Shown: piece after piece, positions 1-26,972 of the stretch | Layout of the letters: every line of letters begins with the position of its first letter | Numbering within the stretch: the first letter of the stretch is position 1 | Origin: an uncultured Solibacteraceae bacterium | Lineage (GTDB): Bacteria; Acidobacteriota; Holophagae; Holophagales; Holophagaceae | DNA: 26,972 bases | Direction: 5' to 3' | NCBI GenBank assembly: GCA_964415525.1 | Contig: CAYQAS010000057.1 | Coordinates: 1-26,972 of the forward strand | Made by a program: the position numbers and the translations under genes | The notes under the pieces: generated by a model | Told to the model about the DNA's origin: nothing | Seen by the model: the letters and a program-made list of their open reading frames with translations, nothing else | The model's database searches: none

Positions 1-2
1 TG

Positions 3-530
3 GACGGGCGCTGGGTGACCGTGCGGGATGCGGGAAACGTGCAGCCCGGAGACGAGATGCATCGCACGCAGGACCGGCTCTGGCTCGATGCGCTGCGCGC
101 CGCCGAACCCTTCCGTGCGGCCCCTATGGAGGCCTTGCCCCCGCGATCCGTCCTGGGGCGGCGGCTGGTGCCGAGTCCGGACCCGCACCTGGACTTTCGC
201 TGGAACATCGCCAATTCACTTGCCCGGCGCTTCTATGCCACGCGCGGAGCGGTGGAGATGGAACCGGCCCTGGAGCTGCAGGCCTTGGGTATGGGCAAGC
301 CGGTCATGACCACCCGACTCTGCCTGAAATACGAACTCGGCCACTGCCTCCGGCACGTCCTCGATCGGACCGCGGGGGATGTTCCCGTGCTGGATGAGCC
401 GCTCTTCCTGGAGCATGAGGGCCATCACTACCGGTGTGTGTTCGACTGCAACCGCTGCGAGATGACGCTGGTGGCGGAAGGTCGCATGCCCCTGTTGCGA
501 CCCAGGCGCGGGGCGCCCAGGTCCCAATGA
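3..530 (+). CDS. 5'-truncated ORF: the frame is open from the window edge and stops at TGA 528-530. The Cys/His-rich C-terminus (..LCLKYELGHC..HHYRCVFDCNRCEMTLV) resembles the C-terminal domain of U32-family peptidase/RNA-modification enzymes, but I am not certain of this.
   Basis: Frame 3 has no stop from nt 3 to 528 and the composition is codon-like. Its stop overlaps the next start in an ATGA. The family assignment is from motif memory only. Confidence 0.45.
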   Translation, partial: DGRWVTVRDAGNVQPGDEMHRTQDRLWLDALRAAEPFRAAPMEALPPRSVLGRRLVPSPDPHLDFRWNIANSLARRFYATRGAVEMEPALELQALGMGKPVMTTRLCLKYELGHCLRHVLDRTAGDVPVLDEPLFLEHEGHHYRCVFDCNRCEMTLVAEGRMPLLRPRRGAPRSQ

Positions 531-937
531 GGCGGCTCCTCTGGCTGTTGGCGGGCTGCTTCTTCGTGGGGCTGGCAGCGGTGGGTGTGGTCTTGCCCCT
601 GCTTCCCACGACGCCCTTCCTCCTGCTTGCGGCAGCCTGCTTCGCCCGCAGCTCGGAGCGGCTTCACCGCTGGCTGCGGGAACAGCCCCGGTTCGGCGGG
701 ACGGTGAGGAATTGGCAGGACCACGGCGTGATTCCCCGTCGGGCCAAGGTGCTGGCGACGCTCCTCATCATCCTCAGCCTCGGGGCGATGCTGCTCCATG
801 GCAGGGTGCAGGGCTGGCTTTGGGTGCCGATCCTGGCACTGCTGGGGTGGGGGCTTTCCTTCATCTGGAGTCGGCCAGACGCACCGACGGCCCCCGGTGA
901 GAGGGCCGTCGGGGAGTGCGGGCCGCCTACTTCTTGA
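527..937 (+). CDS. ybaN: YbaN/DUF454-family inner-membrane protein
   Basis: The protein starting MRRLLWLLAGCFFVGLAAVGVVLPLLPTTPFLLLAAACFARSS..RLHRWL..P.FG..VRNWQ..GVIP.RAK matches the DUF454 signature. It has two hydrophobic helices. Its ATG overlaps the upstream stop, which suggests translational coupling. Confidence 0.6.
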   Translation: MRRLLWLLAGCFFVGLAAVGVVLPLLPTTPFLLLAAACFARSSERLHRWLREQPRFGGTVRNWQDHGVIPRRAKVLATLLIILSLGAMLLHGRVQGWLWVPILALLGWGLSFIWSRPDAPTAPGERAVGECGPPTS

Positions 938-1664
938 GCAGCGCCTGGATCTCGGCGGGCGCGTCGAAGGTACTCTTCTCGATGGGCTTGTTCCACTCCA
1001 CGCTGGTGAAGGTGATCGTGAAGGTCTGGCCCGCGGCGTTGTTCACCATGGTGTGAGGCATGAGTACGTCGCCCGCCTTCTTGTAGTCCTTGGAGACCAT
1101 CTCCATGGGCATCTCACCCATGGCGGTCACCAGCTTGGTGGTCACTTTAACTAGGAAGCCTGTCTTGACGCTGTAGTAATGGGTCGCGGGCTCGCCCTTG
1201 TGGGGGGTGGCCAGCACCTTGTAGCAGGGTTCCCCTTCCACGGTTTCGGTGGCCTGGGTCTGGACGCTCTTGTAGACCTCGCGCCAGTTCTCAGCGTGGA
1301 AGAATGCCTCGCGCTCGGCGGCGATCTTCTCTGCACCCTGTTTTACCTGGGGTCCCTGCATGGGGTTGATGCCCCAGGCGTTCTTGCCGTCGAAGCCTTC
1401 GCGGATCTTGCCCATGTTTGGGATATCAACCTCGGAAAGGGTGAGGTTGGGCTCAGCCCGGTAGACGGTCATGGTGGCCTTGAGGCCCGCGGCGGGCATC
1501 TCGAAGGTGCCCTTGATGATCGCGGACTTTTTTGCCGCGAGGGTGGCCTTGCCGCCCGTGACTTCGATGGAGCGGTCGAGGATGGTCTCGGCCTTGGGAA
1601 GGGCCTGTGCCGCGAGCATGGCGGGAACGGCGAGGGAGAGCAGTGCGATTCGTGTGAAGGACAT
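927..1664 (-). CDS. Secreted LolA-like protein (outer-membrane-lipoprotein-sorting-like fold) with an N-terminal signal peptide
   Basis: The signal peptide is MSFTRIALLSLAVPAMLAAQA. The C-terminal pattern GEPCYKVL..P........YY....TGFLVK.........TFTITFTSVEWNKPI..STFD is typical of LolA_like/DUF-type proteins. An AGGAG RBS lies 7 nt upstream. The gene starts 15 nt downstream of the S41 gene, so the two are probably an operon. Confidence 0.5.
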   Translation of the reverse strand: MSFTRIALLSLAVPAMLAAQALPKAETILDRSIEVTGGKATLAAKKSAIIKGTFEMPAAGLKATMTVYRAEPNLTLSEVDIPNMGKIREGFDGKNAWGINPMQGPQVKQGAEKIAAEREAFFHAENWREVYKSVQTQATETVEGEPCYKVLATPHKGEPATHYYSVKTGFLVKVTTKLVTAMGEMPMEMVSKDYKKAGDVLMPHTMVNNAAGQTFTITFTSVEWNKPIEKSTFDAPAEIQALLKK

Positions 1665-1679
1665 GGAAGCTCCTGTGAG

Positions 1680-2951
1680 TTACTTGGTGGATTGGCGGAT
1701 CCAGGCGACGGCCTGATCCAGGATGGGATCCTGCCCTGCGAGGAGGGCGGACTGCGTGGGGACGATGACTTCATCCGGCGTCACCCCAAGGCCTTCCAGG
1801 GGCTTGCCGCCGTGGGAGATGTAGTTGGCGATGACGTATTGGAAGCCGTCGCCATTGGGGAGGCGTTCGAACATGGAGGGCAGGGCCGCACCGGCGGAGC
1901 GCGTGCCGAAGACTCGGGCTCGCTTGATGTCCTGCATGCCGCCCGCGAAGATCTCGCTGGTGGAGCCGGAACAGCCGTCGACGAGGATCGCCACGGGGCC
2001 GTCGAAGGGGGTGGGACGCGGGAAGACGACGAATTTCAAGGCCGATCCGCGCAGGGTCATGGTGCCCAGCTTGAGGCCCGTCTCACTTGTGAACCAGCCT
2101 GCAGCGCCCATGGCCATGCCACCGATGCCCCCGGGATTGCCGCGCAGGTCGAGGACGAAACCCCTGGCGGGGCCGCCTTCCGTCAAGGCTGCGCGGAAGC
2201 CGTCTGCCACGGTCTCTGGATCCATCCACATGCTGAATCGCAGAACTCGCACGTCTGCAGGAAGGCTCTTGCGCTCCAGCCAGAAGGGCATGGGCGGCAT
2301 GTTGCCAAAGGTGACCAGACGGCCCTTGGGCTCGGTGCGCCCCAGTTTCACCGGGACGATGGCCTTGCCGTTGTGGAATTCGACATCGACGGTTTCCGCG
2401 ACCTGGCCGTCCAGCAGCCCTCCCAGGCGGCGGCTGAGGATGAGGTCGTGCTGGGTGGAATCCTTGAATGCCCCACTCAGCTTCTGGAAGAGGGGCGCCA
2501 CCTCACGGCCGGAGACGCGCACCAACTCCCAGCCCGGTTTGATGCCAGCCTTGGCGGCGGGGGAGCTTGGCTCCACTTCCGTCACGATGGCCTTGCCCGC
2601 GAGAGGGCGCAGTTCAAGGCCAGGGGTGCCGCTCTCCTTCGCGCCGCTCTGAAGATCCGCGTAGACCTCTGCCGGGACGATGCCGAAGTGGGTCTGTTTC
2701 AGGCGCCCCAACATGTCCCCGAGGAGGGCGCGGATCTCGCCCACGCTGGCGGCCTTTTCAACCTTGGGCTTAAATTCGTCATGGACCTTCTGCCAGTCGA
2801 GTCCACCCAACGTCGGATCCCAGTGGCGCTTGGCGACGGTGGACCAGACCTGTTCGAAGGACTGGAGATGCAGGGCTCGTTGCTCGGAGGTCAGACCTGT
2901 GGGTGGGGCCGCGACCAGCATGGCGGGAAGCAGGAATGGCAGGAGGCGCAT
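1680..2951 (-). CDS. ctpA: S41-family C-terminal processing peptidase (CtpA/Prc-like)
   Basis: Hallmark S41 motifs are present: DLRGNPGG and GSTSEIFAGGMQD (the catalytic Ser region) plus the Lys region. I chose the start at M60 of the track ORF (ATG at 2951). That start gives a signal peptide MRLLPFLLPAMLVAAP, has an AGGA RBS, and avoids overlapping sppA. Confidence 0.8.
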   Translation of the reverse strand: MRLLPFLLPAMLVAAPPTGLTSEQRALHLQSFEQVWSTVAKRHWDPTLGGLDWQKVHDEFKPKVEKAASVGEIRALLGDMLGRLKQTHFGIVPAEVYADLQSGAKESGTPGLELRPLAGKAIVTEVEPSSPAAKAGIKPGWELVRVSGREVAPLFQKLSGAFKDSTQHDLILSRRLGGLLDGQVAETVDVEFHNGKAIVPVKLGRTEPKGRLVTFGNMPPMPFWLERKSLPADVRVLRFSMWMDPETVADGFRAALTEGGPARGFVLDLRGNPGGIGGMAMGAAGWFTSETGLKLGTMTLRGSALKFVVFPRPTPFDGPVAILVDGCSGSTSEIFAGGMQDIKRARVFGTRSAGAALPSMFERLPNGDGFQYVIANYISHGGKPLEGLGVTPDEVIVPTQSALLAGQDPILDQAVAWIRQSTK

Positions 2952-3142
2952 GGGGGATCCTTTGCTCGGAACGGATACCAGCCTTCCATCCCTGGTGTCC
3001 GAGCGGGGTATTTCCAGGCCGACGGTGGAGTTCCTGGGACGAATGGTCGATCCTCGCCGAGCAGCGGTGACGGCATCCCGGCGGGTGGGGACGAGAGGTG
3101 AGCGCCGTGTGTCACCATGAGGATCCATTCAGGAGCACTGAT

Positions 3143-4930
3143 ATGAGGGACTTCCTCAAGAGCCTGCTGGCGTCCATGGTGGCGCTTGCCCTGTTCAGTG
3201 GCGCCGCGCTGCTGCTCTTCTTCGTCTTCATGGCGGCCATGACCCCCGCGGCGCCGACGGTGCCCGATCGGGCCGTACTGGTGCTGGACCTGTCTCAGCC
3301 CATTCCCGATGCCGCCCAGGATGGCGGTCCCCAGGAAGCCCTCCAGCGCGCCCTCTCCGGCGGAGGGGAGGCGGGTACGCCCCTGCCTCTGCTGCTGAAT
3401 ACCCTGGAGCGCGCGGCCAAGGACAAGCACATCGCCGCCCTCTATCTGACAGGCAATGTCCAGAGTTCCGGGTACGCCAGTGGACCCGCGGCCCTCAAGG
3501 AGCTGCGTGAGGCCCTCCAGCGGTTCAAACAGGAGAGCGGCAAGCCGGTGGTTGCCTATAACGAGGCCTACGGGAAGAGCGATCTCTACCTCTGCGGCGG
3601 CGCCTCCACGGTCTACCTGCATCCGAGCGGTGAAGTGGACGTCACGGGACTTGCCGCCGAGCCCATGTTCTTCGGGGGACTGTTCAAAAAATACGGCGTC
3701 GAAGTCCAGGTGACCCGTGTGGGCAAGTTCAAGAGTGCGGTGGAGCCCTACATCCTCGAGAAGATGAGCGATGCCAACCGCGAGCAGATGCAGTCCTTCC
3801 TCGGTGACATCTGGAGCGAGTGGAAGGCTGGCGTGGCCGCCGACCGCAAGAAGCTGCCAGAGGATCTCCAGACCCTTGCGGACCAGAAGGGCACGCTGCT
3901 CTCCCAGGAGGCCCTCCAGGCGGGTCTCGTGGACAAACTGGCGAATCCGGACGAGGTGCTGGACGAACTGAAGCGGCTTTCCGGCAAACAGGCCAAGGAT
4001 CGGGAGTTCCCCCAGATCACGCTGGAGACTTACGCGAAGATCGGCGGCGACAGCTCCAAGGGACGCAACCGCATCGCCGTCGTATACGCCGAAGGCGACA
4101 TCGTGGATGGGGAGGGCGACGGCAACCAGGTCGGCGGGGAGCGTCTCAGCCGGGAGCTGCGTCGCCTGCGTCTCGACACAAGCATCAAGGCCGTCGTCCT
4201 TCGGGTGAACAGCCCCGGCGGCAGCGCCATCGCCTCGGAGCTCATCCAGCGTGAAGTGATCCTCACCAAGGCCGTGAAACCCGTCGTGGTCTCCATGGGC
4301 TACCTCGCCGCGAGCGGCGGCTATTGGATCAGCACCTACGGCAGCCGCATCTTCGCCGAGCCCAACACCATCACCGGCTCCATTGGCGTCTTCGGCATGA
4401 TGCCGAACGTCAAGAAGCTGGCCAATGAACACGGTCTGACTTGGGACAACGTCCAGACTGCGCGGCTGGCCTCTCCGGGCATTGGGCGGCCCCGCACCGC
4501 CGACGAGCTGGCCCGCATACAGGTGCTGGTGGATGATGTCTACGACCAGTTCCTCCGGCGTGTCTCCGACAGCCGTAAGATGACCAAGGAGGCGGTGCAC
4601 GAAGTGGCCCAGGGGCGCGTCTGGTCTGGTCAGGCGGCGCTGAAGCTCGGTCTGGTGGACGAGATGGGCGGGCTGAAGGACGCCATCCGCCATGCCGCCA
4701 AGCTGGCCAAGATCGAGAACGATTACCGGGTGGATACCCCTGATCCCGCCAAGCAGGGCCTCGAGAAGGTGCTGAGTCTCCTGGGGGACAAGGACAAGCG
4801 GAAACTCACTCGCACCGGGTTGGCGGGCGACGTGAAGAACGAGTTTGATCGGGTGTTCCGTGCCCTCTCCGCCCTCAACGATCCCCGCGGGATCTACGCG
4901 CGCATGCCCATGGATCTGGTGATCCGGTAG
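3143..4930 (+). CDS. sppA: Signal peptide peptidase SppA (protease IV), 67K type with two S49 domains
   Basis: There is an N-terminal TM segment followed by a tandem S49 architecture (..VVYAEGDIVDGEG.., ..SMGYLAASGGYWIS.., ..TGSIGVFG..). The start is placed at ATG 3143, which has an AGGAG RBS 8 nt upstream. Confidence 0.85.
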   Translation: MRDFLKSLLASMVALALFSGAALLLFFVFMAAMTPAAPTVPDRAVLVLDLSQPIPDAAQDGGPQEALQRALSGGGEAGTPLPLLLNTLERAAKDKHIAALYLTGNVQSSGYASGPAALKELREALQRFKQESGKPVVAYNEAYGKSDLYLCGGASTVYLHPSGEVDVTGLAAEPMFFGGLFKKYGVEVQVTRVGKFKSAVEPYILEKMSDANREQMQSFLGDIWSEWKAGVAADRKKLPEDLQTLADQKGTLLSQEALQAGLVDKLANPDEVLDELKRLSGKQAKDREFPQITLETYAKIGGDSSKGRNRIAVVYAEGDIVDGEGDGNQVGGERLSRELRRLRLDTSIKAVVLRVNSPGGSAIASELIQREVILTKAVKPVVVSMGYLAASGGYWISTYGSRIFAEPNTITGSIGVFGMMPNVKKLANEHGLTWDNVQTARLASPGIGRPRTADELARIQVLVDDVYDQFLRRVSDSRKMTKEAVHEVAQGRVWSGQAALKLGLVDEMGGLKDAIRHAAKLAKIENDYRVDTPDPAKQGLEKVLSLLGDKDKRKLTRTGLAGDVKNEFDRVFRALSALNDPRGIYARMPMDLVIR

Positions 4931-4948
4931 GTGCGTTTCTCACTGACG

Positions 4949-4980
4949 GAAGCGGCGCCCTCGGGCGCCGCTTCTGTTTC
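4949..4980. terminator. Bidirectional intrinsic terminator between the convergent sppA (+) and hemD (-) genes
   Basis: GAAGCGGCGCCC-tc-GGGCGCCGCTTC forms a perfect GC-rich stem. It is followed by TGTTTC on the + strand. Confidence 0.6.
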
Positions 4981-5623
4981 AGATTTGAGCCCGTGAAAGC
5001 AGGGCTTTCAGTGCACCCGGTCGAGGTTCGCACCAGTCCGTGGCGGGGGTGCCACCGCGGGCGAAAGCGTCCGCGGTGCGGGCGCCCCACGCGAAGCGCA
5101 GGAGGGCCTTCGCACGGATGGCCAGGAGTTCCGCCTGCATGGGGCCGAGGGCGAGGACGGCATCCAGGTTCGTGAGGTCTGGGAAGGGCACCGTGGCCAC
5201 TTCCCGGTGCGTGATCCAGGGGTGAATCCGCCAGGGACTGTCCGCAGCTACGTGCTCCAAGAATTCCCGGCTACGCTCGCCGCGCACCAGCAGAATGTGG
5301 CCGCCCTGCGGTCGAAGCCGTTGCAGGGTCTTCCAGAGGCCTTCCGCATCTGGCGTCTCTGGAAGATCCACGCGGCGGCTGCCGTTCTCCAGCGGGCGGG
5401 CCGTGGCCTCTCCGGTGGCGATGCAGGGCAGGGCGGGATCCAGTGTCACGGTACGGGCGGCGGCGGGAGAAAGCACGATGGCGAGGTCTGCCGTTGGACA
5501 GGGATTGTCCTCTTCGGTCCGCTCGAAGGTGGTGAAGGGGCAGCTCACCGGTTCCCAGCCCGCCTCGGCGACCGCTGCGAACAGCGCGTCTTCGGGGTTC
5601 CGGGCGAGACCGAGGCGTTTCAC
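4979..5623 (-). CDS. hemD: Uroporphyrinogen-III synthase (HemD/HEM4 family)
   Basis: The ~214-aa size fits HemD, with weak HEM4-like similarity. It sits immediately downstream of hemC with an ATGA overlap, which is the classic hemCD arrangement. Confidence 0.6.
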   Translation of the reverse strand: MKRLGLARNPEDALFAAVAEAGWEPVSCPFTTFERTEEDNPCPTADLAIVLSPAAARTVTLDPALPCIATGEATARPLENGSRRVDLPETPDAEGLWKTLQRLRPQGGHILLVRGERSREFLEHVAADSPWRIHPWITHREVATVPFPDLTNLDAVLALGPMQAELLAIRAKALLRFAWGARTADAFARGGTPATDWCEPRPGALKALLSRAQI

Positions 5624-6489
5624 CAGCCCATGCCCTGCAGCACGCGGGCGAGCACGTCGGCGTCGTCGCCCTCGGCCTCAGCCTCCCGCAGTCCATCGTC
5701 ACCCGCAAAGGCGGCCCGGAGGTGCATGGTGCCATCCTCCCGCAGGGTCGCCAGGGCGCCGAGGGGCTGCTGGCAGCCGCCGCCGATGCCCGCAAGCACG
5801 CCTCGCTCCAGCGCCACTCGACGGGCGGTGGCGGGATCGTGGAAGCCCTTGAGGATGTCGACGATGTCGGGGCGGTCCGAGCGGGTCTCCGCCAGCAGGG
5901 CGCCCTGGGCGGGTGCAGGCAGGAGTTCGTCCGGAGTGAGTGGGCGCACTTTCAGGCCGGAGAGGTCCAGGCCGAGGCGGCCGAGGCCCGCGGCGGCCAG
6001 GATGGTGGCGTGGAGCGGTGCGTCCCGAAGGATGCCATCCCGCACCCGCTGGAGGCGCGTGGGCACATTGCCGCGGATCCAGGTGAACGAGGCCTTGGGG
6101 AAAGCGCGCTCCAGGAAGCGGCGGCGGCGTTCGGCGCTGGTGCCGATGACCGGCGCATCGGGTGCGTCCTGCCGCATGACGAGCAGATCCACGGGGTTTT
6201 CGCGCACGGGCACGCAGGCGGTGACGATGCCCGCGGGGCGCTCAAGGGCAACGTCCTTGAAGCTGTGGATGAGCAGATCCACCTCACCCACGTTGAGGGC
6301 GTCTTCCAGCTCGCGGGTGAAGAAGCCAGTGCCCGTGGACTTGTCCAGCGGTCCCGCCAGCCAGGCATCGCCGCTGGTGGTGAACTTCCGCCATTCGAGT
6401 TCCACGCCCTGGTCGGCGAGAAAGGCCACCATGGCTTCCGCCTGCTTGATCGCGAGCTCGGAGCCCCGGGTTCCCACGACGATCTTCAC
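5620..6489 (-). CDS. hemC: Hydroxymethylbilane synthase (porphobilinogen deaminase)
   Basis: The sequence VKIVVGTRGSELAIKQAE...GDAWLAGPLDKSTGTGFFTRELEDAL..VDLLIHSFKDV is HemC-like. I placed a GTG start at 6489 that overlaps the hemA TGA (GTGA). The Arg/Pro-rich N-terminal extension in the track ORF is discarded because it overlaps hemA. Confidence 0.8.
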   Translation of the reverse strand: MKIVVGTRGSELAIKQAEAMVAFLADQGVELEWRKFTTSGDAWLAGPLDKSTGTGFFTRELEDALNVGEVDLLIHSFKDVALERPAGIVTACVPVRENPVDLLVMRQDAPDAPVIGTSAERRRRFLERAFPKASFTWIRGNVPTRLQRVRDGILRDAPLHATILAAAGLGRLGLDLSGLKVRPLTPDELLPAPAQGALLAETRSDRPDIVDILKGFHDPATARRVALERGVLAGIGGGCQQPLGALATLREDGTMHLRAAFAGDDGLREAEAEGDDADVLARVLQGMGW

Positions 6490-7607
6490 AGGGACCCCTG
6501 GTTGAGGGCGCGGAAGGCCAGGGTTCGGCCCCGCTTGAGTACGCCCTGGAGGGCTTCGAGGGCCGGGGCGTCCAGCTTGGCGAGCAGGGTTCCGGGGGCC
6601 AGGGCGTCCTGCTCCAGCTGGTCCCAGGCCTCGGTCAGCTTCTGTTGCACCGTCTTCATCTGGGACTTCTGGGAGCGCTCCTCGCCCCGTTTGCGCAGCC
6701 GGGTGACGGCCTGGAGGAGGTGCGGTTCGGCCTGATCCGCGGCGGCACGGCGCTGGACCTTGGCGGCCTCCGTCTCGGCCAGGAAGGCTTCCAGTCCGAT
6801 GCGGTGCACCCAAGGCAGCGTTTCCAGGGCCGGCTCGGTATCCGGGGGCAAAGCGAGATCGAGGACGCGCATGTGGTGGTGGCGCTGAATGTGGCTCCAG
6901 GCGTCCAGGGTGAAGAGCGGGCGGTGGCTGGCAGTGGCGCTCACCAGGGCGTCGAAGTGGCCGGGATCCCGCTGAAGTTGCCCCAGGGGCACGACAGGAT
7001 GGCCCAGGGCCTCGGCCTTGGAGAGGGTCCGATTGGACATTGTCACCTGGTAGCCCCGCTCCGGCAGCCGCTCCGCGAGGTACTGGGTCATGGGACCGAC
7101 GCCCACGAGCACGACCTTGGCGCCCGGCTTGAGGGCCTGCTCCAGGTGGCGCAGGGCAGCGGTGGCGACACTGGCGGATCCGTCGGCCAGACCGAGCCTG
7201 GAGCGCATGCGCTGGGCTTCTCGAAGGATGTCGTCCAGGTACGCGGTGGCCTCATCCCCGGCGGTGTTGCAGTTCTTGCCTTCTTCCAGACTCGTGCGCA
7301 GCTGGCCCACGATTTCGCGGTCGCCCAGATTCGCGCTGACGAGGCCCGTGGCCACCTCCAGCATGTAGCGCCAACCGGCTTCACCCTCGTAGCGGGCAAC
7401 TTCCTGGTTGAGGCCCATGACCTCGGGATTGCCCCCCCAGAGCACCCAGATGGTGCGCTGGCAGGTGGCCATGTAGAGCATCTCGGCGCAGCCGGTCATG
7501 CGCTTCCAAAGGATCAGGTGATCCGCCAGGTGATCGCGCACGACGTGACGGGCCACGATCTCAAGATCGTGACGGGGGGCGTGGAAGCTGTAGACGACGG
7601 GATCCAT
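6486..7607 (-). CDS. hemA: Glutamyl-tRNA reductase
   Basis: GluTR features are present: the conserved catalytic Cys region (..MATCQRTIWVLWG..) and an NADPH-binding GxGxxG (VVLVGVGPMTQ). The start is placed at MDPVVYSF (ATG 7607), which has a GAGG RBS. Confidence 0.85.
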   Translation of the reverse strand: MDPVVYSFHAPRHDLEIVARHVVRDHLADHLILWKRMTGCAEMLYMATCQRTIWVLWGGNPEVMGLNQEVARYEGEAGWRYMLEVATGLVSANLGDREIVGQLRTSLEEGKNCNTAGDEATAYLDDILREAQRMRSRLGLADGSASVATAALRHLEQALKPGAKVVLVGVGPMTQYLAERLPERGYQVTMSNRTLSKAEALGHPVVPLGQLQRDPGHFDALVSATASHRPLFTLDAWSHIQRHHHMRVLDLALPPDTEPALETLPWVHRIGLEAFLAETEAAKVQRRAAADQAEPHLLQAVTRLRKRGEERSQKSQMKTVQQKLTEAWDQLEQDALAPGTLLAKLDAPALEALQGVLKRGRTLAFRALNQGSL

Positions 7608-7804
7608 AGACCTCAGGGACCTTGGGAATTCAAGACCAGCGTATCGGAAAGTTCCAGCGTGTTGACTCGGATGCTGCCAGGGGCGGATATGCACCGTGAC
7701 GGTGGTCAAATGCTGTCGGGGATGACCATGTCATCGCTCATGAAGGGATTCGAGTTGAATTTCTCGTGGATGCAGCATGGATATGAATGCTGGCTTATGG
7801 AAAT

Positions 7805-7833
7805 GCGGTCCGCATGGATCAGATGCGGGCCGC
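7805..7833 (-). terminator. Putative intrinsic terminator downstream of the M14 peptidase gene. It lies within the hemA upstream region.
   Basis: The 11-bp stem GCGGTCCGCAT/ATGCGGGCCGC has one G-T wobble. On the minus strand it is followed by ATTTCCAT, a weak U-tract. Confidence 0.35.
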
Positions 7834-7866
7834 AAATTAATTCAGGCGGATACGGTTCTCGGCGTT

Positions 7867-10431
7867 CTACGGTTCCTGGGCTGCCCAGTGCAGGGCGTTC
7901 CAGAGGAGCTTGAAGGTGCCGTCCGTCTGGGCGCGGTGCTGCACGGCGAAGCCGAAGAGAACCACCTTGCCCTTGCCGACCTCGAACGCGGCGGCGGCGG
8001 ACTTGCGCTCCAGCTGCTCGGCGCCTTTCAAATAGCCGGAGAGCAGGATGTCCCGGGCGTCTTCGGGATAGTGGGCGAGGACCGTTCGGGTGGTGTCAGG
8101 CCGGGAGGGGCTGGTCTGGAAGGCGATGCGGCTGTTCAGGAAGGCGGCGGTCTGCGGAGGCATGCCCCAGGTCACGGGATGGGAGGGCGCCACATGGACG
8201 CGCACCAGGGTGCCAGGGGCATTGAAACCTTCGGCGTCATTGGTGCGGGCCATCTCGTTTCGCGGCGTGGCCAGGGTGTTGCGGACCGGCAGGCTGAATT
8301 CCTCAATGACGAGGTCGGAGCTGGCCCCGAGGGCGACCACGGTGCCTCCGGCTTCCACGAACGCCTTGATGGCCTTGAGGCCTTCCTTGCCCATGCCGCC
8401 CGCATATTCGGCGGGGGCATCTTGGGCGCTACGGCCTTCGAGGATGGCGGACTTGGCCTGGTTGGCCAGGACGAGCACGTCCAGCCGATCCCGAAGCTTG
8501 CCCGCCTTGATCGCCTTGTTGTCGAGGCTCTCCGGCGCGAAGCCCGCCTGATCCAGCACGAAGCGCGTCCAGCCCTCATCCATGGAGGCACTGAAGGACT
8601 TGTAGAGGCCGACGCGAACGGGTTTCTGGACGGCTGTGGCAGCCTTCGGGGGCCTCGTCAGGGCCTGGGGCGCGAGACCATGGCGCTCCACCAGGGCCTT
8701 CAGCTCGGCGGTGGGTTCCAGGAGCAGGGTGCCAGCCTCATGGTGTCGACTACCGTCTTCAAAGGCATCCAGGCTCACCGTCGCCTTGCCCCCGGCCTTC
8801 AGATAGGCGTTCAGGAAGGGCGTCACGGCGTTGCTGGCGCGGTCCAGGGCATAGACCTTGGCACCCGGTTCCAGGTGGCTGACCGGTCCATCTTCGGATT
8901 TGGCAGGGCGCAAACGCTTGGCCGCGGCGTCATCCAACTGCACCGTCTGGACGTCCACACCCATGTGGAGCGGCAGGTTCCAGGCCGTCACGTCATAGGG
9001 AGCCAGGGTCGCGGCGCCGGACTGGAGGCTCACCTCTGGGTAGCGGTTGACGGTGAAAATTTCCCGCACGAAGCGGCCAAAGGGCTGGGCGGTGGGGATG
9101 AACCACGCCCGTTCGGGATCGCTCCATCGGACCTCGACACCGTGGGTTTCTAGCAGGTGCGCCAGTTTGGCCGCACTGGCGGGATCCCGCTGCTCGGATG
9201 CGATTCGCCACCAGCGGTCGGGGCTTCCCTGGGCGATGCTGTCCTCCGCCATCTGGACCTTGGACTTCAACAGGTCTGCCCGGCGCTCCGCCGCCATCTC
9301 CAGCAGGCCGTCCGAGAGGATCCGCTCGTAGTCCATGATGTCCCGCAGGCGCCAGGTGCCGCCCTTCCAGGGGTTCGGGAAGTTCACCTGGGCCTGGTAT
9401 TCCGTGAGGCCCTTGCCCATCCCGGAGAGTTCCGTGGGGTGCACGTCGATGGGCGTGGCGACACGCACACTGGCCATTTCCGAAAGGATGCCCACGGTGT
9501 TCTTGAACCACGCGGTGTTCTTGGTGCCACCGGGCCAATAGGCATCAAAGCTGAAGCCATAGCCCACGCCCGCCTTGCCCTCCTGCTCCAGGCGCAGGGC
9601 CATGAAGGAGGACAGCTGGTCGATCTGGCGCCACACGAGGGGATGGACCACGGGGCTCGCGGGGTTGGTGTAGGGCGGAATGAAGAGGCGTGGTCCCGTG
9701 GAGCCCATCTGGTGTTCGTCGAGCCAGACCTGGGGATGCCACGTCCGATAGACGGCCCGGCTCATCGCCTGGCTCTCCTTCTGAGTGAGGTTCACCCAGT
9801 CGCGGTTGTTGTCGTGGCCCACATACCAGTGATAGAGCCACGGCATGCGGCCGCCCTCGAAGGGCGTGCCGAGCTGCTTGCGGTACCAGTCCACCTCCAT
9901 GTCGTGACCGTCGGGATTGAGGCTGGGCACCAGCAGGAGGATGACGTCGTCGAGGCGCCGCTTCGTTTCCGCGTCCTGCCCCGTGGCGAGGGCGTGGGCC
10001 CATTCCATGGCCATCTGGCTGGAACCGATCTCGCTGGAGTGGATGGCGCAGGTTACCAGTACGACCGCCTTGCCCTCCTTCACCAGCTTGGCCTTTTCCG
10101 CGGCATCAAGCCCCCGGGGATCGGCCAGCTTCCGGGCGATCTCCTGGTAACGGGCCTTCTGCTTCAGGTTCTCGGGGCTGGAGATCACTGCCATCAGCAG
10201 ATCGCGGCCCTGGGTGGTCTTGCCAAGGTTGTCGATTTCCACGCGGGAACTGCGTTTGGCCAGTTCCTGGAAGTAGCGCGTGATCTGTCCGTAGTCCGCC
10301 AGCACCCGGTCTGCGCCGACCTGGATCCCCAGGAACTGGGAGGGCCCGGGGACGGTCTGGGCTTGGAGGCTGACCAGCGCTGGGGCCGCGAGGGCCAGGG
10401 CCAGGGCCAGGGATGGTAGGACGCGGGGCAT
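7867..10431 (-). CDS. Secreted M14-family zinc carboxypeptidase with a large C-terminal extension (probably DJ-1/PfpI-like), 854 aa
   Basis: The signal peptide is MPRVLPSLALALALAAPALVSLQAQ. M14 motifs are present (HSSE.., NPDG, H..NNRDW) and the C-terminal region contains ..FVEAGGTVVALG... A GGAGG RBS is present. Confidence 0.8.
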   Translation of the reverse strand: MPRVLPSLALALALAAPALVSLQAQTVPGPSQFLGIQVGADRVLADYGQITRYFQELAKRSSRVEIDNLGKTTQGRDLLMAVISSPENLKQKARYQEIARKLADPRGLDAAEKAKLVKEGKAVVLVTCAIHSSEIGSSQMAMEWAHALATGQDAETKRRLDDVILLLVPSLNPDGHDMEVDWYRKQLGTPFEGGRMPWLYHWYVGHDNNRDWVNLTQKESQAMSRAVYRTWHPQVWLDEHQMGSTGPRLFIPPYTNPASPVVHPLVWRQIDQLSSFMALRLEQEGKAGVGYGFSFDAYWPGGTKNTAWFKNTVGILSEMASVRVATPIDVHPTELSGMGKGLTEYQAQVNFPNPWKGGTWRLRDIMDYERILSDGLLEMAAERRADLLKSKVQMAEDSIAQGSPDRWWRIASEQRDPASAAKLAHLLETHGVEVRWSDPERAWFIPTAQPFGRFVREIFTVNRYPEVSLQSGAATLAPYDVTAWNLPLHMGVDVQTVQLDDAAAKRLRPAKSEDGPVSHLEPGAKVYALDRASNAVTPFLNAYLKAGGKATVSLDAFEDGSRHHEAGTLLLEPTAELKALVERHGLAPQALTRPPKAATAVQKPVRVGLYKSFSASMDEGWTRFVLDQAGFAPESLDNKAIKAGKLRDRLDVLVLANQAKSAILEGRSAQDAPAEYAGGMGKEGLKAIKAFVEAGGTVVALGASSDLVIEEFSLPVRNTLATPRNEMARTNDAEGFNAPGTLVRVHVAPSHPVTWGMPPQTAAFLNSRIAFQTSPSRPDTTRTVLAHYPEDARDILLSGYLKGAEQLERKSAAAAFEVGKGKVVLFGFAVQHRAQTDGTFKLLWNALHWAAQEP

Positions 10432-10625
10432 GGAACCTCCGGGAGTGGGGCCAGTCTACGGGGAAAGGCCTCGCATGGCGATGCATTGGTGGCGCAGCCC
10501 ACCATCCAGCGCGATCCGATGCGAGCTGAACGCGCTCCATAAACGGATCAGCGGAGGTTCTCGACGGCGAGGGCCCGCCCGGTTGAACTGGCAGACTGAG
10601 AACCACTCATCTCCGAAAGGCACCC

Positions 10626-12950
10626 ATGGAACCCCAGCCTCACCTGATCCTCTACGGAATCGGCGGCCTTGTGCTGCTGACCATCCTCCTCAAGTCCTTC
10701 ACCATCGCCCGAGGCAACCAGATCATCCTGCTGGAGCGCCGCTGGTTCGGAAAGCAGATGCCCGATGGCCGCACCGTCGCGCTGAGCAACGAAGTCGGCG
10801 TTCAGGCCCGGGTGCTCGGCCCCGGCTTCCACCTCCTGTTCCCCTTCATCTACCGCGTGATGAAGAAGGATTTCTGCGTCATCCAGGAGAACAAGGTGGG
10901 CGTGGTGCGCGCCGTGGCCGGAGCGCCGATCCCCAGTGGACAGTTCATGGCCAAGGCCGTGGAGTGCGACCTCTTCCAGGACGGCGAGGCCTTCCTCCGC
11001 AACGGCGGCGAGAAGGGGCCGCAGCTGGGGATCCTCCCGGAAGGCGAATACAAGATCAATCCGCATCTCTTCGAAGTGGAAATGGTCGACGCCACGATGA
11101 TTCACGACGACGAAGTGGGTACGGTGGAGTCCATCGCGGGCCAGCCCGTGACGCGGGAAGGCGGCAACTTCGGGTCTCCCGTGCCCTGTGACAGTTTCCA
11201 GGATGCCCAGGCCTTCATCCGCAACGGCGGCCAGAAGGGCCCCCAGATCGCCTTCCTGCAGCCGGGCTACTACCGCATCAATACGCTGATGTTCAAGGTC
11301 CAGAAGCGGCCCATCACCCGCATTCCCGGCGGCAAGATGGGGCTCGTGGAGGCCGCGGACGGTGGTCGCGTACCGGACGGTCGTCTGTTGGCGGCGAAGG
11401 TGCCGGGCCACGGCAATTTCTTTGACGGTCAGGCCTTCATCCAGAACGGCGGCGAGCGGGGGCGGCAGCTGGAAGTGCTGATGCCCGGTGTCTACCGCCT
11501 GAATCCCGTGCTCTTCAAGGTGATTGACATCGTGGACTGGACCCACATCGGGCCGGACGAGGTGGGCATCGTCACCATCAACGAGGGCCGGCCCATCGTG
11601 GATCCCTCCAAGATCGCGGCCGAGGAACTGCCTCTCGACACCCACGACAACTTCCAGAATGCTGACGCGTTCCTGAAGGCCGGTGGTCAGAAGGGTCTGC
11701 AGATCCCAGTCCTGCGCGCCGGCAACTATGCCGTCAATCCTTGGTTCGCCAGCATCGAGCGGGTGGACATGATCCGCGTGGACATCGGGAACTGCGGCGT
11801 GGTGACGAGCTACGTGGGCGGCGAAGGCGCCGACCTCACGGATGACGCGGTGAATGCCAAGATCGTGGCCAACGGCAGCAAGGGCATCTGGGCCGACCCG
11901 CTCCAGCCCGGCAAACACCCACTGAATACCAAGATCTGCAAGGTGGACATCGTGCCCACCACCCAGATCCTCCTGAACTGGGCGGACAACCGTTCCAGCG
12001 CCCACGAGCTGGACTCCAACCTCAAGACCATCACCCTGCGCACCGCCGACGCCTTCAACGTGAACATGGACGTGAGCGTCATCATCCACATCCCCATGAA
12101 GAACGCCCCCAAGGTGATCGCCAACCTCGGCACCGTGCGCAACATGATCAGCCAGGTGCTGGAACCCGCCATCAGCAGCCACTTCCGCAACTCTGCCCAG
12201 TACATCCAGGCCCTCGACCTCTACACCCAGCGCCGGGAGCTGCAGGACAAGGCCAAGCAGCACATCGACGCGGTGCTGCGGGTGCACCACATCGACTCCA
12301 AGGACACGCTCATCGCGGATGTCGTGCTACCGCCTGAGCTGACGAAGACCGTGACTGACCGTCAGATTGCGGAGCAGGAGAAGAAGACCTTCGCGACGCA
12401 GAAGGAGGCCCAGGATGAGCGGCGCAACCTGGAGAACGCCAAGGCCCAGGCCAACATGCAGCCGAAGGTGGTGGAATCGGAGCGGAACGTCGAGATCCAG
12501 AAGAACCTGGCCGAAGGCCGGATCAAGGAGGCTGAAGGCTCCAAGCAGGCGGCCATCCTGATGGCGGAAGGCCAAGCCACCGCCGTGAAGCTGGAAGCGG
12601 GCGGCAAGGCCGAGGCCACCAAGGTCAACGCCGATGCGGATTCCCTGGCCATTCAGAAGGTGGGCACCGCCGAGGCAGAGATCATCCTGGCCAAGGGCAC
12701 CAGCACCGCGGAGGCCTACAAGCTGGAGGTGGCTGCCATGGGTCGCGACGTCTTCGGCCAGATCCGCGTCATCGATAAGATCGCCGGCAGCGACCTGAAG
12801 CTGATCCCCGACAACCTGATCCTCGGTGGCGGCGGTTCGGGCAGCGATGGCGCGGGCCTCATGAACGGCCTTTTCGGCATCGCCCTGCTGGAGAAGCTCA
12901 CGGGACGCACCTTCGCCGTTCACGAGACGACGGAAGCTCCCAAGGCCTGA
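10626..12950 (+). CDS. Flotillin/SPFH (band-7) family membrane-microdomain protein, 774 aa, with an internal tandem-repeat expansion and a C-terminal EA-rich coiled coil
   Basis: It has an N-terminal hydrophobic hairpin (LILYGIGGLVLLTILL) and an SPFH core (..TLRTADAFNVNMDVSVIIHI..). The coiled coil carries AEAE/EA repeats typical of flotillins (KVGTAEAEIILAKGTSTAEAYKLE). Five to six repeats of a ~75-aa module map to nt ~10971-11966. Confidence 0.8.
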   Translation: MEPQPHLILYGIGGLVLLTILLKSFTIARGNQIILLERRWFGKQMPDGRTVALSNEVGVQARVLGPGFHLLFPFIYRVMKKDFCVIQENKVGVVRAVAGAPIPSGQFMAKAVECDLFQDGEAFLRNGGEKGPQLGILPEGEYKINPHLFEVEMVDATMIHDDEVGTVESIAGQPVTREGGNFGSPVPCDSFQDAQAFIRNGGQKGPQIAFLQPGYYRINTLMFKVQKRPITRIPGGKMGLVEAADGGRVPDGRLLAAKVPGHGNFFDGQAFIQNGGERGRQLEVLMPGVYRLNPVLFKVIDIVDWTHIGPDEVGIVTINEGRPIVDPSKIAAEELPLDTHDNFQNADAFLKAGGQKGLQIPVLRAGNYAVNPWFASIERVDMIRVDIGNCGVVTSYVGGEGADLTDDAVNAKIVANGSKGIWADPLQPGKHPLNTKICKVDIVPTTQILLNWADNRSSAHELDSNLKTITLRTADAFNVNMDVSVIIHIPMKNAPKVIANLGTVRNMISQVLEPAISSHFRNSAQYIQALDLYTQRRELQDKAKQHIDAVLRVHHIDSKDTLIADVVLPPELTKTVTDRQIAEQEKKTFATQKEAQDERRNLENAKAQANMQPKVVESERNVEIQKNLAEGRIKEAEGSKQAAILMAEGQATAVKLEAGGKAEATKVNADADSLAIQKVGTAEAEIILAKGTSTAEAYKLEVAAMGRDVFGQIRVIDKIAGSDLKLIPDNLILGGGGSGSDGAGLMNGLFGIALLEKLTGRTFAVHETTEAPKA
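10971..11966 (+). repeat. Protein-level tandem repeats inside the flotillin gene: 5-6 copies of a ~75-aa module F-x-[DN]-x-x-A-F-[IL]-x-N-G-G-x-[KR]-G-x-Q...P-G-x-Y-x-[IL]-N-P-x-x-F-x-V
   Basis: Repeat cores read directly from the translation: FQDGEAFLRNGGEKGPQLGILPEGEYKINPHLFEV; FQDAQAFIRNGGQKGPQIAFLQPGYYRINTLMFKV; FFDGQAFIQNGGERGRQLEVLMPGVYRLNPVLFKV; FQNADAFLKAGGQKGLQIPVLRAGNYAVNPWFASI; and a degenerate NGSKGIWADPLQPGKHPLNTKICKV. Confidence 0.7.
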
Positions 12951-12961
12951 TTTGGGGCTTC

Positions 12962-13003
12962 ATGCAGAAAAGCCAGGACCTGCGGGTCCTGGCTTTTCTG
13001 CAT
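12962..13003. terminator. Strong hairpin between the convergent flotillin (+) and PilZ (-) genes, probably a bidirectional terminator
   Basis: ATGCAGAAAAGCCAGGAC-ctgcgg-GTCCTGGCTTTTCTGCAT forms a perfect 18-bp stem. A/T runs lie inside the stem rather than in a trailing U-tract. Confidence 0.5.
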
Positions 13004-13012
13004 GAGGGGCCG

Positions 13013-13378
13013 TCAGGCGTGCAGGGCGGGGTGCATCAGGCTCTGCACGAGGTGAGAGAGGCGTTCCTGAAAGTCAGAGGGGAGTTCCACGAACTCGAGG
13101 CCGATGGACACGGGATCGTGACCTGTGGTGTAGGCAATCCGGGCCTGGACGGGCTGGTGGGGCAGCATGGGGTGTTCCAGCACGAGGTGGTCCAGCAGGG
13201 TGGAGCGCTCCAGCACATCCATCAGCTGCAGCATCGCCTCTGGCGCCTGGAATCCGCATCCTCCCGCACCCAGCATGGTGACCGGCAGTCCGGTGAAACG
13301 GTGTCCGCCGAAGTGGAACCCGACCTGGATGTGGATCCCGGCCTCTGCGCGCGGGTACTTGCGGAACTCCTGAAGCAT
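13013..13378 (-). CDS. Single-domain PilZ (c-di-GMP-binding) protein, 121 aa
   Basis: An N-terminal RxxxR motif (FRKYPR) is followed by a hydrophobic beta region with a DxSxGG-like segment (PVTMLGAGGCGF). The C-terminus (GHDPVSIGLEFVELPSDFQERLSHLV) is PilZ-like. The amino-acid composition is protein-like rather than a GC-frame artefact. Confidence 0.5.
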   Translation of the reverse strand: MLQEFRKYPRAEAGIHIQVGFHFGGHRFTGLPVTMLGAGGCGFQAPEAMLQLMDVLERSTLLDHLVLEHPMLPHQPVQARIAYTTGHDPVSIGLEFVELPSDFQERLSHLVQSLMHPALHA

Positions 13379-13477
13379 CCGGGCCTCCTGTGCCGGTCAT
13401 TCTGCCCGCAGTTCGAGCCGTTCGCGACCGGCATCCTGCTCGAGGGGGTCTTGAAATTTCCGGGTCGAGATCCTCAG

Positions 13478-14887
13478 ATGGTTTTGAACCCTCCCCCCGG
13501 TGTCTGTTTGAACCTGCTCTCCACATTCGTCTTCGACACGGAAGGCCTCTCCCGGGCGACGCCGGAGGCCTTGGCAGAAGTCCAGCTGCGGCGGATCAAT
13601 GAGCTGGTGGCCTATGCGCGCCGCCACGCCCCATTCTACGAACGCCGGTATCGCGGTCTTCCCGAGGTCATCAGGGATGTTCGCGAGTTGCCACCTGTCA
13701 CCAAGCGGGAGCTGATGGCGAACTTCGACGAGGTGGTGACGGACCCTGCGGTGCGCGAGATCGAGGTGCGTCGGCATTTGGCAGACGTAACCCAGGTGGG
13801 ACATCCCTTCCTCGGGAAATACATGCTCTGGCGGAGCTCCGGCACCACAGGCTCGCCCTGTCTGACGTTGGCGGACTCCCATTGGGAAGCGGCCACCACC
13901 GCACTGAACGTGGTACGCCTCGCTCAGGCTTGGTACACGCCCGATGTCGTGCGCCGAATGCAGGCGCTGGGCGGGCTTCGGGTGTCCATCTTCACGGATA
14001 AGGCGCACTCCATGGGCGGGACGCAGCTCAGCCGCCAGCGCCGAACGAACCCGCAGACGGCGCGGTGCCTCCGCCTGGTTCCCATCACGCTCCCCATCCC
14101 GGAGATGGTAGAGACGCTGAATGAACTCCAGCCCGCCAGTCTCACCGGTTACGCCGCAGCCCTGGAGATCCTGGCGCTGGAGCAGTTGGCGGGTCGACTC
14201 TGCATCCGACCGGCTGTGGTGGTGAGTACAGGTGAGCTTTTACGGCCCCAAGCCAGGGCTCGCATGCTGGAAGCTTTCGGCATTCCGCCTCGCAACCTCT
14301 ACGGGACGACGGAGGCGGGGCTCATCGGCTACGAGTGTGCCTTGGGCCATCTGCACCTGAATGCCGACTGGACGCTCTTCGAGCCCGTGAGCGTGGCACA
14401 CCACCCCTCGGTATCTGGGGAGATGTCGGAGCGTGTGCTGGTCACCAACCTCGCCAACCGCATCCTTCCGGTGATCCGGTGCGAGCTGACAGATCGTGCC
14501 CGAATCCTGCCTGGGCGCTGCGCCTGTGGGCTCACACTGCCTCTGCTCGAGGTGTCAGGCCGCGCGGATGACATTCTCCTCGTTCCTGGGATTGCGGGCG
14601 GGCAGGTGCCCCTTCTGCCCCTGGCACTGGCGGCGGCGCTTCAGCAGACCCTCGGGATCGCCCGCTTCCAGGTGATCCAGACGGCGCCCGCGCAACTGCG
14701 CATCCGCCTGCTCCACCGGGATCCTGCGGAGGCCGATGCGAACTGGGCGGCTTCGGTTCGGAACATGCGGCAGATGCTGGAGGAGCATCGTGCTGCGCCC
14801 GTCGATTTGGTGCGGGCTGAGGAGCCCCCAGAGTGTGATCCCGTGAGTGGCAAGTTCCGGGAGGCCTGGTCGGTCCTCGTCCGCTGA
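13478..14887 (+). CDS. PaaK/coenzyme-F390-synthetase-like adenylate-forming enzyme (phenylacetate-CoA-ligase family)
   Basis: It has the WRSSGTTGSP P-loop motif and the YGTTE motif (NLYGTTEAG) of the PaaK/CapK/F390-synthetase family. I chose the start at ATG 13478, which is in frame with the track ORF and downstream of the PilZ gene. The upstream part of the track ORF overlaps the PilZ gene and is discarded. Confidence 0.7.
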   Translation: MVLNPPPGVCLNLLSTFVFDTEGLSRATPEALAEVQLRRINELVAYARRHAPFYERRYRGLPEVIRDVRELPPVTKRELMANFDEVVTDPAVREIEVRRHLADVTQVGHPFLGKYMLWRSSGTTGSPCLTLADSHWEAATTALNVVRLAQAWYTPDVVRRMQALGGLRVSIFTDKAHSMGGTQLSRQRRTNPQTARCLRLVPITLPIPEMVETLNELQPASLTGYAAALEILALEQLAGRLCIRPAVVVSTGELLRPQARARMLEAFGIPPRNLYGTTEAGLIGYECALGHLHLNADWTLFEPVSVAHHPSVSGEMSERVLVTNLANRILPVIRCELTDRARILPGRCACGLTLPLLEVSGRADDILLVPGIAGGQVPLLPLALAAALQQTLGIARFQVIQTAPAQLRIRLLHRDPAEADANWAASVRNMRQMLEEHRAAPVDLVRAEEPPECDPVSGKFREAWSVLVR

Positions 14888-14923
14888 GGGCGGCCGTGGG
14901 CGATACTGGGGGCGGAGCCCGCC

Positions 14924-15508
14924 ATGTCCAAGACCAGCTTTCCCTCCACCCCCGCCATCCGCGTGCTGAAGGCCGCGGGTGTGCCCTTCACGGAGCATCT
15001 CTACCGCTACGAGGAGAAGGGCGGCACCGCCGTCTCCGCACGGGAGCTCGGTGTGGACGAGCACTGCGTGCTCAAGACGCTGGTGATGGAGGACGACAAG
15101 GGCGGGCCGCTCATCATCCTCCAGCACGGGGATCGCGAAGTGAGCACCAAGGCCCTGGCCCGGCAGGTGGGCGCCCGCAGCATCCAGATCTGCAAGCCCG
15201 AAGTCGCCAACAAGCACAGCGGCTACCTCGTGGGCGGCACCAGCCCCTTCGGCACGAAGAAGGCCATGAAGGTGCATCTGGAGCGCAGCGTTCTGGAGCT
15301 GGAAAAGGTCTACCTGAACGGCGGCAGCAGGGGATTCCTGGTGTGCATGGCGCCTGCGGATCTCGTGAAGGTGCTTGATCCCGTGCTCGTGGATGTGGCG
15401 GGAGAGTCGCTCAGCCCTTCTTGGGACTGGTCTCCTTGGCCCCCTTGGGCACGGGCACGGGCCGACGGAAAGGCTTGTAGTTCGAGAGGTCGGGAGCCGT
15501 GTGGATGA
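14924..15508 (+). CDS. ybaK: Cys-tRNA(Pro)/Cys-tRNA(Cys) deacylase YbaK. It carries a ~35-aa C-terminal extension with no close in-frame stop.
   Basis: The YbaK/ProX deacylase domain is recognisable (..LKTLVMEDDKGGPLIILQHGDREVSTKALARQVG...GYLVGGTSPFGTKK..VYLNGGSRGFLV). The reading frame runs 98 nt into the convergent downstream gene. Confidence 0.7.
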   Translation: MSKTSFPSTPAIRVLKAAGVPFTEHLYRYEEKGGTAVSARELGVDEHCVLKTLVMEDDKGGPLIILQHGDREVSTKALARQVGARSIQICKPEVANKHSGYLVGGTSPFGTKKAMKVHLERSVLELEKVYLNGGSRGFLVCMAPADLVKVLDPVLVDVAGESLSPSWDWSPWPPWARARADGKACSSRGREPCG

Positions 15509-16589
15509 CGCGGTCCTCCTCGTCCACCACCCAATAGAAGTCCTCGTCGGCCTTGTCGCGCACGGAGAGTGCCCCGGGAGGGGCCGTTTCGAGGCGCTTC
15601 ACGGTGCCCGTGGAAGGCTTCACGGTGAACCAGGTGACGAAGGGGAAGGTTGTGCGGATCTCCGTCTCGCGTACCGCATAGACACGACCATAGTTCTCGA
15701 AGGCTTCGGGAGGGTTTCCGCGGTTGGGCGCGATCTTGCGCATGTCCGCCCAGAAGGTCTGGCGCGCCTTCAACAGATCGGGCAGCTGGTCCGCGTGCAG
15801 CGAGCTCACCAGGAGATCGCCATCCTTCAGGGGCTGGAAGTTCAGGACCGTCACCAGGCCTTCTTTGGCTTCCACCATGCGCTTCGTGACCTCTTCGCCG
15901 AAGAGCTGCGCCGTGCGCCGTAGGGCGCCGTTCTCGAGGCTGAAGATCCAGAAGACACCGTAGTGCGGCGAGGCGAGGACGAGGTGGTCCTCCGTGAGGG
16001 TCAGGGCGTGGGGTTGGAGAGCGACGTTCTTCAGCACTGGGTGGTTTTGGAAGGGCAGAGGGGTGAAGCTGCCCGACTCCAGGTGCTCCAGGGCACCCTT
16101 GTCGTTGAGGCGGTAGGTGGCGAAGGGCGCCGCGACGTGCTTCTTTGTCTCCTCCTCGGTGGGCGGTGGCCCCAGCACCAGGAACCGACCGTTCTTCAGC
16201 GGAACGAGGGTGGGCAGGAAGCCTTTCATTGCGGTGGCGGGCAGCAGCGCGATGGGCGTCCAGCCTTCGAGCTTGCGCTCGAACAGCGTCGTGCCTTTCT
16301 CGTTCCGGACGTTCACATAGAGTACCGTTCCGATGGCAAAGGGCTTCTGGTCGCCGGGGCCCTTGAGCAGGTCCACCTCGGAGGCTCCGGAAGGCGCGGC
16401 GGAAGTGCCCGGCCGGGGCACAGTCGTCACGCCCTCCCGGCCCAGCATGCGGATCTCGGAGGCGTTCGAAGCCACCAAAAGTTGGTCACCCACCCATTGG
16501 CCGATGGGGTTGACGAAAACTTCCGGGGGATCCGCCAGCATCGGCAAAACCGAGAGGGCGAGGCAGGCGAGGAGGGCGGGACACAACAT
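15411..16589 (-). CDS. Secreted protein of unknown function, 392 aa, with a signal peptide
   Basis: The signal peptide is MLCPALLACLALSVLPMLA. It is a long ORF with ordinary protein composition. I recognise no family motif. It lies directly downstream of the small secreted-peptide gene on the same strand. Confidence 0.6.
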   Translation of the reverse strand: MLCPALLACLALSVLPMLADPPEVFVNPIGQWVGDQLLVASNASEIRMLGREGVTTVPRPGTSAAPSGASEVDLLKGPGDQKPFAIGTVLYVNVRNEKGTTLFERKLEGWTPIALLPATAMKGFLPTLVPLKNGRFLVLGPPPTEEETKKHVAAPFATYRLNDKGALEHLESGSFTPLPFQNHPVLKNVALQPHALTLTEDHLVLASPHYGVFWIFSLENGALRRTAQLFGEEVTKRMVEAKEGLVTVLNFQPLKDGDLLVSSLHADQLPDLLKARQTFWADMRKIAPNRGNPPEAFENYGRVYAVRETEIRTTFPFVTWFTVKPSTGTVKRLETAPPGALSVRDKADEDFYWVVDEEDRVIHTAPDLSNYKPFRRPVPVPKGAKETSPKKG

Positions 16590-16659
16590 GAGACAGGCCT
16601 TGATTGAATTATTACATCTTGCGCGAAATGGCTGAGAGGCGGGTCGTGCCCGTAAGGCT

Positions 16660-16845
16660 TTAGGCGGGGAAGCAGTTTTTTACTGCATATTCTTGGGCGC
16701 GCGTCTTGTTCGTGGTTGCAAAGACGTCGCCGTTGGCTTTGGTGACGTAGTACACGCCACGGAAATACTCAATGGTGCAGTCTGCGGCCGAAAGCGTTGA
16801 ACCCAGGGCGCAGAAGAGAGCCGCGGTGGCGAGTTGCTTGAGCAT
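16660..16845 (-). CDS. Small secreted peptide precursor: 61 aa with a signal peptide, giving a ~40-aa mature peptide with two Cys (DCTIEYFRGVYYVTKANGDVFATTNKTRAQEYAVKNCFPA). Function unknown.
   Basis: The start is at the second ATG (MLKQLATAALFCALGSTLSAA|DC..), which has a perfect AAGGAG RBS 6 nt upstream. Cleavage is predicted after the AxA-like SAA. By eye the GC content is lower than in flanking genes. A promoter with a G9/C9 tract lies upstream. Confidence 0.5.
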   Translation of the reverse strand: MLKQLATAALFCALGSTLSAADCTIEYFRGVYYVTKANGDVFATTNKTRAQEYAVKNCFPA

Positions 16846-16874
16846 GTGTGACTCCTTCATGTGGTGTGGATGTC

Positions 16875-16903
16875 GATTCTTGCGTGGGGGGGGGTGGTGT
16901 CAA
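16875..16903 (-). promoter_or_regulatory. Putative sigma70-type promoter of the small-peptide gene. A C9 homopolymer (G9 on the + strand) forms most of the -35/-10 spacer.
   Basis: On the minus strand the sequence reads TTGACA-ccaCCCCCCCCCacgc(a)-AAGAAT / AGAATC. The -35 hexamer is perfect, the spacer is 16-17 nt, and the -10 element is weak. An ATG with an AAGGAG RBS lies about 30 nt downstream. Confidence 0.35.
16886..16894. repeat. Homopolymeric G9 (C9) tract
   Basis: It is read directly from the sequence: tgcgtGGGGGGGGGtggtg. It is the only run of 9 or more identical bases I found in the window. Confidence 0.95.
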
Positions 16904-17296
16904 TTGATTCATAGAATAGAGCTGCGATGCTCACTCTCCGCTCCGTGACTTACTGTGTTGGAATGCTTGGCGATTTCGCGAATGGGGGCTCACGCTGGAT
17001 GTCCTCTGGACATTGCGGTGAATTCCTCGTCACCGCGGCCCGTGCTGGCGTGGGGCGCATCCCAATGAGGCGTTGCCGTAAAGAAAGCACCCCCGCGGTG
17101 AGGCAGGGGCGTGTCCACTGGAGCGGGTCCTTGGCTACTTCTTGGATTCCGCTTCGTCGAGCTTCTCGCCCCGACGCGTGACGCCATCCGTGGTGACGGT
17201 GACTGTTGTGCAGCTGAATCGGTGTGGGCTTTATCGGACATGCGTCCAGAGGCGATGACATCGGCGCCAGGAGTGCAAGGGATGGGTGGAGATGTG

Positions 17297-17328
17297 GTCT
17301 AGACGACTGGTCTACTTTAGATATTATA
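17297..17328 (+). promoter_or_regulatory. Putative TetR operator and promoter. A palindromic site GTCTAGACGACTGGTCTA overlaps a -35-like element, and a TATTAT -10 lies 6 nt before the tetR ATG.
   Basis: GTCTAGAC is a perfect 8-bp palindrome, and there are TAGAC-N5-GTCTA inverted arms. The 16-mer CTAGACGACTGGTCTA recurs (14/16 identical) upstream of the ADH gene. The AT-rich TTTAGATATTATAGG stretch lies directly before the ATG, which may mean a leaderless transcript. Confidence 0.5.
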
Positions 17329-17333
17329 GGTCC

Positions 17334-17918
17334 ATGGCGCCGTCCGACGTTCGTTCCCACATCCTCGACACTGGCCTGGGCATCATCGCCCAGCGTGGCT
17401 TCACCGCGGTGGGGCTGGCGGAATTGCTGGCGGCGGCGGGGGTGCCCAAGGGCAGCTTCTATCACTGGTTCGCCAGCAAGGAAGCCTTTGGCGAGGCGAT
17501 GCTCGACCGTTACTTCGAGGACTACCTGCAGCGGATGGAACCGGTGCTGGCGGCGCCGGGGAAGGATGCCCGGGAGCGCCTGCTGGACTACTGGCGCCTC
17601 TGGCTGGAAACCCAGACCCCCTGCGCCTGTGTGCAGCCCTGTCTCGTGGTGAAGCTGGCGGCGGAGGTCTCGGATCTCAGCGAACCCATGCGGCTCTCGC
17701 TTCTACGCGGCACGCGCCGGGTGGAGGATCGTCTTAGCCGTGTGGTGGAGGAGGGGCTGCGCGTCGGCACTTTTAGCGAGATCGATCCTGCCACCACGGC
17801 GCGGAATCACTATGCCCTCTGGCTCGGTGCGAGCCTCTTGGCCAAGATTACGCGTTCTGGCGAGCCTCTGGTGGCGGCCTTCCGGGCCACCGAGACTCAG
17901 TTGACGCCTTCCAAATAA
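17334..17918 (+). CDS. TetR/AcrR-family transcriptional regulator
   Basis: The N-terminal HTH is typical: ..ILDTGLGIIAQRGFTAVGLAELLAAAGVPKGSFYHWFASKEAF. I chose the start at MAPSD (ATG 17334), downstream of the operator. The upstream GTG/ATG in the track ORF would place the operator inside the coding region. Confidence 0.85.
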   Translation: MAPSDVRSHILDTGLGIIAQRGFTAVGLAELLAAAGVPKGSFYHWFASKEAFGEAMLDRYFEDYLQRMEPVLAAPGKDARERLLDYWRLWLETQTPCACVQPCLVVKLAAEVSDLSEPMRLSLLRGTRRVEDRLSRVVEEGLRVGTFSEIDPATTARNHYALWLGASLLAKITRSGEPLVAAFRATETQLTPSK

Positions 17919-17957
17919 GCACGGTCCTTCACCGCTGTTCCTCCGTTTGTTGCTTGG

Positions 17958-17973
17958 CTAGACGACCGGTCCA
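17958..17973 (+). promoter_or_regulatory. Second copy of the 16-bp operator-like motif (CTAGACGACCGGTCCA), 25 nt upstream of the Fe-ADH start codon
   Basis: It is 14/16 identical to the motif upstream of tetR. It contains the palindrome GACCGGTC. It overlaps the presumed promoter (TTGGCT ... aatttaac). Confidence 0.45.
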
Positions 17974-17997
17974 ATTTAACCTTCCAAAGGAGTTTTT

Positions 17998-19155
17998 ATG
18001 CAGCCCTTCGACGTCTACAATCCCACCCGCATCGTGTTTGGCGAGGGTCGCATCCAGGAACTGGATCGCCTGGTCCCAGCCTCGGCCAAGGTGCTCATTC
18101 TCACCGGCGGATCCAGCGCCGAGCGCACGGGCACGCTGGCCGAAGTCCAGAAGGCCCTCGGCAGCCGCAGCCACGCCACCTTCAACGGCATCGAGCCGAA
18201 CCCGACCTTCGAGACTCTGATGAAGGCGGTCGAGGAAATCCGTGCCGAAGGCTTCGACTTCCTGCTGGCGGTGGGCGGCGGGTCCGTCATCGACGGCACC
18301 AAGTTCATCGCCGCGGCGGTGCCCTACCCGGGCGACGCCTGGGAGATCATGCAGACCCGGGGGCGCAAGGTGAAGGCCGCCGTGCCCTTCGGGAGCGTGC
18401 TGACCCTCCCCGCCACGGGCTCGGAGATGAACAGTGGGGCCGTCATCACCCGCGCCGCCACCCAGGACAAGCTGGTCTTCGGCAGTCCGCTCTGCTTCCC
18501 CGTCTTCTCCATCCTCGATCCGGCCAAGACCCTCACGCTGCCGCCCCGGCAGGTGGCGAATGGCATCGTGGATGCCTTTGTCCACACCACGGAACAGTAT
18601 TTGACAGTGCCTGTCGGTGGGCACATCCAGGATCGCTTCGCGGAAGGCATCCTCTCCACGCTGATCGAGCTCGGGCCGCGCGCCCTGTCTGAGCCGGAAA
18701 ACCTGGAGGTCCGCGCCAGCCTCATGTGGGCGGCGACCCTCGCCCTGAACGGCCTCATTGGCGCGGGTGTGCCTCAGGACTGGGCGACGCACATGGTGGG
18801 CCACGAACTGACCGCCCTCCATGGCATCGACCACGCTCGCACCCTTGCGCTGGTACTGCCCGCGACCCTGCATGTCCGCCGGAATGCCAAGCGCGCGAAA
18901 CTCCTGCAGTACGGCGAGCGGGTGCTGGGCATCCGGGAAGGCACCGAGGAAGAGCGCATCACCGCCGCCATCGAAGGCACTCGCGCCTTCTTCGAATCCC
19001 TGGGCGTGCCGACGCGATTCGCTGCCTATGGCCTGGACGCCAGCGCCATCCCCGCCGTGATGGCGAAGCTGGAAACCCACGGTATGACGGCCCTTGGCGA
19101 GGACCAGGGACAGACTTTGGGGGTGAGTCGCCGCATTCTGGAAGCCGCGCTGTAG
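17998..19155 (+). CDS. yqhD: Iron-containing (group III) alcohol dehydrogenase, YqhD/BdhA-like NAD(P)H-dependent aldehyde reductase
   Basis: It shows Fe-ADH family hallmarks: a GGGS dinucleotide-binding motif (LLAVGGGSVIDGTKF) and conserved His residues (ALHGIDHARTLA..). An AAGGAG RBS lies 8 nt upstream. Confidence 0.85.
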   Translation: MQPFDVYNPTRIVFGEGRIQELDRLVPASAKVLILTGGSSAERTGTLAEVQKALGSRSHATFNGIEPNPTFETLMKAVEEIRAEGFDFLLAVGGGSVIDGTKFIAAAVPYPGDAWEIMQTRGRKVKAAVPFGSVLTLPATGSEMNSGAVITRAATQDKLVFGSPLCFPVFSILDPAKTLTLPPRQVANGIVDAFVHTTEQYLTVPVGGHIQDRFAEGILSTLIELGPRALSEPENLEVRASLMWAATLALNGLIGAGVPQDWATHMVGHELTALHGIDHARTLALVLPATLHVRRNAKRAKLLQYGERVLGIREGTEEERITAAIEGTRAFFESLGVPTRFAAYGLDASAIPAVMAKLETHGMTALGEDQGQTLGVSRRILEAAL

Positions 19156-19171
19156 GCCTGAGGCCAGGGGG

Positions 19172-19205
19172 CGAAAGGGTCCTGCATCCATTGGGGGCCC
19201 TTTCG
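19172..19205. terminator. Hairpin between the convergent ADH (+) and kinase (-) genes, a possible terminator
   Basis: CGAAAGGGTCC ... GGGCCCTTTCG forms an 11-bp stem with one mismatch. There is no clear U-tract on either side. Confidence 0.3.
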
Positions 19206-19245
19206 GCAGATCGACGCCAGGTAACACCTCGGGTCGGCGGTCGCC

Positions 19246-21843
19246 TCAGTGGTAGGTCACACGATAGAGATCCGCAGCAACCTGCCCCTGATGGAGGATC
19301 TCGTACACGTAACCGGCCCCATCTGCCGTGATGTCAAATTCCGTCACGATGGCGTTTCGATCCGTGGGGCCCGAAATCTGTTGAACCCGGGTCAGGGTTC
19401 CGTTCTTCACGCTGCATCGCCAGAGGGTCAGGGGGAAGGCGCCAGAGCCGTTGCTCGTGCTCAGCAGCCAGATGGACTTGCCATCGGTGCTCCAGCCCAC
19501 AGGGGACTTTCCCACCACGGCTGAAGGAAGGGGAAGCATGGTTCCGAGGAGGAGGTTCACCTGGTACCAGGTCGCGGTGGGTGCCTGCTCTTTGCGCACC
19601 ATGGCCCATTGTCCGTCGGGCGAGAGGGGGCCTGTGAACTCCGCGGCAGACCAGGGGAGCCGGGTCAGGGTCCCTGCCTCGACATCGCACAGGTAGGGGA
19701 TCGATGGACCCTCTGGATCTCCGGCCTGACGTCCGAACAGGAAGACTTTCTGTGCCGTTCCCGCGAATCGAACCTGGGCCGTGAGCCAATTCCCCGGCAG
19801 ATGGGTGGACTTTCCAGGGCCCACCGGAACACGCTGGAAGCGTCTGAAGGAGCCCACGTCGGTCCATACCAGCACCCAGAGGTTGTCCGGAGAGATGGTC
19901 GCCACGGGGCCCTCAGTGATCGGCATGACCTCGGGGGCTCCGGCCCTCTGCAGTTTTCCCTGATACGTCGGGGTGCCATTCCAGCTGTTGAAGGCGAGCA
20001 GGTGTCCATCCCGGCTGAGGCCGCTGAGACTCTGAAATCGTCCGGCACTCACGGGACGCTCGTTCGCGGCCCCAGGTGCGAGCCATCGGAGGCTGACCCC
20101 CGTCCCCTCCCAGCCTTTGGGCGAAATCAGCACATCGCCGGTGGTATGGACGTCGTACAGGTTCGGCAGCCCTTCGAAGGCGCGCACCATTCGCTTCAAC
20201 CGACCTCGATCATCCATTTCCACCAGTTGGCTGCCGCTACGACCCTCATCAGGCACGGCGAGGCCCAGCAGGCGATTCCCTTTGCTATAGAGGGTGCCCA
20301 TGACTCTCGTCGGGAGCGGGTATGGCCCGAAATGAGCCCCATCCAATGAAAGGACCCGTAGCCTTTGACCCCAGCCGGCCTTTTCGACAAAGGCGATCCG
20401 TCTTCCGGGCAGCGCGGCCATGGCGCCGATTTCGGCTTGGGGGGAGGCCTCGAACAGGCAACGCCCCTGGAACTCTATGCCTTGGATCTTGCGACCCTGG
20501 AAATTCGCGTGACAGATCACAGGAGACGGCTCACCCGGCACCCAGAGCACCTGATCGTCGGGAGTGGCGAAGCGGTCTGAGATGACACGGGGGGTGCCTC
20601 CTTCCAGCGAACGCACCGCAAGAACCGGCTGATCGCCATGGAGGTAGAGGGCGATGTCGCCTCGAGGCGAAATCCCGAGCACCTTGGCATCCTTCACGCC
20701 CACAGACTGGGGGGCTGTTCCGGGCCCCATCAGATAGAGTTCGTGTGAATCCGCAGCATCCGGACTGCCCGTGAAAGCCACGGATTTCCCATCGGGCAGG
20801 AATCGGGCGGCGCTGTAGAACCAAGGCGCCGGATTGAGGCGCTCCATGTGGGGTTCAGGACGGGGACGCAGGCGGTGGCCTCCGACGACACCCAGTCCCA
20901 GGAGGGCCAGAACGCCTGCCGCTGCAAGGAGCCTTGGCCTCGTGAGTTTGGATCGCGTGCGAAGCGGAGCAACAGCGGACGTTCCCTGGCTTTCCGCATC
21001 CAGGGCGAAGATCAGATCGTGTGCGGTGTGGAAGCGGAGGTCTGGATCCTTGGAAAGGCAGGTACGGACAATGCGCTCCAGCAGCGGGGAAACCTTCAGG
21101 GCCGGGTCCAGGTCCGGCAGTTCTCCCTCCAGCACCTGATACATGATTTCGACCTGGCTCTCGCCCTGGAATGGGCGTGTGCCGGTGAGCAGCTCCCACA
21201 GGACGATGCCAAGGGCAAACAGGTCGGATCGGCCGTCCAATGCCTTCCCCCGGATCTGTTCCGGGCTCATGTACCCGAGGGTCCCGAGGATCATGCCGAC
21301 CTGGGTGGAGTTCGCTTCGACCAACGCCAAGGTTCGCTCATCCACGGCGGGCGTGAGGTCCGGACGGCGCCAGAGCTTGGCGAGGCCGAAGTCCAGCACC
21401 TTCACCCGCCGATCCTGGCAAATGAAGATGTTCTCGGGCTTGAGATCCCGATGGATGATGCCCTTGCCGTGGGCGGCGTGGAGGCCTTCAGCCACCGCCC
21501 GGACGATCTCCACGGTTCGGCGGGTGGCCATGGGTTTTCCTGCGAGAGCCTGCCGAAGGGATTGCCCTGTGAGCAACTCCATGACGAGATACGGGCGCTC
21601 TTCCCAACTTCCTACGTCAAAGAGGGTGACGAGGTTGGGGTGGTTGAGATCCCCGATGGTGCGGGCTTCCAGTTCAAAGCGCCGCAGGAGTTCGCGGTCT
21701 GCCTTGTAGGTCGGATGCAGCAGTTTGATGGCGACGTCACGCCCTAAGCGCGTGTCCTGTGCCCGGTAGATGGCCCCCATCCCCCCTGCGCCAATCTGGG
21801 CGAGGATCTTGTAGGGGCCAATGACAGTCCCTTCTGAAATCAT
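19246..21843 (-). CDS. Hanks-type Ser/Thr protein kinase with one TM segment and a C-terminal periplasmic beta-propeller (TolB/WD40-like) sensor domain, 865 aa
   Basis: Kinase motifs are present: GAGGMGAIY (G-loop), VAIK, HRDLKPEN, DFG, GTLGYMSPE. A TM segment (LLAAAGVLALLGLGVVGG) is followed by ~500 aa of repetitive beta-rich sequence. Confidence 0.85.
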   Translation of the reverse strand: MISEGTVIGPYKILAQIGAGGMGAIYRAQDTRLGRDVAIKLLHPTYKADRELLRRFELEARTIGDLNHPNLVTLFDVGSWEERPYLVMELLTGQSLRQALAGKPMATRRTVEIVRAVAEGLHAAHGKGIIHRDLKPENIFICQDRRVKVLDFGLAKLWRRPDLTPAVDERTLALVEANSTQVGMILGTLGYMSPEQIRGKALDGRSDLFALGIVLWELLTGTRPFQGESQVEIMYQVLEGELPDLDPALKVSPLLERIVRTCLSKDPDLRFHTAHDLIFALDAESQGTSAVAPLRTRSKLTRPRLLAAAGVLALLGLGVVGGHRLRPRPEPHMERLNPAPWFYSAARFLPDGKSVAFTGSPDAADSHELYLMGPGTAPQSVGVKDAKVLGISPRGDIALYLHGDQPVLAVRSLEGGTPRVISDRFATPDDQVLWVPGEPSPVICHANFQGRKIQGIEFQGRCLFEASPQAEIGAMAALPGRRIAFVEKAGWGQRLRVLSLDGAHFGPYPLPTRVMGTLYSKGNRLLGLAVPDEGRSGSQLVEMDDRGRLKRMVRAFEGLPNLYDVHTTGDVLISPKGWEGTGVSLRWLAPGAANERPVSAGRFQSLSGLSRDGHLLAFNSWNGTPTYQGKLQRAGAPEVMPITEGPVATISPDNLWVLVWTDVGSFRRFQRVPVGPGKSTHLPGNWLTAQVRFAGTAQKVFLFGRQAGDPEGPSIPYLCDVEAGTLTRLPWSAAEFTGPLSPDGQWAMVRKEQAPTATWYQVNLLLGTMLPLPSAVVGKSPVGWSTDGKSIWLLSTSNGSGAFPLTLWRCSVKNGTLTRVQQISGPTDRNAIVTEFDITADGAGYVYEILHQGQVAADLYRVTYH

Positions 21844-22070
21844 CCCGACCTCGGATCACCACGTGGGTCGCTTGCCAGCGCAGGCGGAGCGACGGTTCCT
21901 GGAATGGCCTAGCGGACCGGCCTTTGGCTCAACAGGGGCAAAGGTCTAGATTCATCCTTCCCAGGGGGGCCGCCATCGTCAAGAGCCCGCCAGATTTCGG
22001 TGTTCGGAGATGCCAGGACTCACCCAGTGGTTTGCCTCCCCACCCTTACCTTGCTCAAGTCGATCCTCAA

Positions 22071-22871
22071 CTATCTGGGCAGTTCGGTGGTTTCTACACA
22101 GGCGGCCTTCATACGGTCCCGCTTAAGGGCGGCGATGGCGGCGTGAGGCGCCTGCATCCGGGCATCGGCGTAAAAGTCGAGGCGGTCCAGGAGGAGCGTC
22201 AGGGCTTGGAGGGCCGAGGCGGCATGGCATCGGCCGAACAGGGCGAGGGCCAGGGCGCACAGGGCCAAGATCCCTCGCACCCTCCTGGCCCATTCCGCCT
22301 GGAGTCGCAGATGGGGAAACTCCGCTACGAGGCCCGCAGGCGTGCGGGCGGCATCGGCCTGGCGAAGCTGGGCCGCGGCGAGATCCGACAGTCCGAAGAT
22401 GAGGATGGCGGCCTTCCAGCCCGCCAGGGTGCTTCCCAACAGGAGCACGGAAAGCACGGGGGCCGCGAGGGCCGCCGGGGTGGACCATCCGGGCCTCGCC
22501 TCAAGGCGATAGAGCGCTGCGATCGCCACCGCGAGGAGCACCCCCGCGGCTCCCGCCAGCTGGCCTGGAGCCAGGGCGCTCAGGCTCAGCATCAGACTCC
22601 CGGCAAAGCCTCCGGCCATCATGGCCTCCCGGCTCAGCCAAGAATGGGTGATGCCTCGAAGGGCGAAGGCAGCTCGCGCCTTCTGTCCCAGATGGAGGAA
22701 TGAAAGGCTGCCGCCGACGACGCCGAGTCCGAGGGCCAGGCCCTGCAGGAAAGGGGATGGGAGGAGTGGTCGGGGCAGGGCACTCCCCAGGGCGAGGCCC
22801 GCGGCGAGGAGCAGGGCCCATGTGAAGCCGACCAATGGCAGGTGTTCGGTGAAGTCCGGCTGGTGCCTCAT
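22071..22871 (-). CDS. DmsC/NrfD-like polytopic membrane anchor subunit of a molybdopterin oxidoreductase
   Basis: It is a highly hydrophobic protein with multiple predicted TM helices. I chose the start at MRHQPDF (ATG 22871), which overlaps the upstream Fe-S gene stop (ATGA). The Arg/Gly-rich extension in the track ORF is discarded. Confidence 0.6.
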   Translation of the reverse strand: MRHQPDFTEHLPLVGFTWALLLAAGLALGSALPRPLLPSPFLQGLALGLGVVGGSLSFLHLGQKARAAFALRGITHSWLSREAMMAGGFAGSLMLSLSALAPGQLAGAAGVLLAVAIAALYRLEARPGWSTPAALAAPVLSVLLLGSTLAGWKAAILIFGLSDLAAAQLRQADAARTPAGLVAEFPHLRLQAEWARRVRGILALCALALALFGRCHAASALQALTLLLDRLDFYADARMQAPHAAIAALKRDRMKAACVETTELPR

Positions 22872-23434
22872 GGCTCCTCCACCGTGGAACAGGGGGGTGG
22901 GAAGGCACCGGACCCGCCGCCGAAGCGGATGGCGGGACGCGCTCCGGGCAAATGCAGAAATCCTGGCGTGGCCCTTGGCAGACCTTCCATGTCCGTCAGA
23001 GGCGCCAAGCCCAGGGCTCCGGCGAAGCAGGTGGCCACACAGGCCGGCTCCCGGCCGCGATCCCGACGATCGGTGCAGAGCTGGCACTTGGAGACGACCT
23101 TGCGCACGGCATCCCAATGGATCGCCCCGAAGGAACAGGCCATCTGGCAGTAGCGGCAGCCCAGGCAGCGGGTGGCATCATGCAGCACGGCGCCATCGGA
23201 GGCCCGCTTTGTCAGGGCTTCCGCAGGGCAGGCGCGGACACAAGGCGCACCTTCGCAGTGGTTGCACGCCAGGGAAAGGTAGACGGTGCCAGATGAACCG
23301 GCCTCCGGAGGCAGCTTCAGGACCTGCCGCCAGAGCAGGTCCGGGGGCGTTCCGTTCACGTTGGCGCAGGCGCCCACGCAGCCCTGGCAGCCGAAGCAGC
23401 GGTCCGGATCAAAGCGGAAGGCCAGCTGGGTCAT
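22868..23434 (-). CDS. 4x[4Fe-4S] ferredoxin-type electron-transfer subunit (DmsB/PsrB/NrfC-like)
   Basis: Four Cys clusters are present: CFGCQGCVGAC, CNHCEGAPCVRACP, CLGCRYCQMAC and CQLC..(x12)..CVATC. There is a 4-nt overlap with both neighbouring genes. Confidence 0.85.
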   Translation of the reverse strand: MTQLAFRFDPDRCFGCQGCVGACANVNGTPPDLLWRQVLKLPPEAGSSGTVYLSLACNHCEGAPCVRACPAEALTKRASDGAVLHDATRCLGCRYCQMACSFGAIHWDAVRKVVSKCQLCTDRRDRGREPACVATCFAGALGLAPLTDMEGLPRATPGFLHLPGARPAIRFGGGSGAFPPPCSTVEEP

Positions 23435-25503
23435 GGCTCGCTCCTGCGGAGGTCCACGAGTGTGTCCTGGTAGGACGGCTGTCCTCCCAGGCCCGTGGCG
23501 CCCGTGACGGCGGCGGGGACGGGACAGGAGGCGTCGGTCAGCTCATTGAGTTCCGGCCAGGCGTCGTTGAGGCCGATCTGGCCCGGCAGCAGCTCCGTGG
23601 TCCACTCCACGCGCACCCGCGCCGATCCGCGGTCATTCCAGATCACGGCGAGTTGGCCGTCTCCGATGCCGCGGCGGGAGGCGTCCACCGGATGCACGTG
23701 GAGCAGGGGCTCCGGTTCCAGGGCGCGGAGGGTGGGCAGCACGCGGTGGCTGTCGTGGAAGCTGTGGAAGTGCGTGTTGCGGCGTTCGGACAGCAGCCTC
23801 AGGGGATACCGGGCGGCGAGCTCCGGGTGGCCTTCGGGGCTTTCCGGGGCCGCTTCCGCCGTGGGGAGGGGTGGCAGCCCGAGGTCCGCAGCGGCCTGGG
23901 AATGAAATGCGAAGCGCCCGGAGGGCGTCTCGAATCGAAGGTCCCCATAGGGCACCGCGGGAAGTTGTGCCGGTAGTCCTTCAGGATGGCGTCGCAGATC
24001 CGTGACCGTGGCAGGCCGGCACGCTGCGGAATCCAGGCAGGCGTTCAGGCACGCCTCCTTGTCCGCCCAAGGGAAATAGTCCGTCACGTCCAGGCGGCGG
24101 GCCAGATCGTCCATCCATCCGGAGGCCTCGCGGCAGGCGCCGGGGGGATCCAGGGCCTTGTCCATGAGGTAGATCCGGCTGTTGGAGGTCCGCAAGCCCA
24201 GCTCCTCCAGCCAGGAGGTGGCCGGAAGCACGAGATCCGCCGCCTCCCGGGCGGTGTGGTTCAGGAACAGATCGTTGACCACCACGAGCGGAATCCGGGC
24301 GAACTGACTCCGGAGGCGGTTCAAGTGCGGCCATTGGGAAAGGGGGTTTCCCCCCACGACGAGCAGCGTGTCGATGTCACCCGCCTCCAGGGCGGCATCG
24401 ATGGCGCCGTGGTTGTTCTCGGGGTAGCCAATGCCGCCGGGGCGGCGCTCCCGGGCCTGGAGGTCCAGGTTCCAGTCGATGGCCTCCCCCCAGATGACCC
24501 CGCCTCCGGGGATTCCGATGTGACCTCCGAGGGCCACCAGGCAGAGGATGGCGCGGACCATCTGCACGCCGTTCCAGCGCTTTCCCAGGGCGCCTCGACT
24601 GAGGTTGGTGCAGAGGGGCCGATGCTCGCCATAGAGGCGTGCCAGGCGCTCCAGGTCCTCCAGGCGCAGGTCGCAAGCCCGGGCCGCCTCCCGGGGTTCC
24701 AGGGCCAGGACGTGGGCGCGGTAGGCCTCGTATCCATCGCCCAGGGACCGCATCGCAGTTTCGTCCACGAGGCCATGGCGCACCATGAGGCCTGCCACGC
24801 CATTGGCGAGCCAGGTGTCGCTGCCCGGGCGAGGACGCAGGTGCCAGGTGCTCAGGGCGGCGGTCTGGGAGACCCGGGGATCGATGGTGACCACCTCGCC
24901 ACCTCGGTCCCGGACCTGGAGCAGGTAGGGCACGAGGTTGGCCTGGGAGGCAGCCGGATCCTGAGCCCAGTTCACGAGGGCTGACGCGTGGTGACCGGTC
25001 TCCACGGGATCGTGCAGGCCCCAGTATCCCGTGAGGGACTGGGCCAGGCCGACGTCGTACCAGCAGGGGAAGTTGCCATCCCAGAGGGTCATGCCCAGGA
25101 GGTTGGCGAAGCGTGGCGTGAGGATCTTCCAGTTCACCCGCTGCACGATGTTGCCGTGGCTGTGATACAGCGCATTGGCCTGAGGGCGTCCCGCGTCGAG
25201 GTTCGTGCGCATGCGACCCGCGATGCATCCCAGGGCCTCCTCCCAGGAGATGGATTCCCACTGGCCGGAGCCCCGGGGGCCGAGGCGCCGGAGCGGCTGG
25301 GTCAGCCGTTCCGATGCACGCTGGATTTCACCCGAGGCCTGGCCTTTCACGCAGAGGCGGCCGCGGCTGACATCGTGGTGGGGATTGCCTTCCAGCCCGA
25401 CCAGGGCCCCGTGCTCCACTTCCACTCGCAGCCCGCAGTTCACGGGCCAGCAATTGTGCGGGCAGACGGTGTGGTGGATCGTGCGTCCAAACGTGGCATC
25501 CAT
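23431..25503 (-). CDS. Molybdopterin (Mo/W-bisPGD, DMSO-reductase-superfamily) oxidoreductase catalytic subunit, 690 aa, with no Tat signal
   Basis: An N-terminal Fe-S Cys cluster (HHTVCPHNCWPVNCGL) is followed by ..LCVKGQ.. and then a typical Mo-bisPGD fold. The N-terminus begins directly at the Cys motif, with no RRxFL Tat motif. I checked that an in-frame stop lies 14 codons upstream with no alternative start between it and the ATG. Confidence 0.85.
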   Translation of the reverse strand: MDATFGRTIHHTVCPHNCWPVNCGLRVEVEHGALVGLEGNPHHDVSRGRLCVKGQASGEIQRASERLTQPLRRLGPRGSGQWESISWEEALGCIAGRMRTNLDAGRPQANALYHSHGNIVQRVNWKILTPRFANLLGMTLWDGNFPCWYDVGLAQSLTGYWGLHDPVETGHHASALVNWAQDPAASQANLVPYLLQVRDRGGEVVTIDPRVSQTAALSTWHLRPRPGSDTWLANGVAGLMVRHGLVDETAMRSLGDGYEAYRAHVLALEPREAARACDLRLEDLERLARLYGEHRPLCTNLSRGALGKRWNGVQMVRAILCLVALGGHIGIPGGGVIWGEAIDWNLDLQARERRPGGIGYPENNHGAIDAALEAGDIDTLLVVGGNPLSQWPHLNRLRSQFARIPLVVVNDLFLNHTAREAADLVLPATSWLEELGLRTSNSRIYLMDKALDPPGACREASGWMDDLARRLDVTDYFPWADKEACLNACLDSAACRPATVTDLRRHPEGLPAQLPAVPYGDLRFETPSGRFAFHSQAAADLGLPPLPTAEAAPESPEGHPELAARYPLRLLSERRNTHFHSFHDSHRVLPTLRALEPEPLLHVHPVDASRRGIGDGQLAVIWNDRGSARVRVEWTTELLPGQIGLNDAWPELNELTDASCPVPAAVTGATGLGGQPSYQDTLVDLRRSEP

Positions 25504-25558
25504 GCTGATGAGGCTCCCGCCGATGAGGGCCCTGGAAAGGGGGGCTCAGGCCAATGGG

Positions 25559-25885
25559 TCAGTTCTGATCGTAGAGCCGCATGGCCAGCCCGCCATGGGC
25601 GGCGGCGCCGCCGGCGCGCAGGGCCGAAGCCAGCAGGATGGCCTCCGCCACCTCCGCCTTGGTGGCGCCGGCCTTCTTCGCGGCGGCCACGTGGACGTCG
25701 ATGCAGTAGGCGCACTGGGTGGTGTGGGCCACGGCGATGGCGATCAGCTCGCGGTATTTGCGGGGGATGGCACCGTCCTCCCGGGCCACGATGCGGTCCA
25801 GGTCGAGCCAGGCCTTGAAGTCCTGGGGGGCGGCGGCGGCGAGTTCCTTCAGGTGCTTGAGGTCTTCTGGGGACTGATAGGACAT
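25559..25885 (-). CDS. Carboxymuconolactone decarboxylase / AhpD-like family protein, 108 aa
   Basis: The AhpD-type motif HTTQCAYCIDVH (CxxC...H) is present, and the ~110-aa size fits the CMD family. Confidence 0.7.
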   Translation of the reverse strand: MSYQSPEDLKHLKELAAAAPQDFKAWLDLDRIVAREDGAIPRKYRELIAIAVAHTTQCAYCIDVHVAAAKKAGATKAEVAEAILLASALRAGGAAAHGGLAMRLYDQN

Positions 25886-25922
25886 GGAATCCTCCTGGGC
25901 GGTGCGAAACCGCCTGCAAATA

Positions 25923-25954
25923 GGGCCGGGGTGCCCGTTCGGAAGCCCCGGCCC
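25923..25954 (-). terminator. Putative intrinsic terminator downstream of the PFOR gene
   Basis: GGGCCGGGG-(14-nt loop)-CCCCGGCCC forms a 9-bp GC stem. On the minus strand it is followed by CTATTTGC. A second small hairpin, GGCGG-tgcgaaa-CCGCC, is at 25896-25912. Confidence 0.4.
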
Positions 25955-25975
25955 GGTTGAAAGGTGATCGAGCTG

Positions 25976-26972
<997 letters not shown>

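Follow-up and report, generated by a model that had tools for sequence, protein, structure and literature searches.

The window, the 26,972-nucleotide stretch of DNA analysed here, contains heme biosynthesis and peptidase genes together with a complete gene for a 774-aa protein. The gene has a GC3 of 0.88, and the sequence AAAGG lies 6–11 nt upstream of its ATG. It is monocistronic: the M14 peptidase gene upstream points away from it, and a small ORF on the minus strand downstream points towards it. Briefly, the encoded protein consists of an N-terminal transmembrane (TM) helix, six beta-units (U0 to U5), an SPFH alpha/beta core, an A/E-rich coiled coil and a Gly-rich tail. Positions are listed in Table 1. 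In the AF2 model, the A/E-rich region forms helices at residues 570–609, 616–705 and 707–721. This region (residues 570–721) contains 14 EA or AE dipeptides where ~0.8 are expected. In the C-terminal tail, residues 723–745 of the monomer model have pLDDT values below 50. By inference from other SPFH cages, the tail may be a cap-closing element that becomes ordered solely in the oligomer (PMC12915596).

Table 1. Positions in the window of the multi-repeat SPFH gene and of the parts of its product
Feature	Residues	Position	Strand	Basis
Complete gene, TM-anchored multi-repeat SPFH protein	774 aa	10626..12950	+	ORF call
TM helix, hydrophobic, membrane anchor	5-24	10638..10697	+	AF2 model and flank charges
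U0, short SPFH1-type beta-unit right behind the TM helix	24-83	10695..10874	+	Repeat-profile match, 98.1%
U1, long repeat unit 1	84-157	10875..11096	+	Motif, identity, HHalign, shuffles
U2, long repeat unit 2	158-231	11097..11318	+	Motif, identity, HHalign, shuffles
U3, long repeat unit 3	232-305	11319..11540	+	Motif, identity, HHalign, shuffles
U4, long repeat unit 4 (78 aa)	306-383	11541..11774	+	Motif, identity, HHalign, shuffles
U5, short, true N-terminal beta part (SPFH1) of the Band_7 domain	384-446	11775..11963	+	Pfam, HHalign
SPFH2 alpha/beta core, MVP 'shoulder' equivalent	447-569	11964..12332	+	Pfam, AF2 model
Long A/E-rich helical region, equivalent of the SPFH coiled coil or MVP cap helix	570-721	12333..12788	+	AF2 model
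C-terminal tail: 'LKLIPDNLILGGGG', Gly-rich linker and short hydrophobic helix	722-774	12789..12947	+	

The long units U1 to U4 share the motif F-x-[DN]-x-x-A-F-x-x-[NA]-G-G-x-[KR]-G-x-Q. It occurs at residues 117, 191, 265 and 343, with spacings of 74, 74 and 78 residues. Pairwise identity between the four units is 35–45%. Smith-Waterman scores were 18–32 SD above those of shuffled sequences, none of 500 shuffles scored as high and profile-profile comparison using HHalign gave probabilities of at least 99.8% (E 1e-30 to 1e-42). Hence, the internal similarity noticed in an earlier, sequence-only reading of this DNA is significant. That reading counted at least four clear repeats and one or two degenerate ones, and the count is borne out. 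Both short units match the U1–U4 profile (98.1%, E 7.5e-14 for U0; 98.0%, E 1.8e-13 for U5); as a control, the SPFH core gave 0.3%. U0 has predicted strands at residues 25–28, 32–38, 58–64, 67–70 and 76–82 in the AF2 model and is without the FQD...GGxKGxQ insertion. This insertion is specific to the family and found in U1 to U4; its GG-x-K/R-G-x-Q loop is invariant in every long unit.

The match to the Pfam Band_7 model starts at residue 414, profile position 19. Hence, the SPFH domain really begins with U5, which supplies its N-terminal beta part. The 98% HHalign match between U5, at the start of this domain, and the repeat profile supports the earlier proposal that the repeat is an iterated SPFH N-terminal beta-unit. 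Residues 84–413 are covered by no Pfam or NCBIfam model, and the repeat is without an existing Pfam name. Weak summed matches to Pfam CshA_repeat were found in 12 of 39 diverse superfamily members, some of them paralogues. We judged these to be non-specific beta-repeat similarity. In the DNA, a 222-nt periodicity is only faint and the copies are 61–70% identical, which marks the duplication as old. A recent duplication is ruled out by this low identity and by the conservation of each unit, at each of its positions, among orthologues.

The Band_7 match (PF01145, clan CL0433) scored 89.2 bits against a 23.6-bit cut-off and spans residues 414–596, equivalent to profile positions 19–173. The same model matched 36 of the 39 diverse superfamily members. 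In the AF2 model, the TM helix at residues 5–24 precedes an SPFH alpha/beta fold, which is followed by a long helix. Foldseek comparison of the whole model identified prohibitin, erlin, stomatin, HflK/C, flotillin and QmcA at E 1e-10 to 1e-6. By sequence, the core is nearest to prohibitin, QmcA and stomatin (prohibitin-2, E 5e-8; QmcA, E 3e-6). The SPFH2 core is the most conserved segment, with 90.5% identity in the close family, and the repeats are conserved to the same degree as the SPFH core. The TM helix is poorly conserved in sequence (25% identity) yet always present. Lysine and arginine residues around it average 0.09 in the N-terminal flank versus 2.33 in the C-terminal flank (n=86). 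By the positive-inside rule only, the bulk of the protein is predicted to be cytoplasmic.

The repeat defines ~1,240 protein clusters (50% identity), comprising thousands of sequences with 2–14 copies. The architecture is always TM helix, repeats, SPFH, and annotation is generic throughout. Hence, the repeat-expanded architecture, whose taxonomic distribution the sequence-only reading had marked for checking, is not a one-off; it is the mark of a family that is large, widely distributed and strongly conserved. Orthologues from at least six phyla share 60–90% identity, and the family occurs in Acidobacteriota, Myxococcota, Verrucomicrobiota, Patescibacteria, Pseudomonadota and Bacteroidota. Identity to the Holophagaceae query is 82–86% in Anaeromyxobacteraceae versus 79.6% in Thermoanaerobaculia. 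Relatives are encoded by conjugative megaplasmids of Ralstonia (beside a PRTRC system), a C. perfringens plasmid and a 642-kb megaphage. Many long paralogues end in VWA domains and some are fused to STAND NTPases, CHAT or PP2C; fusions to nSTAND1, AAA_16/35 and EAD11 also occur.

In each host the GC content of the gene tracks that of its flanks (0.40–0.69). The Patescibacteria copy resides in a 225-kb contig with housekeeping genes, ftsZ, ftsA and hisS being nearby. These observations rule out mis-binning or contamination as the source of the cross-phylum identity. Since GC is ameliorated to each host, the gene is a long-term resident. We found no NfeD-like gene within the 27-kb window and none beside the Ralstonia, Rhizobium or Clostridium relatives, which agrees with the earlier remark that an adjacent NfeD gene is missing. 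At the comparison locus, E. coli yqiK does adjoin yqiJ. Across ~55 homologous loci there was no conserved neighbour, and so gene context lends no support to any function.

The Major Vault Protein (MVP) was the best structural match, both for the whole model and for the repeat array alone. The sequence-only reading had missed this, the closest known architecture. About four consecutive repeats superpose on MVP at 3.2 Å, and the vault wall was the sole structural analogue found for the array. In the model, tandem domains with the MVP-repeat fold pile up into a stave that precedes an SPFH-like shoulder and a long cap helix. An extended beta-scaffold close to the membrane, as first suggested, is predicted with high confidence beside the anchor. 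The inter-domain geometry of AF2 monomer models can mislead; the pTM of 0.85 for the array argues for a defined geometry.

Membership of the MVP family is not supported by sequence. The Pfam models Vault (PF01505), Vault_2/3/4 and MVP_shoulder (PF11978) did not match the 774-aa protein, 39 diverse superfamily members or 4 annotated relatives. As a positive control, human MVP matched all five models strongly. A family profile search of PDB sequences did not find MVP. With an MVP profile that is shallow (tetrapods only, Neff 1.8), HHalign gave a probability of 60% for the full-length protein (E 8.6e-5, 632 columns), 0.3% for the repeat unit and 0.2% for the repeat array. The pattern G-x-x-x-L-x-x-x-PG-x-Y-x-P/N...V-x-V can be placed in register with MVP 'GDEWLFEGPGTYIP..VEVVE'; this is without statistical support.

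We consider it rather likely that the gene product is the subunit of a membrane-anchored, vault-like SPFH cage. Such an assembly would probably stand as a tall cage on the cytoplasmic side of the cell membrane. The N-terminal TM helix would anchor each subunit there, most of the chain lying in the cytoplasm. U0 to U5 would stack end to end as a rigid stave, like R1–R9 in MVP, and the SPFH2 core would provide the 'shoulder'. The ~150-aa A/E-rich helix would pack laterally against neighbouring subunits to build a dome, which the C-terminal tail would close. Many copies side by side would form a ring, as with all structurally characterised SPFH proteins and MVP. The outcome would be a 'half-vault' seated on the membrane. 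Cages of the HflK/C or flotillin type would have walls ~10 nm lower, and the number of repeats, from 2 to 14 in the superfamily, would determine how tall the wall becomes. We infer oligomerisation, the cage dimensions and any cargo by extrapolation from relatives. The role is most likely the generic SPFH one: to enclose and organise a membrane patch with its proteins, plus a larger cytoplasmic volume, without a dedicated partner gene.

The sequence-only reading had called the protein a flotillin. Of the hallmarks on which it relied, the SPFH core and the A/E-rich coiled coil are present, and the membrane element at the N-terminus is a TM helix. The protein also exceeds E. coli YqiK (553 aa) by ~220–265 residues, close to the ~250 aa by which it was said to outgrow typical bacterial flotillins. 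As a family assignment, flotillin is not supported. NCBIfam FloT (NF058507) scored 10.9 bits against a 700-bit cut-off, Pfam Flot gave no match at E<=1 and E. coli YqiK has no significant match to the repeat unit. On these grounds we reject membership. The rival idea is that the protein is simply a bacterial flotillin, a FloT/YqiK-type microdomain scaffold with a lineage-specific spacer, and works exactly as FloT/YqiK do. The likeness to MVP would then be trivial, any SPFH1 domain being 'MVP-repeat-like'. The long A/E-rich coiled coil fits with this, as do weak profile matches to flotillin-2 (E 1.4e-3) and, with an HHalign probability of 47.6%, to the coiled coil of YqiK. In all three, composition and homology are inseparable. 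Many homologues are named 'YqiK' by JGI, and PGAP lists the Rhizobium relative as a 'flotillin family protein'. The 10-residue sequence QAFIRNGGQK resembles YqiK QAFVRTGLGGQK; this likeness is not significant (HHalign 0.4%). However, the core sequence points to prohibitin, QmcA and stomatin, and Foldseek places flotillin below MVP, prohibitin, erlin, stomatin and HflK/C. An NfeD partner, present for yqiK, occurs at no examined locus. Furthermore, repeats as conserved as the core are unexpected for a passive spacer. We regard this reading as unlikely.

Two further explanations concern the array and the biological role. Instead of forming a cage, the array could serve as an extended stalk or as a rod resembling an adhesin, perhaps outside the cytoplasm. 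It would space or tether an SPFH/coiled-coil head, or bind a repeated ligand via the GGxKGxQ loops. The weak matches to CshA_repeat, a surface adhesin repeat, the VWA domains of long paralogues, which are often extracellular, and the loop motif invariant in each long unit fit such a rod. Conversely, most of the protein would be cytoplasmic according to the positive-inside signal, and the STAND NTPase, CHAT and PP2C fusions are cytoplasmic modules. All proteins that combine SPFH with a coiled coil and have a solved assembly form a ring or cage (PMC13100048), and the array has no structural analogue other than the vault wall. A stalk is therefore quite unlikely. We think it very unlikely that the gene is a mobile, horizontally spread membrane module for conflict or defence, such as an abortive-infection or membrane-integrity sensor or effector. 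The high identity across phyla, with its incongruent ranking of Anaeromyxobacteraceae over Thermoanaerobaculia, would suit mobility; so would relatives on plasmids and in a megaphage, and paralogues fused to nSTAND1, AAA_16/35, CHAT and EAD11. However, no PADLOC family matched the 774-aa protein, P0121 or P0124, leading us to reject assignment to a defence system. There is no conserved partner gene, chromosomal contexts are housekeeping, both in Patescibacteria and in the window, and GC is ameliorated to each host. A defence role, being a statement about biological role, is compatible with the cage mechanism.

Membrane-anchored 'half-vaults', their height set by repeat number, might be the prokaryotic stock, or a surviving sister, of a eukaryotic vault freed via TM loss and N-terminal dimerisation. 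On this view, the step from SPFH1 domain to tandem stave would still be visible in the sequence, since the repeats are detectably homologous to the protein's own SPFH1. We consider this evolutionary reading a doubtful possibility. If true, bacteria would become an experimental system for studying both how vaults originated and how vault-like walls work mechanically. The family combines a TM anchor with a tandem stave of SPFH1/MVP-type domains. If assembled as predicted, it would offer a bacterial model of vault-like wall building and height tuning, and a tangible intermediate step in how vaults arose. The family is extremely conserved and has no partner gene, which implies a self-contained function of importance. 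To our knowledge, nobody has studied this function. Experiments are feasible, as relatives have cultured hosts in Geomonas, Ralstonia, Rhizobium and C. perfringens; examples are WP_224962355 of Geomonas subterranea, UNK03869 of Ralstonia insidiosa and WSH04760 of Rhizobium.

HflK/C, QmcA, prohibitin, stomatin and erlin are all membrane-bound half cages. Like the 774-aa protein, they have a TM anchor, SPFH1, SPFH2, a coiled coil and a C-terminal cap element. However, they contain one SPFH1 rather than six, and their helices are much shorter. HflK/C and QmcA face the periplasm and have FtsH or NfeD partners, whereas the protein described here is predicted to be cytoplasmic and to stand alone. 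The flotillins FloT and YqiK share the N-terminal membrane anchor, the cytoplasmic SPFH domain and the long A/E-rich coiled coil. They differ in having a single SPFH1 unit, as opposed to six, and an adjacent NfeD gene (encoding the YuaF/YqiJ partners), which the examined loci of the multi-repeat family are without. Likeness to flotillins is confined to the coiled coil and is weak.

Prokaryotic 'MVP homologues' have been published (Daly et al. 2013, PMC3762200; Sokolskyi 2019, bioRxiv 10.1101/872010), as have phage MVPs (bioRxiv 10.1101/2023.11.10.566534) and Asgard MVPs with five repeats (PMC12962969). H6L4P8, A9AUD4, H8MNI3, A6FXM1 and MCI7444589 are among the bacterial 'MVP-like' proteins in print. 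The published proteins resemble ours in size (~800 aa) and layout, having repeats at the N-terminus, a band-7-like shoulder and a coiled coil, and some are annotated merely as 'band 7 protein'. Phage-borne copies occur among them, and one multi-repeat SPFH relative is likewise in a megaphage. These published proteins, compared here by description only, were found via sequence or structure similarity to MVP and described without a membrane anchor. None of the 43 superfamily members scanned was recognised by Pfam Vault models, and none carries an MVP-related name. Vault research in 2025–2026 converged on regarding MVP as derived from SPFH proteins, its R1–R9 corresponding to SPFH1 and its shoulder to SPFH2 (PMC12915596). 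MVP itself (PDB 4V60, 3GF5, 9MXV and others) has tandem SPFH1-type beta-domains, an SPFH2 'shoulder', a very long helix and a short cap-forming tail in the same order, and both proteins are unusually conserved. They differ at the N-terminus. Here, a conserved TM helix lies directly ahead of the first unit; MVP is soluble and anchor-free, and its free N-terminal repeat joins two half-vaults into a closed particle. There are six units versus nine in MVP. The long units, in which an additional loop and a short helix bear FQDxxAFxxNGGxKGxQ, measure 74–78 aa versus ~55 aa. By sequence, the SPFH2 core is of the prohibitin/stomatin/QmcA type. The protein described here is bacterial and MVP is eukaryotic. 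Since sequence methods do not link the repeats to MVP, the MVP-like stave could be a parallel amplification of SPFH1.

The SPFH-repeat gene has the codon-position GC typical of real genes, with a GC3 of 0.88 in a window of 65% GC. The sequence AAAGG lies 6-11 nt upstream of its ATG. We divided the product into six units, U0 to U5, of which U1-U4 are long (see table). The repeat motif described in the sequence-only reading is found at aa 117, 191, 265 and 343, four copies set 74, 74 and 78 residues apart. Pairwise identity among U1-U4 is 35-45% over ~70 residues. This similarity is significant; local alignment scores were 18-32 standard deviations above 500 shuffles, none of which scored as high, and an SPFH core segment, taken as a control, scored at the shuffle mean. 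Profiles for each unit, built from 50-80 homologues, gave the same picture. Those of U1-U4 matched one another with probabilities of at least 99.8% (E 1e-30 to 1e-42). The suspected degenerate copies proved real, since U0 and U5 matched the pooled repeat profile at 98.1% (E 7.5e-14) and 98.0% (E 1.8e-13), respectively, versus 0.3% for the SPFH core control. The Pfam Band_7 match, at aa 414-596, begins at profile position 19. Hence, U5 belongs to the SPFH domain itself, as its N-terminal beta part (SPFH1), and this beta-unit has been iterated, as had been proposed, to give six homologous copies. No Pfam model falls on the repeats in the 774-aa protein, 39 diverse members of the superfamily or four annotated relatives; the repeat is not a named Pfam repeat.

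What sets the four long units apart is an insertion, a loop plus a short helix, that contains F-Q-D-x-x-A-F-x-x-N-G-G-x-K-G-x-Q. In the DNA, the repeat survives only as a faint 222-nt periodicity, with 61-70% identity between copies. Hence, the duplication is old. The G-G-x-[KR]-G-x-Q loop and the following G-x-Y-x-x-N are invariant, or nearly so, in all long units (80 sequences, down to 28% identity). Neither the repeats of the eukaryotic Major Vault Protein (MVP) nor ordinary SPFH1 domains have this loop, a candidate lattice contact or ligand-binding site.

Positions of units, motifs, genes and relatives
Feature	Position	Strand	Size	Basis or remark
SPFH-repeat ORF	10626..12950	+	774 aa	ORF call in window
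U0	aa 24-83	+		unit cutting
U1	aa 84-157	+		unit cutting
U2	aa 158-231	+		unit cutting
U3	aa 232-305	+		unit cutting
U4	aa 306-383	+		unit cutting
U5	aa 384-446	+		unit cutting
G-G-x-[KR]-G-x-Q loop	aa 201-207 (nt ~11226-11246)	+		motif
G-G-x-[KR]-G-x-Q loop	aa 275-281 (nt ~11448-11468)	+		motif
G-G-x-[KR]-G-x-Q loop	aa 353-359 (nt ~11682-11702)	+		motif
G-G-x-[KR]-G-x-Q loop	equivalent U1 site	+		motif
M14 carboxypeptidase gene	7867-10431	-	854 aa	upstream, divergent; family match
Downstream ORF	13013-13378	-	121 aa	convergent; GC3 0.82 (good coding)
Second downstream ORF	12962-14887	+	641 aa	ORF call
Giant paralogue P0121	VWA at aa 1594-1747		1802 aa	
Geomonas relative	chromosome		~835 aa	
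Ralstonia insidiosa pB1901 relative (L060)	conjugative megaplasmid, 3803-5878		691 aa	3 long repeats
Rhizobium relative	plasmid		680 aa	2 long repeats; 'flotillin family protein' (PGAP)
C. perfringens pJFP838A relative (L063)	plasmid, 2914-5004		696 aa	
Uncultured megaphage relative (L062, LR756502.1)	642-kb phage genome, 2815-4707		631 aa	2 long repeats

An AlphaFold2 model was generated from an 80-sequence alignment spanning 28-90% identity. Mean pLDDT was 82.8 at full length and exceeded 90 across aa 84-400; modelled separately, aa 80-400 gave a pLDDT of 93.7 and a pTM of 0.85. In Foldseek searches of the PDB with the full model, the top twelve matches were all MVP (E 5e-17 to 2.5e-13, ~800-900 aligned columns). 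Prohibitin (9e-11), erlin, stomatin, HflK/C, flotillin (2.7e-8) and QmcA followed. Matches extended to MVP fragments limited to repeats R1-R7 (E 3e-7 to 1.5e-6, TM 0.55-0.59). The repeat array was also run alone, which excludes the shoulder and helix as drivers of the match. Again, the top 13 matches were all MVP (E 6e-5 to 2e-3, probability 1.00). The remaining matches covered ~100 columns in the N-terminal parts of erlin, HflC, stomatin and prohibitin, all with E>0.4. Judged by the two rankings, a single unit is predicted to have the SPFH1 fold, and the modelled stacking of successive units has its sole counterpart among solved structures in the vault wall. From the model, we infer that the protein would be built like MVP and would work like it.

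We also compared the proteins by sequence. MVP sequences were retrieved with a bait sequence that matched the human/chimpanzee cluster at 100%. In HHalign against a shallow tetrapod MVP profile, the full-length protein scored an ambiguous 60% (E 8.6e-5), the repeat unit 0.3% and the repeat array 0.2%. The full-length match is probably carried by the shoulder and helix. Against all PDB sequences, the family profile recovered prohibitin-2 (5e-8), QmcA, stomatin, flotillin-2 (1.4e-3) and HflC; MVP was not recovered. The Pfam Vault, Vault_2/3/4 and MVP_shoulder models matched 0 of 43 superfamily members, with a strong human MVP control. Hence, membership of the curated MVP family was rejected. The stave, an end-to-end stack of units, reflects either common inheritance with MVP or parallel amplification of SPFH1.

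A search of 5.8 billion proteins yielded 2,734 matches. The best 120 are ~765-830 aa long, 71-91% identical to the 774-aa protein, and named solely 'SPFH domain-containing', 'PHB domain-containing' or 'uncharacterized membrane protein YqiK'. Among species-representative genomes, the closest copy (91%) is on a Holophaga MAG chromosome, which makes a Holophagaceae acidobacterium the probable source of the window. The taxonomic distribution is wide, with orthologues at 52-90% identity in Geothrix and Mesoterricola; Thermoanaerobaculia; Anaeromyxobacteraceae and Polyangiaceae; many Verrucomicrobiota; Gammaproteobacteria; Chitinophagales, Sphingobacteriales and Bacteroides; Oligoflexus; and several Patescibacteria lineages. 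Copies at loci L001-L059 from Acidobacteriota, Myxococcota, Verrucomicrobiota, Gammaproteobacteria and Patescibacteria are 74-91% identical to that in the window. By sequence comparison, such cross-phylum identity indicates unusually strong constraint for a protein of ~775 aa. Mis-binning and very recent transfer were ruled out because the GC content of the homologous genes, 0.40 to 0.69, tracks that of their flanks and hosts. Hence, the conservation is attributed to strong purifying selection on a long-resident gene. The identity ranking is incongruent with taxonomy (Anaeromyxobacteraceae 82-86%, Thermoanaerobaculia 79.6%), which suggests older horizontal transfer. Within the close family, all segments, including each repeat, are 74-90% identical, except the TM helix (25%) and C-terminal tail (56%). 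Such uniform conservation of all units would fit a surface wholly engaged in lattice contacts.

The four-long-unit profile, searched against 1.84 billion representative proteins, identified 1,241 at E<=1e-3 and 163 at E<=1e-30. These have 2 to 14 matched stretches each and are up to 1,802 aa long. The best 150 share a constant order: hydrophobic N-terminus, U0-like segment, n repeats and SPFH core. Giant paralogues (P0121, P0122, P0123, P0141 and others) have up to 13-14 repeat units; named examples are from the filamentous cyanobacteria Symploca and Caldora. A C-terminal VWA domain is often present in long paralogues (17 of the 39 diverse members). PARP4, the eukaryotic vault partner, likewise has a VWA domain, which may be coincidence. 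A few paralogues are fused to nSTAND1/AAA_16/AAA_35 (STAND) NTPase, CHAT, PP2C, EAD11 or RTX repeats, modules typical of conflict or signalling systems. PADLOC assigned no defence family to the SPFH-repeat protein. Shorter relatives, with 2-3 long repeats, occur in a megaphage, Ralstonia megaplasmids and a C. perfringens plasmid. Hence, the repeat module travels on mobile elements. The Ralstonia megaplasmid relatives adjoin a PRTRC/ThiF system. Cultured hosts exist for relatives of the protein.

In the window, the gene stands alone between a divergent gene and a convergent ORF. The 121-aa convergent ORF had no Pfam or PADLOC match; by eye, its N-terminal R-K-Y-P-R and later G-A-G-G-C-G-F may recall PilZ c-di-GMP-binding motifs. 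The 641-aa ORF had no Pfam match at E<=1e-3, and its N-terminal third, overlapping the minus-strand ORF, is probably non-coding. Its C-terminal part contains 'SSGTTG', a motif typical of adenylate-forming enzymes (PaaK/F390-synthetase-like). Upstream, positions 927-10431 hold a run of envelope and protein-turnover genes, with hemC and hemA in between: LolA-like, an S41 tail-specific-type peptidase with PDZ, a 610-aa S49 SppA-type signal-peptide peptidase and the M14 carboxypeptidase. Other window products are a YbaK-type editing domain, a TetR regulator, iron alcohol dehydrogenase, a Ser/Thr kinase and molybdopterin oxidoreductase. The earlier claim that an NfeD partner is absent held throughout the 27-kb window. 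S49/ClpP-type domains are found in long NfeD proteins; the window SppA had no NfeD domain match, lies 5.7 kb from the gene and is not kept beside homologues. We clustered the ORFs lying up to 4.5 kb from the homologue at ~55 loci in species-representative genomes; no common neighbour emerged except within five near-identical Verrucomicrobia, and the gene context offers no hint of function. On a 225-kb Patescibacteria contig, the homologue is also flanked by opposite-strand genes, with ftsZ, ftsA and hisS close by. E. coli yqiK, unlike the stand-alone gene, is directly downstream of NfeD-like yqiJ.

Across 86 homologues, K+R averages 0.09 in the 15 residues before the TM helix versus 2.33 in the 15 after. 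Hence, the positive-inside rule predicts a cytoplasmic location for the bulk of the protein, comprising repeats, SPFH core and helices. One homologue with an additional upstream TM and a KK N-terminus agrees with this orientation, as do the cytoplasmic-type fusion partners (STAND, CHAT, PP2C). The helical region, 570-721, is rich in A/E/K/Q, with 14 EA/AE dipeptides versus ~0.8 expected. The monomer model shows no structure for the C-terminal tail, 'LKLIPDNLILGGGG...'. By analogy with published SPFH and vault cap structures (PMC12915596), we infer that it would order solely in the oligomer, closing the dome.

Every SPFH protein characterised structurally forms a half cage bound to the membrane; in MVP, two half cages meet at their N-terminal repeats (PMC13100048, PMC12915596). 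Because the first repeat is anchored to the membrane at its N-terminus, and relatives form half cages, we propose that the SPFH-repeat protein forms a homo-oligomeric 'half-vault' seated on the membrane from the cytoplasmic side. In this arrangement, the rim would consist of the TM helices and the wall of the six beta-units; SPFH2 (the alpha/beta core) would correspond to the shoulder, the long helices would make up the dome, and the C-terminal tail would plug it. Repeat number, 2-14 among paralogues, may tune cage height.

Multi-repeat MVP-like prokaryotic proteins are already known. In threading, a small number of bacterial band-7 proteins reportedly matched MVP (PMC3762200; bioRxiv 10.1101/872010), and MVP homologues have been described in phages (bioRxiv 10.1101/2023.11.10.566534) and, with five repeats, in Asgard archaea (PMC12962969). 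We found no published description of a TM-anchored multi-repeat MVP-like form, the published bacterial MVP-like proteins being compared by description only. Nor did we find descriptions of a repeat with the invariant GGxKGxQ insertion, of the superfamily's breadth (~1,240 clusters, 2-14 copies, VWA- and STAND-fused giants) or of the extreme cross-phylum conservation. A 2026 paper contrasted vaults with SPFH proteins on TM anchoring and called MVP domains unique to the vault (PMC13100048). Vault repeats R1-R9 have been described as homologous to SPFH1 in recent structures (PMC12915596), and ECOD places the N-terminal portion of ordinary SPFH proteins from archaea in its 'MVP repeat' class (PMC13607799). 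Here, the repeats and the SPFH1 of the same protein are still recognisably homologous in sequence, a direct record of how SPFH1 gave rise to a tandem stave.

What the first reader, a model, noticed from the sequence alone, without database searches (positions are those of the whole stretch)
16660..16845. Lower-GC mini-gene for a ~40-aa secreted two-cysteine peptide upstream of an unknown 392-aa secreted protein
The ORF has a perfect AAGGAG RBS and a textbook signal peptide. Its mature product, DCTIEYFRGVYYVTKANGDVFATTNKTRAQEYAVKNCFPA, has Cys at positions 2 and 37 and could form a single disulfide ring. By eye its GC content is clearly lower than its neighbours. It lies 70 nt upstream of, and on the same strand as, a secreted 392-aa protein for which I find no recognisable domain. 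This could be an undescribed secreted peptide, for example a signal, bacteriocin-like or chaperoned pair, possibly under phase-variable control. A peptide this small is routinely missed by annotation pipelines.
Basis: partly seen in the sequence, partly recalled or inferred. Interest (0 to 1): 0.6.

Follow-up and report, generated by a model that had tools for sequence, protein, structure and literature searches.

The report
Secreted mini-protein paired with propeller protein
The small ORF is a real gene for an exported, disulfide-closed 40-residue mini-protein that sits in front of a secreted beta-propeller gene, and this undescribed two-gene cassette recurs in many divergent copies in Holophagales (Acidobacteriota), with its function still unknown.

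Summary

The peptide has no detectable sequence homologue. The 392-aa protein belongs to an un-named beta-propeller family (126 cluster representatives, no Pfam or NCBIfam match). Six of its seven closest full-length relatives carry their own 61-80 aa gene just upstream, each with a signal peptide and a Cys...Cys frame.

Across 60 family members, 40% have such an ORF, against 5.5% at random positions (p 3e-15). One orthologous peptide pair gives dN/dS 0.09 in the mature domain. AlphaFold models the 40-mer confidently (pLDDT 91) as three strands plus a helix.

All genomic hits are Holophagales MAGs, many from termite gut. Some cassettes are in tandem arrays, and one is on a plasmid-like contig.

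I read it as a co-transcribed, exported cognate pair. An effector/immunity-like role is possible but unproven. Phase variation is not supported: the C9 tract lies in the promoter spacer, but such tracts are expected by chance and no length variation was seen. The gene is already called in NCBI, so annotation did not miss it.

The parts
16898..16903 (-). -35-like hexamer TTGACA
   Evidence: Consensus scan. It found 2 promoter-like sites in 15300-17400, against 0.5 expected.
16886..16894 (-). C9 homopolymer (G9 on the + strand) inside the 16-nt promoter spacer
   Evidence: It is the only run of 9 in the window, but 2.8 are expected by chance. The L001 and L002 contigs are identical to the window here.
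16876..16881 (-). -10-like hexamer AAGAAT
   Evidence: The site matches 10 of 12 consensus positions, with a 16-nt spacer.
16852..16857 (-). Shine-Dalgarno AAGGAG, 6 nt before the ATG at 16845
   Evidence: Read directly from the sequence.
16783..16845 (-). Signal peptide, residues 1-21 (MLKQLATAALFCALGSTLSAA)
   Evidence: n/h/c regions and small residues at -3 and -1, by inspection. Not run through SignalP.
16663..16782 (-). Mature 40-aa mini-protein with Cys2 and Cys37; predicted three strands plus a C-terminal helix
   Evidence: AlphaFold2 on the single sequence gives pLDDT 91.3. The two Cys are the only invariant columns in alignments of the syntenic peptides.
16660..16662 (-). Stop codon TAA of the mini-protein gene
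16590..16659 (-). 70-nt spacer between the two genes, with no terminator
   Evidence: No minus-strand terminator-like site. The RNA fold is no more stable than shuffles, z +1.16. A weak AAGG lies 9 nt before the next ATG.
15411..16589 (-). Gene for the 392-aa exported beta-propeller protein of an un-named family

Best explanation
The ORF is a genuine gene. Its 61-aa precursor is exported by the Sec pathway and loses a 21-aa signal peptide. The remaining 40-aa mini-protein folds into a three-stranded sheet packed against one helix, and a Cys2-Cys37 disulfide ties the two ends together.

It is transcribed from a sigma-70-like promoter about 30 nt upstream of the RBS, together with the next gene. 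That gene encodes an exported beta-propeller protein with no conserved catalytic-looking residues. Both products therefore reach the same compartment, the periplasm or beyond.

I infer that the mini-protein is the cognate binding partner of its own propeller, and that the cassette acts as a specificity pair. The cassette is one of many strongly diverged copies restricted, as far as seen, to Holophagales. About a third of the propeller paralogues carry their own mini-protein gene.

Shown: the gene is real, the export signals are present, the cassette architecture is conserved, the mature domain is under purifying selection, both families are expanded, and neither is annotated.

Inferred: the disulfide, co-transcription, physical binding, and any biological role.
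For: Gene features:
- Coding signature and RBS.
- The exact protein is already called in NCBI and Logan.
- Confident single-sequence fold, pLDDT 91.3.
- No terminator between the genes.

Conserved pairing:
- The propeller family has 126 representatives.
- Independently called 61-80 aa genes with a signal peptide and a Cys...Cys frame lie 11-78 nt upstream of 6 of the 7 closest full-length relatives looked up: P0005, P0006, P0007, P0010, P0011 and P0012.
- Census: 24 of 60 propellers have such an ORF, against 165 of 3000 random positions, p 3e-15.

Sequence relationships:
- The two Cys are the only invariant columns.
- Window against L007 gives a gapless Cys-to-Cys alignment, E 1e-4. L007 against L017 gives E 5e-7.
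- The window peptide's nearest peptide (L007) belongs to its propeller's nearest paired relative. Nearest neighbours coincide in 6 of 18 pairs, against about 1 expected.
- The orthologous peptides in L017 and L019 have the same length, with dN/dS 0.21 overall and 0.09 in the mature part.

Linkage as a unit:
- Three tandem cassettes in L030 share 95-99% identical 5' modules but have diverged mature domains and propellers of 40-52% identity.
- Neighbouring genes differ in every locus, so no third partner is conserved.
- The mature propeller has no Cys, so the two peptide Cys must pair with each other.
Against: - Binding was not tested. No complex prediction was possible.
- About 60% of propeller paralogues have no upstream mini-protein, so the propeller does not need one in general.
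- Sequence homology among the peptides is weak. Leave-one-out profiles recover the window peptide only at E 0.021 (rank 1 of 2964) and most others poorly.
- The global correlation between peptide and propeller similarity is nil (Mantel r 0.00, p 0.5).
- About 3 of the 24 census hits are expected false positives, and I judge roughly 6 to be so on inspection.
- The signal-peptide and disulfide calls rest on inspection and on the model's topology, not on a dedicated predictor or measured distances.
Confidence: 0.5

Rival explanations
1. Bacteriocin-like effector plus immunity. The mini-protein is a Sec-exported toxin acting in the cell envelope. The propeller is its periplasmic immunity or escort protein, and lone propellers are orphan immunity genes. 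This is a more specific version of the cognate-pair reading.
For: - The gene order is small gene first, then partner.
- Paralogues are extremely divergent on a fixed scaffold.
- The tandem array in L030 has near-identical 5' modules and diverged 3' parts.
- There are many propellers without a peptide.
- One cassette lies on an 8.5-kb plasmid-like contig with ParA, Rep and PhD/ParE genes.
- There is a precedent for a periplasmic partial beta-propeller immunity protein, Tsi1 (PMC3391265).
- The family is expanded in dense gut communities (PMC7024585).
Against: - No known toxin or immunity domain in Pfam, NCBIfam, PADLOC or PHROGs.
- No dedicated exporter, lysis gene or double-glycine leader, and no route across the outer membrane is evident.
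- The proposed immunity protein is ten times larger than the proposed toxin.
- Orthologues show purifying rather than diversifying selection.
Confidence: 0.2
2. Two exported proteins with independent functions that merely share a promoter. For example, the mini-protein could be a stand-alone inhibitor or stress protein, and the propeller a ligand-binding protein.
For: - Most propeller paralogues lack a mini-protein.
- There is no global co-variation between the two families.
- In one close relative the upstream gene is a thioredoxin-like protein instead.
Against: - The linkage persists across propellers that are only 20-30% identical, and in different genomic contexts.
- Enrichment is 40% against 5.5%.
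- The cassettes duplicate as units.
Confidence: 0.18
3. Small subunit of a periplasmic redox or quinoprotein-type enzyme, like the light subunit of methylamine dehydrogenase sitting on its propeller heavy chain. In this reading the Cys pair is redox-active or cofactor-forming.
For: - A thioredoxin-fold gene replaces the mini-protein upstream of P0004.
Against: - No conserved catalytic residues.
- No maturation genes of the mauG or radical-SAM type nearby.
- Apart from the two Cys, the mini-protein sequences are too variable for a cofactor site.
- No sequence match to any solved light subunit.
Confidence: 0.06
4. Secreted signalling peptide with its binding protein, as a pherotype-like pair.
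For: A small Sec-exported product, many divergent paralogous cassettes, and one on a plasmid-like contig. This is reminiscent of Rap-Phr-type cassettes (from general knowledge).
Against: - The propeller has no transmembrane or signalling output domain.
- A folded 40-aa disulfide domain is unlike processed oligopeptide signals.
- No sensor kinase or regulator is conserved next to the cassettes.
Confidence: 0.04
5. Chance ORF in an AT-richer intergenic region; not a gene.
For: No sequence homologue in 5.8 billion proteins other than itself.
Against: RBS, signal peptide and coding-like codon-position GC. Confident fold. Conserved synteny and enrichment. Purifying selection in family members.
Confidence: 0.02

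Closest known systems
Polymorphic effector-immunity / bacteriocin-immunity gene pairs (e.g. colicin-Im, T6SS Tse1-Tsi1)
   Same: A two-gene cassette with the small gene first. The scaffolds are conserved and the sequences highly divergent. There are many paralogues, apparent 'orphan' partners, a tandem array with conserved 5' modules, and one plasmid-like carrier. Tsi1 is a periplasmic partial propeller (PMC3391265).
   Different: No recognised toxin or immunity domain. Export is by a plain Sec signal rather than a dedicated system. There is no lysis or transporter gene. The partner is far larger than the putative effector. No activity has been shown.
Methylamine dehydrogenase (propeller heavy chain plus small disulfide-rich light chain)
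   Different: The light chain is about 130 aa with six disulfides and a Trp-derived cofactor, and it needs mau accessory genes. None of that is present here, and the mini-proteins are too variable.
UPF0339 / YegP (DUF1508) beta3-alpha domains
Phase-variable promoters with a homopolymer in the -35/-10 spacer (e.g. Neisseria opc/porA, Bordetella fim; from general knowledge)
   Same: A C9 tract inside a 16-nt spacer. A G9 tract also lies upstream of the homologous peptide gene in L008, and a (GT)6 repeat upstream of the one in L009.
   Different: The tract is not more frequent than chance. No length variation between the window and the two run-derived contigs. Most other cassettes have no tract.

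Membership tests
Sec (type I signal peptidase) exported proteins | Positively charged n-region, hydrophobic h-region of 10-15 residues, small residues at -3 and -1 | tested here: met
   MLK / QLATAALFCALGSTL / S-A-A|D, by inspection. The syntenic peptides show the same layout. No dedicated predictor was available.
Lipoproteins (type II signal peptide) | Lipobox [LVI][ASTVI][GAS]C at the end of the signal peptide | tested here: not met
   The Cys at precursor position 12 is preceded by A-L-F, and Cys23 by A-A-D. One distant family member (L023/L040) does have L-S-I-T-G-C.
UPF0339 / YegP (Pfam DUF1508) | Match to the family profile | tested here: not met
   No hit even at E<=10 for the 40-mer or for 9 family members. 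The profile search of PDB sequences finds no UPF0339 chain.
UPF0339 / YegP (Pfam DUF1508) | Beta3-alpha fold | tested here: inconclusive
Methylamine dehydrogenase-type quinoproteins | Light-subunit homology and maturation genes (mauG etc.) in the cluster | tested here: not met
   No PDB sequence match for the peptide or its profile. The neighbours are YbaK-like, TetR, Fe-ADH and a kinase.
Methylamine dehydrogenase-type quinoproteins | Heavy-chain propeller homology | tested here: inconclusive
Polymorphic toxin / bacteriocin-immunity cassettes | Adjacent effector and partner genes that diversify together, with a constant 5' part and a variable 3' part | tested here: met
   The cassette is conserved across divergent paralogues. 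The L030 array has 95-99% identical 5' modules and diverged remainders.
Polymorphic toxin / bacteriocin-immunity cassettes | Recognisable toxin or immunity domain, or a dedicated export or lysis function | tested here: not met
   No Pfam, NCBIfam, PADLOC or PHROGs match. No transporter or lysis gene is conserved nearby.
Polymorphic toxin / bacteriocin-immunity cassettes | Growth inhibition by the effector and protection by the partner | not testable with these tools
   Needs experiments.
Phase-variable (slipped-strand) promoters | Homopolymer tract in the promoter spacer | tested here: met
   The C9 tract at 16886-16894 lies within the 16-nt spacer.
Phase-variable (slipped-strand) promoters | Tract length differs between sequences or reads; tract over-represented | tested here: not met
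   The L001 and L002 contigs are 100% identical to the window. One tract is observed against 2.8 expected.
RiPP precursor peptides | Modifying enzyme genes adjacent; leader peptide rather than a Sec signal | tested here: not met
   No such genes are present in the window or in the called genes of the related loci examined. The N-terminus is a Sec-type signal peptide.

The most novel reading that the evidence does not exclude
Holophagales carry a previously unrecognised, lineage-wide system of polymorphic secreted cassettes. In each, a disulfide-stapled beta3-alpha mini-protein and its cognate beta-propeller form a strain-specific lock-and-key pair, used for interbacterial antagonism (toxin/immunity) or recognition. 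Some copies would be switched by slipped-strand tracts in their promoters and spread on small plasmids.
Probability: 0.2. Interest if true: 0.8.

Novelty: new variant of a known kind. Interest (0 to 1): 0.6.

Why it matters
Acidobacteriota are abundant but poorly understood, and very little is known about what they secrete. Here two protein families with no annotation at all turn out to form a recurrent, duplicating two-gene cassette. One MAG holds at least five propeller paralogues, and the motif scan found 57 matching contig stretches in a handful of metagenomes that include termite-gut samples.

If the pair is a specificity module (effector/immunity or ligand/receptor), it would be a new toolkit for competition or recognition in gut and soil communities. 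It would also be a source of very small, stable, disulfide-closed binding domains.

The case also shows that small proteins invisible to homology search can be validated through synteny with a detectable partner.

Tried and rejected
- Direct homology search with the peptide found only itself.
- Pfam, NCBIfam, PADLOC and PHROGs gave nothing meaningful for either protein. The CoV_S1_C hit (E 0.008-0.018, below cut-off) is noise.
- Rfam found nothing in the window or in the 16500-17400 region.
- The search for related loci with family alignments A1 and A2 failed because there is no conserved stretch. I replaced it with a hand-made degenerate DNA pattern for the GxFWxFSLExGxLxRxxxLF motif.
- The third word-index protein search, run with the alignment, returned only 5 proteins.
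- YegP/DUF1508 idea for the mini-protein, recalled from memory: no sequence support, only weak fold resemblance. Rejected as membership.
- Foldseek of the 40-mer against the PDB gave no significant hit.
- 'Signal peptide more conserved than mature domain' as a general feature: not supported, 32% against 29% identity. It holds only in the L030 array.
- Mirror-tree (Mantel) test of co-divergence gave r = 0. Only nearest-neighbour agreement is seen.
- Leave-one-out profiles are weak for most peptides, so I do not claim a sequence-defined peptide family beyond the closest group (window, L007, L017/L019).
- tblastn of two propellers against PLSDB plasmids gave no match.
- Repeats or operators in the 16600-17300 region: none found.
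- Phase variation: considered and downgraded.

Full report
**What is in the window**

The finding is on the minus strand. The ORF runs from the ATG at 16845 to the TAA at 16662-16660 and encodes 61 aa. A second in-frame ATG at 16860 would give 66 aa. AAGGAG (16857-16852) lies 6 nt before the ATG at 16845, and the NCBI and Logan gene calls use that start.

The gene's GC content is 0.559, against 0.657 for the window. That is the 1.8th percentile of windows of this length, and the lowest-GC stretch of the whole window covers its 3' half and the spacer. GC by codon position is 0.52/0.47/0.69, which is coding-like.

A promoter-like site, TTGACA-N16-AAGAAT, lies at 16903-16876, and the C9 run sits inside its spacer. 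The next gene starts 70 nt downstream on the same strand (16589->15411, 392 aa). No terminator-like element or stable hairpin lies between the two genes, so co-transcription is likely but is inferred.

**Neither protein is annotated anywhere**

Pfam, NCBIfam, PADLOC and PHROGs give nothing for either protein. PDB sequence searches give nothing either. A search of 5.8 billion proteins with the peptide returns only itself. It comes from NCBI and from two Logan assemblies whose contigs are 100% identical to the window. The gene has therefore not been missed by annotation, but it has no detectable sequence relatives.

**The downstream protein defines a family**

An exhaustive HMMER search found 126 representative clusters at E<=1e-3, and 35 at E<=1e-10. 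They are 20-33% identical to the query and mostly 370-430 aa long. Sixty of them have no Pfam domain.

The conserved columns are Trp, Pro and Gly of the blades. None looks catalytic. The mature window protein has no cysteine.

**The pairing is conserved**

I looked up the contigs encoding the closest relatives. Six of the seven closest full-length ones have an independently called small gene immediately upstream on the same strand:

| Propeller relative | Locus | Upstream gene | Gap to propeller |
|---|---|---|---|
| P0005 | L007 | 61 aa | 11 nt |
| P0006 | L009 | 80 aa | 66 nt |
| P0007 | L008 | not called; in-frame TAG in the signal peptide | 71 nt |
| P0010 | L010-12 | 69 aa | 78 nt |
| P0011 | L084/85 | 65 aa | 52 nt |
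| P0012 | L086 | 77 aa | 67 nt |

The L008 ORF is the exception to 'independently called': the gene caller did not call it, and it was found by reading the frames.

Each encodes a signal peptide, a Cys within a few residues of the predicted cleavage site, 34-51 further residues, and a Cys near the C-terminus. The ending is often [YW]xxx[NGHD]C.

P0004 lacks the small gene and has a thioredoxin-like gene upstream instead. The more distant P0003 and P0065/P0128 also lack it.

**Wider census**

I back-translated the family's GxFWxFSLExGxLxRxxxLF motif into a degenerate DNA pattern.
- In one genome per GTDB species, the pattern hit 13 stretches. Twelve are true family members, and all twelve are Holophagales or Holophagaceae MAGs. 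One MAG (WRHW01, Nt197P3bin133) has five.
- In JGI metagenomes it hit 57 stretches from a handful of samples.
- The Nt197 label is the humus-feeding termite Neocapritermes taracua, and its Holophagaceae MAGs belong to a termite-gut group (PMC7024585).

A local HMM found about 85 propeller genes in these loci, some in tandem arrays. Of the 60 with at least 300 nt of upstream sequence, 24 have a same-strand small ORF with a signal-peptide-like N-terminus and a Cys...Cys frame ending near the propeller start. The same detector fires at 165 of 3000 random positions (5.5%), binomial p 3e-15. By eye, about 18 of the 24 are convincing. Three further cases escaped the filter: L040, L008 and the first cassette of L030.

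About a third of the paralogues therefore carry a mini-protein. The rest do not.

**Are the mini-proteins homologous to each other?**

In alignments, only the two cysteines are invariant. The closest group is convincing:
- Window against L007 aligns without gaps from Cys to Cys, with identical 34-residue spacing (E 1e-4).
- L007 against L017 gives E 5e-7.
- Window against L017 gives E 0.017.

A profile built without the window peptide ranks it first among 2964 unrelated ORFs, but only at E 0.021. Most other leave-one-out tests fail.

A global peptide-versus-propeller similarity correlation is absent (r 0.00). However, nearest neighbours coincide in 6 of 18 pairs against about 1 expected, and window-L007 is one of those pairs.

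The profile also picked up two ORFs I had not selected, each right in front of another propeller: L020 (a paralogue of L025) and L019 (an orthologue of L017).

The L017/L019 orthologues are both 68 aa. Their dN/dS is 0.21 overall, 0.09 in the mature domain and 0.51 in the signal peptide, with dS near saturation. At least this branch of the family, the one nearest the window peptide, is therefore a protein under purifying selection.

**Fold of the mini-protein**

AlphaFold2 on the single sequence gives pLDDT 91.3, with strands at 3-7, 10-14 and 20-23 and a helix at 26-37. Such confidence without an alignment is unusual for a non-protein ORF (general knowledge).

**How the cassettes evolve**

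In L030, three cassettes stand in tandem. The first 130-238 nt of each peptide gene, plus its upstream region, are 95-99% identical. The mature domains share no detectable DNA similarity, and the propellers are 40-52% identical.

One cassette lies on an 8.5-kb contig whose other recognisable genes are a ParA-like ATPase, a ribbon-helix-helix-like protein, a Rep-like protein and a PhD/ParE pair. The contig is plasmid-like, but circularity is not shown.

The flanking genes differ in every locus. The two genes therefore form the unit, and no third component is conserved.

**Interpretation**

Shown:
- The gene is real and carries an export signal.
- It sits in a conserved two-gene architecture with an exported propeller.
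- Both families are un-named, expanded, and restricted to Holophagales in the searches run here.

Inferred:
- The two products are made together and meet in the periplasm or outside.
- The mini-protein binds its own propeller.

I put this cognate-pair reading at about 0.5.

The more specific effector/immunity reading (about 0.2) fits the gene order, the divergence on a fixed scaffold, the apparent orphan propellers, the tandem array and the plasmid-like carrier. It also has a structural precedent in the partial-propeller immunity protein Tsi1 (PMC3391265). Against it, there is no toxin domain, no exporter, no route across the outer membrane and no sign of diversifying selection between orthologues.

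The other readings are:
- independent functions under one promoter (about 0.18);
- a methylamine-dehydrogenase-like small subunit (about 0.06);
- a signalling peptide (about 0.04);
- a chance ORF (about 0.02).

**Phase variation**

The C9 tract is correctly placed to modulate promoter spacing. A G9 tract lies about 40 nt upstream of the RBS of the homologous peptide gene in L008, and a (GT)6 repeat lies upstream of the one in L009. On the other hand, a G9/C9 run is expected 2.8 times by chance in this window. The contigs from two independent runs are identical to the window across the tract, and most cassettes have no tract. I treat it as an open lead, not a finding.

**Verdict**

The function remains unknown.

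I rate it as a new variant of a known general kind, a co-encoded exported small protein and its partner. Both families are undescribed. Interest is 0.6.

Noticed in passing
window 17088-17111 (minus strand): A terminator-like hairpin (9 pairs, 7 G-C) followed by CTTTCTTTAC, about 185 nt upstream of the mini-protein promoter. No obvious minus-strand gene lies before it: the neighbouring TetR gene points the other way. The 426-nt intergenic region has no Rfam match and no repeats.
   Followed up: partly
window 15411-15508: The 3' end of the propeller gene and the 3' end of the convergent YbaK-like (tRNA_edit) gene overlap by 98 nt as called. The last 45 or so residues of the YbaK-like ORF lie outside its Pfam domain, so its stop may be a read-through.
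   Followed up: no
L008 1394-1618: The homologous peptide gene upstream of P0007 has an in-frame TAG in its signal peptide (MAKRFIT*ACLAF...) after a perfect AAGGAG-N7-ATG, and a G9 tract about 40 nt upstream. It could be a pseudogene, a switched-off allele or an assembly error.
   Followed up: partly
L030 1-5857: Three tandem mini-protein/propeller cassettes. The 5' modules (upstream region, signal peptide and N-terminal linker) are 95-99% identical in DNA. The rest is strongly diverged, which suggests gene conversion or recombination at the 5' ends.
   Followed up: partly
L034 460-2581: One family member is a 707-aa fusion of the propeller with a C-terminal LolA_like domain (PF17131, E 1.2e-5, below the gathering score). 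This hints at a cell-envelope or periplasmic role.
   Followed up: partly
L083 (8530 nt; cassette at 1626-3113): A plasmid-like contig with a ParA-like gene, an RHH-like gene, a Rep-like gene and a PhD/ParE pair. Its main recognisable cargo is one mini-protein/propeller cassette. No terminal overlap was found, so circularity is not shown.
   Followed up: partly
L006 2411-3820: In the closest propeller relative (P0004), the upstream gene is a 469-aa exported thioredoxin/AhpC-TSA-like protein with a WCPPC motif, in place of a mini-protein. This could link the system to thiol-disulfide chemistry, or it could be coincidence.
   Followed up: no
window 19246-21843 (minus strand): An 865-aa Ser/Thr protein kinase. 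Its long C-terminal part carries faint Tricorn_N/PD40-like propeller hits in the precomputed annotation. It is unrelated in sequence to the 392-aa family.
   Followed up: no
window 12962-14887: A 641-aa ORF with only a weak AMP-binding match (E 0.007) in its C-terminal half. The N-terminal 200 or so residues look like an over-extended start in high-GC sequence.
   Followed up: no

Follow-up and report, generated by a model that had tools for sequence, protein, structure and literature searches.

The window, a contig of 26,972 bp from an uncultured Solibacteraceae bacterium, carries on its minus strand three genes encoding a Mo/W-bisPGD catalytic subunit (A), a DmsB-like Fe-S subunit (B) and a DmsC-family haem-less anchor (C) (Table 1). 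By sequence inspection, the A/B and B/C junctions both read ATGA, that is, a 4-nt stop/start overlap, as the first-pass annotation had described. The length of subunit C is counted from an ATG internal to a longer TTG ORF. Upstream are an AhpD-like gene (PF02627, CMD/AhpD, 76.9 bits; also TIGR00778) and, on the same strand, the C-terminus of PFOR (TIGR02176, 365 bits, model positions 868-1166). A hairpin with a 9-bp outer stem begins 22 nt past the PFOR stop and is followed by UAUUUG; the RNA fold of positions 25886-25985 gives -45.1 kcal/mol (z = -2.63). This hairpin is not among the hits of the consensus terminator scan. We infer a possible function as a terminator dividing PFOR from the downstream genes.

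Table 1. Genes and residues of interest in the window.
Feature	Position	Strand	Basis and remarks
PFOR, C-terminal part	25976..26972	-	TIGR02176 match; truncated by contig end
GC-rich hairpin, possible terminator	25923..25954	-	RNA fold
AhpD/CMD-like gene	25559-25885	-	ORF, 108 aa; CxxC protein
Subunit A, Mo/W-bisPGD catalytic	23431-25503	-	ORF, 690 aa; signal peptide absent
FS0 [4Fe-4S] motif C14-P-H-N-C18-W-P20-V-N-C23	25435..25464	-	read from sequence
FS0 fourth ligand C51	25351-25353	-	read from sequence
Cys147, predicted Mo/W ligand, in invariant C-W-Y-D	25063..25065	-	alignments to FdhF, acetylene hydratase
Subunit B, DmsB-like Fe-S	22868-23434	-	ORF, 188 aa; signal peptide absent
Subunit C, DmsC-family haem-less anchor	22071-22871	-	ORF, 266 aa
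Anchor His60	22692-22694	-	aligns with DmsC H65
Anchor Glu82	22626-22628	-	aligns with DmsC E87

Among 38 loci from many phyla, synteny is limited to A, B and C, which were found in 34, 26 and 23 loci respectively; their order is ABC, except for CAB in two loci. No AhpD-like homologue adjoins A in any other locus examined, and PFOR was not found near A in the others either. From the AhpD-Mo-FeS-anchor synteny that had been put forward for checking, the A-B-C part is conserved while AhpD is adjacent in this window only; the AhpD-like gene may be co-transcribed here and is not a conserved partner. PFOR does lie beside these genes as annotated, but the adjacency is contig-specific and PFOR is a neighbour outside the conserved A-B-C unit. 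No dedicated chaperone or cofactor genes were found near A-B-C, and the genomic context of these loci gave no indication of substrate or direction. In the scan of species genomes all 16 loci come from MAGs; the conserved family was seen here in uncultured bacteria only. In one lineage, four loci (L005, L015, L038 and L047) have A-B without an adjacent anchor, and a further locus, L002, has subunit A alone; therefore, the membrane link is not universal.

Subunit A matches PF04879, PF00384 and PF01568; of the candidates scored, 709 are homologues at E<=1e-10. An in-frame stop lies 14 codons 5' of its ORF, which opens at the next available start codon, and the gap to the stop of the AhpD-like gene is 55 nt, leaving no space for a leader of 30-45 aa. 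RR-type leaders are absent from the 73 close and 42 distant motif-bearing homologues, and no Tat signal was found on A or B of the window. The catalytic subunit thus lacks a Tat leader, as had been proposed, and no alternative start restores an RRxFL motif.

The N-terminus of subunit A, MDATFGRTIHHTVCPHNCWPVNCGL...GRLCVKG, corresponds to C14-x3-C18-x4-C23-x27-C51. The C-x3-C-x4-C cluster, already noticed in the first-pass annotation, recurs as CP[YH]NCWP[VI]NC or a near variant in 73 of 77 close-clade homologue clusters (50-83% identity). A more distant, stand-alone clade (~39% identity to the ABC enzymes) has it as CPMNCHPT[LYQ]C in 42 of its 43 clusters. Across 40 family members, C14, P15, N17, C18, W19, P20, C23 and C51 do not vary. 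Position 20 is gapped in 134 of 151 aligned sequences, Pro20 being an inserted residue in the Cx3Cx4C members. Judging from these alignments, the spacing is a family trait, and a sequencing accident is ruled out.

The distant relatives are uncharacterised soluble enzymes from Rokubacteria/Methylomirabilota and others, which like the ABC enzymes have no Tat leader and form one clade with them (100/100 NJ bootstraps). Both groups share the Pro20 insertion, His116, Cys147-Trp148 and Lys308, although the soluble enzymes have His19 in place of Trp19 and lack Arg303, Asp150 and Glu340. No Fe-S or anchor genes were found near them, and since the odd spacing is also present in these soluble, partner-less relatives, it is not tied to the membrane architecture.

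Against every NCBIfam molybdoenzyme model, subunit A scores far below the curated cut-offs, the best values being those of NasC (188 bits, cut-off 1100) and Fdh-alpha (184 bits). Its identity to solved structures does not exceed 24%, the recovered source names are generic throughout, and no description of its catalytic clade was found. The scores, identities and names support the earlier suggestion of an unrecognised clade, and subunit A does not group within a well-characterised cytoplasmic clade of known substrate.

The AlphaFold2 model of subunit A (pLDDT 90.5) has a generic Mo-bisPGD fold, with TM ~0.8 against Fdh, Nap and acetylene hydratase. Cys147 aligns with the Cys of the C-H motif in FdhF (7qv7), presumably the metal ligand, and, in acetylene hydratase, with the Cys of the M-C-I-G-N segment, taken here as the ligand Cys141; E. 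coli DmsA has Ser in this column. Both the ligand Cys position and Lys53 are conserved in the family alignments. The family-invariant His116 and Arg303 align with His145 and Arg332 of Thermus thermophilus PsrA, which we assume to be active-site residues of a reductase. Subunit A presents PsrA-like His/Arg positions and lacks the Fdh/Nas and acetylene-hydratase signatures.

Subunit B (PF13247) opens directly at its first cluster and has 16 Cys in four groups of four, as read from its sequence. It scores 125 bits with TIGR02951 (cut-off 214) and has 35-41% identity to the B subunits of E. coli (DmsB), Soe (SoeB) and Moorella. The four-cluster Cys pattern is that of E. coli DmsABC / YnfFGH, a group of S-/N-oxide and selenate reductases (35% identity).

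The anchor matches PF04976 (DmsC) at 25.9 bits (cut-off 22.3), and the Pfam search gave no match to NrfD (PF03916). Its annotation as NrfD/DmsC-type is therefore retained for DmsC and dropped for NrfD. The AlphaFold2 model (pLDDT 82) has 8 long transmembrane helices plus a C-terminal amphipathic helix (H242-262), and its closest structural matches are ActC and PsrC (TM ~0.57 to PsrC), although PsrC-type anchors belong to another Pfam family. With E. coli DmsC it shares one Pfam family and aligns helix for helix. His65 of DmsC, presumably a quinol-site residue, and Glu87 are kept as H60 and E82, both invariant in the family. A role of DmsC E87 in binding menaquinol is indicated by the title of a work cited in PMC6303296.

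We evaluated the orientation from the absence of Tat motifs and from the positive-inside rule, using a crude hydropathy predictor and comparing the Lys+Arg tally of the N-terminus, loops 2-3, 4-5 and 6-7 and C-terminus with that of loops 1-2, 3-4, 5-6 and 7-8. The window anchor has 15 vs 2 and the family mean is 17.1 vs 2.5 (n=12). The same bias (21 vs 3) is seen in L026, where an anchor annotated as SoeC adjoins a SoeA-like gene lacking a Tat signal, while it is reversed in E. coli DmsC (4 vs 8) and Moorella DmsC (6 vs 10), whose partners are Tat-exported (the Moorella A subunit carries an RRKFL leader). The anchor is predicted to be N-in/C-in, and most likely it is to the cell interior, not to the outside, that the catalytic part is turned. 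The missing Tat signals and the inverted bias thus favor the cytoplasm-facing complex that had been offered as one of two readings.

Such an architecture is not without parallel. NarGHI likewise joins a Mo subunit lacking a Tat signal to an Fe-S subunit and a membrane anchor, and the Tat-less Mo, Fe-S and haem-less anchor combination has a precedent in SoeA and bacterial SreA, both listed as cytoplasmic (PMC10100899). SoeABC is the sulfite:quinone oxidoreductase of Allochromatium vinosum (Dahl et al. 2013, a study that PMC10100899 and PMC6303296 both cite). We suggest that A-B-C probably is a cytoplasm-facing, quinone-coupled heterotrimeric complex iron-sulfur molybdoenzyme, with its catalytic dimer on the cytoplasmic face of the membrane, and the best reading is that it is analogous, not orthologous, to SoeABC.

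In such a complex, subunit A would bind Mo- or W-bisPGD via Cys147 and one [4Fe-4S] cluster (FS0) on C14/C18/C23/C51, with Lys53 probably connecting the pterin to FS0, and subunit B would hold four [4Fe-4S] clusters. The eight-helix anchor would be inserted N-in/C-in, opposite to E. coli DmsC, which would place the conserved docking loops and the His60/Glu82 quinone site on the cytoplasmic side. FS0 and the four B clusters could then carry electrons between the membrane (mena)quinone pool and a cytoplasmic substrate bound at the Mo/W centre. The enzyme would more likely oxidise its substrate and reduce quinone, like SoeABC; given a quinone site on this side, such a reaction would form the half of a redox loop that conserves energy. 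The leading guess for the substrate is a small inorganic sulfur species or oxyanion.

The same orientation could also serve a quinol-dependent reductase of a cytoplasmic acceptor (sulfur/polysulfide, an S-/N-oxide or another oxidised compound), which we regard as a less probable but serious alternative. Subunits B and C have their greatest similarity to DmsB/DmsC of the reductase type, the aligned H116 and R303 recall PsrA, and several source phyla are, we assume, mainly anaerobic; against this, quinol oxidation on the cytoplasmic side would presumably release protons inside and conserve no energy, and the sequences fix neither direction. A cytoplasmic reductase is exemplified by bacterial SreA (PMC10100899). 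Such an enzyme would resemble the SreABC sulfur reductase of bacteria or, bioenergetically, fumarate reductase.

It is rather doubtful that A-B-C is a sulfite:quinone oxidoreductase, either as an orthologue or as a functional equivalent of SoeABC, even though both have a Tat-less Cys-type Mo-bisPGD subunit, a four-cluster Fe-S subunit and a haem-less PF04976 anchor, N-in by charge bias as in the L026 protein. The L026 SoeA-like protein has ~940 aa, against 690 in subunit A, a BLASTP alignment limited to the first 230 residues (72 bits, 28% identity) and a Cx2Cx3C spacing. With the family anchor profile, SoeC-like proteins reach 52-67 bits and do not surpass the Tat-type Moorella DmsC (81 bits). 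Because of these differences in length, alignment, FS0 spacing and anchor scores, SoeABC orthology is excluded; sulfite is no more than a conceivable substrate.

A membrane-linked cytoplasmic formate dehydrogenase or assimilatory-type nitrate reductase is very unlikely. FdhF/FdhH and NasC resemble subunit A in size (~690-740 aa), cytoplasmic location, Cys/Sec ligand position and presence of FS0, and they give its top HMM, PDB (HDCR FdhF and F420-dependent Fdh) and fold scores. However, the NCBIfam scores are 3.6- to 6-fold under the cut-offs, Trp148 follows the ligand Cys where His is expected, the aligned FdhF FS0 is Cx2Cx3C, and the partners differ. The HMMER alignment ends just before what we take to be the Fdh R-G-Q motif with Arg333, a segment where the family has G-G-G-x-I-W-G-E.

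We give little credence to a periplasmic, Tat-exported Dms/Psr/Phs-type reductase whose leader escaped notice because of a misassigned start or a frameshift, or which hitch-hikes on an unlinked Tat substrate. The best-known DmsB/DmsC family members do face the periplasm. This reading is already contradicted by the upstream stop and short gap, the absence of RR leaders in all 73 homologues from independent assemblies, the reversed anchor bias and the predicted Cys ligand in place of the DmsA Ser. PsrA (PsrABC, PDB 2VPW), though Cys-ligated and sharing the aligned His/Arg pair, differs from subunit A in being Tat-exported and periplasmic. E. coli DmsA differs from subunit A in its Tat leader, Ser ligand column, Cx3Cx3C spacing and 814 aa, and the Dms (TIGR02166, 137 bits, cut-off 778) and PhsA (NF012032, 126 bits, cut-off 694) models score low. 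A non-redox subunit A of acetylene-hydratase type, with B and C as unrelated neighbours, is hardly credible: acetylene hydratase is among the top profile matches (236 bits) and the nearest relatives of A stand alone, but A-B-C are coupled by ATGA with synteny spanning phyla, Trp19-Pro20 occupies the place of Asp13, presumably catalytic in acetylene hydratase, and Lys53 on the FS0-pterin path is conserved.

Returning to the cytoplasm-facing, quinone-coupled complex, we propose that its subunit A probably arose from the soluble, partner-less cytoplasmic Cx3Cx4C enzymes and gained a DmsB/DmsC-type module.

The gene arrangement described in the first-pass annotation is real, and the interpretation given there is supported. 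The catalytic subunit (A), the Fe-S subunit (B) and the membrane anchor (C) are linked by ATGA overlaps at both the A/B and B/C junctions, as had been claimed, with an AhpD-like gene and pyruvate:ferredoxin oxidoreductase (PFOR) beside them on the same strand of the window, which is a complete contig of 26,972 bp (65% G+C). Protein A begins with MDATFGRTIHHTVCPHNCWPVNCGL, residue 14 being the first ligand of its [4Fe-4S] cluster (FS0), and no leader precedes it. The unusual spacing noted before was also read as C14-x3-C18-x4-C23, and C51 completes the set of four ligands. A missed Tat leader or an alternative start of A was rejected, since the frame is closed by a stop 14 codons upstream and the gap to the preceding gene is 55 nt. 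A promoter and terminator scan of the window found nothing relevant.

Features of the window, with the profile matches found (unmatched: nothing found in Pfam at E<=1e-5)
Feature	Position	Strand	Match
Peptidase S49 ORF	3098-4930	+	Pfam
SPFH/Band 7 ORF	10626-12950	+	Pfam
Unmatched ORF	1179-3101	+	
Unmatched ORF	5207-6505	+	
Unmatched ORF	6645-7913	+	
Unmatched ORF	7777-9153	+	
Unmatched ORF	9157-10419	+	
Unmatched ORF	12962-14887	+	
TetR-family regulator	17286-17918	+	
Iron-containing alcohol dehydrogenase	17998-19155	+	
Ser/Thr protein kinase, 865 aa	19246-21843	-	
C, DmsC-family membrane protein, 266 aa	22071-22871	-	PF04976
B, Fe-S protein with four groups of four Cys, 188 aa	22868-23434	-	
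A, Mo/W-bisPGD catalytic subunit, 690 aa	23431-25503	-	PF04879, PF00384, PF01568
AhpD/CMD-family CxxC protein, 108 aa	25559-25885	-	TIGR04169, 64 bits (cut-off 120)
PFOR, 3' part	25976 to window end	-	TIGR02176, 365 bits

Protein A belongs to the Mo/W-bisPGD (MopB/DMSO reductase) superfamily, as judged from its Fe4S4, molybdopterin and dinucleotide-binding domains and from its fold. In its AlphaFold2 model (pLDDT 90.5), A adopts the generic four-domain fold, with similar scores against Fdh, Nap, Pcr, acetylene hydratase and DMSO reductase (TM 0.77-0.84) and an identity of 24% or less. All NCBIfam molybdoenzyme cut-offs are far from being reached, with 188 bits for NasC (cut-off 1100), 184 for Fdh-alpha (666), 137 for DmsA/YnfE (TIGR02166; 778) and 126 for PhsA (NF012032; 694), and the family profile scores 254 bits for FdhF, 236 for acetylene hydratase and 215 for PsrA. 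Membership of A in the Dms, Psr/Phs, Soe, Fdh/Nas and acetylene hydratase families was rejected as well, which bears out the earlier suggestion of an unrecognised clade.

Like SoeABC and bacterial SreABC, the A-B-C family combines Tat-less A and B with a haem-less anchor of N-in charge bias. SoeA and bacterial SreA are cytoplasmic and Cys-ligated (PMC10100899), and the Tat-less architecture of A-B-C thus has precedent. Orthology of A with SoeA was rejected, however, because BLASTP against a single KO-annotated metagenomic SoeA (locus L026), used rather than the A. vinosum protein, gave 72 bits over 230 N-terminal residues alone, and length and FS0 spacing differ; the C-terminal 703 aa of that SoeA had no BLASTP match to A. 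SoeA has about 940-960 aa and a Cx2Cx3C cluster, whereas A falls about 250 residues short of that and shows Cx3Cx4C. By analogy, we suggest that A-B-C works like SoeABC from outside the SoeABC family. Novel Cys-type lineages left unplaced in the literature have AH-, Psr- and Dms-like best matches (PMC10100899). The SoeA-like gene of L026 (2374-5194) is split into ORFs of 239 and 703 aa, and an Acidobacteria MAG contig (L008, labelled cov 1.04) carries an anchor gene with an in-frame stop at ~5457-6308; these broken genes are probably assembly errors or pseudogenes.

With DmsABC/YnfEFGH the family shares a PF04976 anchor bearing the quinol-site His and Glu. Membership was nevertheless rejected on the absence of a Tat leader, which DmsA of both E. 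coli and Moorella possesses as a control, on the Cys in place of the Ser ligand (E. coli DmsA has Ser at the Cys147 column), on the low TIGR02166 score and on the predicted anchor orientation. Psr/Phs membership was discarded because of the NF012032 score, the missing leader and the PF04976 anchor; C matches PF04976 only and does not qualify as an NrfD/PsrC-type anchor. Against Fdh/Nas stand the scores below the cut-offs, Trp148 after Cys147 at the position of the post-ligand His of formate dehydrogenase, and GGGxIWGE where the R-G-Q motif region of Fdh lies. Acetylene hydratase was rejected since Trp19-Pro20 follow Cys18 at the position of its catalytic Asp13, the D-I-N-C segment aligning to P-V-N-C, and A is without this Asp.

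In the cultured Moorella sp. ACPs (CP136420.1; locus L027, 2912-12712), a classical Tat-dependent DmsABC-like operon is directly followed by a gene for a Tat-less 676-aa Mo enzyme with Cx3Cx3C spacing, 32% identical to A of the window. The enzyme has a DmsB-like subunit of its own, and genes for a 386-aa Fe-S protein and for a NarJ-family chaperone accompany it. For work on the wider set of Tat-less relatives, this strain could be a tractable model.

The cysteine spacing of A is a family character and not an error. Among the candidates scored in a database search, 709 homologues were found at E<=1e-10, and CP[YH]NCWP[VI]NC or a near variant is present in 73 of the 77 clusters closest to A (50-83% identity; hereafter the ABC clade), the remaining 4 being N-terminally truncated. 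A second group, at ~39% identity, has CPMNCHPT[LYQ]C in 42 of 43 clusters. No twin-arginine leader was found among the motif-bearing members of either group (73 and 42, respectively), and in both the first Cys lies a median of 10-12 residues from Met1. The exhaustive HMMER search against 1.84 billion 50%-identity representatives, where the ABC clade collapses into one full-length representative and two fragment clusters, ranked two Cx3Cx4C proteins next, followed by a broad set of 650-700-aa enzymes, mostly Tat-less, with Cx3Cx3C (49 clusters), Cx2Cx3C (39) and several other spacings. Of 151 aligned sequences, 134 have a gap at position 20, where the Cx3Cx4C members carry Pro, and Pro20 is therefore the inserted residue. 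In a neighbor-joining rather than maximum-likelihood tree of near relatives and three controls (100 bootstraps), support was 100% for each of three groupings: the ABC clade, the remaining Cx3Cx4C proteins, and both combined. A takes its Cx3Cx4C spacing from soluble ancestors.

Outside the ABC clade, the Cx3Cx4C relatives (P0080, P0103, P0078 and P0154 among the homologues; loci L022, L023, L024 and L030) come from Rokubacteria/Methylomirabilota where named. No Fe-S or anchor genes were found beside them, and the neighbors of these stand-alone genes are unrelated (DoxX, SnoaL, Zn-ADH and the like). The cluster records of A homologues carry generic names only, and literature searches on the Cx3Cx4C spacing and on Tat-less DmsC systems returned nothing usable.

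Around the active site, Cys147 aligns with the Cys of the FdhF C-H motif and with that of the M-C-I-G-N segment of acetylene hydratase, both of which we take to be metal ligands. In the profile alignment, the invariant His116 and Arg303 lie opposite residues 145 and 332 of PsrA. Cys173, His145 and Arg332 are presumably the active-site residues of this polysulfide reductase, and Jormakka et al. (2008) reportedly identified His145 and Arg332 as catalytic. Within the 151-sequence alignment, the whole constellation of W19, P20, H114, H116, N118, C147-W-Y-D150, R303, K308, W338, E340, H578, H580 and H583 occurs in ABC-clade sequences alone, one member (P0077) differing at four of the positions. Most likely, a specific substrate site is defined by this constellation, and our guess is that the substrate is a sulfur species or an oxyanion.

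The 38 non-redundant loci analysed came from collections of species genomes and of metagenomes. The former include Acidobacteriota, Planctomycetota/Phycisphaerae, Omnitrophota, Myxococcota, Aminicenantes, Rhodothermaceae, Deferrimicrobium and others, and in one species-genome scan all 16 of 16 loci came from MAGs. A, B and C, present in 34, 26 and 23 loci respectively, are the only genes shared between lineages; the other recurring ORF clusters are shadow ORFs inside A or B, or single-lineage synteny, and no conserved accessory or chaperone gene appeared after clustering all neighboring ORFs. The usual order is A-B-C, with C-A-B in two loci (L011 and L020) and two genes standing between A and B-C in another (L017). 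One lineage (L005, L015, L038 and L047) has A-B with no adjacent anchor. In an Omnitrophota MAG (L002), A stands alone, without B or C within 6 kb, and is followed by a 395-aa ORF (8186-9373) with the N-terminus LIGAGHIH. In our view this ORF looks like a pyridine-nucleotide-disulfide oxidoreductase dependent on FAD/NAD(P), and it might be an alternative electron partner.

Conservation of the gene order from AhpD through to the anchor, a check suggested earlier, holds only in part: A-B-C recurs across lineages, but AhpD adjoins A in the window alone. Neither an AhpD-like nor a PFOR gene was found beside A in the 37 other loci, including a 76%-identical relative, for which reason a functional operon link to A-B-C was rejected; both are incidental neighbors. 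Past the PFOR stop codon there is a stable GC-rich hairpin, and PFOR is thus probably a transcription unit separate from the downstream genes. The best specific NCBIfam match of the AhpD/CMD-like protein, to an arsenosugar-biosynthesis-associated peroxidase-like family, is too weak for assignment. Directly downstream of A-B-C lies the kinase gene, whose product has a long C-terminal extension. In L005 (10729-12765), L015 (~10777-11574) and L038 (12678-14783), which are of one lineage without adjacent anchor, related kinases come downstream of A-B with a TPR protein in between, and this is probably lineage synteny rather than a functional link. The regulator and alcohol dehydrogenase genes downstream of the kinase, on the opposite strand, showed no link to the Mo system. 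Of ten other ORFs of the window run against Pfam, the peptidase S49 and Band 7 ORFs alone had a match, and some unmatched plus-strand ORFs (1179-16607) may be shadow ORFs of minus-strand genes, given the G+C content.

Protein C scores 25.9 bits with PF04976 (cut-off 22.3) and aligns with E. coli DmsC helix for helix. Its AlphaFold2 model (pLDDT 82) has eight long helices and a C-terminal amphipathic helix, with ActC and PsrC as best structural matches. Searches with C retrieved 4 proteins from the single sequence and 27 from a profile. One of these homologues (P0139, 446 aa) has a DmsC-family membrane domain fused to a multi-cluster ferredoxin domain and would be a natural B-C fusion.

Lys+Arg counts in anchors, located with a crude hydropathy predictor (set 1: N-terminus, loops 2-3, 4-5, 6-7 and C-terminus; set 2: loops 1-2, 3-4, 5-6 and 7-8)
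Anchor	Set 1	Set 2	Partner
Window C	15	2	A, Tat-less
Family mean (n=12)	17.1	2.5	Tat-less
SoeC-annotated protein, L026	21	3	Tat-less SoeA-like gene
E. coli DmsC	4 (3 alignment-based)	8 (5 alignment-based)	Tat-exported
Moorella DmsC	6	10	RRKFL leader

E. coli DmsC is N-out, and the export of a cofactor-loaded molybdoenzyme requires Tat. The charge bias of the anchor follows the export status of its partner in all controls, which groups the A-B-C family with the inward-facing type; the bias of the eight-helix window anchor is N-in. N-out/C-out insertion of C, with periplasmic docking loops, was rejected on prediction, since it would leave 15 Lys+Arg on the periplasmic segments, against 2 on the others. 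No Tat signal was found on A or B across the family. These two independent lines, Tat absence and anchor charge bias, point to A-B facing the cytoplasm, in agreement with the first-pass proposal of a cytoplasm-facing complex.

His65 of DmsC has a role at the quinol site. This residue and Glu87 align to the invariant His60 and Glu82 of C. The quinone site is thus retained, and from the predicted topology it would lie near the cytoplasmic face. A role of DmsC Glu87 in menaquinol binding is given in the title of a paper among the references of PMC6303296.

Taken together, A is an uncharacterised catalytic lineage, represented here by uncultured bacteria only and conserved at 50% identity or more across several phyla, coupled to an inverted DmsC-family anchor. 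A further-reaching reading, which we regard as possible and somewhat doubtful, is an undescribed family of cytoplasm-facing, quinone-coupled Mo/W enzymes derived from a soluble Cx3Cx4C enzyme and having a substrate or reaction new to the MopB superfamily. The soluble enzyme would have recruited a DmsB/DmsC module, with the anchor inverted in the membrane, and a new active site would be made up of the inserted Trp19-Pro20 loop, adjacent to the place of the catalytic Asp in acetylene hydratase, and of the His/Arg/Asp/Glu constellation specific to the clade.

Besides SoeABC, the A-B-C family is a second case, independent in its catalytic lineage, of pairing with a DmsC-family anchor that faces inward, and offers a natural test case for anchor orientation against the export status of the partner subunits. 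Annotation pipelines would most likely label it a periplasmic DMSO or polysulfide reductase, and both labels are probably wrong. Much of the microbial cycling of S, N, As and Se is the work of Mo and W enzymes from this superfamily, and the substrates of these enzymes are mostly guessed from similarity. Identification of the substrate would give a function to a recurrent gene cluster of sediment, soil and groundwater metagenomes. If the further-reaching reading is true, the family could connect the quinone pool of uncultured Acidobacteriota, Planctomycetota, Omnitrophota and other phyla to the metabolism of sulfur or oxyanions in the cytoplasm, a link so far unrecognised.
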